64,000 bases of DNA, taken from the NCBI GenBank assembly GCA_035710845.1, contig DASTCT010000086.1:3067-67066 (forward strand), written 5' to 3'. Both the position numbers and the translations under genes were made by a program. The notes beneath the pieces were generated by a model. The model saw nothing but the letters and a program-made list of their open reading frames with translations. It was not told where the DNA came from and made no database searches. Shown here piece after piece: positions 1-64,000 of the stretch. Positions within the stretch are counted from its first letter, which is position 1; every line of letters starts with the position of its first letter. This DNA comes from Candidatus Angelobacter sp. (lineage in GTDB: Bacteria; Acidobacteriota; Terriglobia; Terriglobales; Acidobacteriaceae).

Positions 1-56
1 GATTCTGGCCGAAATCGAAGCTCTCGAGACTGCCGGAGCCTGAAGGAGCCCATCCA

Positions 57-1292
57 TTGAAGCGCACTTCTATTATTTTTATTTTCCTGCTGGCCTGTTC
101 CCTTGTAGCCACAGCGCAATCTATTAAAGGCGTCGTCAGAAACGGCACCACCAACAAGCCTTCCGCCGGCGATGAGGTTACGCTCAAGAGGATTGGCAAT
201 GGCATGGAGGACGCTGGCAAGACCAAGACCAATGCCAGAGGCGAGTTCACTTTCAACGTTCCGCCCGCAGCACAACCTTACGTCCTCTGGATCCAGCATC
301 AGGGCGTGATCTATCCGCAACGGGCCGTTCCCGGTGGGCCGCCGATACCGGTCAGAGTGTTTGACGCCGCGACGACTATCAAGGAAATCAGCATTCAAGA
401 ACACGCAATGGTGTTCCATACCGGAGACAAACCCGACACGCTGATTGGAGAAGAAATCTACACTGTCGGCAACGCCTCCAGTCCGCCACGCACCCTGATG
501 AACGACCACACGTTGGAGTTCTACCTGCCTGAGGGCGTTACCATTGCCGAATCTAGCGTGCGGACTAGCGCCGGCGCCGAATTGAAATCACCGGTGATCC
601 CCGAGTCGGAAAAGAATAAATATGCTTTCAAGTTTCCCATCCGTCCGGGGGAAACACAGTTCCACGTTGTCTATACACTGCCCTACATCGGAAGCCTCAA
701 GATCGAACCAAAATCAGACATGCCCATTGACACGCTGGTGATTGCGGCGCCAGATCCCATGAAGTTTGTGCCTGTGGACAAAACTCTGTACCAGACCAAA
801 AACAATCCGCAATTCCAAGGCGTGAACTTCTTTGTGGCCAAGAACGTTACCTCAAAGCAACAGGCCTCATTTGAAATTTCAGGAACAGGTGATATCCCGC
901 AGGCATCTGCGCAGAACTCCACCGGCGGACAAGGAAGCCAAGGCGCGGCCAACAATCGCCCTGGCGGCGGCCTGGGGGTGCCCAATGAAATGCCTGATCC
1001 TTTGCATTCAGGCCAGTTGCTCTTTCTGGGTGTGCTGTTACTCTTTCTGGCAGCAGGCGCTGTCTTCGTCTTCACTGCAGGTCATAAAACGGCTACCGTG
1101 ACCGGAACTTCAGCAAAGCCCCAAGACCGTGCGGGAGTTCTGCTGGAAGCAATGAAGGAAGAGGTCTTCCAGTTGGAATCAGATCGCTTGCAGGGAAAAA
1201 TTTCAGCCCAGGACTATCAAACCGCCAAAGCAGCACTGGATAAGACTCTGCAACGCGCAGTACAGCGATCATCGTCTGCGAAGGCAAAATAA
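57..1292 (+). CDS. Secreted/membrane-anchored protein with N-terminal carboxypeptidase-regulatory-like fold and C-terminal TM helix
   Basis: AAGGAG 9 nt upstream of a TTG start. Signal peptide MKRTSIIFIFLLACSLVATAQ. SIKGVVRNGTTNKP..GEFTF pattern typical of CarboxypepD_reg domains. Hydrophobic LLFLGVLLLFLAAGAVFVF near the C-terminus. Confidence 0.65.
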   Translation: MKRTSIIFIFLLACSLVATAQSIKGVVRNGTTNKPSAGDEVTLKRIGNGMEDAGKTKTNARGEFTFNVPPAAQPYVLWIQHQGVIYPQRAVPGGPPIPVRVFDAATTIKEISIQEHAMVFHTGDKPDTLIGEEIYTVGNASSPPRTLMNDHTLEFYLPEGVTIAESSVRTSAGAELKSPVIPESEKNKYAFKFPIRPGETQFHVVYTLPYIGSLKIEPKSDMPIDTLVIAAPDPMKFVPVDKTLYQTKNNPQFQGVNFFVAKNVTSKQQASFEISGTGDIPQASAQNSTGGQGSQGAANNRPGGGLGVPNEMPDPLHSGQLLFLGVLLLFLAAGAVFVFTAGHKTATVTGTSAKPQDRAGVLLEAMKEEVFQLESDRLQGKISAQDYQTAKAALDKTLQRAVQRSSSAKAK

Positions 1293-1344
1293 AATCGGAT
1301 CATTCACTGTGCTAGCTGTCATTAGGACAAGATAAACTCACCTC

Positions 1345-1839
1345 ATGGGTTTGATCATTAAATCTTCATCACTGCACGGCGCCGGAGTCTATACAACCGC
1401 TCCCATCAAGAAAGGCGCGCGAGTTCTGGAATATACAGGCCCGCGCCTGACCGCGAAAGCGTGCGAAGGCATGTACGCGGATACCGAAGTCACATATCTG
1501 TTTGCCATGGATGATCCCAACATCATCATCGATGGCTTTGGCATGGCCGCTTTTGTGAACCACACCTGCGATCCCAACTGCGAGACTGACCAGATTGATG
1601 ACAGCATCTGGATTTTGGCCGCACGGGACATTGCAGCCGGAGAAGAGCTGACTTACGACTACAACCTGTTTGATGGCGAACCGGGTGAGGAAGCGCCTTG
1701 TTACTGCGGCTTGAAAGGCTGCAGGCGAACCATGTTTTCAGAAGAAGAGATTGCGCGGCATAAGAAAATCCTTCGCCAACGAAAGAAACGCCGTGCTGCA
1801 GCCAAAGCCCGCAGGCAACAGATGCGCAAAACGCGCTAA
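1345..1839 (+). CDS. SET-domain protein (putative lysine methyltransferase) with polybasic C-terminal tail
   Basis: SET signatures GAGVYT, FVNHTCDPNC, ELTYDY and post-SET CYCGLKGC. Tail is RQRKKRRAAAKARRQQMRKTR. Confidence 0.85.
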   Translation: MGLIIKSSSLHGAGVYTTAPIKKGARVLEYTGPRLTAKACEGMYADTEVTYLFAMDDPNIIIDGFGMAAFVNHTCDPNCETDQIDDSIWILAARDIAAGEELTYDYNLFDGEPGEEAPCYCGLKGCRRTMFSEEEIARHKKILRQRKKRRAAAKARRQQMRKTR

Positions 1840-1877
1840 AACAAAATCACTGCAAGAGTTTCATAGGCAATCAAGAT

Positions 1878-2738
1878 TTATGGCTGTGGCGGAGTTGGTG
1901 TTGCCGTTGCAGTAACCGGTTGATCAAGCCGAATTACCATGCCAGTCTGCGCGGGAAGGTTCACTTCTTTGTTCTTGGTGGAGAGAACGTAACCACCGTT
2001 AGCAAGCGCTCCTGTGGCTAATCCTTTGAGCGGATTTCCAAAAGCTGTGCCTGGCCGATTGCCGATCCCTATACCTTTTGCAACATTCCGGTTACGCGCC
2101 TCTGACCGGTTTTCTTCATCAGCCTTCTTAGCACCTTTTCCAGTTGTGTCATTCACCGAGATGAGGGTTGCGGTCAACGGAAGCGTTTGACCGTCCGGCA
2201 GTACAAGATCGCGAAAGCGCACGCTCAATGCATTTTTGTCTTTTAAGGCGGCAAGCGTCTTATCATCTTCGGCTTCAGCAACTTCGCCTTCAATCCGTGC
2301 GCCGGTTGGTATGACAACTTGTCCGTTATTACCGAAGGCCGGTTCCGCGATGGTTGCAGTAAACCTGTCCCCCGGCCGCGATGTCCTGGTAGAGAGCGGC
2401 GTATCGAGCATGGCGCGAATTTCGGTCCCAGCTGCAATTTGGTCCACGATCGCAGGCGAAGGAGCAGTTTGCGCTGTAGCTGGATTGAGATTGGGGCTGG
2501 TTACCGATGGATTTTGATTCGCTGGCTGGTTGGCCGTGCCTGGGTTCTGCGCAGGCGGGGCACTCTGCTGCGCAGGCGGGGCACTCTGCTGCGCAGGCGT
2601 AGCGGATGGAATCTGTGTTTGTGGCATAAGTGAAGAATTATTCACTTGGCCAGCTGCGGTCTGGGCAAGAACTATGCCCGCAGCAAGCAGTAAAAACCAC
2701 GCCAGCACGACTGCTCTGCGCATTACAACTCCCTTCAA
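1878..2738 (-). CDS. Secreted protein with Pro/Gln-rich low-complexity repeat
   Basis: Signal peptide MRRAVVLAWFLLLAAGIVLAQ and tandem QQSAPPAQ repeats. No recognised catalytic motif. Confidence 0.6.
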   Translation of the reverse strand: MKGVVMRRAVVLAWFLLLAAGIVLAQTAAGQVNNSSLMPQTQIPSATPAQQSAPPAQQSAPPAQNPGTANQPANQNPSVTSPNLNPATAQTAPSPAIVDQIAAGTEIRAMLDTPLSTRTSRPGDRFTATIAEPAFGNNGQVVIPTGARIEGEVAEAEDDKTLAALKDKNALSVRFRDLVLPDGQTLPLTATLISVNDTTGKGAKKADEENRSEARNRNVAKGIGIGNRPGTAFGNPLKGLATGALANGGYVLSTKNKEVNLPAQTGMVIRLDQPVTATATPTPPQP

Positions 2739-2895
2739 ACAAAATCCAACAGGTAAGAAGCCGGTTTAAAACCTTGGGGTTGGCTTTTTGCCAGATCACT
2801 TTTTCCTTAAAAACAGCATCTCTGCTAGTGACCGCGCCCTCGCGTATAATCCCTTTTTGGGGTCTCTAACCCGTGGAGTTCAGATTTTGACGTCA

Positions 2896-3267
2896 ATGAA
2901 TGGCCAACCCGCTAAGCCCAGAGTGTTGGTGGTGGATGATGAACGAGTGATCGCAGATACGCTGGCGATCATCCTGAACCAAAATGGATTCGACGCTTCC
3001 GCAGTCTATACAGGAACTGCTGCCGTTGACCGCGCGCGTGATACCAAACCCGATCTGATCATCAGCGATGTGATCATGCCGGACATGAACGGCATTGAAG
3101 CGGCAATTCGAATTCGGCAGATCCTTCCCAGTTGTAAGATCCTGCTCTTTTCAGGACAGGCAGCAACCGCCGACCTGCTGGAAAAAGCCCGCGCGCAGGG
3201 CCATGAGTTTGACATCCTTGCGAAGCCGGTTCATCCGCAGGATTTGCTGGCGAAATTGCGGACCTAA
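2896..3267 (+). CDS. Single-domain response regulator (CheY-like receiver)
   Basis: VLVVDDE, DLIISDVIMPDMNG and AKP motifs. Internal ATG at 2896 chosen because the upstream part of the ORF has no receiver similarity. Confidence 0.85.
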   Translation: MNGQPAKPRVLVVDDERVIADTLAIILNQNGFDASAVYTGTAAVDRARDTKPDLIISDVIMPDMNGIEAAIRIRQILPSCKILLFSGQAATADLLEKARAQGHEFDILAKPVHPQDLLAKLRT

Positions 3268-3286
3268 TCTAAGAAAAAGAAACGAG

Positions 3287-3886
3287 TCAAAGTTCCCTGC
3301 GGCCTTCCATGGCTTTCAGCATGGTTACCTCATCCGCGTATTCAATATCGCTGCCGGCGGGAATGCCTGTAGCAATGCGAGTAACCTTCAGGCCCGGACG
3401 CTTCAACAATCCACTGAGATGAACTGCCGTGGCTTCGCCTTCAATGGTGGGATTGGTTGCGATGATGACCTCGTCAAGACTTCCGCTCTCAATGCGCTTG
3501 AGCAGTGACGGAATCCGAAGCTGCTCTGGACCAACGCCATGCAAGGGTGAGATGGCTCCGTGCAGAACGTGATAGACGCCATTGTAAAAGCGCGCTTTTT
3601 CAATCGACGCGATGTTGGTAGGCTCTTCCACCACGCAAACCAGACGCTGGTTCCGGGTTGCGCTGCTGCAATAGCTGCATGGGTCAACATCCGTAATGTT
3701 ATTACATACAGAGCAAAGATGAAGTTTTTCTTTAAGGTTGTGGATGGCCGCCGCCAGTGCAGCGGCATCATCTTCACTGGAGCGCAGGATGTGGAACGCC
3801 ATGCGCTGCGCGCTCTTGCTGCCCACGCCGGGAAGCTTTTTCAATTCATCGATGAGTTGAGCCATCGGCTCAGCAAACTTGGACAC
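3287..3886 (-). CDS. recR: Recombination protein RecR
   Basis: [15 protein letters not shown] helix-hairpin-helix, C4 zinc finger CSVC..CSYC, Toprim region. Conserved dnaX-ybaB-recR order. Confidence 0.95.
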
Positions 3887-3894
3887 AGTTTCCT

Positions 3895-4209
3895 CTAAAG
3901 ACCGGGAAGTCCCATCCCGCCCAGCATTCCGCCCACGGTGGATTGCATGGCTTCATCTACCTTTTGTGCGGCAGCGTTGAAGGCAGCAGTTACCAGGTCT
4001 TGCAGCATCTCCACGTCGCCGGATTTGACGGCTTCAGGATCAATTTTGGTCCCAAGCACGTGCTTCTGGCCGTTCATCTTCACGGTCACAGTGCCGCCGC
4101 CTGCGGAAGCCTCAACCACGGTCTGCTTCATCTTTTGTTGTAGGTCCTGGGCCTGCTTCTGCGCATTCTCCAGCATTTCCTGAAACTGGCGTGAGTTAAA
4201 TCCGCCCAT
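3895..4209 (-). CDS. ybaB: Nucleoid-associated protein YbaB/EbfC
   Basis: About 104 aa with the pattern [16 protein letters not shown]...[11 protein letters not shown]. Sits between dnaX and recR. Confidence 0.93.
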
Positions 4210-4217
4210 AAGCTCTC

Positions 4218-6020
4218 CTAGTTTTTTGCCCGATGATCAATCACAGTGCGAATCTCCGCGCCGAACTTTTCCCTCATACGCTGCACTATTGGATCTTCCG
4301 CCGCACGGCTGCGCGCGCTGGCGCCGTTGTGCGGGCGAACAACCATAGTTGCGGATCCGTTAATTTCTTTTTTTGCGCCACCCACAATGTTGAGCTTTAA
4401 AGGATAACCTGCAGCCGCTGTGGCAGCAGCATTTGCAATTTGCCTCTGTTCCGCGTTGATCAGGAACTGCACAACCGATGCAGGCTGAGAGATAGTCACA
4501 ACCAGCTCACTTCCCTGAATGGCAACGGTTCCCTCAGACAAAGTAGCTATGAGGTTACCGGCTGTTGGGGTTTTCTCTAAAGCGTCAAGCACCCGGCCCA
4601 GGATCACACCGGGATCGCTGCTTCGCTCCGGCTCTTCCACAGCAACGGCCACCGCTGTTGCTGTTGTCTGAGAGTGGGCCTGTGTCTCGGTGGAGAGCTC
4701 CGGATCAAAGCTCCGGCCTTTGCGTGCGCGATCAGCCTCAAACGGGGAAATATAATCTTGCTTTGGCGCTGGGCCTCCCCCCACAGGCACACTAGCCGAT
4801 GAAGGTGTGGAAGAGCGCGTTATTGTAGGTTGCGGCAACGCTGGGCTTTTCTGCGGGGCAGCTTTTGGCGCTTCGCCGGCCACTGAGCTGAGTATCTGTT
4901 CCAGCGGGATCATGCGTTGCGCGTGGACCAGCTTCAATACGCCCAGTTCCAGATGGAAACGCTGCTCCTGCCGATACCCAAGCTCATCAAAGGTGCGCAA
5001 CATGATTTGCAAAAAGCGTGCCAAATCTTCTTCAGAAAATTGTTCTGCAACGCGGCCTACCCGCGCACGCTCATCAGAAGAGATCTGCAGAAGCGGAGAA
5101 TCGGCCCCAGCAACTTTTGCTACAACAGCATTGCGTAAAAAGCGGACAAGTTGCCTGGCAAAATGCGCTGGGTTGTGACCCTCGGTCATCAGCCGATCCA
5201 GCAGGCGAAGGGCTTCGTCGCTGGAGCTGCGCGCCACAGTGCCCATCAATTCTTCCAAAACTTCTGAACCAACGTTCCCTACCAGCCCACGCACCAACTC
5301 ACCACTGAGTTTTGAGCCGCAGCAGGCGATAGCCTGGTCCATGATGGAGAGCGCGTCGCGCATGGAGCCATCTCCGGCCTCAGACAGGACAGCGAGGGCT
5401 TCTTCATCGGCCTGAATATTTTCTTTGCCCGCGATCTCTCGCAACTGGCCTACGATCTCATCAAATTTCACGGCGTGAAAGCTGAAGTGCTGGCAGCGCG
5501 AGCGGATGGTCTGAGGAATGTCCTCTGCCTGCGTGGTGGCCATCATAAAGATGATGTGCGGCGGAGGTTCTTCCAGCGTTTTGAGCAGCGCGTTGAAGGC
5601 TGCGTCAGTAATCTGGTGGGCTTCATCGAGAATATAAATTTTGTAGCGGTCGCGGGCGGGCCGGTAGCGGGCAGCATCGCGCAATTCGCGAATCTCGTCA
5701 ATGCCGCGATTAGTAGCAGCATCGATTTCGATCACATCCACAGAGCTGCCGGCTCGAATCTCAACGCAGGATGCACATACACCACAAGGTTCGGGCGTAG
5801 GTTTGTCAGCGTTGCCGTCAACCCCACGGCAATTCAGCGACATGGCCAGGATGCGGGCTATCGTGGTCTTACCGATCCCGCGATGGCCGCTAAAGATATA
5901 GCCATGAGCAATCCGCTGCTGCTCAATGGCATTCTTGAGCGTGCGGGTGACGTGCTCCTGCCCAATCACCTGAGAAAAGCGCTGGGGACGGTATTTACGG
6001 GCTAGAACCTGATAGCTCAA
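4218..6020 (-). CDS. dnaX: DNA polymerase III subunit gamma/tau
   Basis: Walker A GHRGIGKTT, zinc module CGVCASC, DEAH box ILDEAH, SRC motif. Confidence 0.95.
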   Translation of the reverse strand: MSYQVLARKYRPQRFSQVIGQEHVTRTLKNAIEQQRIAHGYIFSGHRGIGKTTIARILAMSLNCRGVDGNADKPTPEPCGVCASCVEIRAGSSVDVIEIDAATNRGIDEIRELRDAARYRPARDRYKIYILDEAHQITDAAFNALLKTLEEPPPHIIFMMATTQAEDIPQTIRSRCQHFSFHAVKFDEIVGQLREIAGKENIQADEEALAVLSEAGDGSMRDALSIMDQAIACCGSKLSGELVRGLVGNVGSEVLEELMGTVARSSSDEALRLLDRLMTEGHNPAHFARQLVRFLRNAVVAKVAGADSPLLQISSDERARVGRVAEQFSEEDLARFLQIMLRTFDELGYRQEQRFHLELGVLKLVHAQRMIPLEQILSSVAGEAPKAAPQKSPALPQPTITRSSTPSSASVPVGGGPAPKQDYISPFEADRARKGRSFDPELSTETQAHSQTTATAVAVAVEEPERSSDPGVILGRVLDALEKTPTAGNLIATLSEGTVAIQGSELVVTISQPASVVQFLINAEQRQIANAAATAAAGYPLKLNIVGGAKKEINGSATMVVRPHNGASARSRAAEDPIVQRMREKFGAEIRTVIDHRAKN

Positions 6021-6025
6021 CAGTT

Positions 6026-6130
6026 AGATCCTTCGCTGCGCTCAGGATTTCGCATACGGGCTCTCACTCACCACCCCAACATGCAAAACCCACGCATGTT
6101 GGGGACCCCGGCTCCGCTCACGCCCGCAAC
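6026..6130. repeat. REP-like intergenic element (GGGGACCCC core plus 11-bp-stem hairpin 6074-6104)
   Basis: ccccaacatgc / gcatgttgggg inverted repeat followed by ggggaccccgg. Same architecture as copies at 16927-17010 and 21703-21755. Confidence 0.6.
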
Positions 6131-6404
6131 CTTGCTCAACCTGATAACTCATCTGGAAACTTTGATTATACCCTTGTTGCAAGGAGAGATTTTCACCAGA
6201 GACTATGGATTGAGCACAGCACTGACGTTCCTTCAACAAAATTGCGGTAACACAAACTCCTGCATCAATTGATCGCGAGTTCCGCGAAAAACGCCTGCCT
6301 TGGGACACCCGAAATTTCCCTCTCGCATCTGAACGATTATCCTGAAATTCCCGCAGAAAACGATCATTTAACAGATCATTAACAAAGGAGAAAGGTAGTC
6401 AATC

Positions 6405-7175
6405 ATGAGTGAAGCTCTAAGCATCCACAGAGAGAATGCTCAAAGCAGCCGCGGCTCTGCTGCACTCCGCTGGGGTGGCTTGATCGGCGGAGGCGCGGTT
6501 GCAGTACTAGGTTTATCCAAGCGCTCGAAGGCCGGGGCAGCCATCGCGGCAACCGGAGGTCTGCTGGCCTTGCTTGGCACTCGAGCAGGTGCGCGAAAAA
6601 AAGAATATATCGCCCGCAGCAGCATGCTGGTGAACTGCTCACCGAGCGAAGCATACCAATTCTGGCGCAAGTTTGAAAATCTGCCGCAGTTCATGCGTCA
6701 CCTTGAATCCGTCAACATCATTGATCAGAACCAGTCAGAGTGGCAGGCCATTGGGCCTCTGGGAAAACGTATTCGCTGGACAGCAAAGATTGTGAGAGAC
6801 AAGGAAAATGAGGTCATCGCCTGGAACTCACTCCCGGAATCTGATATTTCCGTCGATGGGATAGTGAAGTTCTCACCTGAAGCCGGAAATCGCGGCACCG
6901 TAATTACAGCAATTATCGTTTACACCCCTCCAGCCGGAGCAGCCGGACGCGCCCTGGTCAAATTGCTAGGCAAAGATCCCAGTTTTCTTATGCGCCAGGA
7001 CCTGCGCCGGCTGAAAGCGCTAATTGAGACGGGAGAGATCCCCACAACCGACGGCCAGTCACACGGCCCAAGAAGCAGATTAACCGCCGCAGCGCGAGTG
7101 ATTGACCCTGATCAGCCTGTTCGAGACCGGTCGCAAATACCACAAATGATGGAGATGCAAAGGAGAGTGTCATGA
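6405..7175 (+). CDS. SRPBCC (cyclase/dehydrase-like) family protein with N-terminal membrane segment
   Basis: [21 protein letters not shown]...WTAKIV...IAWNS pattern of polyketide cyclase/dehydrase-like proteins. 4-nt overlap with the next gene. Confidence 0.7.
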
Positions 7176-8368
7176 AAGCAGTTTGCTGGATGGGTAAAGA
7201 AAAAATGAGCGTGGAGAATGTGCCTGACCCAACCATTTTGAATCCGCGCGACGCAATTGTGAAGATTACCAGCACCTGCATCTGCGGCTCTGATTTGCAC
7301 CTGTATGACGGAATGATGCCAACCATGGAGCAGGGCGACATTATGGGCCATGAGTTCATGGGCGAGGTGGTGGAAGTAGGTGGAGCAATTAAGCCGGAGA
7401 AGCTGAAAGTTGGCGATCGGGTTGTGGTGCCGTTCACCATTGCCTGCGGCCGGTGCTTCTTCTGCGAACAGCAGCTCTGGTCGTGCTGTGACAACTCCAA
7501 CCCGAATTACTGGATTGCCGAGAAACTCATGGGCTACTCACCCTCCGGCCTCTTTGGCTATACCCACATGATGGGTGGCTATGCCGGTGGCCAGGCGCAG
7601 TATGCGCGTGTACCTTTTGCGGATGTTGGGCCTTTGAAGATCCCTGACGGAATTCCTGACGACAAAGTTATTTTTCTCTCAGATATCTTCCCTACCGGAT
7701 GGATGGGCGCGGAAAACTGCAACATACAGCCGGGAGATACGGTGGCTATCTGGGGCTGCGGGCCAGTCGGGCAGTTCTCGATCCGTAGCGCCTTCTTGCT
7801 GGGCGCTGAGCGGGTGATTGCCATTGATCGATTCGATTATCGCTTACGGATGGCAGAGCAAGCTGGTGCGGAAATCATCAATTACGAAAAAGTAGATAAC
7901 GTTGTTGAAGTTTTAAAAAACATGACCGGCAGCATCGGGCCTGACGCCTGCATGGATGCTGTGGGCATGGAAGCACATTATCCCGGTCTGATGTACGCGC
8001 TTGATCGCACTAAACAGATCTTGCGGCTTCAACCAGACCGTCCGGGTGTATTGCGAGAGTGCATTCTGGCTTGCCGAAAAGGCGGCACGGTGTCAGTTCC
8101 CGGCGTTTATGGCGGATTTATAGACAAAATGCCGATAGGTCCCTACATGAATAAAGGGTTGACCATGAAGACAGGCCAGACACACATGATGCGCTACATG
8201 AAACCACTCATGGATCGGATTGAACGTGGCGAGATTGATCCGAGTTTTGTGGTGAGCCATCGAGTCCCCATCGACAAAGCTCCAGAGATGTACAAAATTT
8301 TCCGTGACAAGCAGGACCATTGCACCAAAGTGGTTCTCGATCCGTGGGCTAATGGAGCTGCCGCATAA
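7172..8368 (+). CDS. Zinc-dependent alcohol/formaldehyde dehydrogenase family oxidoreductase
   Basis: [20 protein letters not shown], structural zinc cysteines [15 protein letters not shown], Rossmann motif WGCGPVG. Confidence 0.9.
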
Positions 8369-8440
8369 GATCGCAGCTTTCACTTTAGCAATCCAAAACT
8401 CATTCATTTAGAGTGGATTTTATTTTTACATATGCGGCAA

Positions 8441-10054
8441 TCACCCGATTGGAATCACCTGGTGCTTGCCGCAGCCGATTTGTGCTGAAGCCTTAATCTG
8501 TTCCAGCACACCTCGCCCATATTTCAGCAGGAAATAAGCAGCGCCCGCTTCCCTTTCCTGCAATCCCTTGTTCGGATACAGAGCGCTCAACAGTTCATCA
8601 GCATGGCGCAAGATTTCTGTATTTTTGCGCGCTTCGGCTCGTGCGGCTTTGTCGCGAATGCCTTGCAATTGATAGCGCATTTTAGAACCCGCATTCTCCG
8701 CGGCATCCACCAGTGTCTTGTCTAGTTTTTCCAGCGGCGACTGAATCACCGCAAGCGCCTGCTCCAGATGTTGCGCTGCAGAATCAAAGCTCTTCAAGAT
8801 GCTCTCCGGCAGAGCGTGCGCGCCTACCAACTCGCGAAACTTCTCCGGCCCGGCAAACAGGTCTGTAAGTTCCAGTTGGTAACGGTCCATCAACTTTGCT
8901 TGGCGAGGTTCAAGAAGAGTGGCGAAAAGACGAGGAAGGACCGGGGTCACGCGCCCGGCGAGTTTACGGTAAACCACTTCAATCTGGGCAAAATACGCAA
9001 CTTCAGCAGGCCCGCCGATGTAACACAGCGTAGGCAGCAGATGATCTTGCATTATGGGCCGCAACAGGACGTTTGCGCTGAAGCGCTCCGGACATCGCTC
9101 CGTCTCCTGCAGCAACTCTGCTGCAGCAACCTTCCGTTCGCCGATAAAGAAATCCCCACCCTGATGGCGCACCGGCGTTCGCACTTCATTTTCAAGATAA
9201 AAACACAAAGTATGAGAAGGCGTAACCTTGACCTGAGCGTGATAGCCGGCGGATTCCAATTCCTGATTGCGATCGAGCAGGGCCTGATTAATCTCGTCAG
9301 CCTTTTCCAATGCCGCGCGATAAACCGGCTGCGCCATCCGATGCAGCTCAGGATCCAGCGGATCTAAAAAGACCACCCCAAAATCAGCGAAGATGCGAGT
9401 ATAAAACTTCGCAAAGGCCGTGCCGAATGTCTCACCCTTGCGATAGCTCTCAGCCAGGAACTCACTGATCTCAGATTGCCCAAATAACGCTTCCACCTGT
9501 GCCACCGCTGCCGTGATCTCGTCGGTAAAGGCGATCATTCCCACCGGCGCGCCTTCTGTGTGCTGTACATTCACGGTGAACTTCTGCACGTGGTCGCCTG
9601 CCGGCAGGCTGATTGAGTTGATCTCTTCCAGATCGTGGTCTTCTGTCGCCAGCCAGAAAACGGGCACAGCGCCGGTTTTTTCCGCCAGCAACACGGCGGT
9701 CAGTGCTTTCAAAACGCAGAACAGTGGGCCACCGAACAAGCCTACCTGCTGCCCGGTCACAACCGCCGGAGCGCCTTCGCGCAAGCGCTGAATATTAGCC
9801 AGCGTTTTTTCGCTCGCACCAAAGCCCCGGTTCTGGCGCTCCAAAATCGCCGCTACTTGCTGGCGACGCGCCGCCGGATACTGGATCTTGCTAGTCTCTT
9901 CTTGCCACCAGTCGCGGCTCAAGGGCGGACGCGCATAAAATTGCCGCACTTTATCGAAGTTGCGGAGATAATCGTCAAAAAGCCGTGTGGTGTGGGGAAT
10001 GCGCGAGAACGAAAGACACTGGGATTCCAATGTTGGAGACTCCGCTATCTGCAT
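8441..10054 (-). CDS. bshC: Bacillithiol biosynthesis cysteine-adding enzyme BshC
   Basis: About 537 aa. VVTGQQVGLFGGPLF motif and overall layout characteristic of the BshC (YllA) family. Confidence 0.75.
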   Translation of the reverse strand: MQIAESPTLESQCLSFSRIPHTTRLFDDYLRNFDKVRQFYARPPLSRDWWQEETSKIQYPAARRQQVAAILERQNRGFGASEKTLANIQRLREGAPAVVTGQQVGLFGGPLFCVLKALTAVLLAEKTGAVPVFWLATEDHDLEEINSISLPAGDHVQKFTVNVQHTEGAPVGMIAFTDEITAAVAQVEALFGQSEISEFLAESYRKGETFGTAFAKFYTRIFADFGVVFLDPLDPELHRMAQPVYRAALEKADEINQALLDRNQELESAGYHAQVKVTPSHTLCFYLENEVRTPVRHQGGDFFIGERKVAAAELLQETERCPERFSANVLLRPIMQDHLLPTLCYIGGPAEVAYFAQIEVVYRKLAGRVTPVLPRLFATLLEPRQAKLMDRYQLELTDLFAGPEKFRELVGAHALPESILKSFDSAAQHLEQALAVIQSPLEKLDKTLVDAAENAGSKMRYQLQGIRDKAARAEARKNTEILRHADELLSALYPNKGLQEREAGAAYFLLKYGRGVLEQIKASAQIGCGKHQVIPIG

Positions 10055-10219
10055 AAGATCATTGGACGCACGAAGCCCTACGTGGTTGCAGAAAATGTGA
10101 GCGTCCCCGGCATCTCTGCCGCATTTGATTGTAAATGACGAGCTTTACCCGCTCCCGGACCCCGCAAATATGCTAGAGTTCATCATCCATTCGGTCCCAA
10201 TCTATTTTCAGGATGGCCT

Positions 10220-11011
10220 ATGCAGGCACGACTTTTGCTTGGTCTGGTGCTGTTAGCGTCGTTCAGCTGGGGCGAGACGTTCGACAAACCCGTGCGCAAA
10301 CAACGCGTCAATCTGGGAAAGGCGGCTAATCCCCTCAGCGGCCGGAACCGCGTAACCTGCTACTACTTTCCTCATTTCATGGTGAAAGAGGTCGACCTGG
10401 GCGAGGTTGGCGCGGAGCGGCTTGGGATTGTGCGTAGGACGCCGCAAAGCACCGGCAAGTGCACGCGCGCCCGCGGCAAGGAAGAGATGGTGGTTCCCGT
10501 GAAAGAATGGAGCGGGTATTTCATGGGCGTGAAGAACGGCTATGTCTTCTTCTCCGGCGATGACAGCTGGAATGGCGCCACACCGTTCGCGATCTTTGAT
10601 TCGAAAACCGGTAAAAAACTTTTTGAGGATTCCGCAAAGGCCAACATCAGTTTCGTGACCAGGCCGGACCAAGCGATCGCCATGCAGTACGTGCGCGTGG
10701 TAACTGACGATTGTCTTATTTTGAAAGATGCCGCGTGCTGGCAGCGCATGGCGGCGAAATATGGTTTAGCCGCCGCAACTGCTCCTGATTGCAAGAAGGG
10801 CTATGAAGCCAGCGCGGAAGAAATGGCCAAAGGGCGCTGCACCGGAAAACCGGGTGCGCCAGCAGCATGCGTCGAAAAAGAGCGCCCTCTGGTGCTGAAG
10901 CAGGCGCTGGATTCGCCTTCCGTAATTTCCTATCCCGTCGAGGTTGACCTGGGAGCAACGCCGGTCACCAAGCCAGCGGGAGCCGCCGTGGGCTGCTGGC
11001 CTGCCGACTGA
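10220..11011 (+). CDS. Secreted hypothetical protein
   Basis: Signal peptide MQARLLLGLVLLASFSWG and a long ORF with consistent coding character. Confidence 0.55.
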   Translation: MQARLLLGLVLLASFSWGETFDKPVRKQRVNLGKAANPLSGRNRVTCYYFPHFMVKEVDLGEVGAERLGIVRRTPQSTGKCTRARGKEEMVVPVKEWSGYFMGVKNGYVFFSGDDSWNGATPFAIFDSKTGKKLFEDSAKANISFVTRPDQAIAMQYVRVVTDDCLILKDAACWQRMAAKYGLAAATAPDCKKGYEASAEEMAKGRCTGKPGAPAACVEKERPLVLKQALDSPSVISYPVEVDLGATPVTKPAGAAVGCWPAD

Positions 11012-11045
11012 ATCCGGTGCGCCATGCTCTGAAGCATGGCTTAGG

Positions 11046-11555
11046 CTATATGGGTTGGATTGAGTCGCGTGTTTGATTGCTTTTCAGTTTGATAATTGCC
11101 TGCTCGTATGCCGTGCGCAGTTCCGGATCTGTTTCCTGCAGCATGTCCAGATGCAATGTTTCAATCATTCTTGCCCTGTCGGCATCTGGATCACTCTTGA
11201 TCAATTCGCGCCCAGTCAAACTGCATGGCAAAGATTGCGTCTTTTTGCGGTCAATCGAAATCACAAACCATATGATGGTAATGATCGCAATGTGCAGAGG
11301 ACGGCCTACGAAATGTGACTTTTCCCGGAAATCCGGAGGCAAAGTCAGTAGCCAGCCGAAAATGGCAGACCTGATGAGCAAACGCAAGTGTTTGCGCCAG
11401 GCGATGGCTGCCACGACCTGACGCCAGTACCATGCATTGGATTTTCCCTGGCTGAAAGCTTCCTGCAAGTCGCCTGCTAGAGCTTCCAGATTGGTTTCAG
11501 GACCAAAATATTTCAACAGCCATACGGCCAGACGGGGTGGATATGAGAGCTTCAT
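11046..11555 (-). CDS. Membrane protein with acidobacterial permease-prefix N-terminus, coupled to PadR
   Basis: ATGA overlap with the PadR stop at 11552-11555. N-terminus MKLSYPPRLAVWLLKYFGP..LAGDLQEAF resembles the prefix seen on PadR-linked ADOP/FtsX-like proteins. Two hydrophobic helices. Confidence 0.6.
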   Translation of the reverse strand: MKLSYPPRLAVWLLKYFGPETNLEALAGDLQEAFSQGKSNAWYWRQVVAAIAWRKHLRLLIRSAIFGWLLTLPPDFREKSHFVGRPLHIAIITIIWFVISIDRKKTQSLPCSLTGRELIKSDPDADRARMIETLHLDMLQETDPELRTAYEQAIIKLKSNQTRDSIQPI

Positions 11556-11902
11556 GAGTGCACTCCTTCCAGTTCCGGCAAACCTCGCCATAGCCTTATC
11601 AGCGCCTGCTGTGTTTCCCGAACCATACCCTGTCCGCTCGGAGTAATGCGGAAATAGCGCTTGGCCCTCCCGCCGCGCTCTGCCGTCGGCTTGCCCAGAT
11701 GCGAGGTGACATATCCTCTGGCTTCAAGACGCTCCAGCGCGGCATATACGCTGCCCAGCGCAACTTCGCGGCAAGACTCCTGTTCTATGATCCGCGATAT
11801 GGGAATACCATACGCGTTGTCTCTCAGCCGCATTACGGCCAGCATCACCATCAGTTCAAAATCTCCGAGATGACCCTGCTTTGGCATTTCTTCAATTATC
11901 AA
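11552..11902 (-). CDS. PadR-family transcriptional regulator
   Basis: Winged-helix pattern FELMVMLAVMRL..YGIPI..GSVYAALERLEARGYV...RRKYF-like RAKRYFRITPSG. The start could instead be 11887. Confidence 0.85.
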   Translation of the reverse strand: MIIEEMPKQGHLGDFELMVMLAVMRLRDNAYGIPISRIIEQESCREVALGSVYAALERLEARGYVTSHLGKPTAERGGRAKRYFRITPSGQGMVRETQQALIRLWRGLPELEGVHS

Positions 11903-12101
11903 GAATTAATCAGTTTTAGGCAAGATATTGCTATTTGTCGCGAGACGAACCGCTCTGGCTCAAAAAGGCCTTGAACCTGGCAGACCGGTCGCAACATCAA
12001 ATGGATTGACCAATTCTGCCTGACTCTTTAAGGTAGAAATAGCTCTTTGACAATCAGGACTGGCAACAAGTCCTGTTTCCGCATGCAGTTCGCCAACATT
12101 T

Positions 12102-12474
12102 GGGGGCGTCACGGCTTCGACGGAAATGCTTGCGGCCAGGAGGCATACCGGGGCGCATTCCCCCGTAAGTGGTGCAAAAACAATAATTGCCAACTCTAAC
12201 CAGTTTGCATACGCTGCTTAATTAACTAAGTAGCCGCTCTCCACAGCTTCGCCTATGGGCTGTGAAAGGGCGTCACACAGTAGGCTCATCTGTTGGCCCT
12301 ACGTCCGGGGGCCTCCGGAAAAATCAACGGGCTAGCGATCTGCGTTTCTTGTCCGTTCTAAGCGCAGAACGCGAATCTGGCGGGGTAACTCCCGTCGGGT
12401 GAACTGGACTAAGTATGTAGGCTCTTGACCAGTAACGTTTTCGGACGTGGGTTCAACTCCCACCGCCTCCACCA
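12102..12474 (+). ncRNA. ssrA: tmRNA (SsrA), tag reading frame GCC..TAA at 12189-12221 encoding ANSNQFAYAA
   Basis: 5' end GGGGGCGTCACGGCTTCGACGG pairs with 3' end GGACGTGGGTTCAACTCCCACCGCCTCCACCA (tRNA-like domain with CCA). The tag ORF is preceded by an A-rich tract, as in E. coli ssrA. Confidence 0.9.
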
Positions 12475-12561
12475 AATAACCAGCCGCTAGCAGTTTGCTT
12501 GACCATTGCGTCTTCTGCAGTTGACCTCTTCGACACCCAAAATCTGAGTTCTCAAAGCTTA

Positions 12562-13092
12562 TCAGTTCGGGCTGTGTTCTTTTTTTCGAATTGGTGCCTG
12601 CATTTTGAATTTCACGGTATTTGTGCGCAGCCATTTGCGCGAGTATGGGTCCTGGACCTCCGCATAGACGGTATATTCTCCCGGAGCACTGAGATCGTAG
12701 AGATAGGTCAACTGGAATCTGCGATCATCTGATCTCCCGGGAGAAATACTCCAGACTGAGTTTTCATCTGCTCGCAGGGGCACATCCCCTGCTTTATATC
12801 TCCCAGTCATCTGCCGCTCGACCAGCGTCGTTGGCGCTTCCCCCTTGTCTCCCTCCACGTACACCCTATACATGTGGTTGTGGATCTCAATTGTTTCATC
12901 CGTCACATTCTCGACACTCAAGATGGCCCATGGTGACTGACCAACAGGAACCTGCTGTTCCTTGATACTGAGGCTTACGGCAATCGAGTTCTGCTTCGAT
13001 GCTGAAGCCGCATTTTGCGCTCCGATTGAAATGCTACTGATAACGATTGTTGCGATAATGGCCAGTCGCATCGTTCTCATGAGGACATTCAT
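12562..13092 (-). CDS. Secreted hypothetical protein
   Basis: Internal start MNVLMRTMRLAIIATIVISSISIGAQN gives a clean signal peptide. Confidence 0.6.
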   Translation of the reverse strand: MNVLMRTMRLAIIATIVISSISIGAQNAASASKQNSIAVSLSIKEQQVPVGQSPWAILSVENVTDETIEIHNHMYRVYVEGDKGEAPTTLVERQMTGRYKAGDVPLRADENSVWSISPGRSDDRRFQLTYLYDLSAPGEYTVYAEVQDPYSRKWLRTNTVKFKMQAPIRKKEHSPN

Positions 13093-13267
13093 CTCACTAG
13101 GCCCCTCTCGAAAGACAAGTCGACAGCTACAAGGTAAGTACGGGGCCGGAGAGGTTTCTTGCAGACTATATTGGGCTTTTGTTCGCAGTAAGAAGCCGTT
13201 TAATGCGTACCCTTTCGCTAACGCAAAGGGTGGGCAGACAATCAAGCAATGTGCCGGGATGGTGGCT

Positions 13268-13756
13268 TCAGTCCTTGTCCAGATACTCTTCTGGCACGTC
13301 ATCCTCAGGAACTTCGCGCGTCCTGACCTCACCCTCATCGGCGTCAGGAGCATCTTCCACGCCGCCTACGGCTTCGGCTTCCAGGTACTGCCCTTCTTCC
13401 ATGAGTTCTTCAACGCTCTCTGAATCGCTGTACTCACGGCGGGAAAGACCTTGCGTATCTCCGGATTGTCCGCCGGATTCTGCGCCCAGGCCTCTGCGGC
13501 TCTCAAGATCGGCTGTTTCTCGCGTGCGGGACGCGGCGCCACCGGTGCGGCGCGATGATGACTTCTTTTTTGCCGCTTTCTTCAAGATCGGCGCGGCCTT
13601 TTTTGCCGCTTTCGCCGGCTTCTTCCTGGCCGGCACGCGCTTTTTCAGCGTGGCTTTCTTCTTCGCAGGCTTCTTCTTTGCGACGAGTTTCTTTTTCTGG
13701 GCTGGCTTTCTCTTGCTGACACTCTTCTTTTTGCGAGCTGCTTTTTTCCTGGCCAT
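13268..13756 (-). CDS. Histone H1-like lysine-rich protein with acidic C-terminal domain
   Basis: N-terminal ~70 aa are K/A/P/R low complexity (MARKKAARKKKSVSKRKPAQKKKLVAKKKPAKKK...). C-terminus is strongly acidic (EELMEEGQYLEAEAVGGVEDAPDADEGE..EDDVPEEYLDKD). Confidence 0.75.
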   Translation of the reverse strand: MARKKAARKKKSVSKRKPAQKKKLVAKKKPAKKKATLKKRVPARKKPAKAAKKAAPILKKAAKKKSSSRRTGGAASRTRETADLESRRGLGAESGGQSGDTQGLSRREYSDSESVEELMEEGQYLEAEAVGGVEDAPDADEGEVRTREVPEDDVPEEYLDKD

Positions 13757-13813
13757 GCCGCAAGTTTATCAAAACTGAATCAGGCGGAGCATCTTGCCGC
13801 AAAAAACCTGATT

Positions 13814-13834
13814 TAAAAAAGGCGAGGGTCGCCT
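13814..13834 (-). terminator. Rho-independent terminator after the 13859-14050 gene
   Basis: aggcga-ggg-tcgcct hairpin followed by TTTTTT on the minus strand. Confidence 0.6.
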
Positions 13835-13858
13835 TACCAATCAAATGCCACTCTACGC

Positions 13859-14050
13859 TTAGAAGCCGGTTAATTTTGCCATCGTTTCCAGATAATCGTT
13901 ATAGCTCTCGTCCTGGAACCGCTTGTGAGAGTCTGCTTTGGAACTCATCAGGAACAGTTGGATTTTTTCAACGGTTCTCTCGATCCAGGGTCTTGAAGGC
14001 TCCCGGCTGATAATGGCGCGAACTTCAACAACTTTGGTGGCCGTATTCAT
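13859..14050 (-). CDS. Small hypothetical protein (63 aa)
   Basis: Strong AAGGAG site 8 nt upstream of the ATG, and its own terminator. Confidence 0.55.
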   Translation of the reverse strand: MNTATKVVEVRAIISREPSRPWIERTVEKIQLFLMSSKADSHKRFQDESYNDYLETMAKLTGF

Positions 14051-14770
14051 ATCTTTTTCTCCTTAGCACGGTTGTGACCAGCTTTTGTTCCGGCTCACGC
14101 TTTTGAAAGCCGGCTAAAAAGCGGTCTCAATTGTTTAAGCATTTTTCTGGTTTTTATTTCGTGAATTTCTGGAAAGGCCCGGAAATTCCATCTGATCCGG
14201 TTTAGTAATGCGGTATCGGGCGTAAATCGTTCGATCTACCCCGATACCGAAGGCCATCAAAACAGCAGGCATCGCAGGATTAAAAACCCATCACAATGCC
14301 ATCTCGTTCATAATCCGCAAAGATGCTGCACCAGCCCTTTCTTTCTGACGTGCTCGTTCCCTTCTTTCCGGAAATCGATCTCCGCTTGGTCCTGGCCCAG
14401 CGAAAAGAAGCAATTGGTGAACTTAAAAGTAGCCTGATACGTTCCAGGGTTCTCAGAAATCTGGTCCATCCTCGTTGCCGCAAGTCTTCATGGGCCTTGC
14501 CAGCAGAGATCACAAATGGGCCGCCATAGGGCCGTACAGCTTTTTTCATCCGCGCATTCATCTGGTACCCATACTCCTTTTAGGACACGAAATCCGTTTT
14601 TTAAGACCCACTGCAAGCCGCGACTGCTAAAGCTCAGCTCCGCAGAGGTCTTACTTCATTAAGCTGTTTGATAGTGTTTTATTTCGTGGGATAGTTTCTT
14701 TGAATGGATAGATTTCTTTAGGAAAGTTGGGCGGAATCGCGCTCTGGAAAGAGAAAAGTTACGGCGATTG

Positions 14771-15421
14771 TTACGCTGCGGTATCTACGATCACTACTAA
14801 ACGAATGGGGCCGTGCGCGCCCTGCACCAGGATTTTCTCGATGTCGGCGGTCCGGCTGGAGCCGCTGATAACGCACGCATATGAGTTGTTCTCCAGGCGT
14901 TGCTCCACAATGGCATTACGCAACGCCGTTTCCAGGTCAGGCACAAGCTGTGAAACCTGTCCAACTACAATGTGGCAGGGCGCAACCACGGATGCTCCGC
15001 GCCCTCCGCATGATGCGCTCACAAAAACTGATCCAGTCTGCGCGATGAGAGCATCAGCCAGGGTAACAGTCGCTTGTGAGCTTTCTTTGGGGGCACCCTC
15101 GCTTGACCAACGTACCACCCGCTTTGTTCCTGCTGCATCAATTATCCTCCGCAATCCGGGCTCATCTTGTACGTAGATCTCTCCTTGCGGCAGGCTCTGC
15201 AGCACCTGGGCCAACGTTTGCGCGCTGGCCGATTGTCCTTCAGCCAATAGGCACTCCATCAGATTGGCCTTACACTCTTGCTGGAAGCGATCCAGCGGGT
15301 TCTCTACGGGTTCAAAAATCTGGACTTCAAACTTTCGGTCATCATATTCCAGCGCAGGCACCTGCAATCCCGCGCGTATGCGCTCCAGTATTTGTTCCCG
15401 GCTTGGATTGCTTATTGCCAA
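14771..15421 (-). CDS. lutC: Lactate utilization protein C (LUD domain)
   Basis: ISGSSRTADIEKILVQGAHGP motif. Follows lutA and lutB. Confidence 0.85.
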   Translation of the reverse strand: MAISNPSREQILERIRAGLQVPALEYDDRKFEVQIFEPVENPLDRFQQECKANLMECLLAEGQSASAQTLAQVLQSLPQGEIYVQDEPGLRRIIDAAGTKRVVRWSSEGAPKESSQATVTLADALIAQTGSVFVSASCGGRGASVVAPCHIVVGQVSQLVPDLETALRNAIVEQRLENNSYACVISGSSRTADIEKILVQGAHGPIRLVVIVDTAA

Positions 15422-15436
15422 AATGATTTCTCTTTT

Positions 15437-16864
15437 CTATTTCTTTGCTGCGTTCTTCTGCACAAGGCCCTTCTTCCACATCTTGCGGAATGATTGCGAT
15501 GGCAGCGGTATCGGTGTGCGTTTCCTGCTCCAGGCGCGCAGTGGATCGGCGGCTGTCCCTGCTAATCCCAGCCCGTAAAGCACACGCAAACCGCGCCGCA
15601 TCATCCATCCGCCAAGCGCATATAGACGAGGATTAAGCATGGCCCTGCGCCATAATTTGAATTGTGTGCGTCCACTGGCACTATCGCCGGCAGCATAGGC
15701 GAAATCGCGGCGGTTATGCAGCAGATGATGATGCAGGTTGATATTCACCGGACAGACGCTGGTGCAAGCGCCGCACAATGACGACGCGTAAGAAAGATGC
15801 TGAAACTCGCTGCCGCGCAGATGCGGCGTAAGCACGCTGCCGATTGGGCCCTGGTACGTGGTGTTATACGTGTGCCCGCCTATATTTCGATATACAGGGC
15901 AAATATTCAGGCACGCTCCACAGCGGATGCAGTGCAGCACCTCGCGCTCCTCGGCATTACCCAGCAGTCCGCTGCGCCCATTGTCGAGAAGAACAACGTG
16001 AAACTCTTCTGGGCCGTCGGCTTCGCCCGGTTTGCGTGGCCCCGAAACCAGCGTGCTGTAGGTTGTAATCGGCTGGCCCGTGCCTGAGGTTGCAAGAGTC
16101 GGCCAGAGCGTGGCCAGATCTACCAGCCGCGGAATCACCTTCTCAATTCCCGTAATCGCCACGTGAATTCGCGGCAGGCTGGTGCTCAGCCGTCCATTGC
16201 CTTCATTGGTTGAGATCGCGACCGCACCGGAATCGGCAATAATAAAATTTGCGCCTGAGATTCCCATCTCGGCGGCAAAGAACGCTTCCCGCAGCTTGCG
16301 GCGGGCCAGCGCCACCAGCTTCTGCGGATCAGCATCAGGAATGTCTTCTCCCAGATGATCGCGGAAGAGCTCGCGAATCTGCTGCCGGTTCAGGTGCATG
16401 GCCGGCGTCACAATGTGGTACGGCGGCTCATTGCGAAGCTGCACAATGAATTCGCCCAGGTCGGTCTCCCAGACTTTAATTCCCTTCTCTTCCAGCGCCG
16501 GCCCAAGGTGAATCTCTTCTGTCACCATTGATTTTGACTTCACAATGGTGCGCACGCCGCGGCTCACCGCGAGGTCTCTAATATAGGCGCACGCCTCATC
16601 GCCATTGGCCGCCCAAAAAACATGGCCACCGTGCGCGATGACTTTTTCCTCAAACTGCAACAGGTAGCGGTCCAAGTGATTGATGGCTTCGCGCTTGATC
16701 TCCTGGCAGCGCCGCCGTGCAGCTTCCCAATCTTTAAAACGGCTGCGGCCGCGAAGATGCGCGGCATCGTAGCTCTCCATGTTCTTGCGGATGATTTCGC
16801 GATGGACAAGATCAGCCGACTTAGTGGCAGCATCACGCAGGAATTGTTTTGCGGCTGAACTCAT
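15437..16864 (-). CDS. lutB: Lactate utilization iron-sulfur protein LutB
   Basis: Two 4Fe-4S motifs CIRCGACLNICP and CGACTSVCP, with LUD-type N-terminal region. Confidence 0.9.
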   Translation of the reverse strand: MSSAAKQFLRDAATKSADLVHREIIRKNMESYDAAHLRGRSRFKDWEAARRRCQEIKREAINHLDRYLLQFEEKVIAHGGHVFWAANGDEACAYIRDLAVSRGVRTIVKSKSMVTEEIHLGPALEEKGIKVWETDLGEFIVQLRNEPPYHIVTPAMHLNRQQIRELFRDHLGEDIPDADPQKLVALARRKLREAFFAAEMGISGANFIIADSGAVAISTNEGNGRLSTSLPRIHVAITGIEKVIPRLVDLATLWPTLATSGTGQPITTYSTLVSGPRKPGEADGPEEFHVVLLDNGRSGLLGNAEEREVLHCIRCGACLNICPVYRNIGGHTYNTTYQGPIGSVLTPHLRGSEFQHLSYASSLCGACTSVCPVNINLHHHLLHNRRDFAYAAGDSASGRTQFKLWRRAMLNPRLYALGGWMMRRGLRVLYGLGLAGTAADPLRAWSRKRTPIPLPSQSFRKMWKKGLVQKNAAKK

Positions 16865-16926
16865 CGAAGCGATTCCTTCCCGTCAACAATCATCTCAATC
16901 AGTCGTTCCAACAATGCTTTTCTGAT

Positions 16927-17010
16927 CACCGGGGTCCCCGGACCGCGCCGGTTTTGCGCGGGCTGGGGTGCGATCACACGATCTCCCGATCACCAGATCA
17001 CCCGATTTCA
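16927..17010. repeat. REP-like element inside the lutB-lutA intergenic spacer
   Basis: ccggggtccccgg, hairpin ccgcgc..gcgcgg, then GATC-periodic tract gatcacacgatctcccgatcaccagatcacccgat. Confidence 0.7.
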
Positions 17011-17733
17011 TCCCTCGCTCGCCAGAATACTCGCCAGATGAATTGTCTTGGCCCGATCTTTCCGCCTTCCCAGGATTCCGTGCACGTGCATCAGGCAGCT
17101 TGGATCAATCGCTGTTACGTAGTCAGCGCCGGTTACAGCTACGCTGTCAGCTTTTTGCTCGCCCATAGCCACTGAGATGCTTTCAAACTTGGTGGCAAAT
17201 GTTCCGCCAAAACCGCAACATTCGTCAAAGCGCAGCATATCCACCAGCTTTAAACCTTTCACCCCCCGCAGCAGTTTCAGCGGTTCTTCGCGCAGCTTTA
17301 GTTCGCGCAGCCCGTGGCAAGAGGCATGATAAGTGACCGTATGCGGAAACGTGGCGCCCACGTCTGTCATGCCTAGTATCTTGACCAAAAACTCTGAAAG
17401 CTCAAACGTGCGCTTGCCCAATGAGACCGCCTCTTCGTGCGCGGGGCCGGAAGCGATCAGCTCAGGATAAAAAATGCGCACCATGGTTGTGCATGAGCCG
17501 GAAGGACACACAATGATCTCAGCATTCTTAAACACGCGCAGAAAGCGCTCTGCACAGGGCCGGGCTTCATTCCAGAAGCCGGAGTTGAACGCCGGCTGGC
17601 CGCAACAGGTCTGTTCCGGCAAATAGTTCACTTCACAGCCTGCGCGCTGCAGGACTTTCACCGTATCAACGGCCACTTCAGGTTGCAGTTGATCGACAAA
17701 GCACGGCACGAAGAGTGAGACTTTGCGGGCCAT
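17008..17733 (-). CDS. lutA: Lactate utilization protein LutA (CCG-domain Fe-S oxidoreductase)
   Basis: Duplicated cysteine-rich CCG motifs (CCGQPAFN, CCGFGGTF). Confidence 0.9.
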   Translation of the reverse strand: MARKVSLFVPCFVDQLQPEVAVDTVKVLQRAGCEVNYLPEQTCCGQPAFNSGFWNEARPCAERFLRVFKNAEIIVCPSGSCTTMVRIFYPELIASGPAHEEAVSLGKRTFELSEFLVKILGMTDVGATFPHTVTYHASCHGLRELKLREEPLKLLRGVKGLKLVDMLRFDECCGFGGTFATKFESISVAMGEQKADSVAVTGADYVTAIDPSCLMHVHGILGRRKDRAKTIHLASILASEG

Positions 17734-17845
17734 CAGTAAACTCGCGCGATTGTAGCAAACATCCTGCGCTGATGAACACTAATGGCCCCGGATTTCAGCC
17801 GTTCGTAAACATCTGACACTTTTCAGACATTTCGCGCCAGGGATT

Positions 17846-18400
17846 CTATCGGCTCGCCGGCGGCACAATGCCGTTCATGCGCAGATACTCCACCAGTTGC
17901 CCATAATGATCAGAGATGTGCCACACCGTTGCCGTAAGCGCAGAAAGCCGGTTTGTGCCCCAATATGGTCCAGGGTTTGGATGCAGCAGATTTTCAGAGT
18001 TTGTCTCGGCAATGACCTTATCAATCTGCACAAATGAATCGCGCAAATAGGCCATGATCTCCGCTTTGCTCTTCGCCGGATTCGGGCCGCCAAGGTCGCA
18101 GCGCTTCGGCGGCTTCTCGCCGGATATCTGCTTTGCCCAGGCCTCATTGCTGCAAGCCACGTGCTTTACCTGCTCGGCGAAGGTGCGGACGTTCTTGAAC
18201 TCGCCTTGCGTCGGCTTAAAGCTCCATTTATCTTCCGGCATGGCATCTGCCAGTGCTGTGAAATCATGCTCAACATCTTTCCAGATGAAATTGATTGAGT
18301 CTGGAATGGTTTTGGGCTCAGGCGGTCTCTGCTGGGCAAATCCCGCCATCGAATTCATCAGCATTGCGCCAGCTACCAACGTTAATACGCGAATCTGCAT
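17846..18400 (-). CDS. Secreted DinB-family protein
   Basis: Internal start MQIRVLTLVAGAMLMNSMAGFAQQ (signal peptide). C-terminal WHISDHYGQLVEYLRMNGIVPP is typical of the DinB four-helix metal-binding fold. Confidence 0.8.
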   Translation of the reverse strand: MQIRVLTLVAGAMLMNSMAGFAQQRPPEPKTIPDSINFIWKDVEHDFTALADAMPEDKWSFKPTQGEFKNVRTFAEQVKHVACSNEAWAKQISGEKPPKRCDLGGPNPAKSKAEIMAYLRDSFVQIDKVIAETNSENLLHPNPGPYWGTNRLSALTATVWHISDHYGQLVEYLRMNGIVPPASR

Positions 18401-18867
18401 ACGTTCCCCCACCGCTTTTCGCGGCACATCTTTCTTCAGAACGATAGAGGATAACGCTTTTGCGTATTTACATGCGTCGTATTGGCTTATTTCGCGTAAT
18501 GCGCTCCAATCATCATTGCCACCAGCACAATGATCAATACGACAATGCTGAATTCCAGAAAAACACGTTCGATATTTTGTTCCAATTGCTCCACTTTTTT
18601 CTTCTTTGTCATTTTGCGATCCCAACGCAGATCCGTTACGCCGCCGGACTAGCTTGTAAAAAGCTGGCTATGCGGGCATGGATCGTCTGGCTCCATCCGT
18701 TAAAAGCATCCCTTCAAGGAACCCGACCAAGCGCTTTGAAAAAGCTCCTGAAAGCTGCACGGCACGCATTTTGGCGCCGTTGCGCGGTGTTAGCAGCCTC
18801 AGGTGTAAGCGCAGGCAGACTTTTCAGGTTCCTTGAGGGGAACTGGTGAAAAAGCGGCGGTTTGGGA

Positions 18868-19206
18868 TCAACAACGAAGACTGGAAAGTGGATCTATGGG
18901 CGCAAGCGCTTCCCGGGCGGGCAAATCGCTTCCTGCCAAAGCAGGTTCAGAGGGCATGAAAAAATGAACTGTCAGGGTTAAAGCGGCTGCAATCGTTACA
19001 TGCGGCTGGACGGGCGTTTGCGTCGCTTTGCCAAAATGCCCTGCGCACTTGTGCTCAATCCAAATGATGGGATGATTCGCGTCGTGTCCGGCATCATCCA
19101 CCACCGCCTTAACCACAACGTCCGCTGTGACCGCAAACGTATAGAGCAATGCGGCCAGCACACAGTGCACCCACCTGGAGCGGAGTTTAAGCACGATAGG
19201 TGCCAT
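18868..19206 (-). CDS. Hypothetical protein
   Basis: ORF taken from the ATG at 19206. The upstream part of the tracked ORF is an AT-rich non-coding tract. Confidence 0.35.
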   Translation of the reverse strand: MAPIVLKLRSRWVHCVLAALLYTFAVTADVVVKAVVDDAGHDANHPIIWIEHKCAGHFGKATQTPVQPHVTIAAALTLTVHFFMPSEPALAGSDLPAREALAPIDPLSSLRC

Positions 19207-19335
19207 ATTGCACTTTGAATTGTTAAAATACTGTGAAAATAAAATTAGAAATTTTAATCTTTTAATGTAACTAACTAATTTATTATCGATAAAAATAACT
19301 GTATCCTCGTAGAAATTTATAAAGAAATAGACGAT
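19207..19335. other. About 130-bp strongly AT-rich tract
   Basis: ttgaattgttaaaatactgtgaaaataaaattagaaattttaatcttttaatgtaactaactaatttattatcgataaaaataact..., in an otherwise GC-balanced to GC-rich window. Confidence 0.8.
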
Positions 19336-19647
19336 TTCCACAGACTGATCTTAGAATTTCTAGCGCAGTCATTTGCCCTGACCTTTGGTAGATCAAGAAG
19401 CAGAACCGGAGCTGAAGCTACGCCTTCCTGATGCGCAAAGTAATCGCAGTTAAGGGAAACTGCTGAGTCTGCTCATTTCTGCTTTCCGCCAATATGCAGT
19501 GTCTGAGCAATCCACTGGCGCGTTGAAATAAGCCGTCTCCTCGATTACCTACGTACTCTTGTCGCTCTACCCTGCTCCTGCGATGATCACTGTGCATTAA
19601 CAATCTGGTTGGTGGTTTCGGGGGAAAGCACCCAACCAGAAAGGGCT

Positions 19648-19680
19648 ATTAAAACAGGCCTCGGTAAACGCCGAGGCCTG
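19648..19680 (-). terminator. Rho-independent terminator of the DinB gene
   Basis: caggcctcgg-taaacg-ccgaggcctg 10-bp stem followed by TTTTAAT on the minus strand. Confidence 0.8.
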
Positions 19681-19708
19681 TAGTGTTTTTCAGCTCGAAT
19701 TTTCCGGC

Positions 19709-20242
19709 TTACATGTTCCCTTCATCCGCAGATGGCCCATAAATGGAAGGCACGGGAACGTCGTTCAAACGCAGATAAACGCCCAGTTGCGCGCGGTGAT
19801 GGATGGTGTGGCTCATGATAAAGCTGCGCAGCACGCCAATGCGGGGCAGAGTGAAGACGGTCTGGCCATTGGCCTGTAAAGTCCAGGGCTTCAAAAGCTG
19901 TGCGTCAGTAGCGCCGGCAATGTTTTTACGCGCAGTGGCCACGTTTTTATCAAATTCCGCCAGGATCGCGGCATTTGACTTGAGTTCTTCAGGTCGCGGC
20001 GCAGTGCTCACGTCAAATGACTCTGTCCCGATGATCGCGTCAGTCCAGTGATTGATGGTAGCCAAATGCGTGGCCAGTGATCCCAAGCTCGCTGATTTTG
20101 GGTGCGGCTTGAAGGCCAGCTTGTTATCAGGGACACGTTCAAGTGATTTGCGGGTGTTCGCCATCTCATGGTCGAACTCGGGGAGCAGGGCCTGGCTCAA
20201 ATTCTTGCTATCCGTGGGGAAAGAATGGGGCTGTGCAGCCAT
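19709..20242 (-). CDS. DinB-family (DinB_2-like) protein
   Basis: HLATINHW...MSHTIHHRAQLGVYLRLNDVPVPSIYGPSADE, a typical DinB-family C-terminus. Confidence 0.85.
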   Translation of the reverse strand: MAAQPHSFPTDSKNLSQALLPEFDHEMANTRKSLERVPDNKLAFKPHPKSASLGSLATHLATINHWTDAIIGTESFDVSTAPRPEELKSNAAILAEFDKNVATARKNIAGATDAQLLKPWTLQANGQTVFTLPRIGVLRSFIMSHTIHHRAQLGVYLRLNDVPVPSIYGPSADEGNM

Positions 20243-20394
20243 AATATCTCCTTTAACGTTGAATATCCGCTAATCAGATGATTGTATCGATCCAGCGGTG
20301 CAAAATGTTTTCCCGTTTTGTCATCTCTGTAGGCTTTCCTTACTCGCATTCCTAAGCGCCTTCTGCTACCGTAAACGGGTTCGGGAGGTGTTTC

Positions 20395-21216
20395 TTGTCT
20401 ACTGCCACGCATAGCTCCAAATCGCCACGCCAGCTTTATTCCATGGCTAAAAGCATGGGCATCTGGGACCCGGCCAAGATTGACCTGACAGAAGACAAAG
20501 GCCACTGGCAGATGCTCAACCCAGAGCAGCGTGAGCAGCTCATCAAGGTCTGTGCGCTGTTTTATGAGGGCGAGGTCAGCGTCTCTGACACGCTGGCATG
20601 GTTCATGCTCGCCGTGCCGGAATTGGAGCGGCGCATGTTTCTTTCTACGCAGATTTTTGAAGAGGTAAAACACGCAGAATTTTTTGAGCGCTACTTTCAG
20701 GAAGTCTGCGGAACTATTGATACTACAGCCTATTTGGTGCCTGAATATAAGGGCGTACTTATCAATGAGCTCCGCCAACGCGGCGAAGCCATTGGCGTAG
20801 CGCTCACCAACGGCAAGAATGGCGATTTGGGTTTGTCCTTAACTCTTTTTGCTGCTCATTACATGGGTGTGGTGGAAGGTGTAATGGCGCTTACCGGCTA
20901 TGAGTTTTTCGAGGATCTGCTGGCCAAAACCGGAATGTTCCCTCGCCTGCTGGAAGGGATAAAACTCATTCGCGCCGATGAAGGCCGTCACCTGGTGCAC
21001 GGCATGGATTACCTGCGCGAGCAACTGGAACAGCACCCGGAATATGCGGCTCCTGTCCGTGAGCTATTTCAGCGTGAAGCCTCGAATATTCCTCGCCGTA
21101 CCGACATTATTTTCAAGCCCAACCCGCTCGGGCTGGATCGAGACCGCATTCAGGCGCTTTCCTATTCAAACCACGCGCAGCGCATGCGTGAGGCGGGACT
21201 GGAGCTAGTTCAGTAG
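20395..21216 (+). CDS. Ferritin-like diiron protein, ribonucleotide reductase R2-like
   Basis: Two ExxH motifs (EEVKHAE, ADEGRHLVHG) at R2-like spacing. TTG start is uncertain (alternative ATG at 20443). Confidence 0.75.
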   Translation: MSTATHSSKSPRQLYSMAKSMGIWDPAKIDLTEDKGHWQMLNPEQREQLIKVCALFYEGEVSVSDTLAWFMLAVPELERRMFLSTQIFEEVKHAEFFERYFQEVCGTIDTTAYLVPEYKGVLINELRQRGEAIGVALTNGKNGDLGLSLTLFAAHYMGVVEGVMALTGYEFFEDLLAKTGMFPRLLEGIKLIRADEGRHLVHGMDYLREQLEQHPEYAAPVRELFQREASNIPRRTDIIFKPNPLGLDRDRIQALSYSNHAQRMREAGLELVQ

Positions 21217-21217
21217 T

Positions 21218-21585
21218 CTATGGTGCAAAGTTGCGCGGGTCGCCCAGCAACTCACGAACAAGGCGCAGCAGTTGTTCCGGCTCATGGCTTGAGACGTGGT
21301 GGTTCGCGGCAGAGCATCGATATCCGGTCCGCGCTGACAGAGCAATTGCGGGAATCTTGGGCGCAGCGTCTTTTATCGCCGTAGTGACAACTTCACAATT
21401 GATATCATCGGCATCAACCGCGATTACCGCGGAAATATTGGGAAAGATTGGAAAATGTCGATCGCTTCCCGCGTGCTATGAGCAGTCAGGACATTGAATT
21501 TGCCGGTCTCCAGAACCAGCTTTCGTACGGACAAGGCTTCTGCAGGCTCTGGCTCCGCTACAAGGAGTGTTGGTCTTTTCGGCAC
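21218..21585 (-). pseudogene. Receiver-domain (response regulator-like) gene interrupted by a 1-nt frameshift
   Basis: Frame A gives VPKRPTLLVAEPEPAEALSVRKLVLETGKFNVLTAHSTREAIDIFQSFP and then a stop. Frame B continues NISAVIAVDADDINCEVVTTAIKDAAPKIPAIALSA...LLGDPRNFAP*. Together they form a complete receiver fold. Confidence 0.5.
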
Positions 21586-21646
21586 ATTATTTGGATGCCG
21601 GTCACAACTTCAATGAACGCGTCGATTTACGACAAGCGGGCGTGAA

Positions 21647-21955
21647 GCGATTTGGAGCGAAGTGACAGAATCAACTCCTATGCTATATAGCAGCGAGCCC
21701 GACCTGCTCGGCGAGACCGGGGTCCCCAGCCGCGCCGATTTGCGCGAGCGGGAAGTGGCGAGCTGCTTGCATCAGGAGCAGAAAGCTCTCACCACGATCA
21801 TTCTTCTTAAGCGGTTTGGAGCGAAGCGATAGAACCATCTCCTATGCTATATAGCAGCGAGCCCGACTTGCGTGGCGAGCTGCTTGCACCAGGAGCAGAA
21901 AACTTTCGCCACGACCATTCTTCGTAAGCGGTTTGGAGCGCAGCGACAGAATTAT
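21647..21955. repeat. Tandem repeat, 2.3 copies (units 164, 117 and a partial 28 bp), each full unit containing the palindrome TGCTATATAGCA
   Basis: GCG(A/G)TTTGGAGCGAAG(T/C)GA(C/T)AGAA...CCTATGCTATATAGCAGCGAGCCCGAC at 21647 and 21811, partial copy at 21928. Unit 1 carries a 47-bp REP-like insertion. Confidence 0.85.
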
Positions 21956-23238
21956 CAGATACTCAAAGCGGTTTTCAAAGCCTGCACCGAACCTGGAGCT
22001 TTGCTCAACCTTGCCGTAATCGTGCAGTTGCGGCCCTTAGCCTTGGCTTTATAAAGCGCCTGGTCCGCCATGCGCAGGACCTCTGCCGGCGTCAGGTGCT
22101 CGCCGCTGCGGGCCGCAAGGCCTACGCTTACTGTAACGTTGATCTCTTTCTTGCTGCCGCGCCCAATGCCAGTTTTCCCTTTACGTCGGCGGTCTTTGCC
22201 GCGCACAGTGAAAGCTGATTGCTCAATAATCTTGCGCATCCTGTCCAGATAGACAAACACCTCGTCCGACGTTTTACCGGGAAATACAATAGCGAACTCT
22301 TCGCCGCCATAGCGGTAAGCGCGTCCGCCACCGGCAATCCGTGCCAACCTGGATGCAACCAGCCGCAAAGCCTGATCGCCTGCTTCATGGCCATAGCTAT
22401 CGTTAAATTTTTTGAAGTGGTCCACGTCCATCATCGCAATGCTGTAAGTATCACCCAATTTAAGCAGCGCTTCATTCAGTGCGCGACGGCTTGGCAGTTG
22501 CGTCAGCTCGTCCAAATACGCCATAGCGTATGAAGTTTCAATCAGGGCAACAATCAGCGCCAAACCGCCGGCAGCAAAGTAAACGCCTTCAAGATGGCTG
22601 CTGCGAGCCGCGCTCAAAGCGACAAACGCCGCTACCAGACTCCACAACAGGCTGCTCTCAACTGCCTTATATCGCCGGACCAGCGGAATCATGATCACCG
22701 CAGCAGCAAGCACAAACGCTGCCAGCGCAGGCTGCGCAAGTCCGCTCCAATTCGAGAACGCCAGCGGGGCAAAAGCGCGTCCAGTCTGCTGCGCTGCTGG
22801 CGCAAATGCCGGCAGGCAGAGAAGCCATACAGCAGCTATCTGCAGGGCGACAATCGCCAGCCGCTTGCGCCCAGTGGGCGAAACGATGCCGCGCTCCTTC
22901 AAAAAGGCCAATATCAGCAGATTTAAAGGCAGCAAAAGCGCGACCGCGTTTGCCGTAATGCGCGCTGTCACCGGAGACAAATGCGGGATTACCCAGGTAA
23001 ATGTCATTTGCGCCAGAGTAAGCACCAGCAAGGCAAAAAACAGGCGGCTACGCCGAAAGAACGCGCTCAAGGCCAGTCCGGAACCAAAGATCACTATCGG
23101 GAAGAATTGCACCATGCTGGATCTTGGGTCCGCCAGAACGCCTACACGGATTAACAAAGCGGAAATGATAAGCAAAAGACTGCCAGGAAGAGTAAGGCGG
23201 TAAAGAATCTTGAAAATCTTCGTGTTTACCTTGATCAC
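21955..23238 (-). CDS. Membrane-bound diguanylate cyclase (multi-TM N-terminus plus GGDEF)
   Basis: About 7 hydrophobic helices, then DVDHFKKFNDSYGH and the RYGGEEFAIVFPG active site. No RxxD I-site upstream. Confidence 0.9.
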   Translation of the reverse strand: MIKVNTKIFKILYRLTLPGSLLLIISALLIRVGVLADPRSSMVQFFPIVIFGSGLALSAFFRRSRLFFALLVLTLAQMTFTWVIPHLSPVTARITANAVALLLPLNLLILAFLKERGIVSPTGRKRLAIVALQIAAVWLLCLPAFAPAAQQTGRAFAPLAFSNWSGLAQPALAAFVLAAAVIMIPLVRRYKAVESSLLWSLVAAFVALSAARSSHLEGVYFAAGGLALIVALIETSYAMAYLDELTQLPSRRALNEALLKLGDTYSIAMMDVDHFKKFNDSYGHEAGDQALRLVASRLARIAGGGRAYRYGGEEFAIVFPGKTSDEVFVYLDRMRKIIEQSAFTVRGKDRRRKGKTGIGRGSKKEINVTVSVGLAARSGEHLTPAEVLRMADQALYKAKAKGRNCTITARLSKAPGSVQALKTALSI

Positions 23239-23630
23239 TGGCCAAACTCCAGAGGACTGAGATTCCAGCGTTTGCGGCGTAAGCTGTTTATTTAGAGTGG
23301 CTTACGATTTACTGAGTTGCGCGTGATTTAAGCAATATATAAAGCCGGCCAAGCGCCGGAACAGATGCCTTTGGTGCCATGGCCCAGCTCTGTTGCGTAG
23401 TAAAACTCTTGGGTTTTTCTAATATCCAAAACGTGCTGTTTGTTTGCTGGAGACGCCTGCCCATCGATTAGCTGGATTGTGCGTGTCAAAACAAAAGCTG
23501 CCATGTAAAATTGCCCGCTGAACTTATCAACCCAAAACTGGTACGAGTTCCGCGAATTTTTGCAAAATCGCAGAATTGCCAGTTTTGAGGGATGTACAAC
23601 TATTTCAAGATTTTGAGGAGCACGCGCAAA

Positions 23631-24377
23631 ATGAAATATGCTGCAGAGCTGTTGGGCACATTCGTTCTGGTCTTTGCTGGGCTAACCACGGCAGTGATCG
23701 CCGGTGGACAGGTAGGTAACGTCGGCGTTGCGCTGGCGTTTGGTATCTCCCTTTTGGCCATGGTTTATACCCTGGGCCCGATTTCCGGATGCCACATTAA
23801 CCCCGCCGTAACTCTGGGTATGCTGGTAGCACGCCGTATAAGCGGCAAAGATGCCGTAGGTTACTGGATCTCGCAAATTATCGGCGGCATTATTGCTTCC
23901 GGTCTCGTGCTTTTTCTTGCGAAGGGCGCTCCCGGAGGGAGTTTGGCTTCTCTGGCTGGCGCTGCTAATGGCTTTGCCAATCACTCGCCGGGCCATTACG
24001 GTATGGGAGCTTGCTTTGTGGCAGAGATGTTCCTCACCATGCTGCTGGTCCTCACGGTTCTGGGATCTACAGATGATCGCGCACCCGCAGGTTTTGCCGG
24101 ACTTCCTATTGGCTTGATTCTTACCGTCATCATTCTGGCAGGCATTCCCATCACCAATGGATCGTTCAATCCTGCGCGCAGTATTGGACCTGCAGTCTGG
24201 GTTGGCGGATGGGCCCTTGAACAGCTCTGGCTCTTTATTGTCGCGCCCCTGCTCGGTGGTGTAATAGCCGCAGGGCTTTATCTCGGAATCCGCATGCCTG
24301 CGCCGATGATTACCGCCCGCCAGGCAGAAACTGCGCTCCCCAGCCATCAGGCAGAGCGCAGGCAAACTAGTAAATGA
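23631..24377 (+). CDS. aqpZ: Aquaporin Z (MIP family channel)
   Basis: Two NPA boxes (HINPAVTLG, FNPARSIGP). GAGGAG 10 nt upstream of the ATG at 23631. Confidence 0.92.
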   Translation: MKYAAELLGTFVLVFAGLTTAVIAGGQVGNVGVALAFGISLLAMVYTLGPISGCHINPAVTLGMLVARRISGKDAVGYWISQIIGGIIASGLVLFLAKGAPGGSLASLAGAANGFANHSPGHYGMGACFVAEMFLTMLLVLTVLGSTDDRAPAGFAGLPIGLILTVIILAGIPITNGSFNPARSIGPAVWVGGWALEQLWLFIVAPLLGGVIAAGLYLGIRMPAPMITARQAETALPSHQAERRQTSK

Positions 24378-24407
24378 AGGTTTCAATAAGTCTCTAAACA
24401 AACTAGA

Positions 24408-24437
24408 AGGCGCGGCCGGGTGGGTCGCGCTTTTTTG
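24408..24437 (+). terminator. Rho-independent terminator of aqpZ
   Basis: ggcgcg..cgcgc stem followed by TTTTTTG. Confidence 0.65.
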
Positions 24438-24630
24438 TTGCGATATCCAAGTCGCTGCAGATTGACGCCGATGAACGCGGAGAACTCTTCTCTCAGTCAC
24501 TATCAGCGCCGGCGGCACGACACTTTTGGACTACGCAGCGCACCGCAGGTGCAATCGCCAGCCTCTTTTGTCAAAGAACCAATTCTTCCTCGCCGCCTGA
24601 GCGGCCTCTTTCAATCAGCCCAATCCCGCG

Positions 24631-25287
24631 TCAATCTGCGGTAGGATTTTCCTCTAACTCCACCCGCTTCACATTGCTCAATGCCAGTTGCAGGTAATAT
24701 CCCAGGATTGACGCTTGTTTGTAATCTAGCTTTCCATCCACCACCGCCTGCGCTCCCTTGGCAATCGCTCCATGGATACCCCTCGCATCAGCCAGGTTCG
24801 GCAGGCTGATCTTCTCCGGCCGCGCCTCTTCCAGCACCAAATGCATGTGGCAAAATTTCTTGCCTCGCACCCGTGGCGCGCGGCACGTCACCCCATTCCC
24901 CTTCGGATACTGGCATCTCGGCGCGCCGTTCGCCCGGTCAATCGTGCTCTTCATCTTGTTAAATATCTTCTGGTTTACCTCGTCAAACTCCAGCGCCTTC
25001 TCCTGCAATCGCGGATCTTCCATCACGCATTGCCGGTACGCTTCAAAACATTCTCCCAACTGCTTCAGCAACTGCCCCGCCCGTGTCGTTCCCCACGTCT
25101 GCCGTTCCTGCTCCTGGTGCTCCCGTAGCCGACGCTCGTCCCGCTGCTGCATCACCGCTTCGCGCTCGTCCTCTGACTTCGCCTTGGACCACAATTTATT
25201 CTCTTCTTCGGTAAATCCCCGAGCGTCTTCTCCCTCTCGATAGCCAAACTCGTCTCTCACTCCATACGGTACTGGATTGCATTTCAT
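24631..25287 (-). CDS. Hypothetical protein with Cys/His cluster
   Basis: AGGAGA site upstream of the ATG at 25287. CQYPKGNGVTCRAPRVRGKKFCHMH looks like a zinc-binding knuckle. Charged coiled N-terminal half. Confidence 0.55.
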   Translation of the reverse strand: MKCNPVPYGVRDEFGYREGEDARGFTEEENKLWSKAKSEDEREAVMQQRDERRLREHQEQERQTWGTTRAGQLLKQLGECFEAYRQCVMEDPRLQEKALEFDEVNQKIFNKMKSTIDRANGAPRCQYPKGNGVTCRAPRVRGKKFCHMHLVLEEARPEKISLPNLADARGIHGAIAKGAQAVVDGKLDYKQASILGYYLQLALSNVKRVELEENPTAD

Positions 25288-25387
25288 AAACTCTCCTTGC
25301 TTCTGTCGTCTTCGAGTCCTGAAACCACGTCCGTTCGTGTCAGAACCGCGCAATTCTCTGGGGCTAACTTGAGTTTTCCCGGTTTTC

Positions 25388-25423
25388 AATTACCAAATTA
25401 CCAACTTACCCAATTACCAAATT
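25388..25423. repeat. Four tandem ~8-bp units (TTACCAA-like; TTGGTAA on the minus strand)
   Basis: aattaccaaattaccaacttacccaattaccaaatt, about 100 bp upstream of the 24631-25287 gene. Confidence 0.8.
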
Positions 25424-25998
25424 CAGCCGCCGGCGTAGGTACCCATTTCCTTGCCATAAAAGCTAGCTCCTTAAATTAGGTCGATTTCAGCTTCATTCAT
25501 GTCGATTTCAGCTCCCAAACGCGTCCCCAATTGACCACCAATTCTGCCCAAACCCTGGGTTTTCCGATCACGGCGATGTCGCGCGATGTCGGCGATCCCG
25601 GCGATAGGCGCGCTTTGCGCGCCCACCCCACCCGGCATCAACTTTTATTGAAAACAAAGGAGAAACCCAATTCGACCGAACGGAGACCGACCGGTCGAAT
25701 CCCGTTTTCTGCCTTAGATCGGCCTCGAATCACGCTGTTCCTTCCCAGCCTTTGTAAGTGCTAATTGCCATTTTGCTAAGTGCCCATCTTTTGGCGAAGA
25801 TATGACGAAATACCATTTGAGAGTAGCGCAATCCGCTACGAATGTAAAGCGAATTTAATAAACGCGAAATCGCCAACGAGGATGAATAGGGAAGCGACAT
25901 TTGCCAAGAAATCCCCATTTTGGGTGCAAGAGAGGAAGAACCCAGTCGCTTCGCGCTCACAAGTGGTTCACAACAAAATGCACGGGACAGCTTTAACT

Positions 25999-26110
25999 TT
26001 GACATCCCTATCCGATCAGTGTACCGTTGAAATTGAGCGAGCATCCTTCCTCACTTTTCAGAAGCTTCTGAAATCTAAGTCAGTCCCATCTGAAGTTGTC
26101 CTTTCTTAGC
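25999..26110 (+). promoter_or_regulatory. Promoter-plus-leader element, copy A (TTGACA box, two conserved hairpins)
   Basis: About 80 percent identical to 27488-27598. TTGACA at 25999. 16-bp perfect palindrome ttcagaagcttctgaa at 26057-26072. Second hairpin tcag..ctga at 26080-26093. Ends 25 nt before the ATG at 26136. Confidence 0.6.
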
Positions 26111-26135
26111 CCCCACAATAACCGGGAGGTTAATC

Positions 26136-26480
26136 ATGTTTGCACGCAAAATTTCCATCCGCTTGAAACCGAATACACTCGCTGAATTCATCCAGAAATT
26201 CGAACACGACGTGATTCCATTGCTTCGCCAGCAGTCAGGATTCAAAGATGAAATCACTTTTGCAACTCCCGGCAGCCCAGACGTGCTGGCAATCAGCCTT
26301 TGGGACACCAAACAAAGCATGGAAGCCTGGGACAGCAATGCATACAAAGACGTCCTGAAGATGCTGGCAAATGTGATTGAAGGAACGCCGAAGGTCAGCA
26401 CCACGAATGTCCTCTATTCCACACTCTACGCGGTCTCCACTGATGTACCTGTCGCTCAGCCGGTTGCTGTATCGGCTTGA
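26136..26480 (+). CDS. Small ABM/Dabb-like (ferredoxin-fold) protein
   Basis: GGGAGG site upstream. About 100-aa pattern (..LKPNTLAEFIQKFEHDVIPLLRQQSGFKDE..AISLWDTKQSMEAW..) resembling antibiotic-biosynthesis-monooxygenase-like domains. Confidence 0.55.
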   Translation: MFARKISIRLKPNTLAEFIQKFEHDVIPLLRQQSGFKDEITFATPGSPDVLAISLWDTKQSMEAWDSNAYKDVLKMLANVIEGTPKVSTTNVLYSTLYAVSTDVPVAQPVAVSA

Positions 26481-26722
26481 TTCCGGTACCGCCTTTCCCT
26501 TTTGCCTGGGAGAGGCGGTTCACGCGGGCCGAAAGGATGAGGACCTCTGGCCTGCGCCGCCGTTGTCTCCTGATTTCTGTGAAACGTTTCGTGGCTGGCA
26601 CTTGGACAGACCACAGGACTGATTCAATTCACACCGAGTAAGTTCTCAGTTCGCAGAAATCCAAATAAGTCAGCCAGCTTACCTTTTGCCACGACTCAAC
26701 TGGTGAGAGAAAGAAGAATCAT

Positions 26723-26929
26723 ATGCGTGTCTTTTGGGAGCAAACCGGAATCCTACTCCCAGTGTACCGGCTTGCAGGCGCGGGATTAGATGATCGCGAC
26801 ATCGCTATTAAGCTGAACGTCACGGAAGAGAGGGTCCAAACCTGTATGACATGGCTGTTACACTTCCTGGAACTGGCCACCCGGAACCAATTGGTTCAGT
26901 ATGCTTCAGGTGGATCCTTATCACTTTGA
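26723..26929 (+). CDS. Small LuxR/GerE-type helix-turn-helix protein (68 aa)
   Basis: VYRLAGAGLDDRDIAIKLNVTEERVQTCMTWLL..LATRNQLVQYA matches the GerE HTH layout. Confidence 0.5.
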   Translation: MRVFWEQTGILLPVYRLAGAGLDDRDIAIKLNVTEERVQTCMTWLLHFLELATRNQLVQYASGGSLSL

Positions 26930-27243
26930 TTGAAATAGTGTAAGAGCATTTCGCGTCGTCACAATCGTCTCCGCACTATCGATAGAGTTTAGCAATGAAG
27001 ATGATGAGGAAATTTACATGAAACTTACTCACCAACCTCTCCCGCACGCGTTGACCAAGCGTGGCATTTTCGCTCGGCAGGCCCAATACTGCGACGAATC
27101 GCCGGAAGATCATTGTCGCGAGGAAGAACAGCCTGAAGATCATGGCCGTAATGCGGAAGCCTCTCGCAGTTGTACGATGAGGGCTGAACGCATCGCCACT
27201 CCACGAAGCCGCTAAGGACGGCTGAGAAAGGGACAGTTCAACA

Positions 27244-27414
27244 ATGGATATATCCGAAGCAGCGGCAATACCGCAGAACACACCCAGGGAAACGGAAGCG
27301 CATACTTCTGCTAAACCCACGATCGATAAATACGCCGACGTCAGAATCGCCAAAAAGAAGCAAAAGCGCAAAGCGCACAGAGCCAGATTGAAAAGGTCAA
27401 ATACAAAAGGTTGA
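27244..27414 (+). CDS. Possible small basic protein (56 aa, below the ORF-track cutoff)
   Basis: ATG preceded by gagaaaggga. C-terminus KYADVRIAKKKQKRKAHRARLKRSNTKG. Same strand as neighbours. Competes with an antisense 131-aa ORF. Confidence 0.3.
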   Translation: MDISEAAAIPQNTPRETEAHTSAKPTIDKYADVRIAKKKQKRKAHRARLKRSNTKG

Positions 27415-27487
27415 GTGGCAGAAGGCTATGGAACAGAGAAGCGCACAACTTGATCGGCTTTGATGCAACATGCCTGATGTCCACGCC

Positions 27488-27598
27488 TTGACATGACTGG
27501 GCAAATGAGCGTAGGGTCGAATTAAGCGAGTATCCTTCCTCACTTTTCAGGTCCTCTGAACTAAGTCAGATCATCTGATTCGCGCTTTCATCTTAGCC
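27488..27598 (+). promoter_or_regulatory. Promoter-plus-leader element, copy B
   Basis: TTGACA at 27488. Hairpins ttcag-gtcct-ctgaa (27546-27560) and tcagat-c-atctga (27566-27578). Ends 36 nt before the ATG at 27635. Confidence 0.6.
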
Positions 27599-27634
27599 TT
27601 GCCACGAGGCAACCGTCTGAATGGATCGGTTCAA

Positions 27635-27889
27635 ATGTATCTCAAGATCATGATTGCGATTTCGCTCGCTGCTCTCTGTCTTGCACTATTTCTACCGGTT
27701 AATGAACAGTACGAGTTCCTGGTGTACGCATCCGCTGCTTTGATCGTTTTGCATGCTCTGCGCGCCAAGCCCGATTATTTGTGGGCCGGAACATTCGGCA
27801 GCATTGCTGTTCCGTTCAACCCGATTATTCCAGTCCCGCTTGCCAGTCGGGCCTCAGTCGCGGAGCAGAGTGGACCACCAACGATGTGA
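27635..27889 (+). CDS. Small membrane protein (84 aa)
   Basis: Two to three hydrophobic helices (MYLKIMIAISLAALCLALFLPV.., FLVYASAALIVLHAL, WAGTFGSIAVPF). Confidence 0.5.
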   Translation: MYLKIMIAISLAALCLALFLPVNEQYEFLVYASAALIVLHALRAKPDYLWAGTFGSIAVPFNPIIPVPLASRASVAEQSGPPTM

Positions 27890-27924
27890 GCAGCGCGGGA
27901 AATGCTGTTCGCGAAGGAGTTTAT

Positions 27925-28395
27925 ATGACGACATATCCAGTTCAGGAAACCCCAACCCAAATCAAGGACCTGTTAGAAAGTGCCATCGTTGTGAGTTGGA
28001 AGGAACTGCTACAGAGCTCACTCACAGCTGTGGTCCAAATTGAATACGGAACCGCTCCTGAGCCTTCCCTTCAGTATGTGAAAGTGTGGCTGTCAACTGT
28101 GCGAGGAATCTGGGACCTGGTTTGTGAATACTGGATGTCAGCGGGAGCCCAGCAGACTCCAGCAATTGGACTCACGTTTAGTAATGGCTTTTATTCCGAG
28201 TGTCTGGCGCGGATGCTGCAAGATGTGTTGCAACATCGGAACGGCATTCCCAGTTGCCTGTCCGGGGATACGGCTGTGGATCTGATCGTAATTAACTCTC
28301 CTACGCAACAAGACAGCCGCAATGCTCGTAAGTGTATGGCCCAGGCCTACCAGAGACTTGGCATCACGTTTGTGGGAGCGCATGCCGCAGCCTGA
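27925..28395 (+). CDS. Hypothetical protein (156 aa)
   Basis: AAGGAG 6 nt upstream of the ATG at 27925. Stop lies 2 nt before the next start. Confidence 0.55.
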   Translation: MTTYPVQETPTQIKDLLESAIVVSWKELLQSSLTAVVQIEYGTAPEPSLQYVKVWLSTVRGIWDLVCEYWMSAGAQQTPAIGLTFSNGFYSECLARMLQDVLQHRNGIPSCLSGDTAVDLIVINSPTQQDSRNARKCMAQAYQRLGITFVGAHAAA

Positions 28396-28397
28396 TA

Positions 28398-28805
28398 ATG
28401 ACAATCCAGATAAAAGACGGAACAATGATGGTGCGCGAAGGACTTCTTTTGCCTGATTCTGCCCGGATTGAAAGCACCAGCTATTCCAAGACCTGGCGCA
28501 CTCTGGTGGGGTTGGATAGCTTTGCCTTTGATCGTAAGCTGCGCGATGCTGCCTTCCATTTATTTTTCATTGCCGGTGAATTAAAGGTGATTGCGCTTGG
28601 CCGTGGGCCGAGTGCGGTTCGCAGAGGAATGAAGCGGATGCTAGGCCGCGGTCGCAAAAGCAATCTGAACTGCATGGAGATAACGCAAGTCAGACCTGCC
28701 CATTTCCTTGGCTTACCTTGTATTGCTATTCACGCTTACTCGTTCCATATCCAGGAGAATGCAATGCTCCAAAGCAAAGCCCAACGTAAGTCAACAGAAC
28801 GATAG
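28398..28805 (+). CDS. Hypothetical protein (135 aa), translationally coupled to the preceding gene
   Basis: ATG at 28398 immediately after the TGA at 28393-28395. Confidence 0.5.
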   Translation: MTIQIKDGTMMVREGLLLPDSARIESTSYSKTWRTLVGLDSFAFDRKLRDAAFHLFFIAGELKVIALGRGPSAVRRGMKRMLGRGRKSNLNCMEITQVRPAHFLGLPCIAIHAYSFHIQENAMLQSKAQRKSTER

Positions 28806-28976
28806 AGACTGGGCCTCCGGCTAGCAACTACGAGGAAACAGACCAAGGCTTCCCAAGATCCAAGATCAAGCAAATTTAATTCAGGTTTGCGGGTATGCGG
28901 GGCCATGCAGCTTAAGTAAGCTAAAATCGACATAGTAGGGGACGGAACACGCAAGTTCGCCCTTGATGGAGGCCCA

Positions 28977-29384
28977 ATGTCACTTTATGTTTTGCGCTTG
29001 CGAGACGGTAATTGCATCGTGGTGGATGCCCCAAATGAAGAGAAAGCCCGAGAGAGAGCCCGGCCCCTGGCCGCAAGTGAAGTGGCAACTACCCGGAAGC
29101 TGGATTCGTTTGTCGCCCAGTTCGCATTGAGGGACGATGGCGAACTCACCGCTACTCTGCTCGACAAGAACACCATCTCTGACCTTCATCAGCACGAGTA
29201 TCCCTTGTTGCAATCCGCCCATGCACAGTCTTACATGGATTTTGACCATTCAGAGACGGACAGCAAGACTGATGCAATCCTCTATGATTCGAAATCCAGT
29301 GTTCACGCAAAAGAGTGGGGCAAACGAGATAAGGACATCGTGCAATTTGCGGTACAGCAAGAACGCCTCCGTTTTGCCAATTAG
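28977..29384 (+). CDS. Hypothetical protein (135 aa)
   Basis: Long ORF on the same strand. No recognisable motif. Confidence 0.45.
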   Translation: MSLYVLRLRDGNCIVVDAPNEEKARERARPLAASEVATTRKLDSFVAQFALRDDGELTATLLDKNTISDLHQHEYPLLQSAHAQSYMDFDHSETDSKTDAILYDSKSSVHAKEWGKRDKDIVQFAVQQERLRFAN

Positions 29385-29702
29385 AGGCTAAATGCAACGC
29401 CGTACTGTTTAATTCAACTGCTGACTGATTCGCGACGCGCCCCCCGGCGCTGGTTTCATGTAGCGATGTGACCTCAAGCCTTCTTCGCGGCGTATCGAGA
29501 TCCGCAAGAATTTCTCTGCTCCCGCCTCCCCGCCTTCACAATCTTCACTCCCCACTTCACAAAATTCGTTTCTTCCAAAACTTTTTCTTTATCGTTGCAT
29601 CGCTCCGCAAAATCGGTTACACAAAAAGAGACGGGACTCGCCCGTGTTATCCGCACGGACGGTCCCTAACCACAAAATCACCTTCACTAGAAAGGCGACA
29701 TT

Positions 29703-29990
29703 ATGGCTGACACAGATTTTAGCAGTGCACCCAAACCTTCTAGCAGCACACCTAAACCCCACATCTATGATCTTCTCTACCGCCTCAACGCATCTTTCGC
29801 TCGCGTCCATCGCAATATGGCGGCATTGGAGGAGGTTGGCATTTTCGATCCGCTGATGATGCAGTCCCTCAACCGCCAATCGGAGCAGCTACGAGCAGGC
29901 ACCAATTACCATCTGCTTGGGGCCATGCGACGAATAGAAGAGCGTGACCGGGAGCGATTCTCGCAACCACCCACTGAGCAAACTTCTTAG
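29703..29990 (+). CDS. Hypothetical protein (95 aa)
   Basis: ORF on the same strand, followed by terminators. Confidence 0.45.
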   Translation: MADTDFSSAPKPSSSTPKPHIYDLLYRLNASFARVHRNMAALEEVGIFDPLMMQSLNRQSEQLRAGTNYHLLGAMRRIEERDRERFSQPPTEQTS

Positions 29991-30089
29991 ACTCAACAGG
30001 AGCAAATGGAACCCCGCCTCAAAAGGGCGGCCAGCTTTCCATCCTCTGCCTGCATTGAGAAACTTTTCAATACTTCTACTAAATGACAA

Positions 30090-30116
30090 CCCCACCTGAA
30101 ATGGTGGGGTTTGTCA
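30090..30116 (+). terminator. Rho-independent terminator (first of two)
   Basis: ccccacc-tgaaat-ggtgggg followed by TTTGTC. Confidence 0.6.
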
Positions 30117-30125
30117 ACAATCTGG

Positions 30126-30156
30126 GGCGCGCTGCATGCGGCGCGCCTTTGTTATT
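30126..30156 (+). terminator. Rho-independent terminator (second of two)
   Basis: ggcgcgc-tgcatgcg-gcgcgcc followed by TTTGTTATT. Confidence 0.6.
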
Positions 30157-30170
30157 CGTGCTGCACAAAG

Positions 30171-31067
30171 TTACAGGCAGCCGCTGCAAACAACAAATTG
30201 TGTAGTAATACCGCCTGTAGAAGAAATTGTGTGAACGGTGTACCCCACCTGGGCCCCTGTCCCGATCGCGTACGCTACGGCCGGGGCCATACGAAGATCA
30301 AGCATGAAAGAACCGGATGTGGCAGTAAAGTTTCGCTGGTTATGCCAATGTCCCGCGAACATGGTGGTAATGTTAAGCGCCATCAGAGCGTTCATCTCCT
30401 CAGTGCGGTACTGATGATGGATATTGGTGTCATTTTGCACGTCGTAAATCGCCCAATAAGGGTTCGTGGAAGGATAGGTCCCCCCGCCCGACAGGGATTG
30501 AGGTAACAACGGAACATGCTGCACGGCAATCTCATTGGAAACAGCTGTCTGGCGGCCCAGCCAGGCCAGCATATTGTCTGACTCAGTCTGGACCGATGCC
30601 GGCAATGGCTGCACATTAGCCGGGGTTTGTCCACTGGTGAAGGTGTCATAGTCGCCCAGAAGCTGCGAGTCGATCACCATAAAAGTAATATTGTTGATCT
30701 TGAAACTGTAGTAGTCATTGCCAAAATACTGGCGATACGTGGAGATATTCGTGGTGTGGATATCGTGGTTGCCGGGGATGAAATAGACTGGAGCCTTCAG
30801 ATTAGCGAGCGTGTTCTTGGCCGTAGTCCAGGCGCTCGTCGTCTCGCCGATATCTCCCGAAAGAATTACAGCGTCCGGCTGCGGCGACATGGCATTGATC
30901 TGGGTTACAACCGTTTGAAGATGTTGCAGTGCATTGGGCGCGGTGCTCAGGCCTATGTGGGTATCACTGATCTGAACAATCGTTGCCTGTGCAAAGGCGA
31001 GTGGGGAGCTTAGCAGGACAATAAGAACGAGTCTCACTGCACGTTGGCATAGACGATGGTATTCCAT
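30171..31067 (-). CDS. Secreted metallophosphoesterase (calcineurin-like)
   Basis: Motifs ISDTHIG, SGDIGE, GNHD and FAGHWH. Confidence 0.85.
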   Translation of the reverse strand: MEYHRLCQRAVRLVLIVLLSSPLAFAQATIVQISDTHIGLSTAPNALQHLQTVVTQINAMSPQPDAVILSGDIGETTSAWTTAKNTLANLKAPVYFIPGNHDIHTTNISTYRQYFGNDYYSFKINNITFMVIDSQLLGDYDTFTSGQTPANVQPLPASVQTESDNMLAWLGRQTAVSNEIAVQHVPLLPQSLSGGGTYPSTNPYWAIYDVQNDTNIHHQYRTEEMNALMALNITTMFAGHWHNQRNFTATSGSFMLDLRMAPAVAYAIGTGAQVGYTVHTISSTGGITTQFVVCSGCL

Positions 31068-31396
31068 GATCTGCTCCCTATGGATGAATTTGCGGTCATG
31101 ACGAAGGTGAATCTGTGTTTCCCGCTTGTAAGCGTTACTGGAAGCGGTCCACTGAGATTGCCGGTAGTGCTGTTCATGTACTTTGTGCCATCAACCCAGA
31201 GCTGCAGGCTGGTGATGGTGCCTTGAGGCGGCGTTGAACTCGCCGAAACCTGGATTGGATTGGTTACTGATGTTTCATAAAAGGGTGAGCAGATATTGAA
31301 CATCGCGAGCGTGGGCGCCGCACACGAGCTTTGCGCGGAGCCAGTAGTCAGCCCGGTGAGTACAACTGCAGTGAGAAGAATGGTTCGAAGTGGCAT
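31034..31396 (-). CDS. Secreted small beta-rich (Ig-like) protein
   Basis: AGGAGG upstream of the ATG at 31396. Signal peptide MPLRTILLTAVVLTGLTTGSAQ. Confidence 0.55.
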   Translation of the reverse strand: MPLRTILLTAVVLTGLTTGSAQSSCAAPTLAMFNICSPFYETSVTNPIQVSASSTPPQGTITSLQLWVDGTKYMNSTTGNLSGPLPVTLTSGKHRFTFVMTANSSIGSRSWNTIVYANVQ

Positions 31397-31470
31397 GGAA
31401 CCTCCTGAGTTGCGGAATATGAATCCAGCTCTGAACCAGAGGCTGCCTTGATAAGGTAATTGCACAAAGC

Positions 31471-31497
31471 AAAAAGGCGGCCGAAGCCGCCTTTTTT
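31471..31497. terminator. Bidirectional rho-independent terminator
   Basis: AAAAA-ggcggc-cgaa-gccgcc-TTTTTT between csp and the upstream convergent region. Confidence 0.85.
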
Positions 31498-31511
31498 AAA
31501 AAACTTTTAGA

Positions 31512-31712
31512 CTAGAGAGGACGAACGTTCTCTGCCTGCCAGCCTTTCTTTCCTTTAGTCACAGTGAATTCAACCGCCTGGCCGTCTTGCAGGCTGCGGT
31601 ACCCGTCAGACTGAATCGCGGAGAAATGCACGAAGACATCTTCCCCATTTTGACGTGAGATAAAACCAAATCCTTTAGCGGCGTTGAACCACTTAACTGT
31701 TCCTTGTTCCAT
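31512..31712 (-). CDS. cspA: Cold-shock protein (CspA family)
   Basis: [15 protein letters not shown] (RNP1) and VFVHFSAI (RNP2), 66 aa. Confidence 0.95.
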
Positions 31713-31995
31713 TTTGCTTTTTCCTGATGTATTGATTTTTTTAACGCTGGAAAGATTTATCGATATTCGGCAGATAGCAGAGCTTCTTGCAGAAGTTCAA
31801 CAATTCAATTCTAACGCAAGTCCAAAATATCACACCGGCCAGCAGAATGCACGTAAATAGTAGATTTTGGATAAGTTGGGATTTTAGCGGGGATCAAAAT
31901 GGGCTGGTTTGGCGCGCCGTTCTTTAGCAGCAAGTTCCGTGAGAGCAGCAAGTTCCGTGGGCTTGCCGGGCAAATGCGCATATTCATTGTTGAGC

Positions 31996-33006
31996 CTACC
32001 TGTAATACCCCTGCCTAGCCTCTACCACCACTCCCCCAAGCTGCTTTTTGATCTCGGGCGTCAGGCGCACCTTAATGGCACAGAATTTGCCCTTCGGTTT
32101 TTGCCTTGATGGATGATAGCCAAGACTGTAGCGCATACGCAGATCATCGATCAGCGCAGCCAGCTTGTCTTTCAATTCTTTCTTTTTGTACTCGATCACC
32201 TGTCCACCAGTAGCGGCAGCATATTGGTCCACCTCGCCCGGAGGATGCAGCATGCGCTCGGCCGGATGGGCCCAGAGCCCTGGCGCGTCTGCCACAGAGA
32301 TGTCGCTCTGCTTCACGAGAGAGCAGACAACTGTGCCGGTCTGGAAAAGCTCTAGCATTGCTTCTTTTTGTGAATGCGGCATCTCACCATTCAGGCTGTG
32401 GCGATAGCGCAATGGAACCGAACTTTCAGAAGGTATGTTTGGAACATCATCCGTGAACCAGATAATCACCCGCCGGCTGGATGGGTTGTGTTCCTTCGCT
32501 AATTCCTCGGTGGCTTGATAGATCCCTTCATTGAAAAAAGCGGCTTCCTCACTCTTCATGCGACTGGCCTTCTCAATCGCCGCTGCCGCCAGCGCTCGAT
32601 CTGTAGTCGCTGGCTGCAAGACCTCGGCCGCGGCGGCATAGACCATCACCGTGACTTCGTCTTCCGGCTTCAGATGCTGAAGCGCTTCCAGCGCGCCTTC
32701 AGCCAGTGATTTCAGCACTGGCCGCACACTCTCAGTCAAGTCAAACAAAAGCACGATTGAAAGCGGCAATTTGTCCTGGCTGAACGAGCTGATTTTTTGG
32801 GGTACGTTGTCTTCAAAAATCTGGAAGTCATTTTGCGTCAATGATGGAGTGACGTGCCGCGTCTTTTTATTCAGAACTTGCGCGTCCACCTGAACTACGT
32901 GAACATCCACACGGAAAACAGGCTGGTCTTGTGCCGGGCTTTGCGCATGGAGAGCACTTACGATCGCCAACTCCAATGCCAGCAACAGCAAAGCCCTGAT
33001 TCCCAT
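31996..33006 (-). CDS. VWA-domain protein of the acidobacterial VWFA-related type
   Basis: Signal peptide, then FRVDVHVVQVDAQVL..NDFQIFEDNVPQKISSF and a MIDAS-like segment LLFDLTES. Confidence 0.8.
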   Translation of the reverse strand: MGIRALLLLALELAIVSALHAQSPAQDQPVFRVDVHVVQVDAQVLNKKTRHVTPSLTQNDFQIFEDNVPQKISSFSQDKLPLSIVLLFDLTESVRPVLKSLAEGALEALQHLKPEDEVTVMVYAAAAEVLQPATTDRALAAAAIEKASRMKSEEAAFFNEGIYQATEELAKEHNPSSRRVIIWFTDDVPNIPSESSVPLRYRHSLNGEMPHSQKEAMLELFQTGTVVCSLVKQSDISVADAPGLWAHPAERMLHPPGEVDQYAAATGGQVIEYKKKELKDKLAALIDDLRMRYSLGYHPSRQKPKGKFCAIKVRLTPEIKKQLGGVVVEARQGYYR

Positions 33007-33098
33007 GATTCAATCCCCGTGATTTCAATCTAAAGATAGGCCGGTTTTCTCGGATAGTCCAGCGCTTAGCCCTGCTTGCAATCTTTTCCTGATGGTTC

Positions 33099-34319
33099 TT
33101 ACTTTTCTTCCGGAGGCCGCACATGCCGGAAGGCCCACCACAGCAGGCCATCATAGATAATCTTTAATCCGCCGCCCAGGAGCAACGGAGCAGAAAACGC
33201 CACCTGTTGCATAAAAACTCCTGCCACGGCCGAGGCCACGGCCCATGCCGTATTGCGCGTGAGATTAGTTACACCGGCCGCAAACGTCCGCTCTTCCGGC
33301 CTGACCACCGCAGCCACATAAGATTGCCGGGTAGGCACGTCCATCTCCACCAGCGATTCACGCAACAGAAACAGCAGCACAGCCCAGCGCGCCGAAGGCA
33401 TAAATGCCGCCAGGATCAGGAACACGCTGGAAGGTAGGTGCGTGAAGACCATCGTCTTGACGAGCCCAATCCTGCGCGCCAGCCAAGCAGCACCCAAGTG
33501 TGAAAGCGCATTCAAGACGTGGACAGTAAAGAAGAGCAAGGCCAGCTTGTTCTCAGCGATCCCAAATCGACGGAAGAACCAGTAAGACACCAGCGCATCA
33601 GTGAGGAATCCGCCGCCGAGAGAGTCAAGGGCAAACAGGCTGGAGAGCCTGGCAACAGTTGATTTGGTTTCCTGAGATATCTTTGCAATCGCCTGACCCG
33701 GCAAACTGATGCGCGGCACCTCTATTTCCGGCGTGATCATCAGGTAAACCAGAGCGCTGACCAAATGGAAGGCCGCATAGCCAACAAATATCGCGCGATA
33801 TCCATTGCCCAACCCCACGTTCCAAACATGCAGCGCCAGCAATGGAATTCCGGCCGCAAGCGCTCCAATAGCTCCACTTGCATCCAGCACCACGCTGTAC
33901 CAAGCCAGCGCCCAGGTACGTTTTTGGTCGCTCACCAGGCCGGGGATCATCGCTTGTTCCAGCGCGAACGATGGGCTCCGATCAGCCCCCATCCCATTGA
34001 TCATCCCCAAAAAAGCGAGCACCAGAAGCCCTACCAGTCCTGTATGGAAGATCAGGGGAATTCCGCCCAAGGCATTGAATAGAGCGAGGCATACGAGCGT
34101 TCGTCTGCGTCCTAGATGGTCAGCCTTTAGCGTTATGAAGACCGTACCGGCAGCCGCACCCGCCAGTCCGGCTGCAATCACCAGGCCTATTGCGGTCGCG
34201 GAGAAGCCCTCACGCGAGAGATAGACGCCCAGCACAACGCCCATCAATCCGATGTTGAATGAGCGCAGCCAAGCAGCAGCGTAGATGACTAGAAGATTTC
34301 GGTTAGCTTTGCGCTCCAT
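33099..34319 (-). CDS. MFS transporter
   Basis: 12 predicted TM helices. DHLGRRRT loop motif between TM2 and TM3. Confidence 0.85.
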   Translation of the reverse strand: MERKANRNLLVIYAAAWLRSFNIGLMGVVLGVYLSREGFSATAIGLVIAAGLAGAAAGTVFITLKADHLGRRRTLVCLALFNALGGIPLIFHTGLVGLLVLAFLGMINGMGADRSPSFALEQAMIPGLVSDQKRTWALAWYSVVLDASGAIGALAAGIPLLALHVWNVGLGNGYRAIFVGYAAFHLVSALVYLMITPEIEVPRISLPGQAIAKISQETKSTVARLSSLFALDSLGGGFLTDALVSYWFFRRFGIAENKLALLFFTVHVLNALSHLGAAWLARRIGLVKTMVFTHLPSSVFLILAAFMPSARWAVLLFLLRESLVEMDVPTRQSYVAAVVRPEERTFAAGVTNLTRNTAWAVASAVAGVFMQQVAFSAPLLLGGGLKIIYDGLLWWAFRHVRPPEEK

Positions 34320-34350
34320 TGCGTGCTGTCAAGATTACACCGCAGCAGGC

Positions 34351-35961
34351 CTAAGCTGCTGCGCGATAGCGCGTCTCGCTCAAGTCCAGCTCGCGCAAGA
34401 GCTGCCTTAAAACTTCGTCGTTGATGCGGCCATTGTTTCGCAGTTGCACGGCAGTTTCACGCTCTACCCGCAGCAGATTGAGCGAAAGTTCAAGATATTC
34501 TTTGTAAGCCTCGGCATCGGCTTCGTTCTGCTCTTTGCCATCTCTGGGCAATGATGTGAGCTTGCGCTGGTAGTGTTCCTTAAGATCATCGAACAACACA
34601 GCCGCTTCAGGCTTCGCTTCCCTGCCAGATCTCTCCAGATGCTCGAGAGCAGCTTCCGCCATGATCCTGCGTGCTTCCGTTTCTTCGTAATTCGGCCCTG
34701 AAGCTCCTGCCAATTCCAGAGCGCGGATCAACATCGGTAGAGTCAGCCCTTGCAGCACCAGGGTCGCTAGGATCACACTGAAGGTCAAAAAGATGATCAT
34801 GCTGCGCTGAGGAAACGGCTTACCGTTTGCCAGCATCTGCGGCAGCGATAATGCTGCCGCCAGCGCAATTACGCCTCGCATACCTGTCCAGCCAGTGACA
34901 AAGACCTGGCGCAGTTCAGGACGAGCTTCTTTCTGGTGCTGGAAGCGTTTTCGTATCCAATAAGCGAGCGACGCGCCAGGAAATACCCACAACAACCGCA
35001 GCACAATTACCAGCACGCTAAACAGTGTGCCCAGCAACAGTAACGTGCCTGTTTTGTAACCTCTGATCCCTTCCCGCACCAACGGCAGTTGGAGACCGAT
35101 CAGGACAAAAACAAATCCATTCAAAATAAACGTGAACACATTCCAGACTGATTCTGCCTGGATTCTCACCGCCGGCGAAAAGAAATGCGCGCTTCCTCTG
35201 CCCAGGTATAGTCCGCACGCCACTACCGCAAGAACGCCAGAAGCATGAATCGATTCAGCAGCAAGATAAACTGCATACGGTACAAGGATGCTCAGGGTAA
35301 TCTCAATGGGGCCGTCGTCAATCAGATGTTCCAGCCAATGGACCACCACGCCAATCAGCAATCCAATCCCAACTCCAGCGACGATGAGATAAATCAGGCG
35401 TAGTAGGCCGGACGAAACAGTTGGCGCCTGCTCGCCGATCACCAGCGCCAGTCCAAATTCCAGCGCCAGCAATCCCGTTGCATCATTTACAAGGCTCTCG
35501 CCTTCCAGCACATCAACAATACGTTGCGGCAGGCCAAGACGCTTGGCAATGGAAGTTGCGGCAATGGCATCCGTGGTGGCGATTACCGCTCCCAGTACCA
35601 CGCCCAGTCGCCAATCGAAGCCGGGAAAGGTCAGGTGCGCAGTGAAAGCCACGCTCAGGACCGTAAATCCTACCAGCCCAAATGCCAGCAAACAGATGCT
35701 GACAATGTTGTAAGTAAAATCGCGCCATGAAGTAAGCCATGCGGCGGAGTAAAGGAGCGGCGGCAACACCAGCAGAAAAATAACGTCAGGATTCAGGGCA
35801 ATGCGCGGGATACCCGGCACAAAGCTCAGCAGTAATCCAGCAATGACCAGGACAATTGGATAGGGCGTCTGCAGCTTGCGCGCCAGGGCGGTAAATCCGG
35901 CGACAAACAACAGCAGAAGCAGAACAACAATTTCGAGTGATTGAACGCCGCCCTCGTGCAT
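34351..35961 (-). CDS. Na+/H+ antiporter (CPA1/NhaP type)
   Basis: Polytopic N-terminal region with ATDAIA and ESLVNDATG motifs. Soluble C-terminal tail. Confidence 0.88.
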   Translation of the reverse strand: MHEGGVQSLEIVVLLLLLFVAGFTALARKLQTPYPIVLVIAGLLLSFVPGIPRIALNPDVIFLLVLPPLLYSAAWLTSWRDFTYNIVSICLLAFGLVGFTVLSVAFTAHLTFPGFDWRLGVVLGAVIATTDAIAATSIAKRLGLPQRIVDVLEGESLVNDATGLLALEFGLALVIGEQAPTVSSGLLRLIYLIVAGVGIGLLIGVVVHWLEHLIDDGPIEITLSILVPYAVYLAAESIHASGVLAVVACGLYLGRGSAHFFSPAVRIQAESVWNVFTFILNGFVFVLIGLQLPLVREGIRGYKTGTLLLLGTLFSVLVIVLRLLWVFPGASLAYWIRKRFQHQKEARPELRQVFVTGWTGMRGVIALAAALSLPQMLANGKPFPQRSMIIFLTFSVILATLVLQGLTLPMLIRALELAGASGPNYEETEARRIMAEAALEHLERSGREAKPEAAVLFDDLKEHYQRKLTSLPRDGKEQNEADAEAYKEYLELSLNLLRVERETAVQLRNNGRINDEVLRQLLRELDLSETRYRAAA

Positions 35962-35980
35962 TCATCTCTCCCGGACGCTA

Positions 35981-37009
35981 TTATCGTGGGCCGCTCAGAT
36001 TGGGTATTTGCCATACCACAATCGCTAAACCAACCAGGACGGCTACAAAATAAGCAGTGATGAAGTTGCTGGGCTCTTCTGGTTCATCACGAGTAAATAG
36101 CCGCCAGGCTAGGCCTGCTGAAACAATCCAAAACACCACATCGCGCAATGCATAGCCAAGCACAGCGCTGATCACTAAAATCGTCCCGCGTTGTATCTTG
36201 CTTAAAGCATACGCTGCGCTGCCGCCATCGAGTATCCAGATTGGGGTCAGGTTAATGATGTTCAGCCATGCGCCAGTTGCGGCTAGCGCGGCCCAGATGC
36301 CATTGCCGGTCTGGCGCCAGATTAACCAACACGCAGCAGAAGAAAGAAGGCCTGCAAATGGTCCTGCAAGACTCACCGCAGCGCGAGTTTCCAGGCTTAC
36401 ATTGAGCGCTTTCCATCGCACATACGCGCCGAGTCCCGGCAAGAACACAGGCATATCAGCCGGCAGGCCGCGACGTTTGACATCAATAAAATGACCCATT
36501 TCGTGGATCAGGATCAAAACAGCGAAGCCGATGCCAAATTTCGGTCCCCACATGGCCCAATAAAGCCCGATAAAAGCGGCAAAGCTAAACAAAAACTTGA
36601 ACTTTAAAATGGCAAGAAAGAATGCTTTGAATTTCGCTATAAAAAGCGCAATGGGAGCCAGCGGTCCCAGCCACTTGGCCCATTTCGGCTTCGCGGCAGA
36701 GGCCGGTTGGTTGGATACCGGCGTCGCGGCGCTTGTCTCCAGCTCACGCACATGATCGCGAATCCATGCAGCCTGCTTTGATTGCGGAGGCAAGAGCGGT
36801 AAGCAGGCCAACCAGCGTTCACGGGCTTGGGAAAAGTCACCATGCGCTTCAAGGGCACGAGCATGAGCGGCAAACTGCTCCACCTGATGCTCGTGCACGA
36901 GCGTATGGCACTGCGGACACTCCAAAGCACCCGGCACAAGTGGACGGGCACAACGAGCACAATTTTGAGTCGGACTGGCAGTAAATGAGGACATGAATCT
37001 TTGTGACAA
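35981..37009 (-). CDS. M50-like (site-2 protease family) membrane metalloprotease with N-terminal zinc ribbon
   Basis: HEMGHF (HExxH) in a TM segment. CARCARP..CPQCH at the N-terminus. Confidence 0.75.
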   Translation of the reverse strand: MSQRFMSSFTASPTQNCARCARPLVPGALECPQCHTLVHEHQVEQFAAHARALEAHGDFSQARERWLACLPLLPPQSKQAAWIRDHVRELETSAATPVSNQPASAAKPKWAKWLGPLAPIALFIAKFKAFFLAILKFKFLFSFAAFIGLYWAMWGPKFGIGFAVLILIHEMGHFIDVKRRGLPADMPVFLPGLGAYVRWKALNVSLETRAAVSLAGPFAGLLSSAACWLIWRQTGNGIWAALAATGAWLNIINLTPIWILDGGSAAYALSKIQRGTILVISAVLGYALRDVVFWIVSAGLAWRLFTRDEPEEPSNFITAYFVAVLVGLAIVVWQIPNLSGPR

Positions 37010-37043
37010 TCTCCTGTTGCATCATCTCATATTGCTGTGACTA

Positions 37044-37223
37044 TCATTCCAACTCAGCGCTGATCGTATATTCGCCGGCCGAATTGTCCCAATTGATTTG
37101 CAAGACATTCGGCTTGCAGCAAACCTGGCAGTCTTCCACGTAGCTTTGGCGTGAGCCCGCAGAAGAATCCACATGGGTCTCATTCCATTCACCGCAACCA
37201 GCACACTGGAAACCGGAAAGCAT
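37044..37223 (-). CDS. CPXCG-motif cysteine-rich small protein (59 aa)
   Basis: Hand translation: MLSGFQCAGCGEWNETHVDSSAGSRQSYVEDCQVCCKPNVLQINWDNSAGEYTISAELE. The YVEDCQVCC core is diagnostic. Below the ORF-track size cutoff; replaces the tracked 37022-37204 frame. Confidence 0.8.
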   Translation of the reverse strand: MLSGFQCAGCGEWNETHVDSSAGSRQSYVEDCQVCCKPNVLQINWDNSAGEYTISAELE

Positions 37224-37341
37224 GACTAATTATCGTAAAACAAAAACAGCGGCCAGCATTCAAGCTGACCGCTGATTACATCTGCCTACCATCTTTGTTA
37301 TCTGCTTGATCTGTGCAGGATCGCTTGTGCAGAGAACCTAC

Positions 37342-38070
37342 CTAGCTATGTGCTCCTGCAGCAACCCCTGCGGCTTCCATCGCGATCTCTTCAGTTGCGG
37401 TTGCGGCAAAGTAACGGCGATAGGAATATGACACTCCCAACATCACCAGCAGCAGCGCCACAAGAACCTGCCATCCGATATCGGATCCTAACGTCAAAGC
37501 CACGCCGGCAACTCCGGCACTTGCCACCAGGTAGACATAAGACAATTGGAACATGTCTACCCATGTCCGAACCAAACTGACTTTTTCCGTGAGCGAAATC
37601 ACCAGCGCCATGGTGACTGTGTTCACCAGGAAATAAACTGCTGCAGCAAACGCCAGCCGCAAAGCCTGTGATGCAATCCGCGACTCTATCATGGGCGACA
37701 CATAGATGAGCCGCGCTACAGCAACTGTCATCGCAATGGCGAAACAGTTAAATGCAAGCTGCAGCAGATTTAATTTTTGCCTTCTCCGCGGCAGGCATTG
37801 GACCAGGGTGCTGACAAAGCCTACGACCATTGCTTCGGCCGTCCCCAGCAGCGCAGCAGCCAGCAGAAAGAAGGGCAGATTTACTGACATGGTTCCGGTC
37901 AACCCAGGCAGCTTTACTTTAGGCCGCGCTGCCACAGTCGCCAGTACCAGGATCGCAATAAAGCGCGCCATTGCCACTGAGTGGACGTTGAGTACAGCGT
38001 TTCCCATGAGCAGGAAACCCGAAACGATAATCAACGCCACAAATATTCGCGCTGATAATGACTTCGGCAT
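37342..38070 (-). CDS. Stand-alone polytopic membrane module paralogous to the N-terminus of the HD-GYP/GGDEF protein
   Basis: Aligns with the 44301-46748 product: KVKLPGLTGTMSVNLPF..LVQCL vs KVDLPEITGTISVNFLF..LVQCL; AVYFLVNTVTMALVISLTEK vs AVYFLFNTLPVATIISLTEN; YSYRRYF vs RSYRLYL. Start lies 2 nt after the S8 gene stop. Confidence 0.7.
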   Translation of the reverse strand: MPKSLSARIFVALIIVSGFLLMGNAVLNVHSVAMARFIAILVLATVAARPKVKLPGLTGTMSVNLPFFLLAAALLGTAEAMVVGFVSTLVQCLPRRRQKLNLLQLAFNCFAIAMTVAVARLIYVSPMIESRIASQALRLAFAAAVYFLVNTVTMALVISLTEKVSLVRTWVDMFQLSYVYLVASAGVAGVALTLGSDIGWQVLVALLLVMLGVSYSYRRYFAATATEEIAMEAAGVAAGAHS

Positions 38071-38072
38071 GC

Positions 38073-39827
38073 TTAGTCTTCTCCGTCTTCCCCGTCGCTC
38101 AGGGCGTTGATGCCATCCGAGCCCCAGGTAATCGAATTGCACCAGATAATGCTGTTTCCGGTGATGCCGGTCTGTCCCCAGACGATTGAGTTACCCCAAA
38201 CAATGGAGTCTGAGATCACCGCGTTTCCGCCCCACACAATAGAGTTACCCCAAACAATGGAGCTACCCCAGGTGATGCTGTTTCCCCAGGTGATTGATTG
38301 GCTGTTCTGCAGCGTAGCCGTTCCGGTAGCCGAATTGAACTTAACAATGGGTGAAGGCGCTCCGCCATTTACCACGTCAGTGCTTTTCAGCGCAGCGTCA
38401 ACATCCAGATATCCGGCGCCGATGGTAAATACGTCATATTGTGATAAATAACCATATCCCTTGGTGTCATATCCCCAGCTGTTGACGGGATATCCCTTCC
38501 ACGCGGTCTTCATCATTCGCGCTTTAATGGTGTCAGGCGTAAGCGTTGGATCTTTTTGGACCATCAGCGCTGCCGCACCGGCAACGATGGGTGTTGCCAT
38601 GCTTGTGCCGCTAAGTCGGAGATATTTCCCGCTAGCTCCTGTGGTGCAATTATTCAAAACGCAGGTTGTGATGGGCAGAATATTCAGATTCAGCAATGAG
38701 GAAAACAGCGTGCTGCCCGGTGAAGACAGTGAAACGATGCGATTGCCGGGCGCAACCAGGTCAGGCTTAGCCACGTGATCGAGCAGCGTTGGGCCTTTGG
38801 AGCTATAGCTGGCCACAGTGTCATCAAGACGGGTGGGAGTGCCATTGGTTTTGGTAGCGCCCACCGTAATCACATTGGGATCATTACCCGGCGCATTAAT
38901 GGTGGCATATCCTTGCGTCCCGTAAGAATTATCGCGTCCGGCGTTGCCGGCGGCCACAACTACCACGATCCCGGAGTTCCACGCGGCTTCCACAGCCTGG
39001 CATACAGGATCAAGAGCGTAAGACTCAAAAATCGGCCGGCCCAGCGAGAGATTGATGACGCGAATGTTGTAGGTGTTCTTCAACTGGATCGCGCGCTGAA
39101 TGGCCGCGATTACCTGGCTATCCGTCCCCATACCGTTAGCATCAAGCACGCGCAGGTTAATGATGTTGGCATTAGAAGCGACGCCAATATATTGCACAGG
39201 ATAGCCTCTCTGTGAATCGTGGCCGTTCCCTGCCAGAATTCCAGCTACATGCGTGCCATGCCCATACGCGTCGTTTGTGCTGGTATCGCCGGGAATAAAG
39301 CTTTCGCTATAAACAATTCGTGAGCCGGTGCCATTCGCATTCTGCAGGTCGTCATGGTTAAAGACGCCGCTATCGATGATCGCAATGCCAACTCCGGTGC
39401 CGTCCAGACCATATTGCTGGCGGGCAACATCATCCATGACCGCAGGAATATCGTCATCAGACGCAACTTTGTTCGGGCGGTCCGGGCTTACATAGACAAC
39501 GTCAGGATGGTTCTCCAGCCACGCAAGCACTTTGACGGGAATGCGATAAGCCAGAGCATTAATGCGGTCCAGAGAGAACTTCATCCGCCCGCCGCGCGCC
39601 GCTAAATCGGCAAAATGCTGCGCTTTGGGAGTCTGATTGAACTGAATGATTACATTCACCGTTCCGTCAGGATTGACTGGAAAATTAGACAAATCGGCGG
39701 CAAGCTTTCCATGTCCGCGTGCGTGGGCCGCCGCGGGAACCACCGCAAGGACCAACGCCAGCGCAAGAAGATGGAAGAGCCACTTCAGTTTGTGTCGTGT
39801 TGTTAAATCTTGTTTGTCCGATATCAT
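38073..39827 (-). CDS. Secreted subtilisin-like serine protease (S8) with C-terminal hexapeptide-repeat tail
   Basis: Catalytic triad contexts AIIDSGV, HGTHVAG and GTSMATP. Signal peptide. Inhibitor_I9-like propeptide. Confidence 0.9.
   Translation of the reverse strand: MISDKQDLTTRHKLKWLFHLLALALVLAVVPAAAHARGHGKLAADLSNFPVNPDGTVNVIIQFNQTPKAQHFADLAARGGRMKFSLDRINALAYRIPVKVLAWLENHPDVVYVSPDRPNKVASDDDIPAVMDDVARQQYGLDGTGVGIAIIDSGVFNHDDLQNANGTGSRIVYSESFIPGDTSTNDAYGHGTHVAGILAGNGHDSQRGYPVQYIGVASNANIINLRVLDANGMGTDSQVIAAIQRAIQLKNTYNIRVINLSLGRPIFESYALDPVCQAVEAAWNSGIVVVVAAGNAGRDNSYGTQGYATINAPGNDPNVITVGATKTNGTPTRLDDTVASYSSKGPTLLDHVAKPDLVAPGNRIVSLSSPGSTLFSSLLNLNILPITTCVLNNCTTGASGKYLRLSGTSMATPIVAGAAALMVQKDPTLTPDTIKARMMKTAWKGYPVNSWGYDTKGYGYLSQYDVFTIGAGYLDVDAALKSTDVVNGGAPSPIVKFNSATGTATLQNSQSITWGNSITWGSSIVWGNSIVWGGNAVISDSIVWGNSIVWGQTGITGNSIIWCNSITWGSDGINALSDGEDGED
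38121..38297 (-). repeat. About 10 tandem 18-bp coding repeats (SI[TV]WG[NS])
   Basis: SITWGN SITWGS SIVWGN SIVWGG NAVISD SIVWGN SIVWGQ TGITGN SIIWCN SITWG. Confidence 0.9.
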
Positions 39828-39935
39828 TTAGAACCCCGGAAGTTACTTTCAAACTTTTACTCACAGCCGTTTGCTTCTTATGAACCCCAAACCGCTGACC
39901 TGAAAGACATTGGTCGAACCTCCGCTGCCTTTTAG

Positions 39936-39951
39936 TGCAATCCTGAAACCA
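39936..39951 (-). promoter_or_regulatory. Candidate sigma-54 (-24/-12) promoter for the S8/7TM operon
   Basis: Minus strand reads TGGTTTCAGGATTGCA. GG and TTGCA sit at consensus spacing (TGGCAC-N5-TTGCA). Confidence 0.45.
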
Positions 39952-39965
39952 AAGCAGCCGAAATG

Positions 39966-39978
39966 TAAGTTATTGATT
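39966..39978 (-). promoter_or_regulatory. IHF-like site
   Basis: Minus strand reads AATCAATAACTTA, matching WATCAANNNNTTR. Lies between the repeat cluster and the -24/-12 element. Confidence 0.35.
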
Positions 39979-40013
39979 TTGCTATGCTTATATCATGCAA
40001 GGTCGGTCCCGGA

Positions 40014-40116
40014 TGTGACAGGGATGTCAGCCAGAGTGACAGCAAAACTAGAGCAGTTTTAGCGTAACATGTTGCAAATAAAAGGCTTATTCATTATTGC
40101 GACAGGTGTGACAGCC
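40014..40116. promoter_or_regulatory. Cluster of TGTGACA-type repeats (candidate enhancer/UAS)
   Basis: tgtgacaggg (40014), gatgtcagcc (40023), agtgacagc (40035), gcgacagg (40099), tgtgacagcc (40107). Confidence 0.4.
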
Positions 40117-40217
40117 CAGATGAGGCAAATTGATTTCTCGTGTGCTTCATAAGCCTCTTAAGGATCCAAGATTAAGCACAAGAAAATAAGAGAGATAGAT
40201 GGGAGTTGGATCGCAGG

Positions 40218-41024
40218 TTACAAGTGGAGTGCTTCTTCAATTTCAACCGGACTTGGGATCGAGGGCAAAGCTGCAATCAGCTTTTGCGTAAATTCATGCT
40301 GTGGGCTAAAGAAGATGGCTTGAGGCTGGTTGCACTCAACAATTGCGCCATTGTGGATAAGAGCAATACGGTGGCATAGCCCATACGCCGAGAGCAGGTC
40401 GTGGGAGATGAAAAGCAGGCTCATCCCCAGCTTGCGGTTTAAGTCAGCAAACAGTGCCAGGATCTCTGCCTGTGTAACTGCATCAAGAGCGCTTGTCGGC
40501 TCGTCTGCAATCAATAATGCGGGCCGGTGCAAGATGGCCATGGCTATCAATACGCGCTGCGCCTGCCCCACACTGATCTCAGAAGGATAGCGGCGGAGAA
40601 ACTCTTCTGTTGCCGGCAAGCTTGTATCCATCAAGGCGCGAAAGATCGCTTCTTCTTTGTGCTGCTTGCTGCCGTTGCCATGTAGCTTCCACGCTTCTTC
40701 CAATTGCGTGCTTAACCGCAACGCTGGATTCAGCGATGACATGGGGCTTTGAGGCACAAAAGCGATTTCCTTGCCCCGCAAGCTGCGCCACTCGCGTTCT
40801 TTAAGAGTCAGCAGTTCGCGCCCGTTCCAGCGAATCGAGCCACGCGCCTTGCCGCCTTTCAGGTTCAGCAATCCAAGGATCGCCAACGCCAGCGAGCTTT
40901 TTCCGCAGCCGCTGTGCCCTACCAGACCCAGCACCTCTCCGGCTTGCAACTCAAGGCGCAAGTCGTCCAGCACGGGCGGCTTGTCCTTGTAGCTGATCGT
41001 CAATTGGAGCGAGAGCAGGTCCAT
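40218..41024 (-). CDS. ABC transporter ATP-binding protein (peptide/nickel type)
   Basis: Walker A GHSGCGKSS, signature ISVGQAQRV, Walker B LLIADEPTSALD. Confidence 0.9.
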   Translation of the reverse strand: MDLLSLQLTISYKDKPPVLDDLRLELQAGEVLGLVGHSGCGKSSLALAILGLLNLKGGKARGSIRWNGRELLTLKEREWRSLRGKEIAFVPQSPMSSLNPALRLSTQLEEAWKLHGNGSKQHKEEAIFRALMDTSLPATEEFLRRYPSEISVGQAQRVLIAMAILHRPALLIADEPTSALDAVTQAEILALFADLNRKLGMSLLFISHDLLSAYGLCHRIALIHNGAIVECNQPQAIFFSPQHEFTQKLIAALPSIPSPVEIEEALHL

Positions 41025-41029
41025 AAATT

Positions 41030-42637
41030 CTAGTGCGCCTTTGCCAGCGCCAATGTCTCCACGTTCCAGAACGTTTGCGGGCGAAATACGCTTGGCTCGC
41101 TGTTCTTTACTTCAGGCGAGATAGCTACCAGCGCGTCTTTGTTGATCAGATAGATGAACGGCTCCTGGTCCCACGCAATCTGCTGGACGCGGTCCCAATA
41201 TTGTTTGCGCTTATGCTCGTCGCCAGATGAAGCCTGGGCTTTCATCAGCTTGTCGATCTCGGCTTCCCATGCTGTTGCAGGCGATTTCTGCCGCGGATTC
41301 CACTGGTGGTTATCCGCCGAGCTGAGCCACACCGCCATTTGCGCATTGGGGTCCAGATCAACATTCTGGAAGCCCAGCAAACAAGCCTCATAGTTAAAGC
41401 TTTGCGTCATCCGCTCCAGCAATGAATTGAAATCAAGCGTGACCACATTCACCTTGATCCCGATTTTCTTGAGGTCTTCCTGGATCATGGTGGCCATGCT
41501 TTCACGCGAGCGATTGCCTGCATTGGTCACGATGGAAAATTCCACAGCGTTATCGCTCTTATCGCGCAGCGTGCCATCTTGCAGCCGGAAACCATCCTGC
41601 TGCAGCCGATGGAGAGCGCTGGCGGTATCGTAAGGATGCGGTTTGAGATTGCTGTTAAACCAGAACTTGTTGCTGGGCGAGACAACGCCAATCGCCGGGA
41701 CGGCGTGGCCGTGATAAACAATCCGCGCCAGGTCCGCCCGATTGATGGCTTCAGAGATCGCCCGACGGAAATTAGTGGAAGTAAACCACGCTAGCTTATA
41801 TGCCGGAATCGGCGCGCTAGGCACTTGGTTGAACCAGAGTTGCTCCGTATCAGTGGAAGCTCCGGCATCGCGAACGGAAGCGCTATCGCTGGAGAGCTTC
41901 TCAAAGATTGCTGGTGAAACAGTGTTGATCAGTTGAACTTCACCACGCTTATAACGCATGGCCTCGATTTCAGGGTTTTGCTCAATTTCCAGCCGGACTG
42001 AGTCCAGATACGGCAACTGCTTCCCTGTCGAGTCTTTTTTCCAATAGTAAGGATTGCGCTTCAGCAGAATATAGGAGCCGGCCTTACGCTCAGCCACATA
42101 GAACGGTCCTAATGCGGCCATTTCCTTTTGCGGCGATTTTGCAGATAGGATGGCGACTGTATCAAACAGGTCCACCAGGTTCGCTACCGGTGCGGGAAAA
42201 CTGATTTCCACCACGCTGGGCGAAATCACTCGCGTCTCTACCTTGCCTTCACCAGATCGGAATGCATCACCGGTGCTGGAATGCAGCGCTGGATCCATCA
42301 ACTGTGACATCGTGTAAGCTACGTCCGCAGCAGAAAACGGTGTGCCATCAGAATATTTCAGGCCTTCGCGTAGCTTAAAGCGAATGCGCTTGCCGCCTTC
42401 AGAAACCTTCCATTCGCTGGCTAATTCCGGCTGCGGCTTCAGCGTGATTCGGTTCACACGCACCAGCACGCCGCCGGTCAGATAACGGATCGTCTCAGAA
42501 GCATCGTCTTCCACCAGCAGCGGATTATATGTTTTAGGTTCAGCGCGTAGACAGAAACGCAGTTCTCCCCCAGTTTGGGCCAGCAGCGTAGTGCAACCCA
42601 GCAGCAACATCGCAGAGAGCAAATGCAGACGCCTCAT
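41030..42637 (-). CDS. ABC substrate-binding protein, family 5 (oligo/dipeptide-type), lipoprotein
   Basis: Lipobox LLLGC. About 535 aa with family-5 SBP layout (NPLL..DAS, YTMSQLMDP..). Confidence 0.88.
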   Translation of the reverse strand: MRRLHLLSAMLLLGCTTLLAQTGGELRFCLRAEPKTYNPLLVEDDASETIRYLTGGVLVRVNRITLKPQPELASEWKVSEGGKRIRFKLREGLKYSDGTPFSAADVAYTMSQLMDPALHSSTGDAFRSGEGKVETRVISPSVVEISFPAPVANLVDLFDTVAILSAKSPQKEMAALGPFYVAERKAGSYILLKRNPYYWKKDSTGKQLPYLDSVRLEIEQNPEIEAMRYKRGEVQLINTVSPAIFEKLSSDSASVRDAGASTDTEQLWFNQVPSAPIPAYKLAWFTSTNFRRAISEAINRADLARIVYHGHAVPAIGVVSPSNKFWFNSNLKPHPYDTASALHRLQQDGFRLQDGTLRDKSDNAVEFSIVTNAGNRSRESMATMIQEDLKKIGIKVNVVTLDFNSLLERMTQSFNYEACLLGFQNVDLDPNAQMAVWLSSADNHQWNPRQKSPATAWEAEIDKLMKAQASSGDEHKRKQYWDRVQQIAWDQEPFIYLINKDALVAISPEVKNSEPSVFRPQTFWNVETLALAKAH

Positions 42638-43440
42638 ACGCGGACCTCCTGTTTGTTAAGCAGTACCTGGAAGGAGCTGATTACCACTATAAGTACCGCA
42701 AAAGGCAACAATCGCCAAGGTTCCGGACGTAACGTAATCGCGTCCTGAAGTTCACGTAAAAGGCTGCCCAGCGAGGGCAATGGTTCTGACACCCCAAGGC
42801 CCAAAGCGCCCAGATTGGCTTCGGCAATAATGAAAACGGGAATCGAGATCCAGAACTGGGCCAACAATGCGCCGCGAAGGTTGGGCAGTAGGTGCAGACG
42901 AATCAATTTAAAGCCGGAAAAACCTGCGGCTCGCGCCATCCATACGAATTCTGATTTCATCAGATCTTTGGCGCCGGAACAGATGATCCGCGCGGAAGCC
43001 GCCCATCCCAGCAAGCCAAGGAGAATAAAAGTAACCATGACGGAAGCCTGGGGCGAAATATTCAGCGGGAGTACCGCTCGCACTGTAATCAGGAGAAACA
43101 GCCAGGGCACGGAGAGAAAGAAATCAATCAGCAGCTTGCAGCAGCGTTCAATCCAGCCGCCACAATATCCGGCAATGCCGCCTACCAAGCCTGCCAGAAT
43201 CGTTGTAAAGAATGCCGCTAAAGGGGCCAGCGTCAAGGAAACGCGCATTCCGAAAAGCAGTCTTGCCCAGCGATCGCGGCCCAAATCATCTGTCCCCAAC
43301 GGATGGTGCACAGAAGGGCCGGCCTGCGGCAGGTCGCGAAACTGCTGTTCATATCCTGCAGGCGCAAGGTAGTTGGCGAACAGCACAACGAATGCCGTTA
43401 CCAGCAGCACTGCAATCGCTATGAAGCGCACGGTTTTCAT
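42634..43440 (-). CDS. ABC permease (DppC/OppC-like)
   Basis: N-terminal HPLGTDDLGRD motif and EAA-type loop. 4-nt overlaps with both neighbours. Confidence 0.9.
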   Translation of the reverse strand: MKTVRFIAIAVLLVTAFVVLFANYLAPAGYEQQFRDLPQAGPSVHHPLGTDDLGRDRWARLLFGMRVSLTLAPLAAFFTTILAGLVGGIAGYCGGWIERCCKLLIDFFLSVPWLFLLITVRAVLPLNISPQASVMVTFILLGLLGWAASARIICSGAKDLMKSEFVWMARAAGFSGFKLIRLHLLPNLRGALLAQFWISIPVFIIAEANLGALGLGVSEPLPSLGSLLRELQDAITLRPEPWRLLPFAVLIVVISSFQVLLNKQEVRV

Positions 43441-44300
43441 GCCGCACTCCGGGTGAAGCCGCGTTGAGCCCCATCAGAGATCAGGGTGGCGCAAACCGTC
43501 ACAAAAGTCACAATCATGGTGAGGTTCACCAGTAGAGGCAGGTCGCGTGCCTCGGCGGCTTGCCAAGCAAGCTGCCCAATGCCAGCAACGTCGCTGATAA
43601 CCTCAATCGGCAGCAGCACGCCAATGCTAATGCTGATAGAAACGCCGACCAACGCAATCAACTGAGGCAAGGCAATTGGCGCAACGTGCCAGGCTAAAAC
43701 GCGCAGGGGACCAGCGCCTTTGGCCCGTGCCGTGAGCACATGTGGCATTTCCGCGCTCTGCTGAAGAAGGTTTTCTGTATAGCGATAAATCTTAGGGAAA
43801 ACCAGCAAGGCAGCCGCGAATGCTGGTGGCAGTCGTAATAAAAGAAAGACCAGCGCAAGCGCAGCTGCAGGAGTGGAGATGAATGTTCCACTCAGGCCAT
43901 TGGCCAGGAAACTAAATGCGCGCCAGCGCAAAACCTGTGTGGCGATGGCCAATGCAAGCCCCAGCAGCCACCCGATCGCCAGCGCAAACGCCAAATTTGG
44001 AAGTGTTACCGGCAGCCGTTCACGCAAAAGTTCTTTTACCGGCTGATTGAGAGAACTTGAAGTGCCAAAATCGCCCTTAGCTAGCGAGATGAGGTATTGC
44101 ACATAGAACCGTGGAATATTCGCATCGGCTAAACGGGCCTGCCGAATGGCCTGGATACTCTGGGCAGAAAGGCTGGGATTAAGTTCCTGATCGTCAGAGG
44201 TAAAACCGGGAGCAATGCGTATGAGCATGGCGCCCGCAAAGCTCGCCATGAGCATAAGCGCCGCCAGCCGAAGCACAGCGCCGCTGAGAAAGCGCAGCAT
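43437..44300 (-). CDS. ABC permease (DppB/OppB-like)
   Basis: Six TM helices. TARAKG motif of the binding-protein-dependent permease loop. Confidence 0.9.
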   Translation of the reverse strand: MLRFLSGAVLRLAALMLMASFAGAMLIRIAPGFTSDDQELNPSLSAQSIQAIRQARLADANIPRFYVQYLISLAKGDFGTSSSLNQPVKELLRERLPVTLPNLAFALAIGWLLGLALAIATQVLRWRAFSFLANGLSGTFISTPAAALALVFLLLRLPPAFAAALLVFPKIYRYTENLLQQSAEMPHVLTARAKGAGPLRVLAWHVAPIALPQLIALVGVSISISIGVLLPIEVISDVAGIGQLAWQAAEARDLPLLVNLTMIVTFVTVCATLISDGAQRGFTRSAA

Positions 44301-46748
44301 TTATCCTGCCACCGCGTCACGGACGCCGTTGGATTTACGCGGTTCCGGCAGCGAATTGAAGCCTTTCAGTATCCGGTGATGTTCCTGCTTCTGTATGTAC
44401 ATGCGGCGATCTGCTTCTGCCAGCAGCTTTTCCGCATCTACCCCATCATCCGGATAAATGGCACATCCAACGCTCAGGCTAAGCCATTCCACGCCGCAAA
44501 TCTCACGTCCAGCGTTGCCGGCCAATTCGCTCAGGCAGATTCCGCGCGCTTCTGCCGCAGCGGAGCTTAGACCGGGCGCAACAATCACAAATTCATCGCC
44601 ACCCATGCGGGCGGTGTAATCGTACTCACGGCAGGATCCCTGCAAGGTCTCGGCAAAATGGCGCAAAATCCGGTTACCTTCAAGGTGGCCAAAGCGATCA
44701 TTGATCTTCTTGAAACCATCAAGGTCACATACCATCACTGTTAATGAACTTTGCAGGCGTTTGCAGCGAGCCAATTCACGGTCCAAATGCAGGAACAACG
44801 AGCGTGCATTCGGAAGCTCTGTGAGGTAATCGGTTGTAGCCGAGCTTTCGGCTTCCTGGAAGGCCAGCGCGTTCTCCACTGAAAGCGCGACTTTTGAACT
44901 AATGGCCAGCAGAATACGCAGATGGTCAGCCGTATATGCGTCCTGATCGCTGTGGTAGAGCGTTAGCACGCCAACCACGCCTTGCAAACCTTCCAATGGA
45001 ACAGAGATGGCAGACCGCAACGCGCTGAAGCGATTAGGATCGGGCTCGTAACCATGCTCCAGTGCCGGGTTCCCATTCAGCATGGGCTTGCGATTCTGGG
45101 CTACCCATCCGGACAAGCCTTCGCCCACCGGGATACGCAGAGCCGCAAACAGACGGAAGTTATCGCCACTCACAAACTCCGGCAGTAATTCGGGGCCCCG
45201 CACAATGTAAGTTGCAATCGCGTCATACGGAACCAGCCGTTTTAAGCGTCCGCTGAGCACAGAGAGCGTGTCACTTAAGCTTAAAGAATTGCCCAGGTCC
45301 TGCGTTAACTCAAAAAGGGTCTGCGCTTCCTGGCGGGCTGCGGCAATCGACGAAAGGAACGCCGCCTGATTATTGGGCTCGACGCTCTTGGCCGCTTCAA
45401 ATCCGCTGGCGGGCGCTTTGCCGGGCGCAACTTTCAGATCGGTAGAAAGCCTATGGCGATCCGGCACCAGCGACTGCATGTGCACAATTTCTTCCAGCTC
45501 CCTATAGTTTGTCTGCAGCATCGCGACCACTTTGGGGTCATAAGCCTTGCCGGCCTGATCAGCCACCCACTGCATGGCATCATCCAGCGGCAGCGCCTTG
45601 CGATATTGGCGATCTGTGGCTAAGGCATCAAGGCAATCGACGGCAGAAAGGATCCTGGCGCCAATGGGGATTTCTTCGCCCTTCAGCCCGGCTGGGTATC
45701 CCGCACCATCCCACCGCTCGTGGTGGCAGCGGACGATCGGCACCACTGGATAGGGAAAATGCACCCGCTCCAGGATTTCTGCACCCACAATGGGGTGGAT
45801 CTTCATTTTCTCGAACTCTTCCGGCGTCAACCGTCCGGGCTTGGAGAGAATATGCTCCGGCACAGCCAGCTTACCAATGTCATGGAGCAGGGCTGCGGCG
45901 CGCAGAGCTTCAATTTCATCCGGAGAAAGATTAAGCTTCTTCGCCAATTCCACAGCGTAAACGCGTACGCGCTCAAGGTGATCGTGCGTGGTCTGGTCCT
46001 TGGCTTCAATGGCCAGAGCAAGCGCCTCAATCGTGCGCATGTGCAAAGCCGCCATCTCTGCCACATGGTTCTTCTCATTCGCCAGCTTGCCCAGATAAAG
46101 CCGGTAAGACCGGTAGATGATGAACATTGCAGGCAGTGCCAGTAATGTCGGTTGCCATCCCACTTTCTGGTTGACCCACCCAAACATCGCGGCAATCGCG
46201 CCACCGGCCAGATAATAAGGCAGCGACCAGAAATAGCAATCCGTCCATATCTTTCGCAGGTTCTTATTTTCAGTGAGCGAAATAATGGTAGCCACCGGCA
46301 GCGTATTAAAGAGAAAATAAACAGCGGCTGAAAGCATCAGCAACAACGCGCTGTTCGAATGCAAATAGGCGTTCAGCGGCCCATGATATGTGAAGTAAGC
46401 TGCCCAAATGGCAACCGCCGCGCTGGAGATGTTAAAGAATACCTGTTCCGGTCGCGGCAAGCGGCGCCCTGTAAGCAGGCACTGCACCAGGATAGCGGAA
46501 CAGCCCAGCACCAACGTCCCGCTGAACGTCAACTCGGCAATTCCAATGAGAATAAATAAGAAGTTGACTGAAATTGTCCCGGTAATCTCCGGCAGATCAA
46601 CTTTCAGTCGCGAGGCCAGCAGGGCAGTAAGCACATAAGCAGCAAACTTGGACGCATTGTCGATCCTCCACACCAGTCCGCCATAGACGGCGGTCACAAG
46701 ACCGGCCATGCAGACGATGAAAAGGAATATACGGGCCTGCTTCGACAT
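44301..46748 (-). CDS. Multidomain c-di-GMP protein: 7TM module, HD-GYP phosphodiesterase, GAF, GGDEF cyclase with I-site
   Basis: HD..LHDIGK..HHERWDGAGYP (HD-GYP). GAF-like GEGLSGWVAQNRKP. DLDGFKKINDRFGH and RMGGDEFVIV. REYD lies 5 residues before GGDEF (RxxD I-site). ATG at 46748 preceded by GGAGG. Stop abuts the permease start. Confidence 0.9.
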   Translation of the reverse strand: MSKQARIFLFIVCMAGLVTAVYGGLVWRIDNASKFAAYVLTALLASRLKVDLPEITGTISVNFLFILIGIAELTFSGTLVLGCSAILVQCLLTGRRLPRPEQVFFNISSAAVAIWAAYFTYHGPLNAYLHSNSALLLMLSAAVYFLFNTLPVATIISLTENKNLRKIWTDCYFWSLPYYLAGGAIAAMFGWVNQKVGWQPTLLALPAMFIIYRSYRLYLGKLANEKNHVAEMAALHMRTIEALALAIEAKDQTTHDHLERVRVYAVELAKKLNLSPDEIEALRAAALLHDIGKLAVPEHILSKPGRLTPEEFEKMKIHPIVGAEILERVHFPYPVVPIVRCHHERWDGAGYPAGLKGEEIPIGARILSAVDCLDALATDRQYRKALPLDDAMQWVADQAGKAYDPKVVAMLQTNYRELEEIVHMQSLVPDRHRLSTDLKVAPGKAPASGFEAAKSVEPNNQAAFLSSIAAARQEAQTLFELTQDLGNSLSLSDTLSVLSGRLKRLVPYDAIATYIVRGPELLPEFVSGDNFRLFAALRIPVGEGLSGWVAQNRKPMLNGNPALEHGYEPDPNRFSALRSAISVPLEGLQGVVGVLTLYHSDQDAYTADHLRILLAISSKVALSVENALAFQEAESSATTDYLTELPNARSLFLHLDRELARCKRLQSSLTVMVCDLDGFKKINDRFGHLEGNRILRHFAETLQGSCREYDYTARMGGDEFVIVAPGLSSAAAEARGICLSELAGNAGREICGVEWLSLSVGCAIYPDDGVDAEKLLAEADRRMYIQKQEHHRILKGFNSLPEPRKSNGVRDAVAG

Positions 46749-46779
46749 ACGCTGGTAAATGCCTCCGCCAGACTTACAT

Positions 46780-46795
46780 GGCAACTACCTGGCCA
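46780..46795 (-). promoter_or_regulatory. Candidate sigma-54 (-24/-12) promoter for the HD-GYP/GGDEF-ABC operon
   Basis: Minus strand reads TGGCCAGGTAGTTGCC, with GG and GC at consensus spacing. Lies 32-47 nt upstream of the ATG at 46748. Confidence 0.45.
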
Positions 46796-46831
46796 AACAG
46801 GTTCGAAAGTTTGGTTTTGCAACTGCCATTG

Positions 46832-46844
46832 AATCAATAATTTC
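46832..46844 (+). promoter_or_regulatory. IHF-like site (near match)
   Basis: AATCAATAATTTC. Shares the AATCAATAA core with the 39966-39978 site. Confidence 0.3.
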
Positions 46845-46897
46845 CATCTGCGGTCGGCGAGAGCTTGGGTAATACCACCTATCTGGCTGCGACACAT

Positions 46898-46938
46898 TTG
46901 TCACAGGGTGCCTTTATGGCTCATGTCAAATTGTCACA
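46898..46938. promoter_or_regulatory. Two TTGTCACA repeats 33 bp apart (candidate enhancer/UAS)
   Basis: tttgtcacaggg at 46897 and attgtcacaagg at 46930. The TGTNACA core is palindromic and matches the 40.0-40.1 kb cluster. Confidence 0.4.
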
Positions 46939-47062
46939 AGGATCCGACGAAGGAAGGCTGGCAATCATTAGTATTCAAAAAGCCCAAGCCTGATGGCGAC
47001 GTGATCCTTAACAAGGAAACGTTGCTTTGAAAAACTGAAGTATTGAGAACTTTAGTAATCCA

Positions 47063-48460
47063 ATGCGGGTGCTTACCGATTGCCCGGACATGCCCATTTG
47101 CTCCATCATGGCCAGTAACGGGTTGTACTTTAGGGTGCTTAAGGAGAAAGTTTTTTTGTCGACGCTCGTTCACAACTCATGTGACCTTAGCGGTCAGGTT
47201 GTCCGCAGTGATGCCCTGAAGCGGGTCATGAAGCTGGTTGAGCAAGTGGCGTGTCATCCTGCAGCAGTGCTGATTGTAGGTGAAACCGGCACTGGCAAGG
47301 AGATGATTGCACGCTCCATCCACGCCCGTTCCCTGCGCTGCAACAAGCCCTGGGTTGACGTAAATTGCGCCGCGATTCCTGAACATTTGGTGGAAAGCGA
47401 GCTTTTTGGTTATGAAAAAGGCGCGTTCAGCGGAGCAGATACCCAGAAGGCCGGCTATTTTGAAATGGCTGATGGCGGCACGTTGTTCCTGGACGAAATT
47501 GGTGATCTTGACCCACGTGTGCAAGTAAAACTGCTGCGTGTGCTCGATGGCGCTCCTTATTTTCGCCTGGGTGGAAGCAAAAAAGTTGAAGTGGACGTCC
47601 GCGTAGTGGCAGCCACAAACCAAAATCTGGAAGAGTTGGTTCGCTCCGGGCGGTTCCGCAATGATCTTTATCACCGGCTGGCGGAATTCAAGCTTGAAAT
47701 CCCGCCGCTGCGAGAAAGACCGGAAGATTTGCTGGCCATCGCCGAGCAAATCCTGCATCAGCATTATCCTGACTCGCGCTATTCCCAGGACGCAGTGACT
47801 GCATTGCTTACTTATGAATGGCCAGGCAACGTGCGCGAGTTACGCAATGCCATATTTCGCGCCGTGATGTTGGCAAAGAACGCGTCTGTTGAGATTACCG
47901 CGGCTGATTTGAAATTGACCCAGGTGATCCAGCCGACTAATGGCAAAGCTCCTCTCAGCCAAGACCTGGACCAGTTGGAGCGACAGATTGTATTTGACAC
48001 CTTGGAACGCTGCGGGGGCAACCAGGGCAAGGCAGCGCAAGCGCTGGGCATTTCCCGGCGAACACTCCTGCGCAAACTCAAGACCTATCGCGAAGCCGGG
48101 CCGGATGCTGGTGGTGAGTGGTGCGTAGAGCGCTACTATCGCAAACAAATCAACACGCCCATCCGCCTGAAAATGGCTGACGAATGGATGGACGCTACGC
48201 TGCTGAATATCAGCCTCGGTGGAGCAGCGATCTCCATCCACAAGCTCCTTGGCCAAGGCTCGCTGGTAACAATCAGCCTCAGCATTCCTGAAAGCGATGC
48301 CAAAGCGGAGATCACCGGACGCATTGCCTGGGCGAACAAAGAAGGCCATCACGGAATCCAGTTTGGCGATCTTTCTTCTGAAGTCAGCGCTCAATTGCAA
48401 CGCTGGTTTAAGGCAGAGATGAAAAAAGACGGTTGGGACGAAGAGCTGGAAGCGGAATAA
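47063..48460 (+). CDS. Sigma-54-dependent enhancer-binding protein lacking an N-terminal sensor domain, with a C-terminal PilZ-like domain
   Basis: AAA+ Walker A GETGTGKE, GAFSGA loop (GAFTGA variant), Walker B LFLDEIGD, Fis-type HTH AAQALGISRRTLLRKLK. Then about 100 aa with ERYYRKQ...(22 aa)...NISLGG (PilZ DxSxxG-type motif). Likely true start is the TTG at 47156 (AAGGAG 9 nt upstream). Confidence 0.85.
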   Translation: MRVLTDCPDMPICSIMASNGLYFRVLKEKVFLSTLVHNSCDLSGQVVRSDALKRVMKLVEQVACHPAAVLIVGETGTGKEMIARSIHARSLRCNKPWVDVNCAAIPEHLVESELFGYEKGAFSGADTQKAGYFEMADGGTLFLDEIGDLDPRVQVKLLRVLDGAPYFRLGGSKKVEVDVRVVAATNQNLEELVRSGRFRNDLYHRLAEFKLEIPPLRERPEDLLAIAEQILHQHYPDSRYSQDAVTALLTYEWPGNVRELRNAIFRAVMLAKNASVEITAADLKLTQVIQPTNGKAPLSQDLDQLERQIVFDTLERCGGNQGKAAQALGISRRTLLRKLKTYREAGPDAGGEWCVERYYRKQINTPIRLKMADEWMDATLLNISLGGAAISIHKLLGQGSLVTISLSIPESDAKAEITGRIAWANKEGHHGIQFGDLSSEVSAQLQRWFKAEMKKDGWDEELEAE

Positions 48461-48539
48461 GCTTGCGCTCACCACTGAGGATCGATTCCACTCTTAAGTG
48501 TTTCGTTTTGCTACGTGCTGCAAGTCCGGCAAGCCAAGT

Positions 48540-49307
48540 CTAGCTAAGCTTAGAAAAATCCGGCTTCCGTCGCTCCAGAAATGCTCCCATAGCTTCTTTC
48601 GCTTCCGGGCCTTGCAGTAACGCAGCGAATTGTTTCGTCTCGCGGGCCATAGCATCAGCGATCGATGACGCCGTCGCATGCTTGAGCAGCATTTTAGTGG
48701 TGCGCAACGCTGATGGCGGCTTCTCAGCCAGTTGTCGCGCCTTGGCCAGAGCAGTGTCCAGCACAGTATTTTCTGCCAGCACTTCATTCACAATGCCGAG
48801 CGCGCGAGCTTTTTCAGCATTGAACGGTTCCCCCAGATACAAGAGTTCCGCCGCCCTCCTCTGTCCCATCAAGGCTGGCAGAATTACGCTGGAACCTGCT
48901 TCCGGGCACAGCCCCAGATTGACAAACGGAAGTTGGAAGCGTGCCGTGGAATCCGCATATACCAGATCACAATGCAACAGCATTGTCGTGCCGATACCCA
49001 CCGCAAAGCCGCTCACCGCTGCTACTATTGGCTTTTTTGCCGCTGCCAGCGTCTGCAGGTAGAGGATTGCCGGACTCGTCTCACCAGGCCGCGCATTGGC
49101 AAAATCCACCAGATCATTTCCTGCAGTAAAGCAGTCTTGGGTGCCCGTGATCAAAATCACGCGAACACCGGAATCAGCGTCAGCCTGCTGCAACGCTTGA
49201 TTCATGCCCAGATACATCTCCCGCGTTAACGCATTCTTTTTTTCTGGGCGCTGCATGTGAATGGCGAGAATGCGGTCCTGAATGGTTATGGAGATATGTT
49301 CAGACAT
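48540..49307 (-). CDS. Enoyl-CoA hydratase/isomerase family protein
   Basis: Crotonase fold motifs FTAGNDL, AVSGFAVGIGTTMLLHCD and PEAGSS. Confidence 0.9.
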   Translation of the reverse strand: MSEHISITIQDRILAIHMQRPEKKNALTREMYLGMNQALQQADADSGVRVILITGTQDCFTAGNDLVDFANARPGETSPAILYLQTLAAAKKPIVAAVSGFAVGIGTTMLLHCDLVYADSTARFQLPFVNLGLCPEAGSSVILPALMGQRRAAELLYLGEPFNAEKARALGIVNEVLAENTVLDTALAKARQLAEKPPSALRTTKMLLKHATASSIADAMARETKQFAALLQGPEAKEAMGAFLERRKPDFSKLS

Positions 49308-49486
49308 GAAAGCTCCTTTTGGAAGCTGCTTTTGAATTTGGGATTATAAACGCATTACGCGCGATCATGGCGATGCGCAATCATAGCGAGGTTATTTCCT
49401 TGCTGCTTCGCGCTATCGGGCGTTCATCGTGGAAAAACCCTGCTGCTGTCCTTTGGCAATCTCGGGATTTTACGGTAACGATTGAC

Positions 49487-51052
49487 CTAGACTCCTGTCC
49501 CCTTAAACACCGCGGGAATCGTGCGCAAAAGGATTTTAAAATCCAGGCCTAGACTCCAATTTTCTATGTACTCCAGGTCGAGAGCAATATAGTTGTCGAA
49601 CGAGGGATCTTGGCGGCAGGTGATCTGCCACAGACCGGTAATGCCAGGGACAACATCCAAACGCCTGAGATGGTCAAGGCGATATTGCTTGAACTCGCTG
49701 GGCAAAGGTGGCCGTGGTCCCACCAGGCTCATATCGCCCTTAAGTACGTTGATTAGCTGAGGTACTTCGTCCAGGCTGAACTTGCGCAGCACCCGGCCAA
49801 CTCGCGTAATCCGCGGATCGTTGGCGACTTTAAAGAGTACAGAGTTGCGCTCGTTGCTCTCTTCCAGATTCGTTTTAAGTCCGTCAGCCCCCTTGACCAT
49901 GGTTCTAAACTTATAGAAGGTGAAGAGCCTGCCCTTCTTTCCTACCCGGTGTGAGCGATAAAACACCGGCCCTCTTGACTCCAGTTTGAGCAGTATTGCG
50001 ATAAGAAGGAATACAGGCGACAAGACCAGCAGCAATAGCCCGGCCATTATCACGTCGCAGATTCGCTTTAGCATCCAACCAGTGGCCGGAATCGGCTCGC
50101 GATGCAGCACGCGTACAGGCAAGTGCGCCAGGTATTCAACGGGAGCATTCACAGCAAAGCCGTCATACAGTTCCGGTACCACCTTTACATCCAAACGCAG
50201 CCCGCGAGCCTGCAATGCTACTTTCTTCACCAGTTCGCGCTGGGATGGAATCGTAACCACCACTTCATCGATAAAGTATTGCCGGGCAATTTCAGGGAGA
50301 TCGGCAAACGATCCCAACACCTGAGAATCGTCCTTGCGATGGTCATCCAGAAAACCAATCACGCGATATCCCGGATTCTGCTTAAGGTGTTGCGCCAGTT
50401 CCATTCCTACAGCTCCTGCACCAACAATGAGCACATTCGTCATCTGCTCATCCCGTACGCGAGCGCGTCTTACATAGATGCGGCGCAGCACGTGCCGTCC
50501 GGCAAACGCCACAATCGTTACTCCGGCAGTGAAGAAAAGCGTGGAACGTGTGTTTTTACCTGTATCTGCAATGTAAAAAAACGCTGCCATAGCCATGGCT
50601 GCCGTTAAAGCAGCCTTCATTGCGGCCAATGCAGTATCAATAATTGGAAGCTGGCTCTGGTACAAGCGGTAATGATTCGCGCGCGCCAGAACCAGGCACG
50701 CATAGATAGCCACTACCGCCCATTGATGAAAGAACATTTCGTGGATATTGATCCACGCGGCGATAGTGGGCACTCCGCTATGGCTGCGGAATATATATGC
50801 ACCACCGATAACGATGATCAGGAGGAAATCCAGTACCGCCGCAAGACCAGAAGATTGTGCTCTTCTGCTTTGGGCCACAAGCGCCAAGCGTGCTTTCTCT
50901 GCCTTGCGACGTGCAGGTAAAGCTCTTGCCAAGGCCCCATCTGCCGGCCGCAATGGCGCGGTTCTTTCTGTAGCTTCTTCCTTACTGCTAACTTTCAAGA
51001 CTGCCCCCTGCCATAGGACTTGGCCGTGGGAACCCCTCTTGCCGAAATTCAC
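49487..51052 (-). CDS. Exopolysaccharide priming polyprenyl-phosphate sugar phosphotransferase (WbaP/EpsB-like)
   Basis: N-terminal TM helices, Rossmann-like VLIVGAGAVG, C-terminal bacterial sugar transferase motifs (FKFRTM, DEVPQLINVLKGDMSLVGPRP). GTG start uncertain. Confidence 0.85.
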   Translation of the reverse strand: MNFGKRGSHGQVLWQGAVLKVSSKEEATERTAPLRPADGALARALPARRKAEKARLALVAQSRRAQSSGLAAVLDFLLIIVIGGAYIFRSHSGVPTIAAWINIHEMFFHQWAVVAIYACLVLARANHYRLYQSQLPIIDTALAAMKAALTAAMAMAAFFYIADTGKNTRSTLFFTAGVTIVAFAGRHVLRRIYVRRARVRDEQMTNVLIVGAGAVGMELAQHLKQNPGYRVIGFLDDHRKDDSQVLGSFADLPEIARQYFIDEVVVTIPSQRELVKKVALQARGLRLDVKVVPELYDGFAVNAPVEYLAHLPVRVLHREPIPATGWMLKRICDVIMAGLLLLVLSPVFLLIAILLKLESRGPVFYRSHRVGKKGRLFTFYKFRTMVKGADGLKTNLEESNERNSVLFKVANDPRITRVGRVLRKFSLDEVPQLINVLKGDMSLVGPRPPLPSEFKQYRLDHLRRLDVVPGITGLWQITCRQDPSFDNYIALDLEYIENWSLGLDFKILLRTIPAVFKGTGV

Positions 51053-51142
51053 ACTTCTTCAGTCCCTACTACTATATAGTGACGCCCCCGCGCCGGGCGT
51101 TTCTTTTCACTCTTCTTTTTCTTACAAATCTGCTAAGGCTGG

Positions 51143-52368
51143 CTACTCAAGCACGTTGCCCTGTTTTGTAACTCCTGTCGCTTTCTCAGTTACAAGGATG
51201 TTGTTCTGTGCGCTATGCCGCACTGTGTTCCTGATGATATGGATTGCGTTTCCCGTATGCACCTTGATGCCGTCGCCGCCGATGGTAAACACTGTATTGT
51301 CTTCCAGCGTAACCTCAGAAAGCGGGCCGCCTTGATCCTTGGCCGGGCTCCAGACAAGTAACCCTACCTGTTCATGCTCCCCCAGATCACCGATAACGGT
51401 ATTGCCGGTCACATGCACGTCTTGCGACGAGCGCGCAGAAATGCCGGTCGCCCCGGAACTTCCGCCAGGTGCGCTGCTCAGCGTCACCTTGTTTCCTTCA
51501 ACCTTAACTTTCTGAGCCCCATCGCCCACTTCAATTGAAGTATCTTTTACCGCGTTGATTGTGTTGCCGGTAATAGTGATGTCGTGTGTATGTTCACCAC
51601 TCGGCGAAGCCCCAAGAACAAAGATTCCATTCGCCTTGGCCACTTTACTGACCTCATTGCCCTGTATCGTAATAAAGCTGACATGCGCAGCCGGAGGCGT
51701 ATTTCCGGCAAGGATGCCCGAGCCATTTCTCACGTCTTCAATATGGTTATTCGCCACCTTGCCGCGAGTGCATCCATCATCCAGAAAAATGCCATGAACC
51801 ACGCTATTGAGAACGGCTACGCGCTCAATCGTAAAATTCGAAACATTCTTCAGATGGATCGTACTTACCTGTCCCGACTCGTTGGCATTATTGCCATCCA
51901 GCGTAAGATCGTGAATTGAAATCCAATTGTTCCCGTTATCTTTGGCATTAACAATGAGATTACTGTTCGCCCCCGGCGCCAACCGCAACACTGTGTTGCT
52001 GCCCTGGCCTGCTAACTCTACTCTGTTTGGAAGGCCCCACGTCTTTGCGACTTCTATCGTCACGTGACCGAGCAACACCCGGACCATTCCATTAGAGCCA
52101 GCAAATGGGTCTGCCTTGACAACCTGATTTCCCGAAATCGAAGTCGCATCACACGTGCCTCCATCGGGAGCAAGCTGCCGGATGCAGGATACAAGCTTTC
52201 GCCGAAGTCTGAGCCAGGCTGGGTCGCTACATTGATTTGCTTTCCTTGCGAGGGACTTGAAGCCTGTTCCACCAAAAGATCTCTGGCAAAGAACCATTGA
52301 CCGCTGGCGCAGAAAACGCCAGCGATCAACAGAGATAACCAGAAACCTTTTTGCAACTTCTTAGTCAT
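51143..52368 (-). CDS. Right-handed parallel beta-helix repeat protein (pectate-lyase fold); apparent 1-nt frameshift near 52198
   Basis: Repeated ..N..I..N.. beta-helix rungs in the 51143-52297 frame. The signal peptide MTKKLQKGFWLSLLIAGVFCASG is in a different frame (52368 downward), which overlaps the upstream gene stop. Confidence 0.65.
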
Positions 52369-54919
52369 GCATCGCCATGCAATTCAACACTCCAGACTGC
52401 GAGTTGGCAGAATCATCGTTCGCAATCACTGCCAGCACCTTACCTGTTTGCACAGCTTGTATGTGGTGCAGACGCAGTCCGGCCCCATCTGCTGCTGCGT
52501 TCACCACACTGCAATTCACGGTGTAACTCGCATCTGCAAAAGGCGTCTTCCAATCCAACTCCACAGCTAAGGTTGAGCTTTTGGCAATCGCCGCAATCGG
52601 CACGCGTCCATGCTTCATGCCGCTGCCATCGCCGTTAACACTGGTGCCAACATTAATTCCCTGGCTGGCATTCAGCTTTCCCTGGCCCATGGTAACGTCA
52701 CCATTGTTGCCGATCTGCAGACCAATAAAGTTGGAAGAAAAATCTCCCTGCGCAGAAGCGTTTTTCCTGAAGAGCAGCCCCTGCGATCCCAGAACAATGT
52801 CCCAGAGACCGTCTGGAATTGCCGTTCCAGCGTTGCGAAATTCTATGCGTGCGTTCGCTGAAGGCTGGATACGTAGCGTCTGTCCTGCAATGGTCTGATC
52901 GCCGGAGAATACGTTCGAACCAATCAGGTTGGCATACCGTCGATCGGTAAAGTTTGTATCCAGGGCGAGCGTCAACGGACCGCTGTTGCCTCCACCTATA
53001 ATGCCGTTTCCAGCAGTGATCAAGCTGATCGTGCTGAAGCTGGCAGGCGACAAACCGCCAAACGTAGCCGCATTCACATTAGTGAGCCCGGCCCCGTTGC
53101 CTATAAGCTTTCCTGAAGGAAACACAACATCGCCCTGAGAAAGCACCTGCATGCCTAGCATGCTGCTGGCAAATGAACCATTCCCACTGAGATCTTTGCG
53201 TAACCCCAGCCCTGAACCATCTAAAAACAGGTCCCAAAGACCGTTGGTCGGCGCCCCGGAATTCTGTATCTTGATATCAGCTCCAATATCAGGAGCAATC
53301 AGCAGAGATCCACTGAAATGGGTGTTTCCAGCAGAGTCAAACCTCACTGCTTCGGATCGGTTGGCAAAATTTCCTGACGGATCAATATTCTTATCAATAA
53401 TCAGGTCGCCGCCGGAACCGGTCATCCGCCACAGTCCAGACGTTATAGGCTGCGCATCGTCCAAAAATTCCAATGTTGGGTTTCCGCTGTGCTCTACCCT
53501 GAATTTCCTGCCGGTATAAGACAGCAGGATATCGGTTGGCTGAGTGCTCAATGGCGAAAAGAGCAATATCTCTTGGCCGTGATGACGCAGGCGCAGATCT
53601 TCAGTGTTCTGGAAGAAAGCATCCTGGCTGAGCGCCCAGATATCGTTGAAATTGGAATCCTGGAAAGCCAGCTCGCCGTATTTATGCGTGCCGCTGGTGT
53701 CCTGCAATGTGACTGAAGCAATTGTTCCGGTTGTGGTGCCGCCGGCGCCTGCAAAGATCACCGCTTGCGCGCCATTGTTTGGGACTTCATGCATTGGGCC
53801 AATGATGAACGCGCCATTGCTGGTCACTTTATATGCAGTAGTTTGAACTGATCCGTCCGGGAAAGTGAATCCAGTCGGCGCGATGTTTAATTGCGTGCCA
53901 TTGCCGGCATTGCCAATGTTCAACTTCCCGGGAACGGTAATGTCGCCTGCCGGACTAATGGAAAGCGTATCTTGCCCTGCCGTGGCATTGCGAATCGTGA
54001 ATGACTCAGCATTGTCCTGGCGCAGAGCAATGTTCCAGTCCTGGTTTGGATTGCTCAGACTGAATCCAGAGGAACCATCGATCAACGATTGGAAACGTGC
54101 CAAAATACTGTCGCCATTCCCTGCCACTTGTAGTTCGCTCGTTGGCGTTTCAGTGCCTATTCCAAGATTGCCGTTCAGTCCAACAACCCCTGAATCCAGC
54201 AGGGTTGCGTCATCCTGGAATGTTGCCAGATGGTTCGCCGCAACGATCCCGGAAGACACAACAGTCGTCGTACCAATAGCCGCAGAAGTTGGAGTTGTAG
54301 GCGAGGCTGCTGTTATGGAAGCAGGCGGAACATCTGATCGCAAAAATGCTGAAGCAGGCAAGCCCTGGAGCGTTTGAGCATCCTGTGCTTTCAAAGCATA
54401 AGGAACACTAACCAGCATCACCCGTGGCGATTCCACATGGCCAATGGCCCGAAATCCCAGCCAGTGCGCCTGGTTTGACGAAAACAAATCTGCTGGTAAG
54501 CCGGTTTCTGTAGTTGCTCCCAGCAAAACGGTAAATTTTCCCGCTTTATCGGCTTCAATTGTCTGTGTTTCTGTCCATACCGGCTGCTGGCCATCTGCCG
54601 ATGAATAGACAGAAAACACAATGGAAAGATTGCCCGAAATTGCTTTGCCATCTGAATCTGCTAAAGTTCCTGAAAAGCGTACGATCCGCGGTACTGATGT
54701 TGAATCTGTGGCACTTGGATTATTTTCTGATTGTTGGACTGCCTGTGCCACGCTGGAGCTGGCGATTGCGGCCAGCCCTATAAGACAAATAAGGACACGT
54801 ATCCCTTTGGTTGTTAACACCCTGGGCCCACCCCTGAATGTGAAATTACCCTCTTCTAACAAAGCGAACCCCAGCAACAGCAAACAAAATGCCAGGAATT
54901 TGCTGACTAAAAAAATCAA
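52361..54919 (-). CDS. Large secreted repeat protein (tail-fibre-like modules)
   Basis: NGNLGIGTETPTSELQV motif. At least four internal ~70-110-aa repeats sharing GLW(D/R)..G..L..(R/D)K...G.F....G(D/N)V..P.GKL. TTG start overlaps the acyltransferase stop. Confidence 0.7.
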   Translation of the reverse strand: MIFLVSKFLAFCLLLLGFALLEEGNFTFRGGPRVLTTKGIRVLICLIGLAAIASSSVAQAVQQSENNPSATDSTSVPRIVRFSGTLADSDGKAISGNLSIVFSVYSSADGQQPVWTETQTIEADKAGKFTVLLGATTETGLPADLFSSNQAHWLGFRAIGHVESPRVMLVSVPYALKAQDAQTLQGLPASAFLRSDVPPASITAASPTTPTSAAIGTTTVVSSGIVAANHLATFQDDATLLDSGVVGLNGNLGIGTETPTSELQVAGNGDSILARFQSLIDGSSGFSLSNPNQDWNIALRQDNAESFTIRNATAGQDTLSISPAGDITVPGKLNIGNAGNGTQLNIAPTGFTFPDGSVQTTAYKVTSNGAFIIGPMHEVPNNGAQAVIFAGAGGTTTGTIASVTLQDTSGTHKYGELAFQDSNFNDIWALSQDAFFQNTEDLRLRHHGQEILLFSPLSTQPTDILLSYTGRKFRVEHSGNPTLEFLDDAQPITSGLWRMTGSGGDLIIDKNIDPSGNFANRSEAVRFDSAGNTHFSGSLLIAPDIGADIKIQNSGAPTNGLWDLFLDGSGLGLRKDLSGNGSFASSMLGMQVLSQGDVVFPSGKLIGNGAGLTNVNAATFGGLSPASFSTISLITAGNGIIGGGNSGPLTLALDTNFTDRRYANLIGSNVFSGDQTIAGQTLRIQPSANARIEFRNAGTAIPDGLWDIVLGSQGLLFRKNASAQGDFSSNFIGLQIGNNGDVTMGQGKLNASQGINVGTSVNGDGSGMKHGRVPIAAIAKSSTLAVELDWKTPFADASYTVNCSVVNAAADGAGLRLHHIQAVQTGKVLAVIANDDSANSQSGVLNCMAMHD

Positions 54920-56085
54920 ACGGCCTGTGCAGCCTGGAGCGGTTCGTCAATTTCCGTCCGTCCAACCGGCACTGGCTTATATTGAAAGTACTTCTTTAAA
55001 TTTAAGAATCTCTTTTCAAAAGCATAGAAACTGGCGCTGGCAACCACTGCAACAACGCCGATATACAACGGTAAGAACGCAAGGCCCGAAATGCTATTCG
55101 TTTTCACGCCAGTAACACTGACGAAGAGAAGAAGTAGCGGTAGATGAAAAATATATGCGCCGTAAGAAACCTTCCCCAGATGCACCAGCGGCCGCCAGGT
55201 TAAAATCCCTGGCGACTCCTTCCTGGCCCAGTGAATGAGGCCTGCTCCAAACAAAGCAATCTCGGTGTATCCCCAAACATGCTGCCAGCCTGAAAGAACA
55301 AGCGGGCTGAACCCAAGATTGGTGTGTCCAAGAAATGCGGAAGAGCCTGGATAAATACTGCGAATCAGCCACCAATGTCCCAGGCCGCTTATGACCAGCA
55401 AGCCTCCTGTTACCGCACACAGAGTTCTTGCCCTCACCTTGGAAAATGACCACAGATTCAATGCTGCGCCCAGCATGAATGAGTCGAGATGAGTGCTGGT
55501 CAGGACATAGAGCGAGATACCGGCTGCAACCTGCCCAGACTTATGTGCGATGGTATTCCCAATGAAGCCGCGCATCACTGGCGCCAGTACAATAACGACC
55601 AGCACAAGCTTACGCAGCCATTTTTCGTTCAGAAAAAAAACCAGAAATGGCCAGGCGAAATAAAACTGTTCTTCGACCGACAAACTCCAGAAATGCGTAT
55701 ATGCAGTGGCCGGAAGCAGCGTTGTGATGTGCAACTGACGCCAGGCCGAAACTAAATTGTAGGTGTAAGTAAACAGGCTGACGCCATCGTGTGAAAAAAA
55801 TGGAAGCGCGTGCGGCTTGATGAATGCGATAAGGGCGAAGAGGGCTGTCGTCGCCAGGTAAACAGGAAAGATCCGCAGCACCCGGCGCATATAGAAAGTC
55901 CCAAGATAGCTTCGCAATGGAAGCGTGCGGCTTTCCAGCAGAATTGCAGTAATAAGAAATCCTGAAAGTACAAAAAAGATCTCTACACCCAGCCATCCGC
56001 CGAAAGAAAAAACGCCGTAGTGGGAAAGCATCACCGCAAGGATGCACAACCCACGCACGCCGTCCAATGATGGAATATATTTCAT
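54916..56085 (-). CDS. Acyltransferase family 3 (O-acetyltransferase-like) membrane protein
   Basis: MKYIPSLDGVRGLCILAVMLSH opening and about 10 TM helices. Confidence 0.85.
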   Translation of the reverse strand: MKYIPSLDGVRGLCILAVMLSHYGVFSFGGWLGVEIFFVLSGFLITAILLESRTLPLRSYLGTFYMRRVLRIFPVYLATTALFALIAFIKPHALPFFSHDGVSLFTYTYNLVSAWRQLHITTLLPATAYTHFWSLSVEEQFYFAWPFLVFFLNEKWLRKLVLVVIVLAPVMRGFIGNTIAHKSGQVAAGISLYVLTSTHLDSFMLGAALNLWSFSKVRARTLCAVTGGLLVISGLGHWWLIRSIYPGSSAFLGHTNLGFSPLVLSGWQHVWGYTEIALFGAGLIHWARKESPGILTWRPLVHLGKVSYGAYIFHLPLLLLFVSVTGVKTNSISGLAFLPLYIGVVAVVASASFYAFEKRFLNLKKYFQYKPVPVGRTEIDEPLQAAQAV

Positions 56086-56087
56086 CG

Positions 56088-56843
56088 TTAGAATGGCCGG
56101 TAAGCAAAGGCTTCAAAGATCAGTAGGTTTCTGGTCTGGCCAAAAGTTTCTAGTTGCGGCACAGCATGGAAAGAATTCTTTCCCCGGACAAATCCGAACA
56201 TTGTGTTCGGAATAAAGGGCGCTCGCGCTACCTCCTGAAAATCATTGAATTCGAAATAATCCACGCTGTTATAGCGCTTGCGCTGGTCCAGTTGCCGGTA
56301 CAAAGCAGTACCGCAGGCTGCCAAAGAATCGTCCTTGGGAAGATAGAAGAGCATTGAAAATAGTTTTTGCGGCGTGTCTGTGTGCGGCTTAATGACAAAG
56401 TTGCGACGGTCTGAAACCAACAGGCATTCATGTTCCAACCGGCCAAGCTTAAGCCTGAGCTTGTCACAATATGGCCGCAGCTTGTTCAGCATCTGGTTGA
56501 AAAACCAACCATCGAGAATCTTGCTCCCCATCGTTCCCCAGAATTGGGCAATCTCCGCCGGCAGGGCGTCAAAGTTTTTGTCCTTCATGCTGAGGAAGAA
56601 GCGGTTTTCATCCACTTCAGCATTGCCGTGCTTGGAATTGCGCATGCGGATAAATTGTTCCGGACTGGGAATGTGAGCGAGCATTGCTTTATAAAAGTCC
56701 GGCGGAAAGACACCACGCACGATTACATGAGGAAATGGATATTCCTGCACAGGCGCATTTTGAATTTTGTACACTACATGCTCTAAGGCATCAGCGATTG
56801 CCGGCGCTGACTTTACAATACTCATACTGCTCGCTACAGCCAT
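56088..56843 (-). CDS. Hypothetical protein, possibly of the 2OG-Fe(II) oxygenase-like fold
   Basis: KPHTD ... NSFHAV spacing is reminiscent of an HxD...H facial triad. Weak assignment. Confidence 0.4.
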   Translation of the reverse strand: MAVASSMSIVKSAPAIADALEHVVYKIQNAPVQEYPFPHVIVRGVFPPDFYKAMLAHIPSPEQFIRMRNSKHGNAEVDENRFFLSMKDKNFDALPAEIAQFWGTMGSKILDGWFFNQMLNKLRPYCDKLRLKLGRLEHECLLVSDRRNFVIKPHTDTPQKLFSMLFYLPKDDSLAACGTALYRQLDQRKRYNSVDYFEFNDFQEVARAPFIPNTMFGFVRGKNSFHAVPQLETFGQTRNLLIFEAFAYRPF

Positions 56844-56913
56844 GTTTTATCCTTTTTGTAATTGTTGACGCGCGAATTTCCGAGCCTTGCAACTTCCATG
56901 AAGCGCAGCCTCG

Positions 56914-58449
56914 CTATGCTTCCTCGCTTGCCACCATAGGCCGCGAAAACGCGCTGCGTCCTAACTGAACCAAACTGAGCAAAGAGCGCGAGTTTCCCAG
57001 ATACCAGAGCGCCAGATAGAGGCAGGCCAACAGAATTGGCCATCCAATCCAGTACTTACAAGAAACCCAAATCAACCCGGCAAAAACCGCTCCACAGAAA
57101 AATTCTGCTCCAACCTTCTTCAACCGAATCTTCCCCAAAGGCTTGCGGCAAATCCAGAACAAGAATGGATACGTCAAAATGTGGTTAGCTGACGCAGCCA
57201 ACGGCACGCCGACCGGTCCAAGCCGGGAAGTTGCGAACACTGTGAACGTGGCGTACACCGCAACAAAGCACGCAAGAAACACAAATACCTGGCGATGCTT
57301 GCCGGAAACTACCAGCGCTGAACTCAGAATTCCCCAGAAAACTGCTGAAACCCAATAAGCCGAGGAATGCGCCAAAAGCAGAACTGGAAGAGATGACCAC
57401 TTATGCCCAAATATCAGTGGGACCCAAACTGGGCTCAATCCGGCGAACAATACAATGACTGGTGTAAGAACCATGGCAGCCATCTCCAGATTGTTGCTCA
57501 CGGTCCGTTGCAACTCTCCGGGATATTCAATAATTCGCGAATAGGCGCTAAAACTCAGCCTTAGAATCGCCGCCGAAGCAAAGAGCAGATTGGAGTAAAG
57601 TGAAATGGTCATCTGGACCTGACCAATGTTGGCCACCCCAACAACCCAGCCGCCGAGCAATGCCGGAATGGCAAGGATCACAATATTGAGTACGCTGCAG
57701 GCTGTAATGAATCCGCCGAAATCAATAATGCGGGAGAGTGAGTCGCGCACGATTCTGAGCCGCGGGCGTACAGGCTGCAGAATGTAAGCAGCGATGGTTG
57801 AGAAAAGGGCGCGGGCAATTGTCGCCACGGCCAGCCCCAGAATCGGACGTCCGAACAAAGCAAAAATAATGGCGGTCACGCTGAACGCAGTCGCATCAAG
57901 AATCTCAATCAGAGCAACACGCACATAGTCCAATTCACGTTCAAGCAACGCGACTGGTACGCTACGCCAGGCGTATAGATATGAAGCCAACGCCGCTGCC
58001 AGCAATAACGGTACAAGTTCAGGATGGGAATACCATCGTGCCGCAGGACCAGCGAAAAGCCCCGCGCCTACCAGAAAAACGGTTCCGATCAAATGCTGCA
58101 GAGAGAAAGTATTGCCGATTTCATCAGCAGACGGCGATTGCTGTTGCTTGATCAGGTAAGTTGCAATTCCCCGCCCCAAAATCTCCTGGCTACTCAGATA
58201 GACGACCTGAGCTATGGCAAAAGCTCCCCAGATTGCCGGCCCAACCAGACGTGAAAGAACAATGGTCCCCACCAACCCAATGGCGAGCGCCAAGCCGTAG
58301 CGCACGAACAAAGCAGCCATGCTGTGGCGGGCCCTCTGTTTCAAAGCAGCAAGAGGCTCCGATCCAGTCGGCTCAATCGCAACTGCAGTTGCGGTACTCT
58401 CGTTTTGTAGAACTTCCATGGACAATTTTAGCGCCCTATAAATTTGCAA
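56914..58449 (-). CDS. wzx: Polysaccharide flippase (Wzx/MOP family)
   Basis: About 12-14 TM helices. Typical length and position in the EPS cluster. Confidence 0.75.
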   Translation of the reverse strand: MQIYRALKLSMEVLQNESTATAVAIEPTGSEPLAALKQRARHSMAALFVRYGLALAIGLVGTIVLSRLVGPAIWGAFAIAQVVYLSSQEILGRGIATYLIKQQQSPSADEIGNTFSLQHLIGTVFLVGAGLFAGPAARWYSHPELVPLLLAAALASYLYAWRSVPVALLERELDYVRVALIEILDATAFSVTAIIFALFGRPILGLAVATIARALFSTIAAYILQPVRPRLRIVRDSLSRIIDFGGFITACSVLNIVILAIPALLGGWVVGVANIGQVQMTISLYSNLLFASAAILRLSFSAYSRIIEYPGELQRTVSNNLEMAAMVLTPVIVLFAGLSPVWVPLIFGHKWSSLPVLLLAHSSAYWVSAVFWGILSSALVVSGKHRQVFVFLACFVAVYATFTVFATSRLGPVGVPLAASANHILTYPFLFWICRKPLGKIRLKKVGAEFFCGAVFAGLIWVSCKYWIGWPILLACLYLALWYLGNSRSLLSLVQLGRSAFSRPMVASEEA

Positions 58450-58510
58450 ACTGAATTAAATCTGAGCTTTCGTTAGCTACCTCGTGTCTCTTTCAAAAGC
58501 ACTTCATCAA

Positions 58511-59932
58511 CTACGCTCCACCAGGATTTGGTGAGGGCAACACGCCGGGAAAGCCCGGCCCAATTTCCCGAGCAGAATCGGATTTATGGGAAACAACTGC
58601 TTGCCGCAGGACCCAGCCCGGTTTCAATCCGAGCCTCTGCAATGTGGTGAACATGACTCCGCATAAAAAGAAAAAGCTGGCCATGGGAACAACATCGAAA
58701 AATGACGGCGAAAAAACCGCCATGAACAACCGCCCAATGATGTTGGCCGCAGCAGCGGCAAGAGCCGCAGTAAGCAACCTGTCTGGAATTCGTGCGGCAA
58801 ACCAGCGAGCCTGCTTACAAATTGCCAGCAGAAAACCAAGAAGCAAAATTACGCTCAGAATACCCGTCTGCGCCATGAGTTCAAGGTACGTATCTTCGCC
58901 TACTTGTGAGTCAACCCCAGCAAGCGATCCGGCCCAACCTCCGGCTTCTCCCAATCCCTTACCCAATAGCAATTTGGGCGCATTCTCCCATCCGGTATGC
59001 AGGAACTTCAGGTGGTCTGAAGCGCTTCCTTCACGGAAAGTAACTGTATCTGCGATATGTTCCCAGACAGCTGGAATAGCCAGCACAAGCATTGCTGCGG
59101 CAACCACCGGAACCAATACAGATTTCCCTTTGCCGGCCCAAAACCCAAGAAGCACAATCCCTATGAGAGCAACCGCAATCGATTCGCGTCCATTGGTCAA
59201 CAAAAGCGCCACGCCAATAATAATTGAGGCAATCCACCATTTTCGTCGCGCTACAGCCGCGGTGAACTTTGGACTTTTTATCAACCATCCTGCGCACACA
59301 AGTAGCGGAAAAACGCAGGAGATGCCCATTGCCAGCGGATCGCCGTAAGTAGAAATCGACCGCCGGATATCAGACCGCACCATGTTGATGGGTAGACCGT
59401 CCTCGACATTAATGCCATCAGGCAGCCCTTTCACATCGATCATGAAAGCGCCCTGTCCTACGGTGTCACGCCAGAATGAGAGCGGCAGAAAATTCCATTC
59501 AAAAATTCCAAAGACAGCAACCAAAAGCTGCAGCGCGATGACAAAGTGTAATAGACGACGTGTTTCTTGTAACTCAAGAAATGAAAGCCTGCCCCAGAAA
59601 TAAAACAACACCAGAGAAATCACAGAACGCAGGGAGACAATACGAATAAAAAATGGCACCGTGGCGCCCAGCATCATCGGCGCAAATGCAAGATATAATC
59701 CCAGCAAAATTGCATAGCCCAATGCAAATTTGTCCGCGGCATTGAAGCGCCAGCCTTTTTGAAATGCGCGATAGCCAAGCAGCAGCAACGCCAAAACCAT
59801 GATTACTTCTTTTGTCGCCATGAGCATGGTCGCAGAGGCAAAGGAGAGCCATCCTTGCTGGTAAGCCAATGGCAGCAGAAAGTTCTGGAGGGCCAGCCAA
59901 GTGAAATATATACATAGGAGGACCAAATACAT
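58511..59932 (-). CDS. O-antigen ligase/polymerase-like membrane protein (Wzy-type)
   Basis: Polytopic, with a large loop containing the NGRES-like motif (LLTNGRESI) typical of the Wzy_C/O-antigen ligase domain. Confidence 0.75.
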   Translation of the reverse strand: MYLVLLCIYFTWLALQNFLLPLAYQQGWLSFASATMLMATKEVIMVLALLLLGYRAFQKGWRFNAADKFALGYAILLGLYLAFAPMMLGATVPFFIRIVSLRSVISLVLFYFWGRLSFLELQETRRLLHFVIALQLLVAVFGIFEWNFLPLSFWRDTVGQGAFMIDVKGLPDGINVEDGLPINMVRSDIRRSISTYGDPLAMGISCVFPLLVCAGWLIKSPKFTAAVARRKWWIASIIIGVALLLTNGRESIAVALIGIVLLGFWAGKGKSVLVPVVAAAMLVLAIPAVWEHIADTVTFREGSASDHLKFLHTGWENAPKLLLGKGLGEAGGWAGSLAGVDSQVGEDTYLELMAQTGILSVILLLGFLLAICKQARWFAARIPDRLLTAALAAAAANIIGRLFMAVFSPSFFDVVPMASFFFLCGVMFTTLQRLGLKPGWVLRQAVVSHKSDSAREIGPGFPGVLPSPNPGGA

Positions 59933-61386
59933 CAGACTTTGGCCTCCACTACGTCTAGGTTACAGACCAACTCTTCTTCAATGGACCCATAGACTGCATC
60001 AGTCGCATGGGGGAAGTTGCTGAGGTATCCATGCAAAAGCTGGTTTTGCTTTTCCATAAAGATGCGACGGCCTTCAGCCAAAAGGAACGTTTGCAAGCAC
60101 TGTCTTAGCTCCTGACAGTTACGTGCCACCCCGCAAGGTTCTATGATTCCCAGCCGGTCCTGCAACTCTTCTGGCGCAATCTGCACTACCGGTACATCCA
60201 CCGCCATGGCCTCAAGCATGGCCGTGGAGTTGCATGAGATGGCAACATCGGCGGAGGAAAGCGTTTCCTGTAAGGAAAGATCGCGAGGGGCAATTGTAAT
60301 CCGATCAAATCCGCTCAAGCGGCGAAAACGCTTTTCTGTTTCTTGCGGATGTAAACGCACCACTACGTGGAAGCGATGATCGTCCAGCAGGGGTTTTAAC
60401 GCCGCCAATACTAGGCGATGCTCGGCTTCAGTAAATAATGGCGAATGTGATTGTGAGAAGAAAACCACATCACAACGACCGGCGCAGTTTCCATTCTCTT
60501 CCCTTTTGAGCCGCAAGGCGGAACGCGAATTCCGGGCCTTGGCCAGACCATCAAAACGTGGCGCCCCGGCCATAATTAAGTTTGATTGCATACCAGGGCG
60601 CGCGACCATGTAGTCGTGGAAACGTTGACCCCAAACAAGGTAGTGATCGGCTGAAGTTGGGAAATATTCCTGGGTAGGAAAACCGTGCTGCAACGTAAAA
60701 CTTTTCACACCCATCTCGCGAGCAACAAGGCACGCCAAGTAGCTGGAAGTGGTGAAATCGTTGTGTGTGATCACTGCTGCAAGAGCGCGATTCTCCGCAA
60801 AAAGCCGCTCATAGACTTCACGATACAGATAGGCGCGCACGAGTAGTGTCTGCATCACATTGCGTGATGCGATACACAGACGTTGATATTCTTGCGGACA
60901 ATTTTTCAATAGCAGGTTGAAATCTTTTTGCGCTCTGGTCCACAGGCGGCCCACTCGCCCCTTTCGTGAAGCAAACATTTCTGCATCAAGATTGACTAGA
61001 GCTGCGCGCACATGGGTTAATTCCGCGGCCCTGGCTTGCATCACACCATCCAGCCCTGCAAAGAGCGATTCCCGCCCTAACTTTTGCAGCAGGGGTCGTA
61101 AAGTTCCAAACCCTGGCTCGGCAGCATAATCACAGACGAAAAGATAACGCGAGTCGCCGGCCAGACTGGCATCAAGTCCACGCCGTGCACGCGCAGCTCG
61201 CCCCCAGGCAAAAGCCGGATATAAACTGTTTTTTGCAGCAAACTTTGCTGGTGCAGAGCCCGCCTGCGCCAGATGGAAAAATGCATCGGCGCGGATAGAG
61301 TACAGGCAGCTCCCAGCAAATGGAACAAACATGTCGCAGATTGAATTCCACGTCACCGGCTTCATCGAGCTATTGGGCAACCACAT
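59932..61386 (-). CDS. Hypothetical polysaccharide-biosynthesis protein (possible GT-B-like fold)
   Basis: Embedded in the EPS operon with overlapping stop/start on both sides. C-terminal half has a Rossmann-like alternation. No firm motif. Confidence 0.45.
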   Translation of the reverse strand: MWLPNSSMKPVTWNSICDMFVPFAGSCLYSIRADAFFHLAQAGSAPAKFAAKNSLYPAFAWGRAARARRGLDASLAGDSRYLFVCDYAAEPGFGTLRPLLQKLGRESLFAGLDGVMQARAAELTHVRAALVNLDAEMFASRKGRVGRLWTRAQKDFNLLLKNCPQEYQRLCIASRNVMQTLLVRAYLYREVYERLFAENRALAAVITHNDFTTSSYLACLVAREMGVKSFTLQHGFPTQEYFPTSADHYLVWGQRFHDYMVARPGMQSNLIMAGAPRFDGLAKARNSRSALRLKREENGNCAGRCDVVFFSQSHSPLFTEAEHRLVLAALKPLLDDHRFHVVVRLHPQETEKRFRRLSGFDRITIAPRDLSLQETLSSADVAISCNSTAMLEAMAVDVPVVQIAPEELQDRLGIIEPCGVARNCQELRQCLQTFLLAEGRRIFMEKQNQLLHGYLSNFPHATDAVYGSIEEELVCNLDVVEAKV

Positions 61387-62485
61387 ACGCTGCGCCCTCT
61401 TTCATCTCTGCTCTCATTTCATACAAGTGGCATATCCTGGGAATGTTTGCCTCCCAGGAGTATTCAGCAACCACCATCTTGCTGGCCCGCTCGGCAATGA
61501 GCGAACTTGATGGGTCAAGCGCCGCTTTTACTGCGACGACAAACTCAGCAGTATCATCGTAAGAAAACAGAAAGCCATTCTCTCGATCTTTAATCAGACA
61601 GCGCGTACCACCGGTTGCCGATGCAACTACCGGCGCGCCAAGAGCCATGGCTTCAAGAATGACCGTAGGCAATCCTTCATACTTTGAGGCCAACACCAGC
61701 GCAGAGCACGCCTGATAAGCCGCTTTCAAATCATCGTCCGAAACTTCACCAAGGAAATGAACAGCGCGGCTGAGCCCCAGTTCGGCAGCAAGCCTTTGCC
61801 ATTCGTCTTGGCAGCCTGCATCAGGACCGATGAAAACCAAACTTATGTCGCGCGGCAGCTCTGCCAAAGCACGAATGAGAAAGTCTCCGCGCTTCACACG
61901 ATCCAGCCTTCCAACCGACAAGAGAAACTTGCCAAAACCATATTTTTCGCGCCAGGCACGAACATAAGTTTCGGGCAAAGCCTGGGGCAGCGTAATTGAA
62001 TTCGGAATAATGGCTATGCGCGCAGCTTCGGCGCCGAGCATGACTGCGTCATTACGGTCATTTTCCGTGAGTGCAATGATAGAGTCTGAAGACTTCATAG
62101 CCGCTCGCCCAAGTGTTTTGTCAAAAACTTGCCGCTTGATCTTCCCAGCAAAATCCTGCGCCGGATAAAAACAGTGCGGCGTAAATGCGGTACGTATCCC
62201 ACCTCTATTGGCAGCAAGCAGGCAACGCGCCGCAAAAATGGATCGTGCGCCATGGGCATGTAAAACATCAGGCCGTTCCGAGGTAAGAAGTCTCTTCACC
62301 GTTGCCAGCGTTGCTCCACGCACCACGCGCAACCCATTGCTCAGGCTGTCTGATGGGACACCCGATTGGACAATCGCACATGGCTCATGACCCAACGCAC
62401 GCAGGCCTTCCGCAATACGGTACACATGTAACTCCACGCCGCCGCGTTGGGGATAAATGCCGTGCGAAATCAGAAAGATCTTCAC
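61370..62485 (-). CDS. Glycosyltransferase family 4 (GT-B)
   Basis: N-terminal GGVELHV, C-terminal EGLPTVILEAMALGAPVVAS (E-x7-E motif). Confidence 0.9.
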   Translation of the reverse strand: MKIFLISHGIYPQRGGVELHVYRIAEGLRALGHEPCAIVQSGVPSDSLSNGLRVVRGATLATVKRLLTSERPDVLHAHGARSIFAARCLLAANRGGIRTAFTPHCFYPAQDFAGKIKRQVFDKTLGRAAMKSSDSIIALTENDRNDAVMLGAEAARIAIIPNSITLPQALPETYVRAWREKYGFGKFLLSVGRLDRVKRGDFLIRALAELPRDISLVFIGPDAGCQDEWQRLAAELGLSRAVHFLGEVSDDDLKAAYQACSALVLASKYEGLPTVILEAMALGAPVVASATGGTRCLIKDRENGFLFSYDDTAEFVVAVKAALDPSSSLIAERASKMVVAEYSWEANIPRICHLYEMRAEMKEGAAYVVAQ

Positions 62486-63441
62486 TGTGCGATCCGAGCC
62501 TCCGCAAGTTGTGCCATCTCTGCTTTAACAATTTCTTCGAGACCCTTCGCTATAAAAAATGCCGGCGCCCAGCCAAGCTCGCGCCGCGCCTTAGCGATAT
62601 CGGCCCGAAGATGCTGCCGGTCAGTGAGACGCACGTGGCGCTCTTCCGTAATAATGTCCAGCTTCACGCCTGCGGTTTGTCCCATGATCTCCACCACTCG
62701 CGCGATTGAACACTCCTGACCTGAAGCAAGGTTGTAAACCTCAGCAACCTGTTTGCCTGAAGACAGCAGTTCACCGATTTTCATCAGCGCCTGCACCAGA
62801 TCGGCAACATAGATGAAATCGCGGAAGGTATCTGTGCGGCCCATGCGTACTTTGCCGCCTTCCATTACTTGCTTGAGCACGGCTGGGATTACGTGAGGAT
62901 TGGTTTCATCCGGCCCGTAAACGTTAAAGAACCGCCCCAACACATAAGACAGGCCGCTCTCATCGGCATAGTGCCTGACCACCCTTTCGCCCAAGACTTT
63001 GCTCAATCCATAAACATCTGACGGGGCAGTGGAGTCAGTCTCCTTGTGAAAGACGGAAGATGTGTCATAAACAGCGGCGCTTGAAGCAAAAAAGACTCCC
63101 TTGAGTCCTTCACATTTTTGTGCCGCTCGCATCACGTTGACTGTACCTTCCACGTTTACTCGAATCGTTTCAGCTGGATGGTCATTGCAATAAGGAATGT
63201 AGTGAATGGCCGCTAAATGAAAGATCAACTCAGGCTTGAATTCCTGGAGAGACGCGCTTAACCGGTCGAAATCCAGAACATCTCCGTCCACCAGAGTCGC
63301 CTGTTCTCGCCACTGCAGGCGCTCTGCCCGATGGCCAGCAAAAAAATTGTCATAGGCCCATACTTGATGGCCCTCGCGAAGGAGTGCGGCAACAAAATGT
63401 GCGCCAATGAATCCCGCTCCTCCCGTTACTGCAATCCTCAT
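62482..63441 (-). CDS. NAD-dependent epimerase/dehydratase (SDR extended family)
   Basis: ATG at 63441 gives MRIAVTGGAGFIGAHF. YxxxK appears as YGLSK. ATGA overlap with the upstream gene. Confidence 0.9.
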   Translation of the reverse strand: MRIAVTGGAGFIGAHFVAALLREGHQVWAYDNFFAGHRAERLQWREQATLVDGDVLDFDRLSASLQEFKPELIFHLAAIHYIPYCNDHPAETIRVNVEGTVNVMRAAQKCEGLKGVFFASSAAVYDTSSVFHKETDSTAPSDVYGLSKVLGERVVRHYADESGLSYVLGRFFNVYGPDETNPHVIPAVLKQVMEGGKVRMGRTDTFRDFIYVADLVQALMKIGELLSSGKQVAEVYNLASGQECSIARVVEIMGQTAGVKLDIITEERHVRLTDRQHLRADIAKARRELGWAPAFFIAKGLEEIVKAEMAQLAEARIAQ

Positions 63442-64000
63442 TGGGTCACTCCGTTCCCTGATTTCGCGCTCATAATCGCTACCTGCCCACGGTGGGCTGC
63501 AGGCAATTCCCAGCGTGATGAATCTTGAATAAACTGCTTCATCCAAAGTCCCAAGCAAACCGGCAGCCAATAACTCTGGTCAACTGTTGTGGAGTTACGC
63601 AGGCTTGCGACTAAACTCTTCACATCAACAAAATTTTCCAGCTCGTGATTGTCTTCAATCAGATCGGCGCAGCGCCTGAACCAGAACTGTTCTGCCATGC
63701 CGAATCCGAGCTTGGTTCGGTTCCAGGCAATCTCATCCGGCAAGCGGCCATCCATAGCCCGGCGCAGAGCATATTTGCTGTAGCCGCTGTGTAACTTCAT
63801 GCGTTCCGGCAACGCGGCGCAGTACTCCACCAACTCTGGATCAAGAAATGGCACCCGCGTTTCAATGGAGAAACGCATGGCATTGCGGTCAAGATGCCGT
63901 AAAAGCTGAGGCAAATTGAAGCGGGTTACATCAGCATCAAGCCGGTGTTGTAATGGCCCTTTGCGCCATTGCTCAACCCATGTGCGTTCGTGATCCTCAT
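63438..64000 (-). CDS. Asparagine synthase (glutamine-hydrolysing) family protein, C-terminal part (5' end outside the window)
   Basis: Open to the window edge. DRNAMRFSIETRVPFLDPELVEY..LP...K...KY.LR is typical of the AsnB C-terminal domain found in EPS loci. Confidence 0.8.
   Translation of the reverse strand, partial: EDHERTWVEQWRKGPLQHRLDADVTRFNLPQLLRHLDRNAMRFSIETRVPFLDPELVEYCAALPERMKLHSGYSKYALRRAMDGRLPDEIAWNRTKLGFGMAEQFWFRRCADLIEDNHELENFVDVKSLVASLRNSTTVDQSYWLPVCLGLWMKQFIQDSSRWELPAAHRGQVAIMSAKSGNGVTQ

Follow-up and report, generated by a model that had tools for sequence, protein, structure and literature searches.

A Conserved Terriglobia Gene Cassette Predicted to Link a PilZ-Tailed Sigma-54 Activator to c-di-GMP Turnover, Peptide Import and a Secreted Protease

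Results and Discussion

A Candidate Regulatory Cassette of Terriglobia

Comparative analysis of a 64-kb stretch of DNA from a soil acidobacterium (hereafter the window) indicates that a sigma-54 activator, or enhancer-binding protein (EBP), and two neighboring operons constitute a conserved regulatory cassette of Terriglobia, as judged from "Candidatus Angelobacter" and its relatives. The cassette is real and uncharacterized, and the kinds of components it contains are already known. In the model we favor, which we consider about equally likely to be right or wrong in its entirety, the sensor-less EBP with its C-terminal PilZ tail would bind TGTGAC-N6-GTCRCA-type sites and from there switch on two sigma-54 promoters, P1 and P2. 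P1 would drive expression of a membrane MASE9-HD-GYP-GAF-GGDEF enzyme predicted to both make and break c-di-GMP, whose translation appears coupled to that of an Opp/Nik-type ABC importer. P2 would drive expression of three products: a signal-peptide-like pre-peptide of 42 amino acids with ASAVWGS as its final residues, an S8 protease that is secreted and bears SIxWG repeats, and a membrane protein consisting of MASE9 only. Located directly past the helix-turn-helix (HTH) domain, PilZ most likely sets DNA binding or ring assembly by the EBP, with either c-di-GMP or the enzyme that makes it as the input, and the enzyme and activator would thereby form a feedback loop.

About 10 independent Terriglobia loci show synteny across the block, keeping the EBP-PilZ gene and both operons together; the divergent arrangement of the EBP and a bifunctional c-di-GMP enzyme plus ABC importer, as first described for the window, is thus a conserved linkage. 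The entire block is present in loci L001-L005, L081 and L083-L085, whereas L087 carries all of it except the MASE9-only gene, which falls beyond the contig end, and L007 retains it in part. Even the distant EBP-PilZ gene of L086 is still divergent from an HD-GYP…GGDEF gene.

The EBP Lacks an N-Terminal Sensor and Ends in a PilZ Domain

The listed open reading frame for the EBP (47063-48460, + strand) opens at position 47063. However, homologous proteins begin with MSTxVHN, which corresponds to a TTG codon at position 47156 that is immediately preceded by AAGGAG. This codon is the likely start, giving an EBP gene at 47156-48460 (+) whose product would have only about 15 residues ahead of the AAA+ module. 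In the listed frame, Pfam identifies Sigma54_activat (residues 47-211, 227 bits), AAA_lid_14 (217-284), HTH_8 (302-342) and PilZ (357-449, 52.8 bits compared to a gathering score of 22.5), and finds no N-terminal sensor domain. This architecture is the one proposed by the initial annotation, and its domain calls for the rest of the block were likewise upheld by Pfam. The PilZ family (PF07238) is present in all of the more than 120 EBP clusters at 76% identity or above.

Within the AAA+ sigma-54 interaction domain (47201-47695, +), the Walker A (GETGTGKE, 47279-47302) and Walker B (LFLDE, 47483-47497) motifs are both intact upon inspection. The intervening GAFSGA loop (47420-47437) is an accepted functional variant (PMC4641369). 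The Fis-type HTH_8 DNA-binding domain (47966-48088, +) gives profile matches to the HTH structures of ZraR, Fis and NtrC. A search for rpoN within the 64-kb window did not find this gene.

Two Conserved Predicted Sigma-54 Promoters with Shared Upstream Sites

Two -24/-12 elements, both on the - strand and in GG-N10-GC register, had been proposed for the operons of this block. P1 (TGGCCAGGTAGTTGCC, 46780-46795) lies about 32 nt upstream of the enzyme ATG at 46748, and P2 (TGGTTTCAGGATTGCA, 39936-39951) lies 25 nt before the ATG of a small ORF. Every orthologous locus that was examined has both elements at matching positions, and P1 is kept even in L008 and L010, where the EBP orthologues lack PilZ. 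The elements are invariant in alignments of the P1 and P2 regions (A1 and A2) that have just 56-58% mean identity, and the further loci all contain them as well. Across loci, the ATG of the gene that follows P2 is found at a fixed distance of 23-26 nt past the -12 element. No sigma-70-like hexamer pair was found on the coding strand of either spacer upstream of each operon's first gene.

The sites upstream of the two promoters are also alike. The P1 region contains a distal site (TGTGACAATTTGACA, 46924-46938, -; TGTGACAnTTTGGCAC in relatives) and a palindromic enhancer-like site (TGTGACAAATGTGTCGCA, 46888-46905) that forms a conserved block in A1 and is the sole match in the window to TGTGAC-N6-GTCRCA with one mismatch or fewer. 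The P2 region contains a site at 40098-40113 (-) (TGTCACACCTGTCGCA; TGTGACRCACCTGTCGCA in relatives, from A2) and proximal sites at 40014-40042 (-), consisting of TGTCACTCTGGCTGACA and TGTCACA. Of 11 TGTCRCA/TGYGACA half-sites in 64 kb, six form two clusters of three that sit exactly and solely in the two promoter regions, compared to 0.01 such clusters in shuffled sequences. The repeats noted earlier as common to both promoters are therefore both clustered there and conserved in relatives.

It might be argued that these motifs are chance occurrences and that the genes use unrecognized housekeeping promoters, given that a loose -24/-12 pattern has 37 matches in the window where about 30 are expected, and so is not by itself enriched over chance. 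We regard this as very improbable, because the elements keep their positions in about 10 loci whereas the flanks diverge, and because the half-site clusters occur at the two promoters alone. The retention of GG-N10-GC elements and clustered TGTGAC-N6-GTCRCA sites in otherwise diverged spacers instead makes a sigma-54 regulon driven by the EBP a well-supported prediction, in which we infer that the EBP binds the upstream sites and acts positively. An IHF-like core had also been assigned to both promoter regions. Upstream of P2, this sequence (AATCAATAACTTA, 39966-39978, -) is kept in the six A2 loci and in L081 and L082 but is absent from L083-L085, whereas its counterpart upstream of P1 is not conserved among the aligned loci.

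The Enzyme-Importer Operon

Pfam analysis of the ORF at 44301-46784 (-) reveals MASE9, HD_5 (HD-GYP), GAF and GGDEF domains. Its listed start, TTG at 46784, overlaps P1, and the ATG at 46748 is the likely start, such that the enzyme is encoded by 44301-46748. The proposed 7TM portion is thus MASE9, and the catalytic motifs HDIGK (45870-45884), HHERWDGAGYP (45693-45725) and GGDEF (44589-44603) are intact, as is an I-site (REYD, 44619-44630) with RxxD-N5-GGDEF spacing, all on the - strand. The HD-GYP, I-site and GGDEF motifs are retained in 12 of 12 orthologues.

The enzyme stop abuts the start of an OppB/NikB-like permease gene (43437-44300), followed on the same (-) strand by genes for an OppC/NikC-like permease (42634-43440), a family-5 substrate-binding protein (SBP_bac_5, 41030-42637) and a single NikD/OppD/YejF-like ATPase (40218-41024). 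The peptide-type importer described previously is therefore of the Opp/Nik type. Among named families, NikA and Opp4A fit the substrate-binding protein best, although every such match falls under the curated cut-offs.

Possible Inputs to the PilZ Tail

The PilZ domain (48131-48409, +) contains an N-terminal motif, ERYYRK (48128-48145), for which the family consensus is QQRYYR, and a second motif, NISLGG (48206-48223). An AF2 model of the tail (pLDDT 86) gives as its top Foldseek matches the c-di-GMP-bound PilZ domains of Alg44, BcsA, MapZ, MotI, YcgR and MrkH, and this supports a canonical PilZ fold. All of 51 tails keep the N, S, G and G of NhSxxG as well as the last Arg. In contrast, the canonical RxxxR is missing: RRQYVR of MotI corresponds to QQRYYR in the family, and the wider clusters have Q[QKH]x[YF][YF]R at this position. 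With the last Arg alone conserved, c-di-GMP binding is not to be assumed, and from these sequences we consider direct binding by the tail about an even bet. The earlier proposal that c-di-GMP is sensed through this domain is thus upheld for the fold and NhSxxG, but not for RxxxR.

A somewhat unlikely alternative is that the tail binds no nucleotide and is a docking module that couples the EBP to a partner such as the HD-GYP/GGDEF enzyme, so that any sensing of c-di-GMP would be indirect. It would then resemble PA2960 and XAC1133, PilZ proteins that bind FimX-EAL and PilB. Consistent with docking, the tail family has Gln at both canonical Arg positions of RRxxxR, the first-Arg position varies across 50%-identity clusters, and the tail profile also matches the non-binding XC1028/PilZ structures. 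In addition, the PilZ domain of the EBP MXAN_2902 is predicted not to bind, and PlpA does not bind although it has the motifs. Against docking, the last Arg is invariant, as are N, S, G and G in the second c-di-GMP motif, a basic residue usually occupies the first-Arg position or the next one, and the closest structures are canonical PilZ domains that have bound ligand and possess the N-terminal loop rather than the truncated XC1028 type.

Whichever input is used, the tail is a later addition to the EBP, because PilZ-less orthologues (in Bryobacteraceae and group 2; L008 and L010) retain the enzyme-ABC operon and its -24/-12 element. The basic link between EBP and operon accordingly needs no PilZ.

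A Pre-Peptide Gene Precedes the Secreted Protease

The initial annotation placed the second promoter ahead of an S8 subtilase and a 7TM paralogue. Both genes are confirmed, but it missed the gene that comes first. In relatives, the first gene behind P2 encodes a pre-peptide of 41-43 amino acids, in which a basic N-terminus is followed by a hydrophobic core that varies and then by a near-invariant C-terminal heptapeptide, ASAVWGS. Only a 10-residue remnant, MSFRSAVWGS* (39878-39910, -), is encoded in the window, where alignment with relatives reveals a 99-nt in-frame deletion that took out the hydrophobic segment. The family yielded 250 matches; among the 120 listed, all contain the ASAVWG core and 111 have the exact ASAVWGS end.

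The S8 gene (38073-39827, -) encodes a signal peptide, a propeptide and the triad D153/H190/S408. Near its C-terminus are eight copies of the hexapeptide (Q/N/S/D)SI(T/V/I)WG (38121-38300), followed by an acidic tail (ALSDGEDGED). Because the pre-peptide end resembles these SIxWG repeats, the pre-peptide could serve the protease as a membrane anchor or a subunit. Starting 2 nt past the S8 stop, a stand-alone MASE9 membrane protein (37342-38070, -) shares 33-38% identity with the enzyme N-terminus, and a strong terminator-like hairpin (37247-37274, -; 11-bp stem plus T-run) closes the operon.

The reading of this block as proteolysis and peptide uptake is borne out as to the identity of the S8 protease and importer genes, but had overlooked the pre-peptide gene and repeats, which point to a peptide-processing or signaling module at least as much as to nutrition. 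A purely nutritional regulon therefore seems doubtful. In this scheme, the EBP would turn on the extracellular protease and the oligopeptide importer so that nitrogen or carbon could be scavenged, and the c-di-GMP enzyme would adjust lifestyle as a passenger. Such a regulon would fit the signal peptide and propeptide of the protease, the Opp/Nik family of the importer, and the M13 peptidase that replaces the ABC genes beside a distant EBP-PilZ; in addition, nitrogen acquisition is often under sigma-54 control. However, it leaves unexplained the conserved pre-peptide, the MASE9-only protein, the peptide-like protease repeats and the tight translational coupling of a signaling enzyme to the importer.

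Equally doubtful, by analogy with Phr/RRNPPA systems, is an export-process-import signaling loop. The 42-residue pre-peptide would be exported and trimmed by the S8 protease to a short C-terminal peptide (…SAVWGS), which would be sensed by membrane MASE9 or re-imported via the Opp-like transporter, shifting the c-di-GMP output of the enzyme and autoinducing both operons through the EBP. The layout of the pre-peptide and its place as first gene after P2 suit this scheme, as do the constant adjacency of the secreted protease and family-5 importer in the loci examined and the use of the same three parts in the RRNPPA paradigm (PMC11343458). Moreover, the peptide-S8-MASE9 operon, PilZ tail and TGTCRCA sites co-occur in one clade, and L008 and L010 lack all three. 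Against such a loop, the adjacent genes include no TPR-type receptor, the heptapeptide hardly varies over more than 120 clusters, unlike pheromones that diversify, the peptide could instead serve the protease as proposed above, and the importer predates the peptide-protease operon.

Comparison with Known Systems

Like PspF and HrpR/S-type EBPs, the EBP of this cassette combines AAA+ and HTH domains without an N-terminal sensor and must therefore receive its control from another source. For PspF and HrpR/S-type proteins, PspA or HrpV exerts control in trans, whereas the candidate control element here is a PilZ domain fused in cis at the C-terminus. FleQ and FlrA of Pseudomonas and Vibrio are likewise sigma-54 activators that join AAA+ to a Fis-type HTH; their output is tied to c-di-GMP, as may be that of the present EBP, and they control cell-surface and lifestyle genes. 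However, FleQ binds c-di-GMP on its AAA+ domain, has an N-terminal FleQ/REC-like domain and acts with the partner FleN (PMC7288161), whereas the present EBP lacks an N-terminal domain and carries PilZ after the HTH. MrkH of Klebsiella, a structural match to the tail, uses PilZ as the ligand-sensing part of a DNA-binding activator, as is proposed for the EBP, but is a PilZN-PilZ protein that lacks AAA+ and HTH_8, works with sigma-70 and has the canonical RxxxR.

Although the initial annotation knew of no characterized EBP-PilZ fusion, such a protein has been mentioned. PMC8316039 describes M. xanthus MXAN_2902 as a PilZ-containing EBP for which c-di-GMP binding is not predicted, and reports no developmental or motility phenotype. 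It is the sole EBP-PilZ protein found in the literature; it is uncharacterized, comes from another phylum and, by description, is likewise non-canonical.

In the Phr-Rap/RRNPPA systems of Bacillota (PMC11343458), as in the cassette, a short pre-peptide that carries an export signal and has a conserved peptide at its C-terminus is combined with an extracellular protease of the subtilisin type and with an oligopeptide importer of family 5. The cassette differs in its diderm host, nearly invariant peptide core, peptide-like protease repeats and lack of a TPR receptor, and its output would use a c-di-GMP enzyme and a sigma-54 EBP. Finally, the enzyme has the same domain architecture as those MASE9-HD-GYP-GAF-GGDEF proteins that are listed in the Galperin and Chou catalogue, where it is suggested that MASE9 binds ligands inside the membrane. 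The catalogue gives no genomic or regulatory context for these proteins, whereas the enzyme gene described here has a predicted sigma-54 promoter, an operon shared with an ABC importer, and a separate MASE9 paralogue.

EBPs with a C-terminal PilZ domain form a family

The gene at 47063-48460(+) lies in a cassette that is real, conserved, and uncharacterized, and whose parts and their conservation can be observed directly. It encodes a sigma-54 enhancer-binding protein (EBP) in which Pfam recognizes Sigma54_activat, AAA_lid_14, HTH_8, and PilZ. Sigma54_activat (PF00158) scores 227 bits, and PilZ (PF07238) reaches 52.8 bits, where the gathering score is 22.5. The AAA+ domain carries both Walker A (GETGTGKE) and Walker B (LFLDE) motifs, and its sigma-54 contact loop reads GAFSGA. 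This variant of GAFTGA is listed among those that keep activation, and Desulfovibrio EBPs whose sigma-54 regulons have been mapped also carry it (PMC4641369). The AAA+ domain, the Walker motifs, and the loop place the protein in the sigma-54 activator family, and activation is predicted on this basis.

Homologues begin with MSTxVHN, and the equivalent start in the window is the TTG at 47156, which follows AAGGAG. Only about 15 residues then precede the AAA+ module, which leaves no space for a REC, GAF, or PAS domain; Pfam likewise finds no N-terminal FleQ domain in the EBP. The initial annotation had described an activator without an N-terminal receiver, GAF, or PAS domain that ends in a PilZ-like domain. 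This description holds under Pfam and agrees with the short N-terminus, and every other domain call made in that annotation is also matched by Pfam.

Relatives of the EBP at identities of at least 76% comprise more than 120 clusters, all with PF07238. Where a source is named, it is a “Candidatus Angelobacter” or Sulfotelmatobacter MAG, from the Terriglobia of the Acidobacteriota. Full-length, PilZ-bearing relatives occur in seven loci of the species-representative genome set, and a whole-library HMMER search yields about a dozen 50%-identity clusters in which the match extends through the PilZ tail. Thus, the EBP-PilZ architecture represents a family rather than a singleton. A homologue search using the HTH and PilZ regions alone returned mainly fragments of genes on short contigs, and informs on tail diversity with little to say on architecture or taxonomy. 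One 50%-cluster representative (P0197, 613 aa) is an EBP-PilZ protein with about 175 aa of additional sequence at its N-terminus and the canonical GAFTGA loop, so the tail is found on EBPs with an N-terminal domain as well.

Synteny and origin of the cassette

When the window proteins were compared by tblastn, the whole block was found in the same order in five loci from other genomes (L001-L005) and in part in a further one (L007). The order is a MASE9-only gene, an S8 subtilase gene, the ATPase, solute-binding protein, and two permease genes of an ABC importer, and the gene for a MASE9-HD-GYP-GAF-GGDEF enzyme, with the EBP gene divergent and followed by an enoyl-CoA hydratase gene. Metagenome contigs reached via the small peptide described below or via tail fragments (L081, L083-L085, and L087) have the same arrangement, and the EBP-PilZ neighborhood first noticed in the window is therefore conserved. 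A distant EBP-PilZ gene (L086) is still divergent from an HD-GYP…GGDEF gene, with an M13 peptidase in place of the importer. On that contig, positions 4216-8150 carry the HD-GYP…GGDEF gene followed by the M13 metallopeptidase gene and a MacB-type ABC system, all fragmented by frameshifts.

More distant EBPs from a group-2 acidobacterium (L008, 56% identity) and a member of the Bryobacteraceae (L010, 52%) stop right after the HTH and have no PilZ domain. In both loci the EBP gene is again divergent from the enzyme-ABC operon, and a -24/-12 element is present. Downstream of the ABC genes, neither locus has the operon for the peptide, S8 protease, and MASE9-only protein. Because these PilZ-less loci keep the enzyme-ABC operon, the core formed by the EBP, the enzyme, and the importer is older. 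The TGTCRCA half-sites found in the window are absent from L008, L009, and L010, so the EBPs of these loci probably read another site and are of no use for footprinting this one. The three newer features, namely the PilZ tail, the DNA motif, and the second operon, are found together in the Angelobacter-type clade. In L009, whose EBP also lacks PilZ, the enzyme gene is about 7 kb away, and a search for a -24/-12 element there found none.

Past the enoyl-CoA hydratase gene, 49487-63570(-) holds an exopolysaccharide-type cluster with genes for a Bac_transf priming transferase, a Beta_helix protein, an Acyl_transf_3 protein, a Polysacc_synt_3 flippase, and a Wzy_C-like protein. Synteny of its first gene extends to L001 and L005 but not to L081 or L083. 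Elsewhere, the intergenic stretch 21645-21956 contains imperfect direct repeats with units of 85 and 71 nt that are 88-89% identical and spaced by 117 and 164 nt.

Conserved, probable sigma-54 promoters and shared upstream sites

Two elements in GG-N10-GC register precede the operons of the cassette. P1, TGGCCAGGTAGTTGCC (46780-46795), lies ahead of operon 1 (enzyme and importer), and P2, TGGTTTCAGGATTGCA (39936-39951), lies ahead of operon 2 (peptide, S8 protease, and MASE9-only protein). Their context fits a TGGCAC-N5-TTGCW-like sigma-54 consensus upstream of a gene. The loose -24/-12 pattern occurs 37 times in the window against about 30 expected, which is no enrichment, and a motif match alone therefore proves nothing; the evidence is conservation. 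The TTTGGC…TTGCC and TTGG…TGCA columns are invariant in spacer alignments that average 58% and 56% identity, further loci all have -24/-12 elements at the same position, and the distance from the -12 element to the first ATG of operon 2 is 23-26 nt. Thus, the two -24/-12-like promoters of the initial annotation are kept at a fixed place in all loci while the spacers diverge. No sigma-70-like hexamer pair occurs on the coding strand of either spacer ahead of the gene that opens the operon. A search for rpoN found no RpoN box within the 64-kb window. We predict that P1 and P2 are very likely both sigma-54 promoters.

Other close -24/-12 matches, for example TGGCACGCTTTTTGCA and TGGCATTTTGTTTGCT, bring the positions 5008-5023(-), 19190-19205(-), 20594-20609(+), and 54879-54894(-) into the list, the last of which falls within the polysaccharide cluster.

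Half-sites of the TGTCRCA/TGYGACA type, which are candidate enhancer sites for the EBP, number 11 in 64 kb. Six are accounted for by one cluster of three exactly upstream of P1 and another exactly upstream of P2; shuffled sequence yields 0.01 such clusters. The upstream TGTNACA repeats that had been noted as common to both promoters are borne out by these clusters. Only one place in the window, TGTGACAAATGTGTCGCA (46888-46905), matches TGTGAC-N6-GTCRCA, and it is the best of these sites; in relatives, TGTGACRCACCTGTCGCA precedes operon 2. An IHF-like core had also been assigned to both promoters. This assignment stands at P2, upstream of which the six aligned loci, L081, and L082 all keep AATCAATAACTTA, but L083-L085 lack it. 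However, it fails at P1, upstream of which the spacer alignments give no conservation of this sequence.

Adjacency, shared sites, and co-conservation make the neighboring EBP the likely, if still putative, activator of both promoters, and the sigma-54 wiring predicted for the cassette is well supported. A further conserved block, TTGAGAACTTTAGTAATC, is present on the + strand at about 47037-47060, with the likely start of the EBP roughly 100 nt further downstream, and several of its columns in the P1 spacer alignment are invariant. It may be the promoter or operator of the EBP gene itself, and it does not fit the sigma-70 consensus.

The PilZ tail and c-di-GMP

A single-sequence phmmer search of the tail against the PDB produced noise, with calmodulin on top, and a family profile was required. 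An AF2 model of the HTH and tail built with 51 sequences (pLDDT 86) has a six-stranded barrel (E66-139) and a C-terminal helix (H144-160). Its best PDB matches by Foldseek are c-di-GMP-bound PilZ structures, led by Alg44 (4XRN, E 1e-6, TM 0.74) and followed by BcsA, MapZ, MotI, YcgR, and MrkH. The tail is thereby predicted to adopt the canonical PilZ barrel-plus-helix fold.

The two c-di-GMP motifs give different answers. The second motif, defined as [D/N]hSxxG (bioRxiv 10.1101/814665), is present as NISLGG, and its N, S, G, and G residues are invariant in the 51 tails. The first, RxxxR, is lost: in the family profile, QQRYYR aligns to RRQYVR of MotI, which places Gln at both canonical arginines and one Arg a position later, and retains only the last Arg. 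The window has its own version (ERYYRK), and the 50% clusters follow Q[QKH]x[YF][YF]R, in which the last Arg is again the only conserved one. Strong conservation of the variant first motif together with the second speaks for a site that is kept for a ligand or a partner, while the absent first Arg argues against presuming standard c-di-GMP binding. We therefore treat c-di-GMP as a candidate ligand that the tail has roughly an even chance of binding. The sensing of c-di-GMP through the tail that was proposed in the initial annotation is still plausible, but is weakened by the loss of RxxxR.

The enzyme and importer of operon 1

Pfam and motif searches identify the first gene of operon 1, whose likely start is the ATG at 46748(-), as encoding a MASE9-HD-GYP-GAF-GGDEF enzyme. 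The HD-GYP motifs HDIGK and HHERWDGAGYP (HD_5, 134 bits) are intact in 12 of 12 orthologues, as are the I-site and active site, REYD-YTARM-GGDEF (RxxD-N5-GGDEF). Based on these motifs, the protein is predicted to be both an HD-GYP phosphodiesterase and an I-site GGDEF diguanylate cyclase. The MASE9 (PF20972) matches of the enzyme and of the MASE9-only protein are marginal, at 25.9 and 28.1 bits for the two copies against a gathering score of 24.3. This domain architecture has already been catalogued, and an intramembrane ligand has been proposed for MASE9 (Galperin and Chou). No c-di-GMP riboswitch is found by Rfam, for which a tmRNA gene (RF00023, 189 bits) at 12102-12474(+) is the only family in the window.

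The enzyme stop abuts genes for an ABC importer with two BPD_transp_1 permeases, a family-5 solute-binding protein, and a single OppD/NikD-like ATPase. NCBIfam assigns the transporter to the Opp/Dpp/Nik (PepT-family) group. Scores for named equivalogs (NikA, OppA, DppA, etc.) are all far under the NCBIfam cut-offs, as for NikA with 149 against 393, and do not support assignment to a named family or its substrate. The Pfam domains, the intact motifs, and the Opp/Dpp/Nik membership agree with the bifunctional enzyme and complete peptide-type importer read from the sequence at the outset.

A pre-peptide and a repeat-bearing protease in operon 2

In relatives, a ribosome-binding site and an ORF of 41-43 aa lie between P2 and the S8 gene, a feature that the initial annotation overlooked. 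The encoded pre-peptide begins with a basic stretch (MSxRxK), continues with a variable segment of hydrophobic residues, and closes with ASAVWGS at the C-terminus. A profile search finds 250 proteins of this family, which have no Pfam match and no meaningful name. Among the matches listed, the ASAVWG core is C-terminal in all 120 pre-peptides and the exact ASAVWGS end is present in 111; in one distant locus the end is ASAIWGS. The window ORF encodes only MSFRSAVWGS (10 codons, 39878-39910(-)). Compared to L001, whose EBP is 93% identical, it lacks 99 nt between two TCA codons; this in-frame deletion removes the hydrophobic segment and leaves the rest of the operon intact. This deletion may represent a natural non-producer variant, or it may be an assembly artefact.

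The S8 subtilase has a signal peptide, a propeptide, and a D/H/S triad. Its best NCBIfam name, type VII secretion mycosin, was rejected with TIGR03921 at 148 bits against a cut-off of 279, and the protein is a generic S8. Its C-terminal region, at 38121-38300(-), consists of eight copies of the hexapeptide (Q/N/S/D)SI(T/V/I)WG and the acidic tail ALSDGEDGED, without a Pfam match, and the repeats are kept in all orthologues. The pre-peptide end (S-A-V-W-G-S) is similar to one repeat unit. A single-sequence AF2 model of the repeat region was unusable (pLDDT 47). The MASE9-only gene starts 2 nt past the S8 stop, and its product has 33-38% identity to the N-terminus of the enzyme; it is followed by a strong terminator-like hairpin (37247-37274). 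An M50 protease gene beyond was ruled out as a member of the operon by this terminator and by extra intervening genes in relatives. These genes, one for a Zn-ribbon protein and one for a 255-aa protein of unknown function (L081, 12815-13834), have no counterpart in the window, where a spacer of just 332 bp (37010-37341) takes their place.

For operon 2, we consider a role in peptide processing or anchoring more probable than a purely nutritional protease function. The pre-peptide could equally be a membrane anchor or subunit, or a signaling peptide resembling those of the Phr/RRNPPA type. The S8 and importer genes of the proteolysis and peptide-uptake module initially proposed are in place, but a plain nutritional role is disfavored by the overlooked pre-peptide and SIxWG repeats.

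A model for the circuit

In the mechanism we propose, the EBP would bind TGTGAC-N6-GTCRCA sites and activate both P1 and P2. The PilZ tail, positioned directly behind the HTH, might tune ring assembly or the binding of DNA, with either c-di-GMP or contact with the enzyme as its cue. The balance of the enzyme would be set by MASE9 and GAF, and the loop would feed back on expression of the enzyme itself.

A more speculative, and in our estimation improbable, extension is a peptide-based cell-cell or self-signaling loop in a diderm acidobacterium. A 42-aa pre-peptide, autoinduced via sigma-54, would be exported and trimmed by S8 to a short …SAVWGS peptide, with the SIxWG repeats of S8 as a possible further substrate or docking site. 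The peptide would be sensed by membrane MASE9 or re-imported by the Opp-like transporter, and the HD-GYP/GGDEF enzyme would turn the signal into a c-di-GMP level to be read by the non-canonical PilZ tail of the EBP. The window strain, whose pre-peptide lacks the export segment, would then be a natural non-producer.

Comparison with known systems

To our knowledge, c-di-GMP control of sigma-54 activators is established only through the AAA+ domain, as for FleQ, and PilZ-based control of transcription only for MrkH-type proteins; we also know of almost no studies of signaling in soil Terriglobia, where this cassette is abundant. The system is compact, with PilZ behind the HTH of a sensor-less EBP, next to a messenger enzyme, and with conserved promoters and enhancer sites that can be mapped. 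With it one could learn how a PilZ domain can gate an activator of the AAA+ type, and whether c-di-GMP is still bound by a PilZ domain whose first motif reads QQRxxR. The unannotated pre-peptide and repeat-bearing protease may stand for peptide signaling or protease anchoring in a Gram-negative phylum.

Our literature searches found no characterized EBP-PilZ protein, as the initial annotation had supposed, but the architecture has been mentioned before: one Myxococcus xanthus study, the only mention found, names MXAN_2902 as an EBP that contains PilZ, predicts that this domain does not bind c-di-GMP, and saw no phenotype under the conditions used (PMC8316039). Phr/RRNPPA systems are built from a pre-peptide that is exported and carries a conserved short peptide at its C-terminus, an importer of family 5, and a subtilisin-type protease (PMC11343458). 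Candidates for all three are present and syntenic in the cassette, where export, processing, and import of the peptide would be putative steps. Unlike those systems, the cassette contains no TPR protein that could be the receptor, and its peptide core is nearly invariant. As proposed here, the EBP would resemble FleQ in being a c-di-GMP-linked sigma-54 activator. However, its candidate sensor is the C-terminal PilZ domain, whereas that of FleQ is the AAA+ domain. With MrkH it shares the use of PilZ in transcription control, to which the EBP adds an AAA+ engine.

Follow-up and report, generated by a model that had tools for sequence, protein, structure and literature searches.

The question raised by this locus is whether a sigma-54 enhancer-binding protein (EBP) could be controlled by a PilZ domain attached behind its DNA-binding region. 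PilZ is the most widespread c-di-GMP receptor domain, and the EBPs known to respond to this messenger (FleQ, FlrA, VpsR, and Nla24) sense it via their AAA+ or receiver parts; to our knowledge, PilZ control of a sigma-54 activator has not been shown so far, and we know of essentially no study of how Acidobacteriota, a phylum dominant in soil, use c-di-GMP for signalling. The gene, here called EBP-PilZ, is carried by Candidatus Angelobacter sp. (assembly GCA_035710845.1, contig DASTCT010000086.1, positions 3,067-67,066 of the forward strand), and this whole stretch of 64,000 nt is referred to as the window. The explanation that we favour, with moderate confidence, is that of a sigma-54 EBP whose sole candidate regulatory module is a PilZ barrel flexibly tethered behind a Fis-type HTH; that the protein is a functional EBP is predicted as part of this same explanation.

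An open reading frame spanning 47063..48460 of the forward strand is present in the window, and would encode 465 amino acids if read from the ATG at 47063. This longer frame is probably not used, however, and translation is predicted to start as follows:

47156..48460, forward strand: EBP-PilZ gene, 434 amino acids, TTG start (start of a homologue, orthologue lengths, 20-locus alignment)
47141..47146, forward strand: ribosome-binding site (AAGGAG), 9 nt ahead of the TTG (GGAG block kept in the alignment)

The same TTG and AAGGAG had been proposed in a preliminary description of this DNA, and three lines of evidence now back that choice: homologue P0001 (94% identical) starts with MSTLVHN... 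at exactly this codon, the orthologues are mostly 434-436 amino acids long, and in the alignment of 20 loci the TTG or GTG and the ribosome-binding site are kept, the region upstream of the start being variable and non-coding.

The protein enters its catalytic core almost at once, and the domains preceding the tail are these:

47201..47695, forward strand: Sigma54_activat AAA+ core (Pfam PF00158, 226.7 bits against a cut-off of 20.2)
47279-47302, forward strand: Walker A, GETGTGKE, within the AAA+ core
47420-47437, forward strand: GAFSGA loop, the sigma-54 contact of the GAFTGA type, within the AAA+ core
47711..47914, forward strand: AAA+ lid domain AAA_lid_14 (Pfam)
47966..48088, forward strand: Fis-type HTH_8 DNA-binding domain, ORF residues 302-342 (Pfam, 49.9 bits)

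Walker A is followed by a generic KExxARxIH segment, Walker B reads LFLDEIG, and the T-to-S change in the GAFTGA loop is found in 9 of 11 full-length representatives of the family. AlphaFold (AF2) models the AAA+ core with a pLDDT of 86-96, and Foldseek aligns it to 1ny6, 6luf, and 5exs with a TM(target) of 0.83-0.93, and at a TM of about 0.9 to the AAA+ domains of NtrC1, FlrC, and FleQ, with ZraR also matched. NCBIfam models found broad similarity to the PrsR, FlbD, NifA, NorR, and NtrC cores, and none of them reached its equivalog cut-off. The preliminary description had read the gene as a sigma-54 activator with GETGTGKE, a GAFSGA loop, a DNA-binding HTH before its tail, and no N-terminal sensor; Pfam, NCBIfam, and Foldseek agree with that identity, both motifs are in the sequence, and Pfam recognizes the HTH as HTH_8. 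As for the missing sensor, the Pfam match begins at ORF residue 47, which is residue 16 of the 434-residue protein, and in the AlphaFold model residues 1-12 are disordered and followed by the first AAA+ helix, placing the core about 15 residues in.

The domain that follows the HTH is the only candidate input module, and its position is given below:

48089..48127, forward strand: flexible linker between HTH and barrel, variable in sequence, about 10 disordered residues, pLDDT below 50 (family alignment, AlphaFold)
48131..48409, forward strand: PilZ domain, six-stranded beta-barrel plus C-terminal helix (Pfam, AlphaFold, Foldseek)

PF07238 (PilZ) matches ORF residues 357-449 with 52.8 bits in the full protein and 53.4 bits when the tail is searched alone, against a cut-off of 22.5. 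Modelled by itself, the tail yields six strands and a helix (residues 91-107 in tail numbering) with a pLDDT of 90.9, and the best 49 matches that Foldseek returned from the PDB are all PilZ proteins, including Alg44 (TM 0.65-0.73), MapZ (TM 0.72-0.73, rmsd 2.1 A), MotI, BcsA, PlzD, YcgR, and MrkH. The kinship with PilZ structures was drawn from the family profile and from Foldseek, as phmmer with the single tail sequence was too weak a tool, and in PDB sequences found only noise (calmodulin) and weak matches to type-IV-pilus PilZ proteins. On these models a genuine PilZ barrel follows the HTH, as the preliminary description had supposed, rather than an EBP tail unrelated to PilZ. The full-length AlphaFold model has a pTM of 0.55, a figure that is uninformative on how the domains pack against one another. 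All of the 120 closest database clusters share the same domain set, with ERYYRKQ and NISLGGA essentially invariant among them, and because of this the tail signal is, as judged from these sequences, no chance match.

Sensor-less EBPs such as PspF and HrpR/S do exist, and it could be argued that EBP-PilZ is simply another constitutively active activator of this kind, controlled in trans or by its own expression, with a vestigial PilZ tail. Like PspF, in fact, EBP-PilZ has its AAA+ core nearly at the N-terminus and no regulatory domain in cis on that side, and a GTGTGAC-N6-TGTCYCA palindrome conserved just upstream of the EBP start in most orthologues could provide autoregulation. PspF, however, is controlled in trans by PspA and stops at the HTH, whereas EBP-PilZ carries a further C-terminal domain. 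In 47 clusters at 50% identity this domain keeps its whole length and its invariant motif residues; a PAS-containing variant has it too, and it is predicted with very high confidence, while a vestigial domain would be expected to decay. We therefore regard this explanation as very improbable, and take the PilZ barrel as the candidate regulatory module in what follows.

The counterparts of the two canonical PilZ motifs are these:

48128..48145, forward strand: ERYYRK, degenerate counterpart of the RRxxxR switch loop, ORF residues 356-361 (alignments)
48206-48223, forward strand: NISLGG, the [D/N]hSxxG motif, ORF residues 382-387 (sequence, alignments)

The preliminary description had pointed to NISLGG lying some 22 residues from an Arg-rich element, with a degenerate first motif, and both observations hold: the spacing between R360 and N382 in ORF numbering is 22 residues, and the degeneracy is family-wide. 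When aligned with R8-R9-R10-F-H-R13 of PA4608 and with QRRQYVR of MotI, the loop keeps the last Arg alone, leaving RxxxR incomplete. This residue (R360 of the ORF, R329 of the protein) is the only Arg of ERYYRK invariant across the family; the first Arg of RxxxR is Gln in most members and Glu in the protein of the window, and the Arg preceding it is lost as well. Where canonical receptors have RRxxxR, the family has QQ(R/K)(Y/F)(Y/F)R, or more generally Q-Q-x-(Y/F)-(Y/F)-R, compared to E-R-Y-Y-R in the window. The family tails resemble PA4608/MapZ, the Alg44 PilZ domain, and MotI not only in their fold (TM 0.65-0.73) and C-terminal helix but in the N-h-S-x-x-G motif, whose N, S, and G are invariant, in the last Arg, and in an invariant Trp within GRIAWAN that aligns with W77 of PA4608. 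Characterized PilZ proteins lose binding when their motif Arg residues are mutated. Because the signature of the tail is only partly canonical, we consider c-di-GMP binding plausible.

A partly canonical signature would also suit a PilZ barrel that binds no nucleotide and serves for docking, either between proteins or within the molecule, so that the activator could be tethered to the MASE9-HD-GYP-GGDEF enzyme encoded next to it, or the AAA+ ring could be auto-inhibited. PilZ proteins PA2960 and XAC1133, for example, bind PilB and FimX. Several features are in line with docking. The first RxxxR Arg is absent family-wide, phmmer weakly matched the tail to PilZ proteins of type IV pili that do not bind the ligand, and the invariant C-terminal W...EGW helix, not being a canonical motif for ligands, could offer a surface for interactions. 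PilZ proteins of M. xanthus without the motifs, the EBP MXAN_2902 among them, likewise count as non-binders (PMC8844925). Known non-binding PilZ domains, however, lack both motifs, whereas this family keeps N-h-S-x-x-G together with the last Arg and a Trp equivalent to W77. These five ligand-contact positions of canonical PilZ (last Arg; N, S, and G; Trp) account for five of the seven invariant columns in tails that are only about 21-25% identical to each other and whose alignment holds no conserved stretch 7-10 columns long; the other two, a Gly and a Trp of the C-terminal helix, are not designated ligand contacts. In the Foldseek ranking, furthermore, XC1028 and PilZ come far below canonical PilZ structures with c-di-GMP bound. 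A docking module is, in our judgment, unlikely, although a serious contender. Alternatively, the barrel might recognize another small ligand, such as pGpG (the intermediate of HD-GYP or EAL activity), 3'3'-cGAMP, or another guanine nucleotide, with specificity set by the QQxYFR loop. The replacement of RR by QQ throughout the family, together with a conserved Y/F-Y/F pair before the Arg that is kept, suggests in fact a loop that was reshaped and yet selected, and the partner enzyme has an HD-GYP as well as a GGDEF domain. No PilZ domain with a different physiological ligand is known to us, and the papers searched, with other questions in view, offered none; we rate such a ligand as improbable.

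The favoured explanation, a PilZ barrel sensing c-di-GMP or a closely related nucleotide, also draws on the genes that surround EBP-PilZ:

44301..46748, reverse strand: MASE9-HD-GYP-GAF-GGDEF membrane protein, divergent from EBP-PilZ (domain search)
40218..44300, reverse strand: peptide-type ABC transporter with two BPD_transp_1 permeases, SBP_bac_5, and ABC_tran, directly downstream of the GGDEF gene
39878..39910, reverse strand: small ORF after promoter P2 (comparison of orthologues)
38073..39827, reverse strand: secreted S8 subtilase with C-terminal WGNSI(V/T)WG repeats, a conserved partner in the cluster
37342..38142, reverse strand: MASE9-only membrane protein, 266 amino acids

[quoted passage not shown] Distant members of the family, at about 44-48% identity, adjoin (MASE9-)HD-GYP-GAF-GGDEF and ABC permease genes in six of seven cases, a linkage that holds across three different gene arrangements. 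The HHERWDGAGYP, GGDEF, and RxxD I-site motifs of the divergent enzyme are all intact, and its gene is likely the first of an operon served by promoter P1. The small ORF has been shortened in the window to MSFRSAVWGS* through an in-frame deletion; its orthologues have about 50 amino acids and end in ASAVWG(S/G). A polysaccharide-type cluster downstream of EBP-PilZ (49487 onwards) was also considered as a regulon and dropped, being missing from the 80%-identical locus L001.

Two predicted sigma-54-type promoters and their upstream sites were located in the intergenic regions of this cluster:

46780..46795, reverse strand: promoter P1, TGGCCAGGTAGTTGCC, upstream of MASE9-HD-GYP-GAF-GGDEF, 33 nt from its ATG
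46888..46905, no strand assigned: palindrome TGCGACA-CATT-TGTCACA, resembling a UAS, some 100 bp upstream of P1 (conservation)
46932..46938, forward strand: a second TGTCACA site, lying some 140 bp upstream of P1 (conservation)
39936..39951, reverse strand: promoter P2, TGGTTTCAGGATTGCA, kept in 16/16 sequences
39966..39978, reverse strand: IHF-consensus-like AATCAATAACTTA, between the UAS and P2 (likeness to consensus)
40014..40020, reverse strand: conserved TGTC(A/G)CA site upstream of P2
40098..40113, reverse strand: UAS-like TGTCACACCTGTCGCA upstream of P2, which in orthologues reads TGTGACG-N4/5-TGTCGCA

[quoted passage not shown] The TGGC-N8-TTGC block of P1 is found in all 21 sequences compared (the window and 20 orthologous loci), and the IHF-like site (IHF consensus WATCAANNNNTTR) and upstream sites of P2 are, like P2 itself, kept in all 16. 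P1 and P2 each have 3 mismatches from TGGCAC-N5-TTGCW, and a scan of the whole window for this pattern revealed no enrichment (65 matches against 53 expected); because such matches are not enriched, the case for the two promoters is one of conservation only. The sole perfect match to the pattern, at 5008-5023, falls inside a 600-amino-acid ORF and was discarded as due to chance. A TGYGACA-type upstream motif is common to P1 and P2 and lies about 60-160 bp out, at classical enhancer distances. TGTCACA occurs eight times in the 64-kb window, and four of these copies sit in the two intergenic regions. A distant locus (L087) repeats the upstream motif, the -24/-12 element, and the small ORF. From proximity and co-conservation we infer that EBP-PilZ acts on these TGYGACA-type sites.

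The mechanism we envision is that EBP-PilZ would bind its upstream sites as an HTH dimer, or as an oligomer of higher order, and activate sigma-54 RNA polymerase at P1, for the c-di-GMP enzyme and the peptide importer operon, and at P2, for the small ORF, the subtilase, and the MASE9 protein. The PilZ domain would sense c-di-GMP, or else a guanine nucleotide closely related to it. ERYYRK, which corresponds to the switch loop, would itself be the linker between HTH and barrel, and the ligand could order this linker, with the barrel taking up a new position relative to the HTH or the AAA+ ring; by analogy with linker ordering in YcgR, PlzD, and BcsA, such movement might alter DNA binding or hexamer assembly. 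Since one target would be a c-di-GMP synthase/phosphodiesterase, the circuit could be a feedback loop on the messenger. [quoted passage not shown]

Comparison with known systems helps place this proposal. FleQ, FlrA, VpsR, and Nla24 (EpsI) share with EBP-PilZ an AAA+ sigma-54 domain followed by a Fis-type HTH (Foldseek TM of about 0.87 for the AAA+ domain of FleQ), and tie c-di-GMP to the transcription of surface or lifestyle genes; however, they receive it on the AAA+ or REC part, have N-terminal domains, and lack PilZ, whereas EBP-PilZ has its candidate sensor in a PilZ barrel of its own behind the HTH. Fusion behind an HTH also sets the domain apart from canonical PilZ receptors. MrkH of Klebsiella pneumoniae, a Foldseek match, does carry PilZ inside a DNA-binding transcription activator, but has no AAA+ or HTH, works with sigma-70 RNA polymerase, and has a canonical RxxxR; it contacts DNA through its PilZ and PilZN domains themselves (review PMC12564702). 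The architecture is not wholly unseen, given the 'PilZ' annotation of some members and MXAN_2902 of Myxococcus xanthus, an EBP with a PilZ domain and non-canonical motifs (PMC8316039), which was the only published mention of a PilZ-bearing EBP found in the literature searched. MXAN_2902 is a predicted non-binder of c-di-GMP with no deletion phenotype (PMC8316039, PMC8844925), and was reported to be without any conserved binding motif (PMC8844925); judged by that published description, the EBP-PilZ family differs in keeping [D/N]hSxxG along with the last Arg and the Trp, and belongs to a different phylum.

EBP-PilZ is a candidate for second-messenger control of sigma-54 transcription, because it stands beside its likely target promoters, one of them driving a c-di-GMP-making/-degrading enzyme, and has PilZ after its HTH. 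With its only candidate input domain behind the HTH, the family is a compact scaffold, free of a sensor, on which PilZ control can be tested, with a predicted regulon and operator motif already defined and a c-di-GMP synthase/phosphodiesterase among the predicted targets. It is also a natural experiment that asks if nucleotide can still be bound by a PilZ domain without the first RxxxR Arg.

With regard to distribution, the sensor-less AAA+-lid-HTH_8-PilZ arrangement defines an uncharacterized family, seen so far only in Acidobacteriota (Terriglobia), and the literature searched yielded no characterized member. Among the 80 related loci from the whole-protein search, 22 (including L001) have the PilZ tail, all from the Angelobacter/Terriglobia clade, and the remaining ones are ordinary EBPs. 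Standard annotation already tags some family members as 'PilZ'. Stand-alone HTH_8-PilZ proteins of 175-206 amino acids, which dominated the profile search, were considered as possible ancestors and rejected, as, of the two cases inspected, one is a truncation beside a transposase fragment (L089) and the other comes from a frameshift-ridden assembly (L090).

The reading frame at 47063..48460 (+) proved to be real, and encodes a sigma-54 enhancer-binding protein (EBP) that looks competent as an activator, lacks an N-terminal sensor and carries a PilZ domain of canonical fold after its helix-turn-helix, an architecture that we regard as nearly certain. Based on the sequence, translation most likely starts at the TTG at 47156, 9 nt downstream of AAGGAG, as the preliminary description had it. 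The 94%-identical homologue P0001 begins, in fact, at the equivalent codon (MSTLVHN...), most orthologues are 434-436 aa long, and when the regions ahead of the gene were aligned for 20 orthologous loci, the ribosome-binding site and a TTG or GTG were seen to be kept, with non-coding sequence farther upstream. GETGTGKE, DEIG, GAFSGA, ERYYRK and NISLGG all lie where they had been placed in the protein, and Pfam recognized the following domains (residues of the reading frame from 47063):

Residues 47-211: Sigma54_activat, 226.7 bits
In the same reading frame: AAA_lid_14
Residues 302-342: HTH_8, 49.9 bits
Residues 357-449: PilZ (PF07238), 52.8 bits (gathering score 22.5)

The full-length AlphaFold2 model, for which 63 family sequences were aligned (mean pLDDT 84), has 12 disordered N-terminal residues followed directly by the AAA+ core, in agreement with the claimed lack of a sensor, and then the lid and a three-helix HTH. 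Linker residues 316-322 (434-aa numbering) are disordered, and the C-terminal domain, predicted very confidently (pLDDT 92-96), folds into six beta-strands with a long helix at the C-terminus. Foldseek matched the whole model to the AAA+ domains of NtrC1, ZraR, FlrC, FleQ, LuxO, NifA and DmpR (TM(target) at most 0.93). The tail after HTH_8, which had been suspected of being a PilZ-like barrel, was also modelled alone (pLDDT 90.9, pTM 0.81), and its 49 best matches in the PDB were all PilZ proteins, therefore supporting that fold; these include Alg44, MapZ/PA4608 (TM 0.72-0.73, rmsd 2.1 A), MotI, BcsA, PlzD/VCA0042, PlzA, YcgR, PA0012 and MrkH. Structures of the non-binders XC1028 and PilZ ranked well under these 49.

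The signature of this barrel is canonical in part, and c-di-GMP binding is plausible: the window protein has [D/N]hSxxG and, as anticipated from its degenerate first motif, lacks RxxxR. When the family profile was aligned to MotI (5vx6) and PA4608 (sequence checked against 5xly_B), R329 (434-aa numbering, here and below) fell on R13 of PA4608, the last Arg of RxxxR, the family NxSxxG on D35-x-S37-x-x-G40, and W392 on W77; R8 and R9 of PA4608 are each replaced by Q in the family, and by a gap and E in the window protein. Loss of the first Arg makes binding less likely, and is also what one would expect if the domain were blind to nucleotides and served as an interaction or auto-inhibitory module, for which the PilZ-bearing EBP MXAN_2902 of Myxococcus xanthus offers a precedent (PMC8316039, PMC8844925). 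That the other ligand-contact residues are selectively invariant, however, argues for binding, because non-binding PilZ domains typically lose both motifs (Galperin & Chou, bioRxiv 10.1101/814665). We take c-di-GMP as a tentative ligand, with chances somewhat short of even; a different nucleotide is a further alternative.

ERYYRKQ and NISLGGA are nearly invariant in the 120 closest clusters (at least 76% identity), most of which have EQQRYYRKQ; the window protein lacks the QQ, as does its nearest relative. The HTH+PilZ tail, searched against 1.84 billion representatives, gave 1050 matches at E<=1e-3, of which 69 reached E<=1e-10; among the best 150 of the 1050, 47 clusters at 50% identity had HTH and PilZ in one stretch, and 11 of these were full length. 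Walker A lies at residue 42-46 in nine of the 11, which thus also lack a sensor, and all nine have GAFSGA. Although the tails of these clusters are about 21-25% identical to that of the window protein, R329, N351, S353, G356, W392, G400 and W417 are invariant, and it is this conservation that makes it unlikely that the tail is vestigial and the protein a constitutive activator like PspF.

The genes around the EBP-PilZ gene include conserved partners, with two conserved sigma-54-type promoters (P1 and P2) that share an upstream motif:

38073-39827 (-): secreted S8 subtilase, 584 aa, with GHGTHVAG, GTSMATP and about ten C-terminal WG(N/S)SI(V/T)WG repeats
39878-39910 (-): small ORF, MSFRSAVWGS then stop, after P2
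39951..39936 (-): P2, TGG(T/C)TT-N5-(T/G)TGCA, in 16/16 sequences
44301..46748 (-): MASE9-HD-GYP-GAF-GGDEF protein, divergent from EBP-PilZ, with HHERWDGAGYP, GGDEF and RxxD intact
46795..46780 (MASE9-gene strand): P1, TGGCC(C/A)-N5-TTGCC, 33 nt before a conserved ATG, in the window and 20/20 loci
46888-46905: conserved palindrome TGCGACA-N4-TGTCACA, about 100 bp upstream of P1
46932-46938: further conserved TGTCACA
49487-63570 (-): gene run with a Bac_transf priming sugar transferase, a beta-helix protein, an 852-aa protein and Acyl_transf_3

[quoted passage not shown] Of seven distant members (about 44-48% identity), six keep the partnership of the EBP with c-di-GMP-enzyme and ABC genes, in three arrangements: divergent (L082, L086, L088), separated by an inserted subtilase gene (L083, L087), or co-directional (L085). 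The exception is L084, whose EBP (P0186, 8001-9359) is divergent from glnA (glutamine synthetase) instead; P0186 has the most degenerate PilZ loop, TTYQR. The subtilase, whose orthologues in the loci compared have no Pfam match on record, remains a partner even with members of about 45% identity. The 49487-63570 run looks like a polysaccharide cluster (its 852-aa protein has no Pfam match), and its synteny is absent in L001, a locus of 80% identity, so that any relation to the EBP is improbable.

P1 and its upstream sites emerged when the EBP/MASE9 intergenic region of the window and 20 loci was subjected to phylogenetic footprinting. Upstream of the subtilase, all 16 sequences have, besides P2, TGTGACG-N4/5-TGTCGCA, a TGTC(A/G)CA site, an IHF-consensus match (AATCAATAACTTA), and a GGAGG ribosome-binding site with a small ORF ending ASAVWG(S/G); the distant L087 shows this layout again, its TGCGACA repeats being followed by a -24/-12 element, then by a small ORF with ASAVWGG at its end, and then by S8. 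Of the eight TGTCACA copies present in the 64-kb window, these two short intergenic regions contain four. Sigma-54-like matches were not enriched in a scan of the whole window, and the evidence for the promoters is therefore their conservation and the classical upstream-site/IHF/-24/-12 geometry. The sole perfect sigma-54 consensus in the window (TGGCACGCTTTTTGCA, 5008-5023, minus strand) was rejected as most likely a chance match inside a 600-aa ORF (4218..6020).

We propose that EBP-PilZ would bind the TGYGACA sites and activate P1 and P2, targets that we consider probable. Its barrel would bind c-di-GMP or a close relative, and ordering of the ERYYRK loop, as the HTH-barrel linker, would reposition the barrel and so modulate DNA binding or hexamer assembly; because P1 drives a c-di-GMP synthase/phosphodiesterase, the circuit would feed back on the messenger. 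Linker ordering modulates YcgR, PlzD and BcsA. EBP-PilZ would be alike in function to the c-di-GMP-responsive FleQ, FlrA, VpsR and Nla24, which, however, sense through AAA+ or REC domains, and to the PilZ transcription factor MrkH, which has neither an AAA+ domain nor an HTH, and it falls outside the mechanism class of both. No characterized example was found in the literature searched, but routine annotation already shows the combination (some JGI names, such as '.../Tfp pilus assembly protein PilZ' and 'Sigma-54 interaction domain/PilZ domain'). The protein is unsurprising in kind. As a candidate it is well defined and open to direct testing, complete with predicted operator, promoters and feedback partner.

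The window matches Candidatus Angelobacter sp. locus L002 at 94% identity, and the PilZ tail is present in L001-L022, all of them MAGs of Ca. Angelobacter, Terriglobia or Acidobacteriaceae; farther members bear the names Ca. Korobacteraceae or Terriglobales, and a non-exhaustive census saw none outside Acidobacteriota. A PAS-AAA+-HTH_8-PilZ variant (P0140, 613 aa, GAFTGA; L086 8001-9842) adjoins the same MASE9-HD-GYP-GAF-GGDEF and ABC operon, and its relatives made up the bulk of the profile-search matches. Short HTH_8-PilZ proteins (175-206 aa) were discarded as a separate architecture, both cases inspected being truncation artefacts: an IS (rve) fragment abuts the gene in L089 (5587-6528), and the assembly of L090 (194-6570) has HD-GYP, GGDEF and S8 genes split. 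The nearest non-EBP relatives of the tail are 460-1060-aa proteins with two or three PilZ domains (P0158, P0164, P0166, P0189 and others) and fully canonical ERRxxxR and N(I/V)SE(G/D)G. A C-terminal PilZ akin to the EBP tail also occurs in subtilase-like P0229, P0231, P0234, P0247 and P0267 (NNSWGG, 400-670 aa), which suggests a wider PilZ-protease association in these bacteria.

In most orthologues a palindrome, GTGTGAC-N6-TGTC(T/C)CA, lies just upstream of the EBP gene, about 70-90 nt before its start, and could be an autoregulatory operator; it is decayed in the window (about 47085-47110) and its closest relatives (GGACATGCCCATTTGCTCCA), and conserved blocks AAGCTGAAGGTTNGAGAACTTTAGTAATC and ATTGCC lie nearby. 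Orthologues of the small ORF are about 50 aa long (MSLRNKVVVF..AAIAGLGL...ASAVWGS then stop; L001-L022, and L087 4850-4960), and that of the window has an in-frame internal deletion that left its start and final six codons in place. The AVWG at the C-terminal end of the small ORF is similar to the C-terminal WGNSI(V/T)WG repeats of the subtilase.
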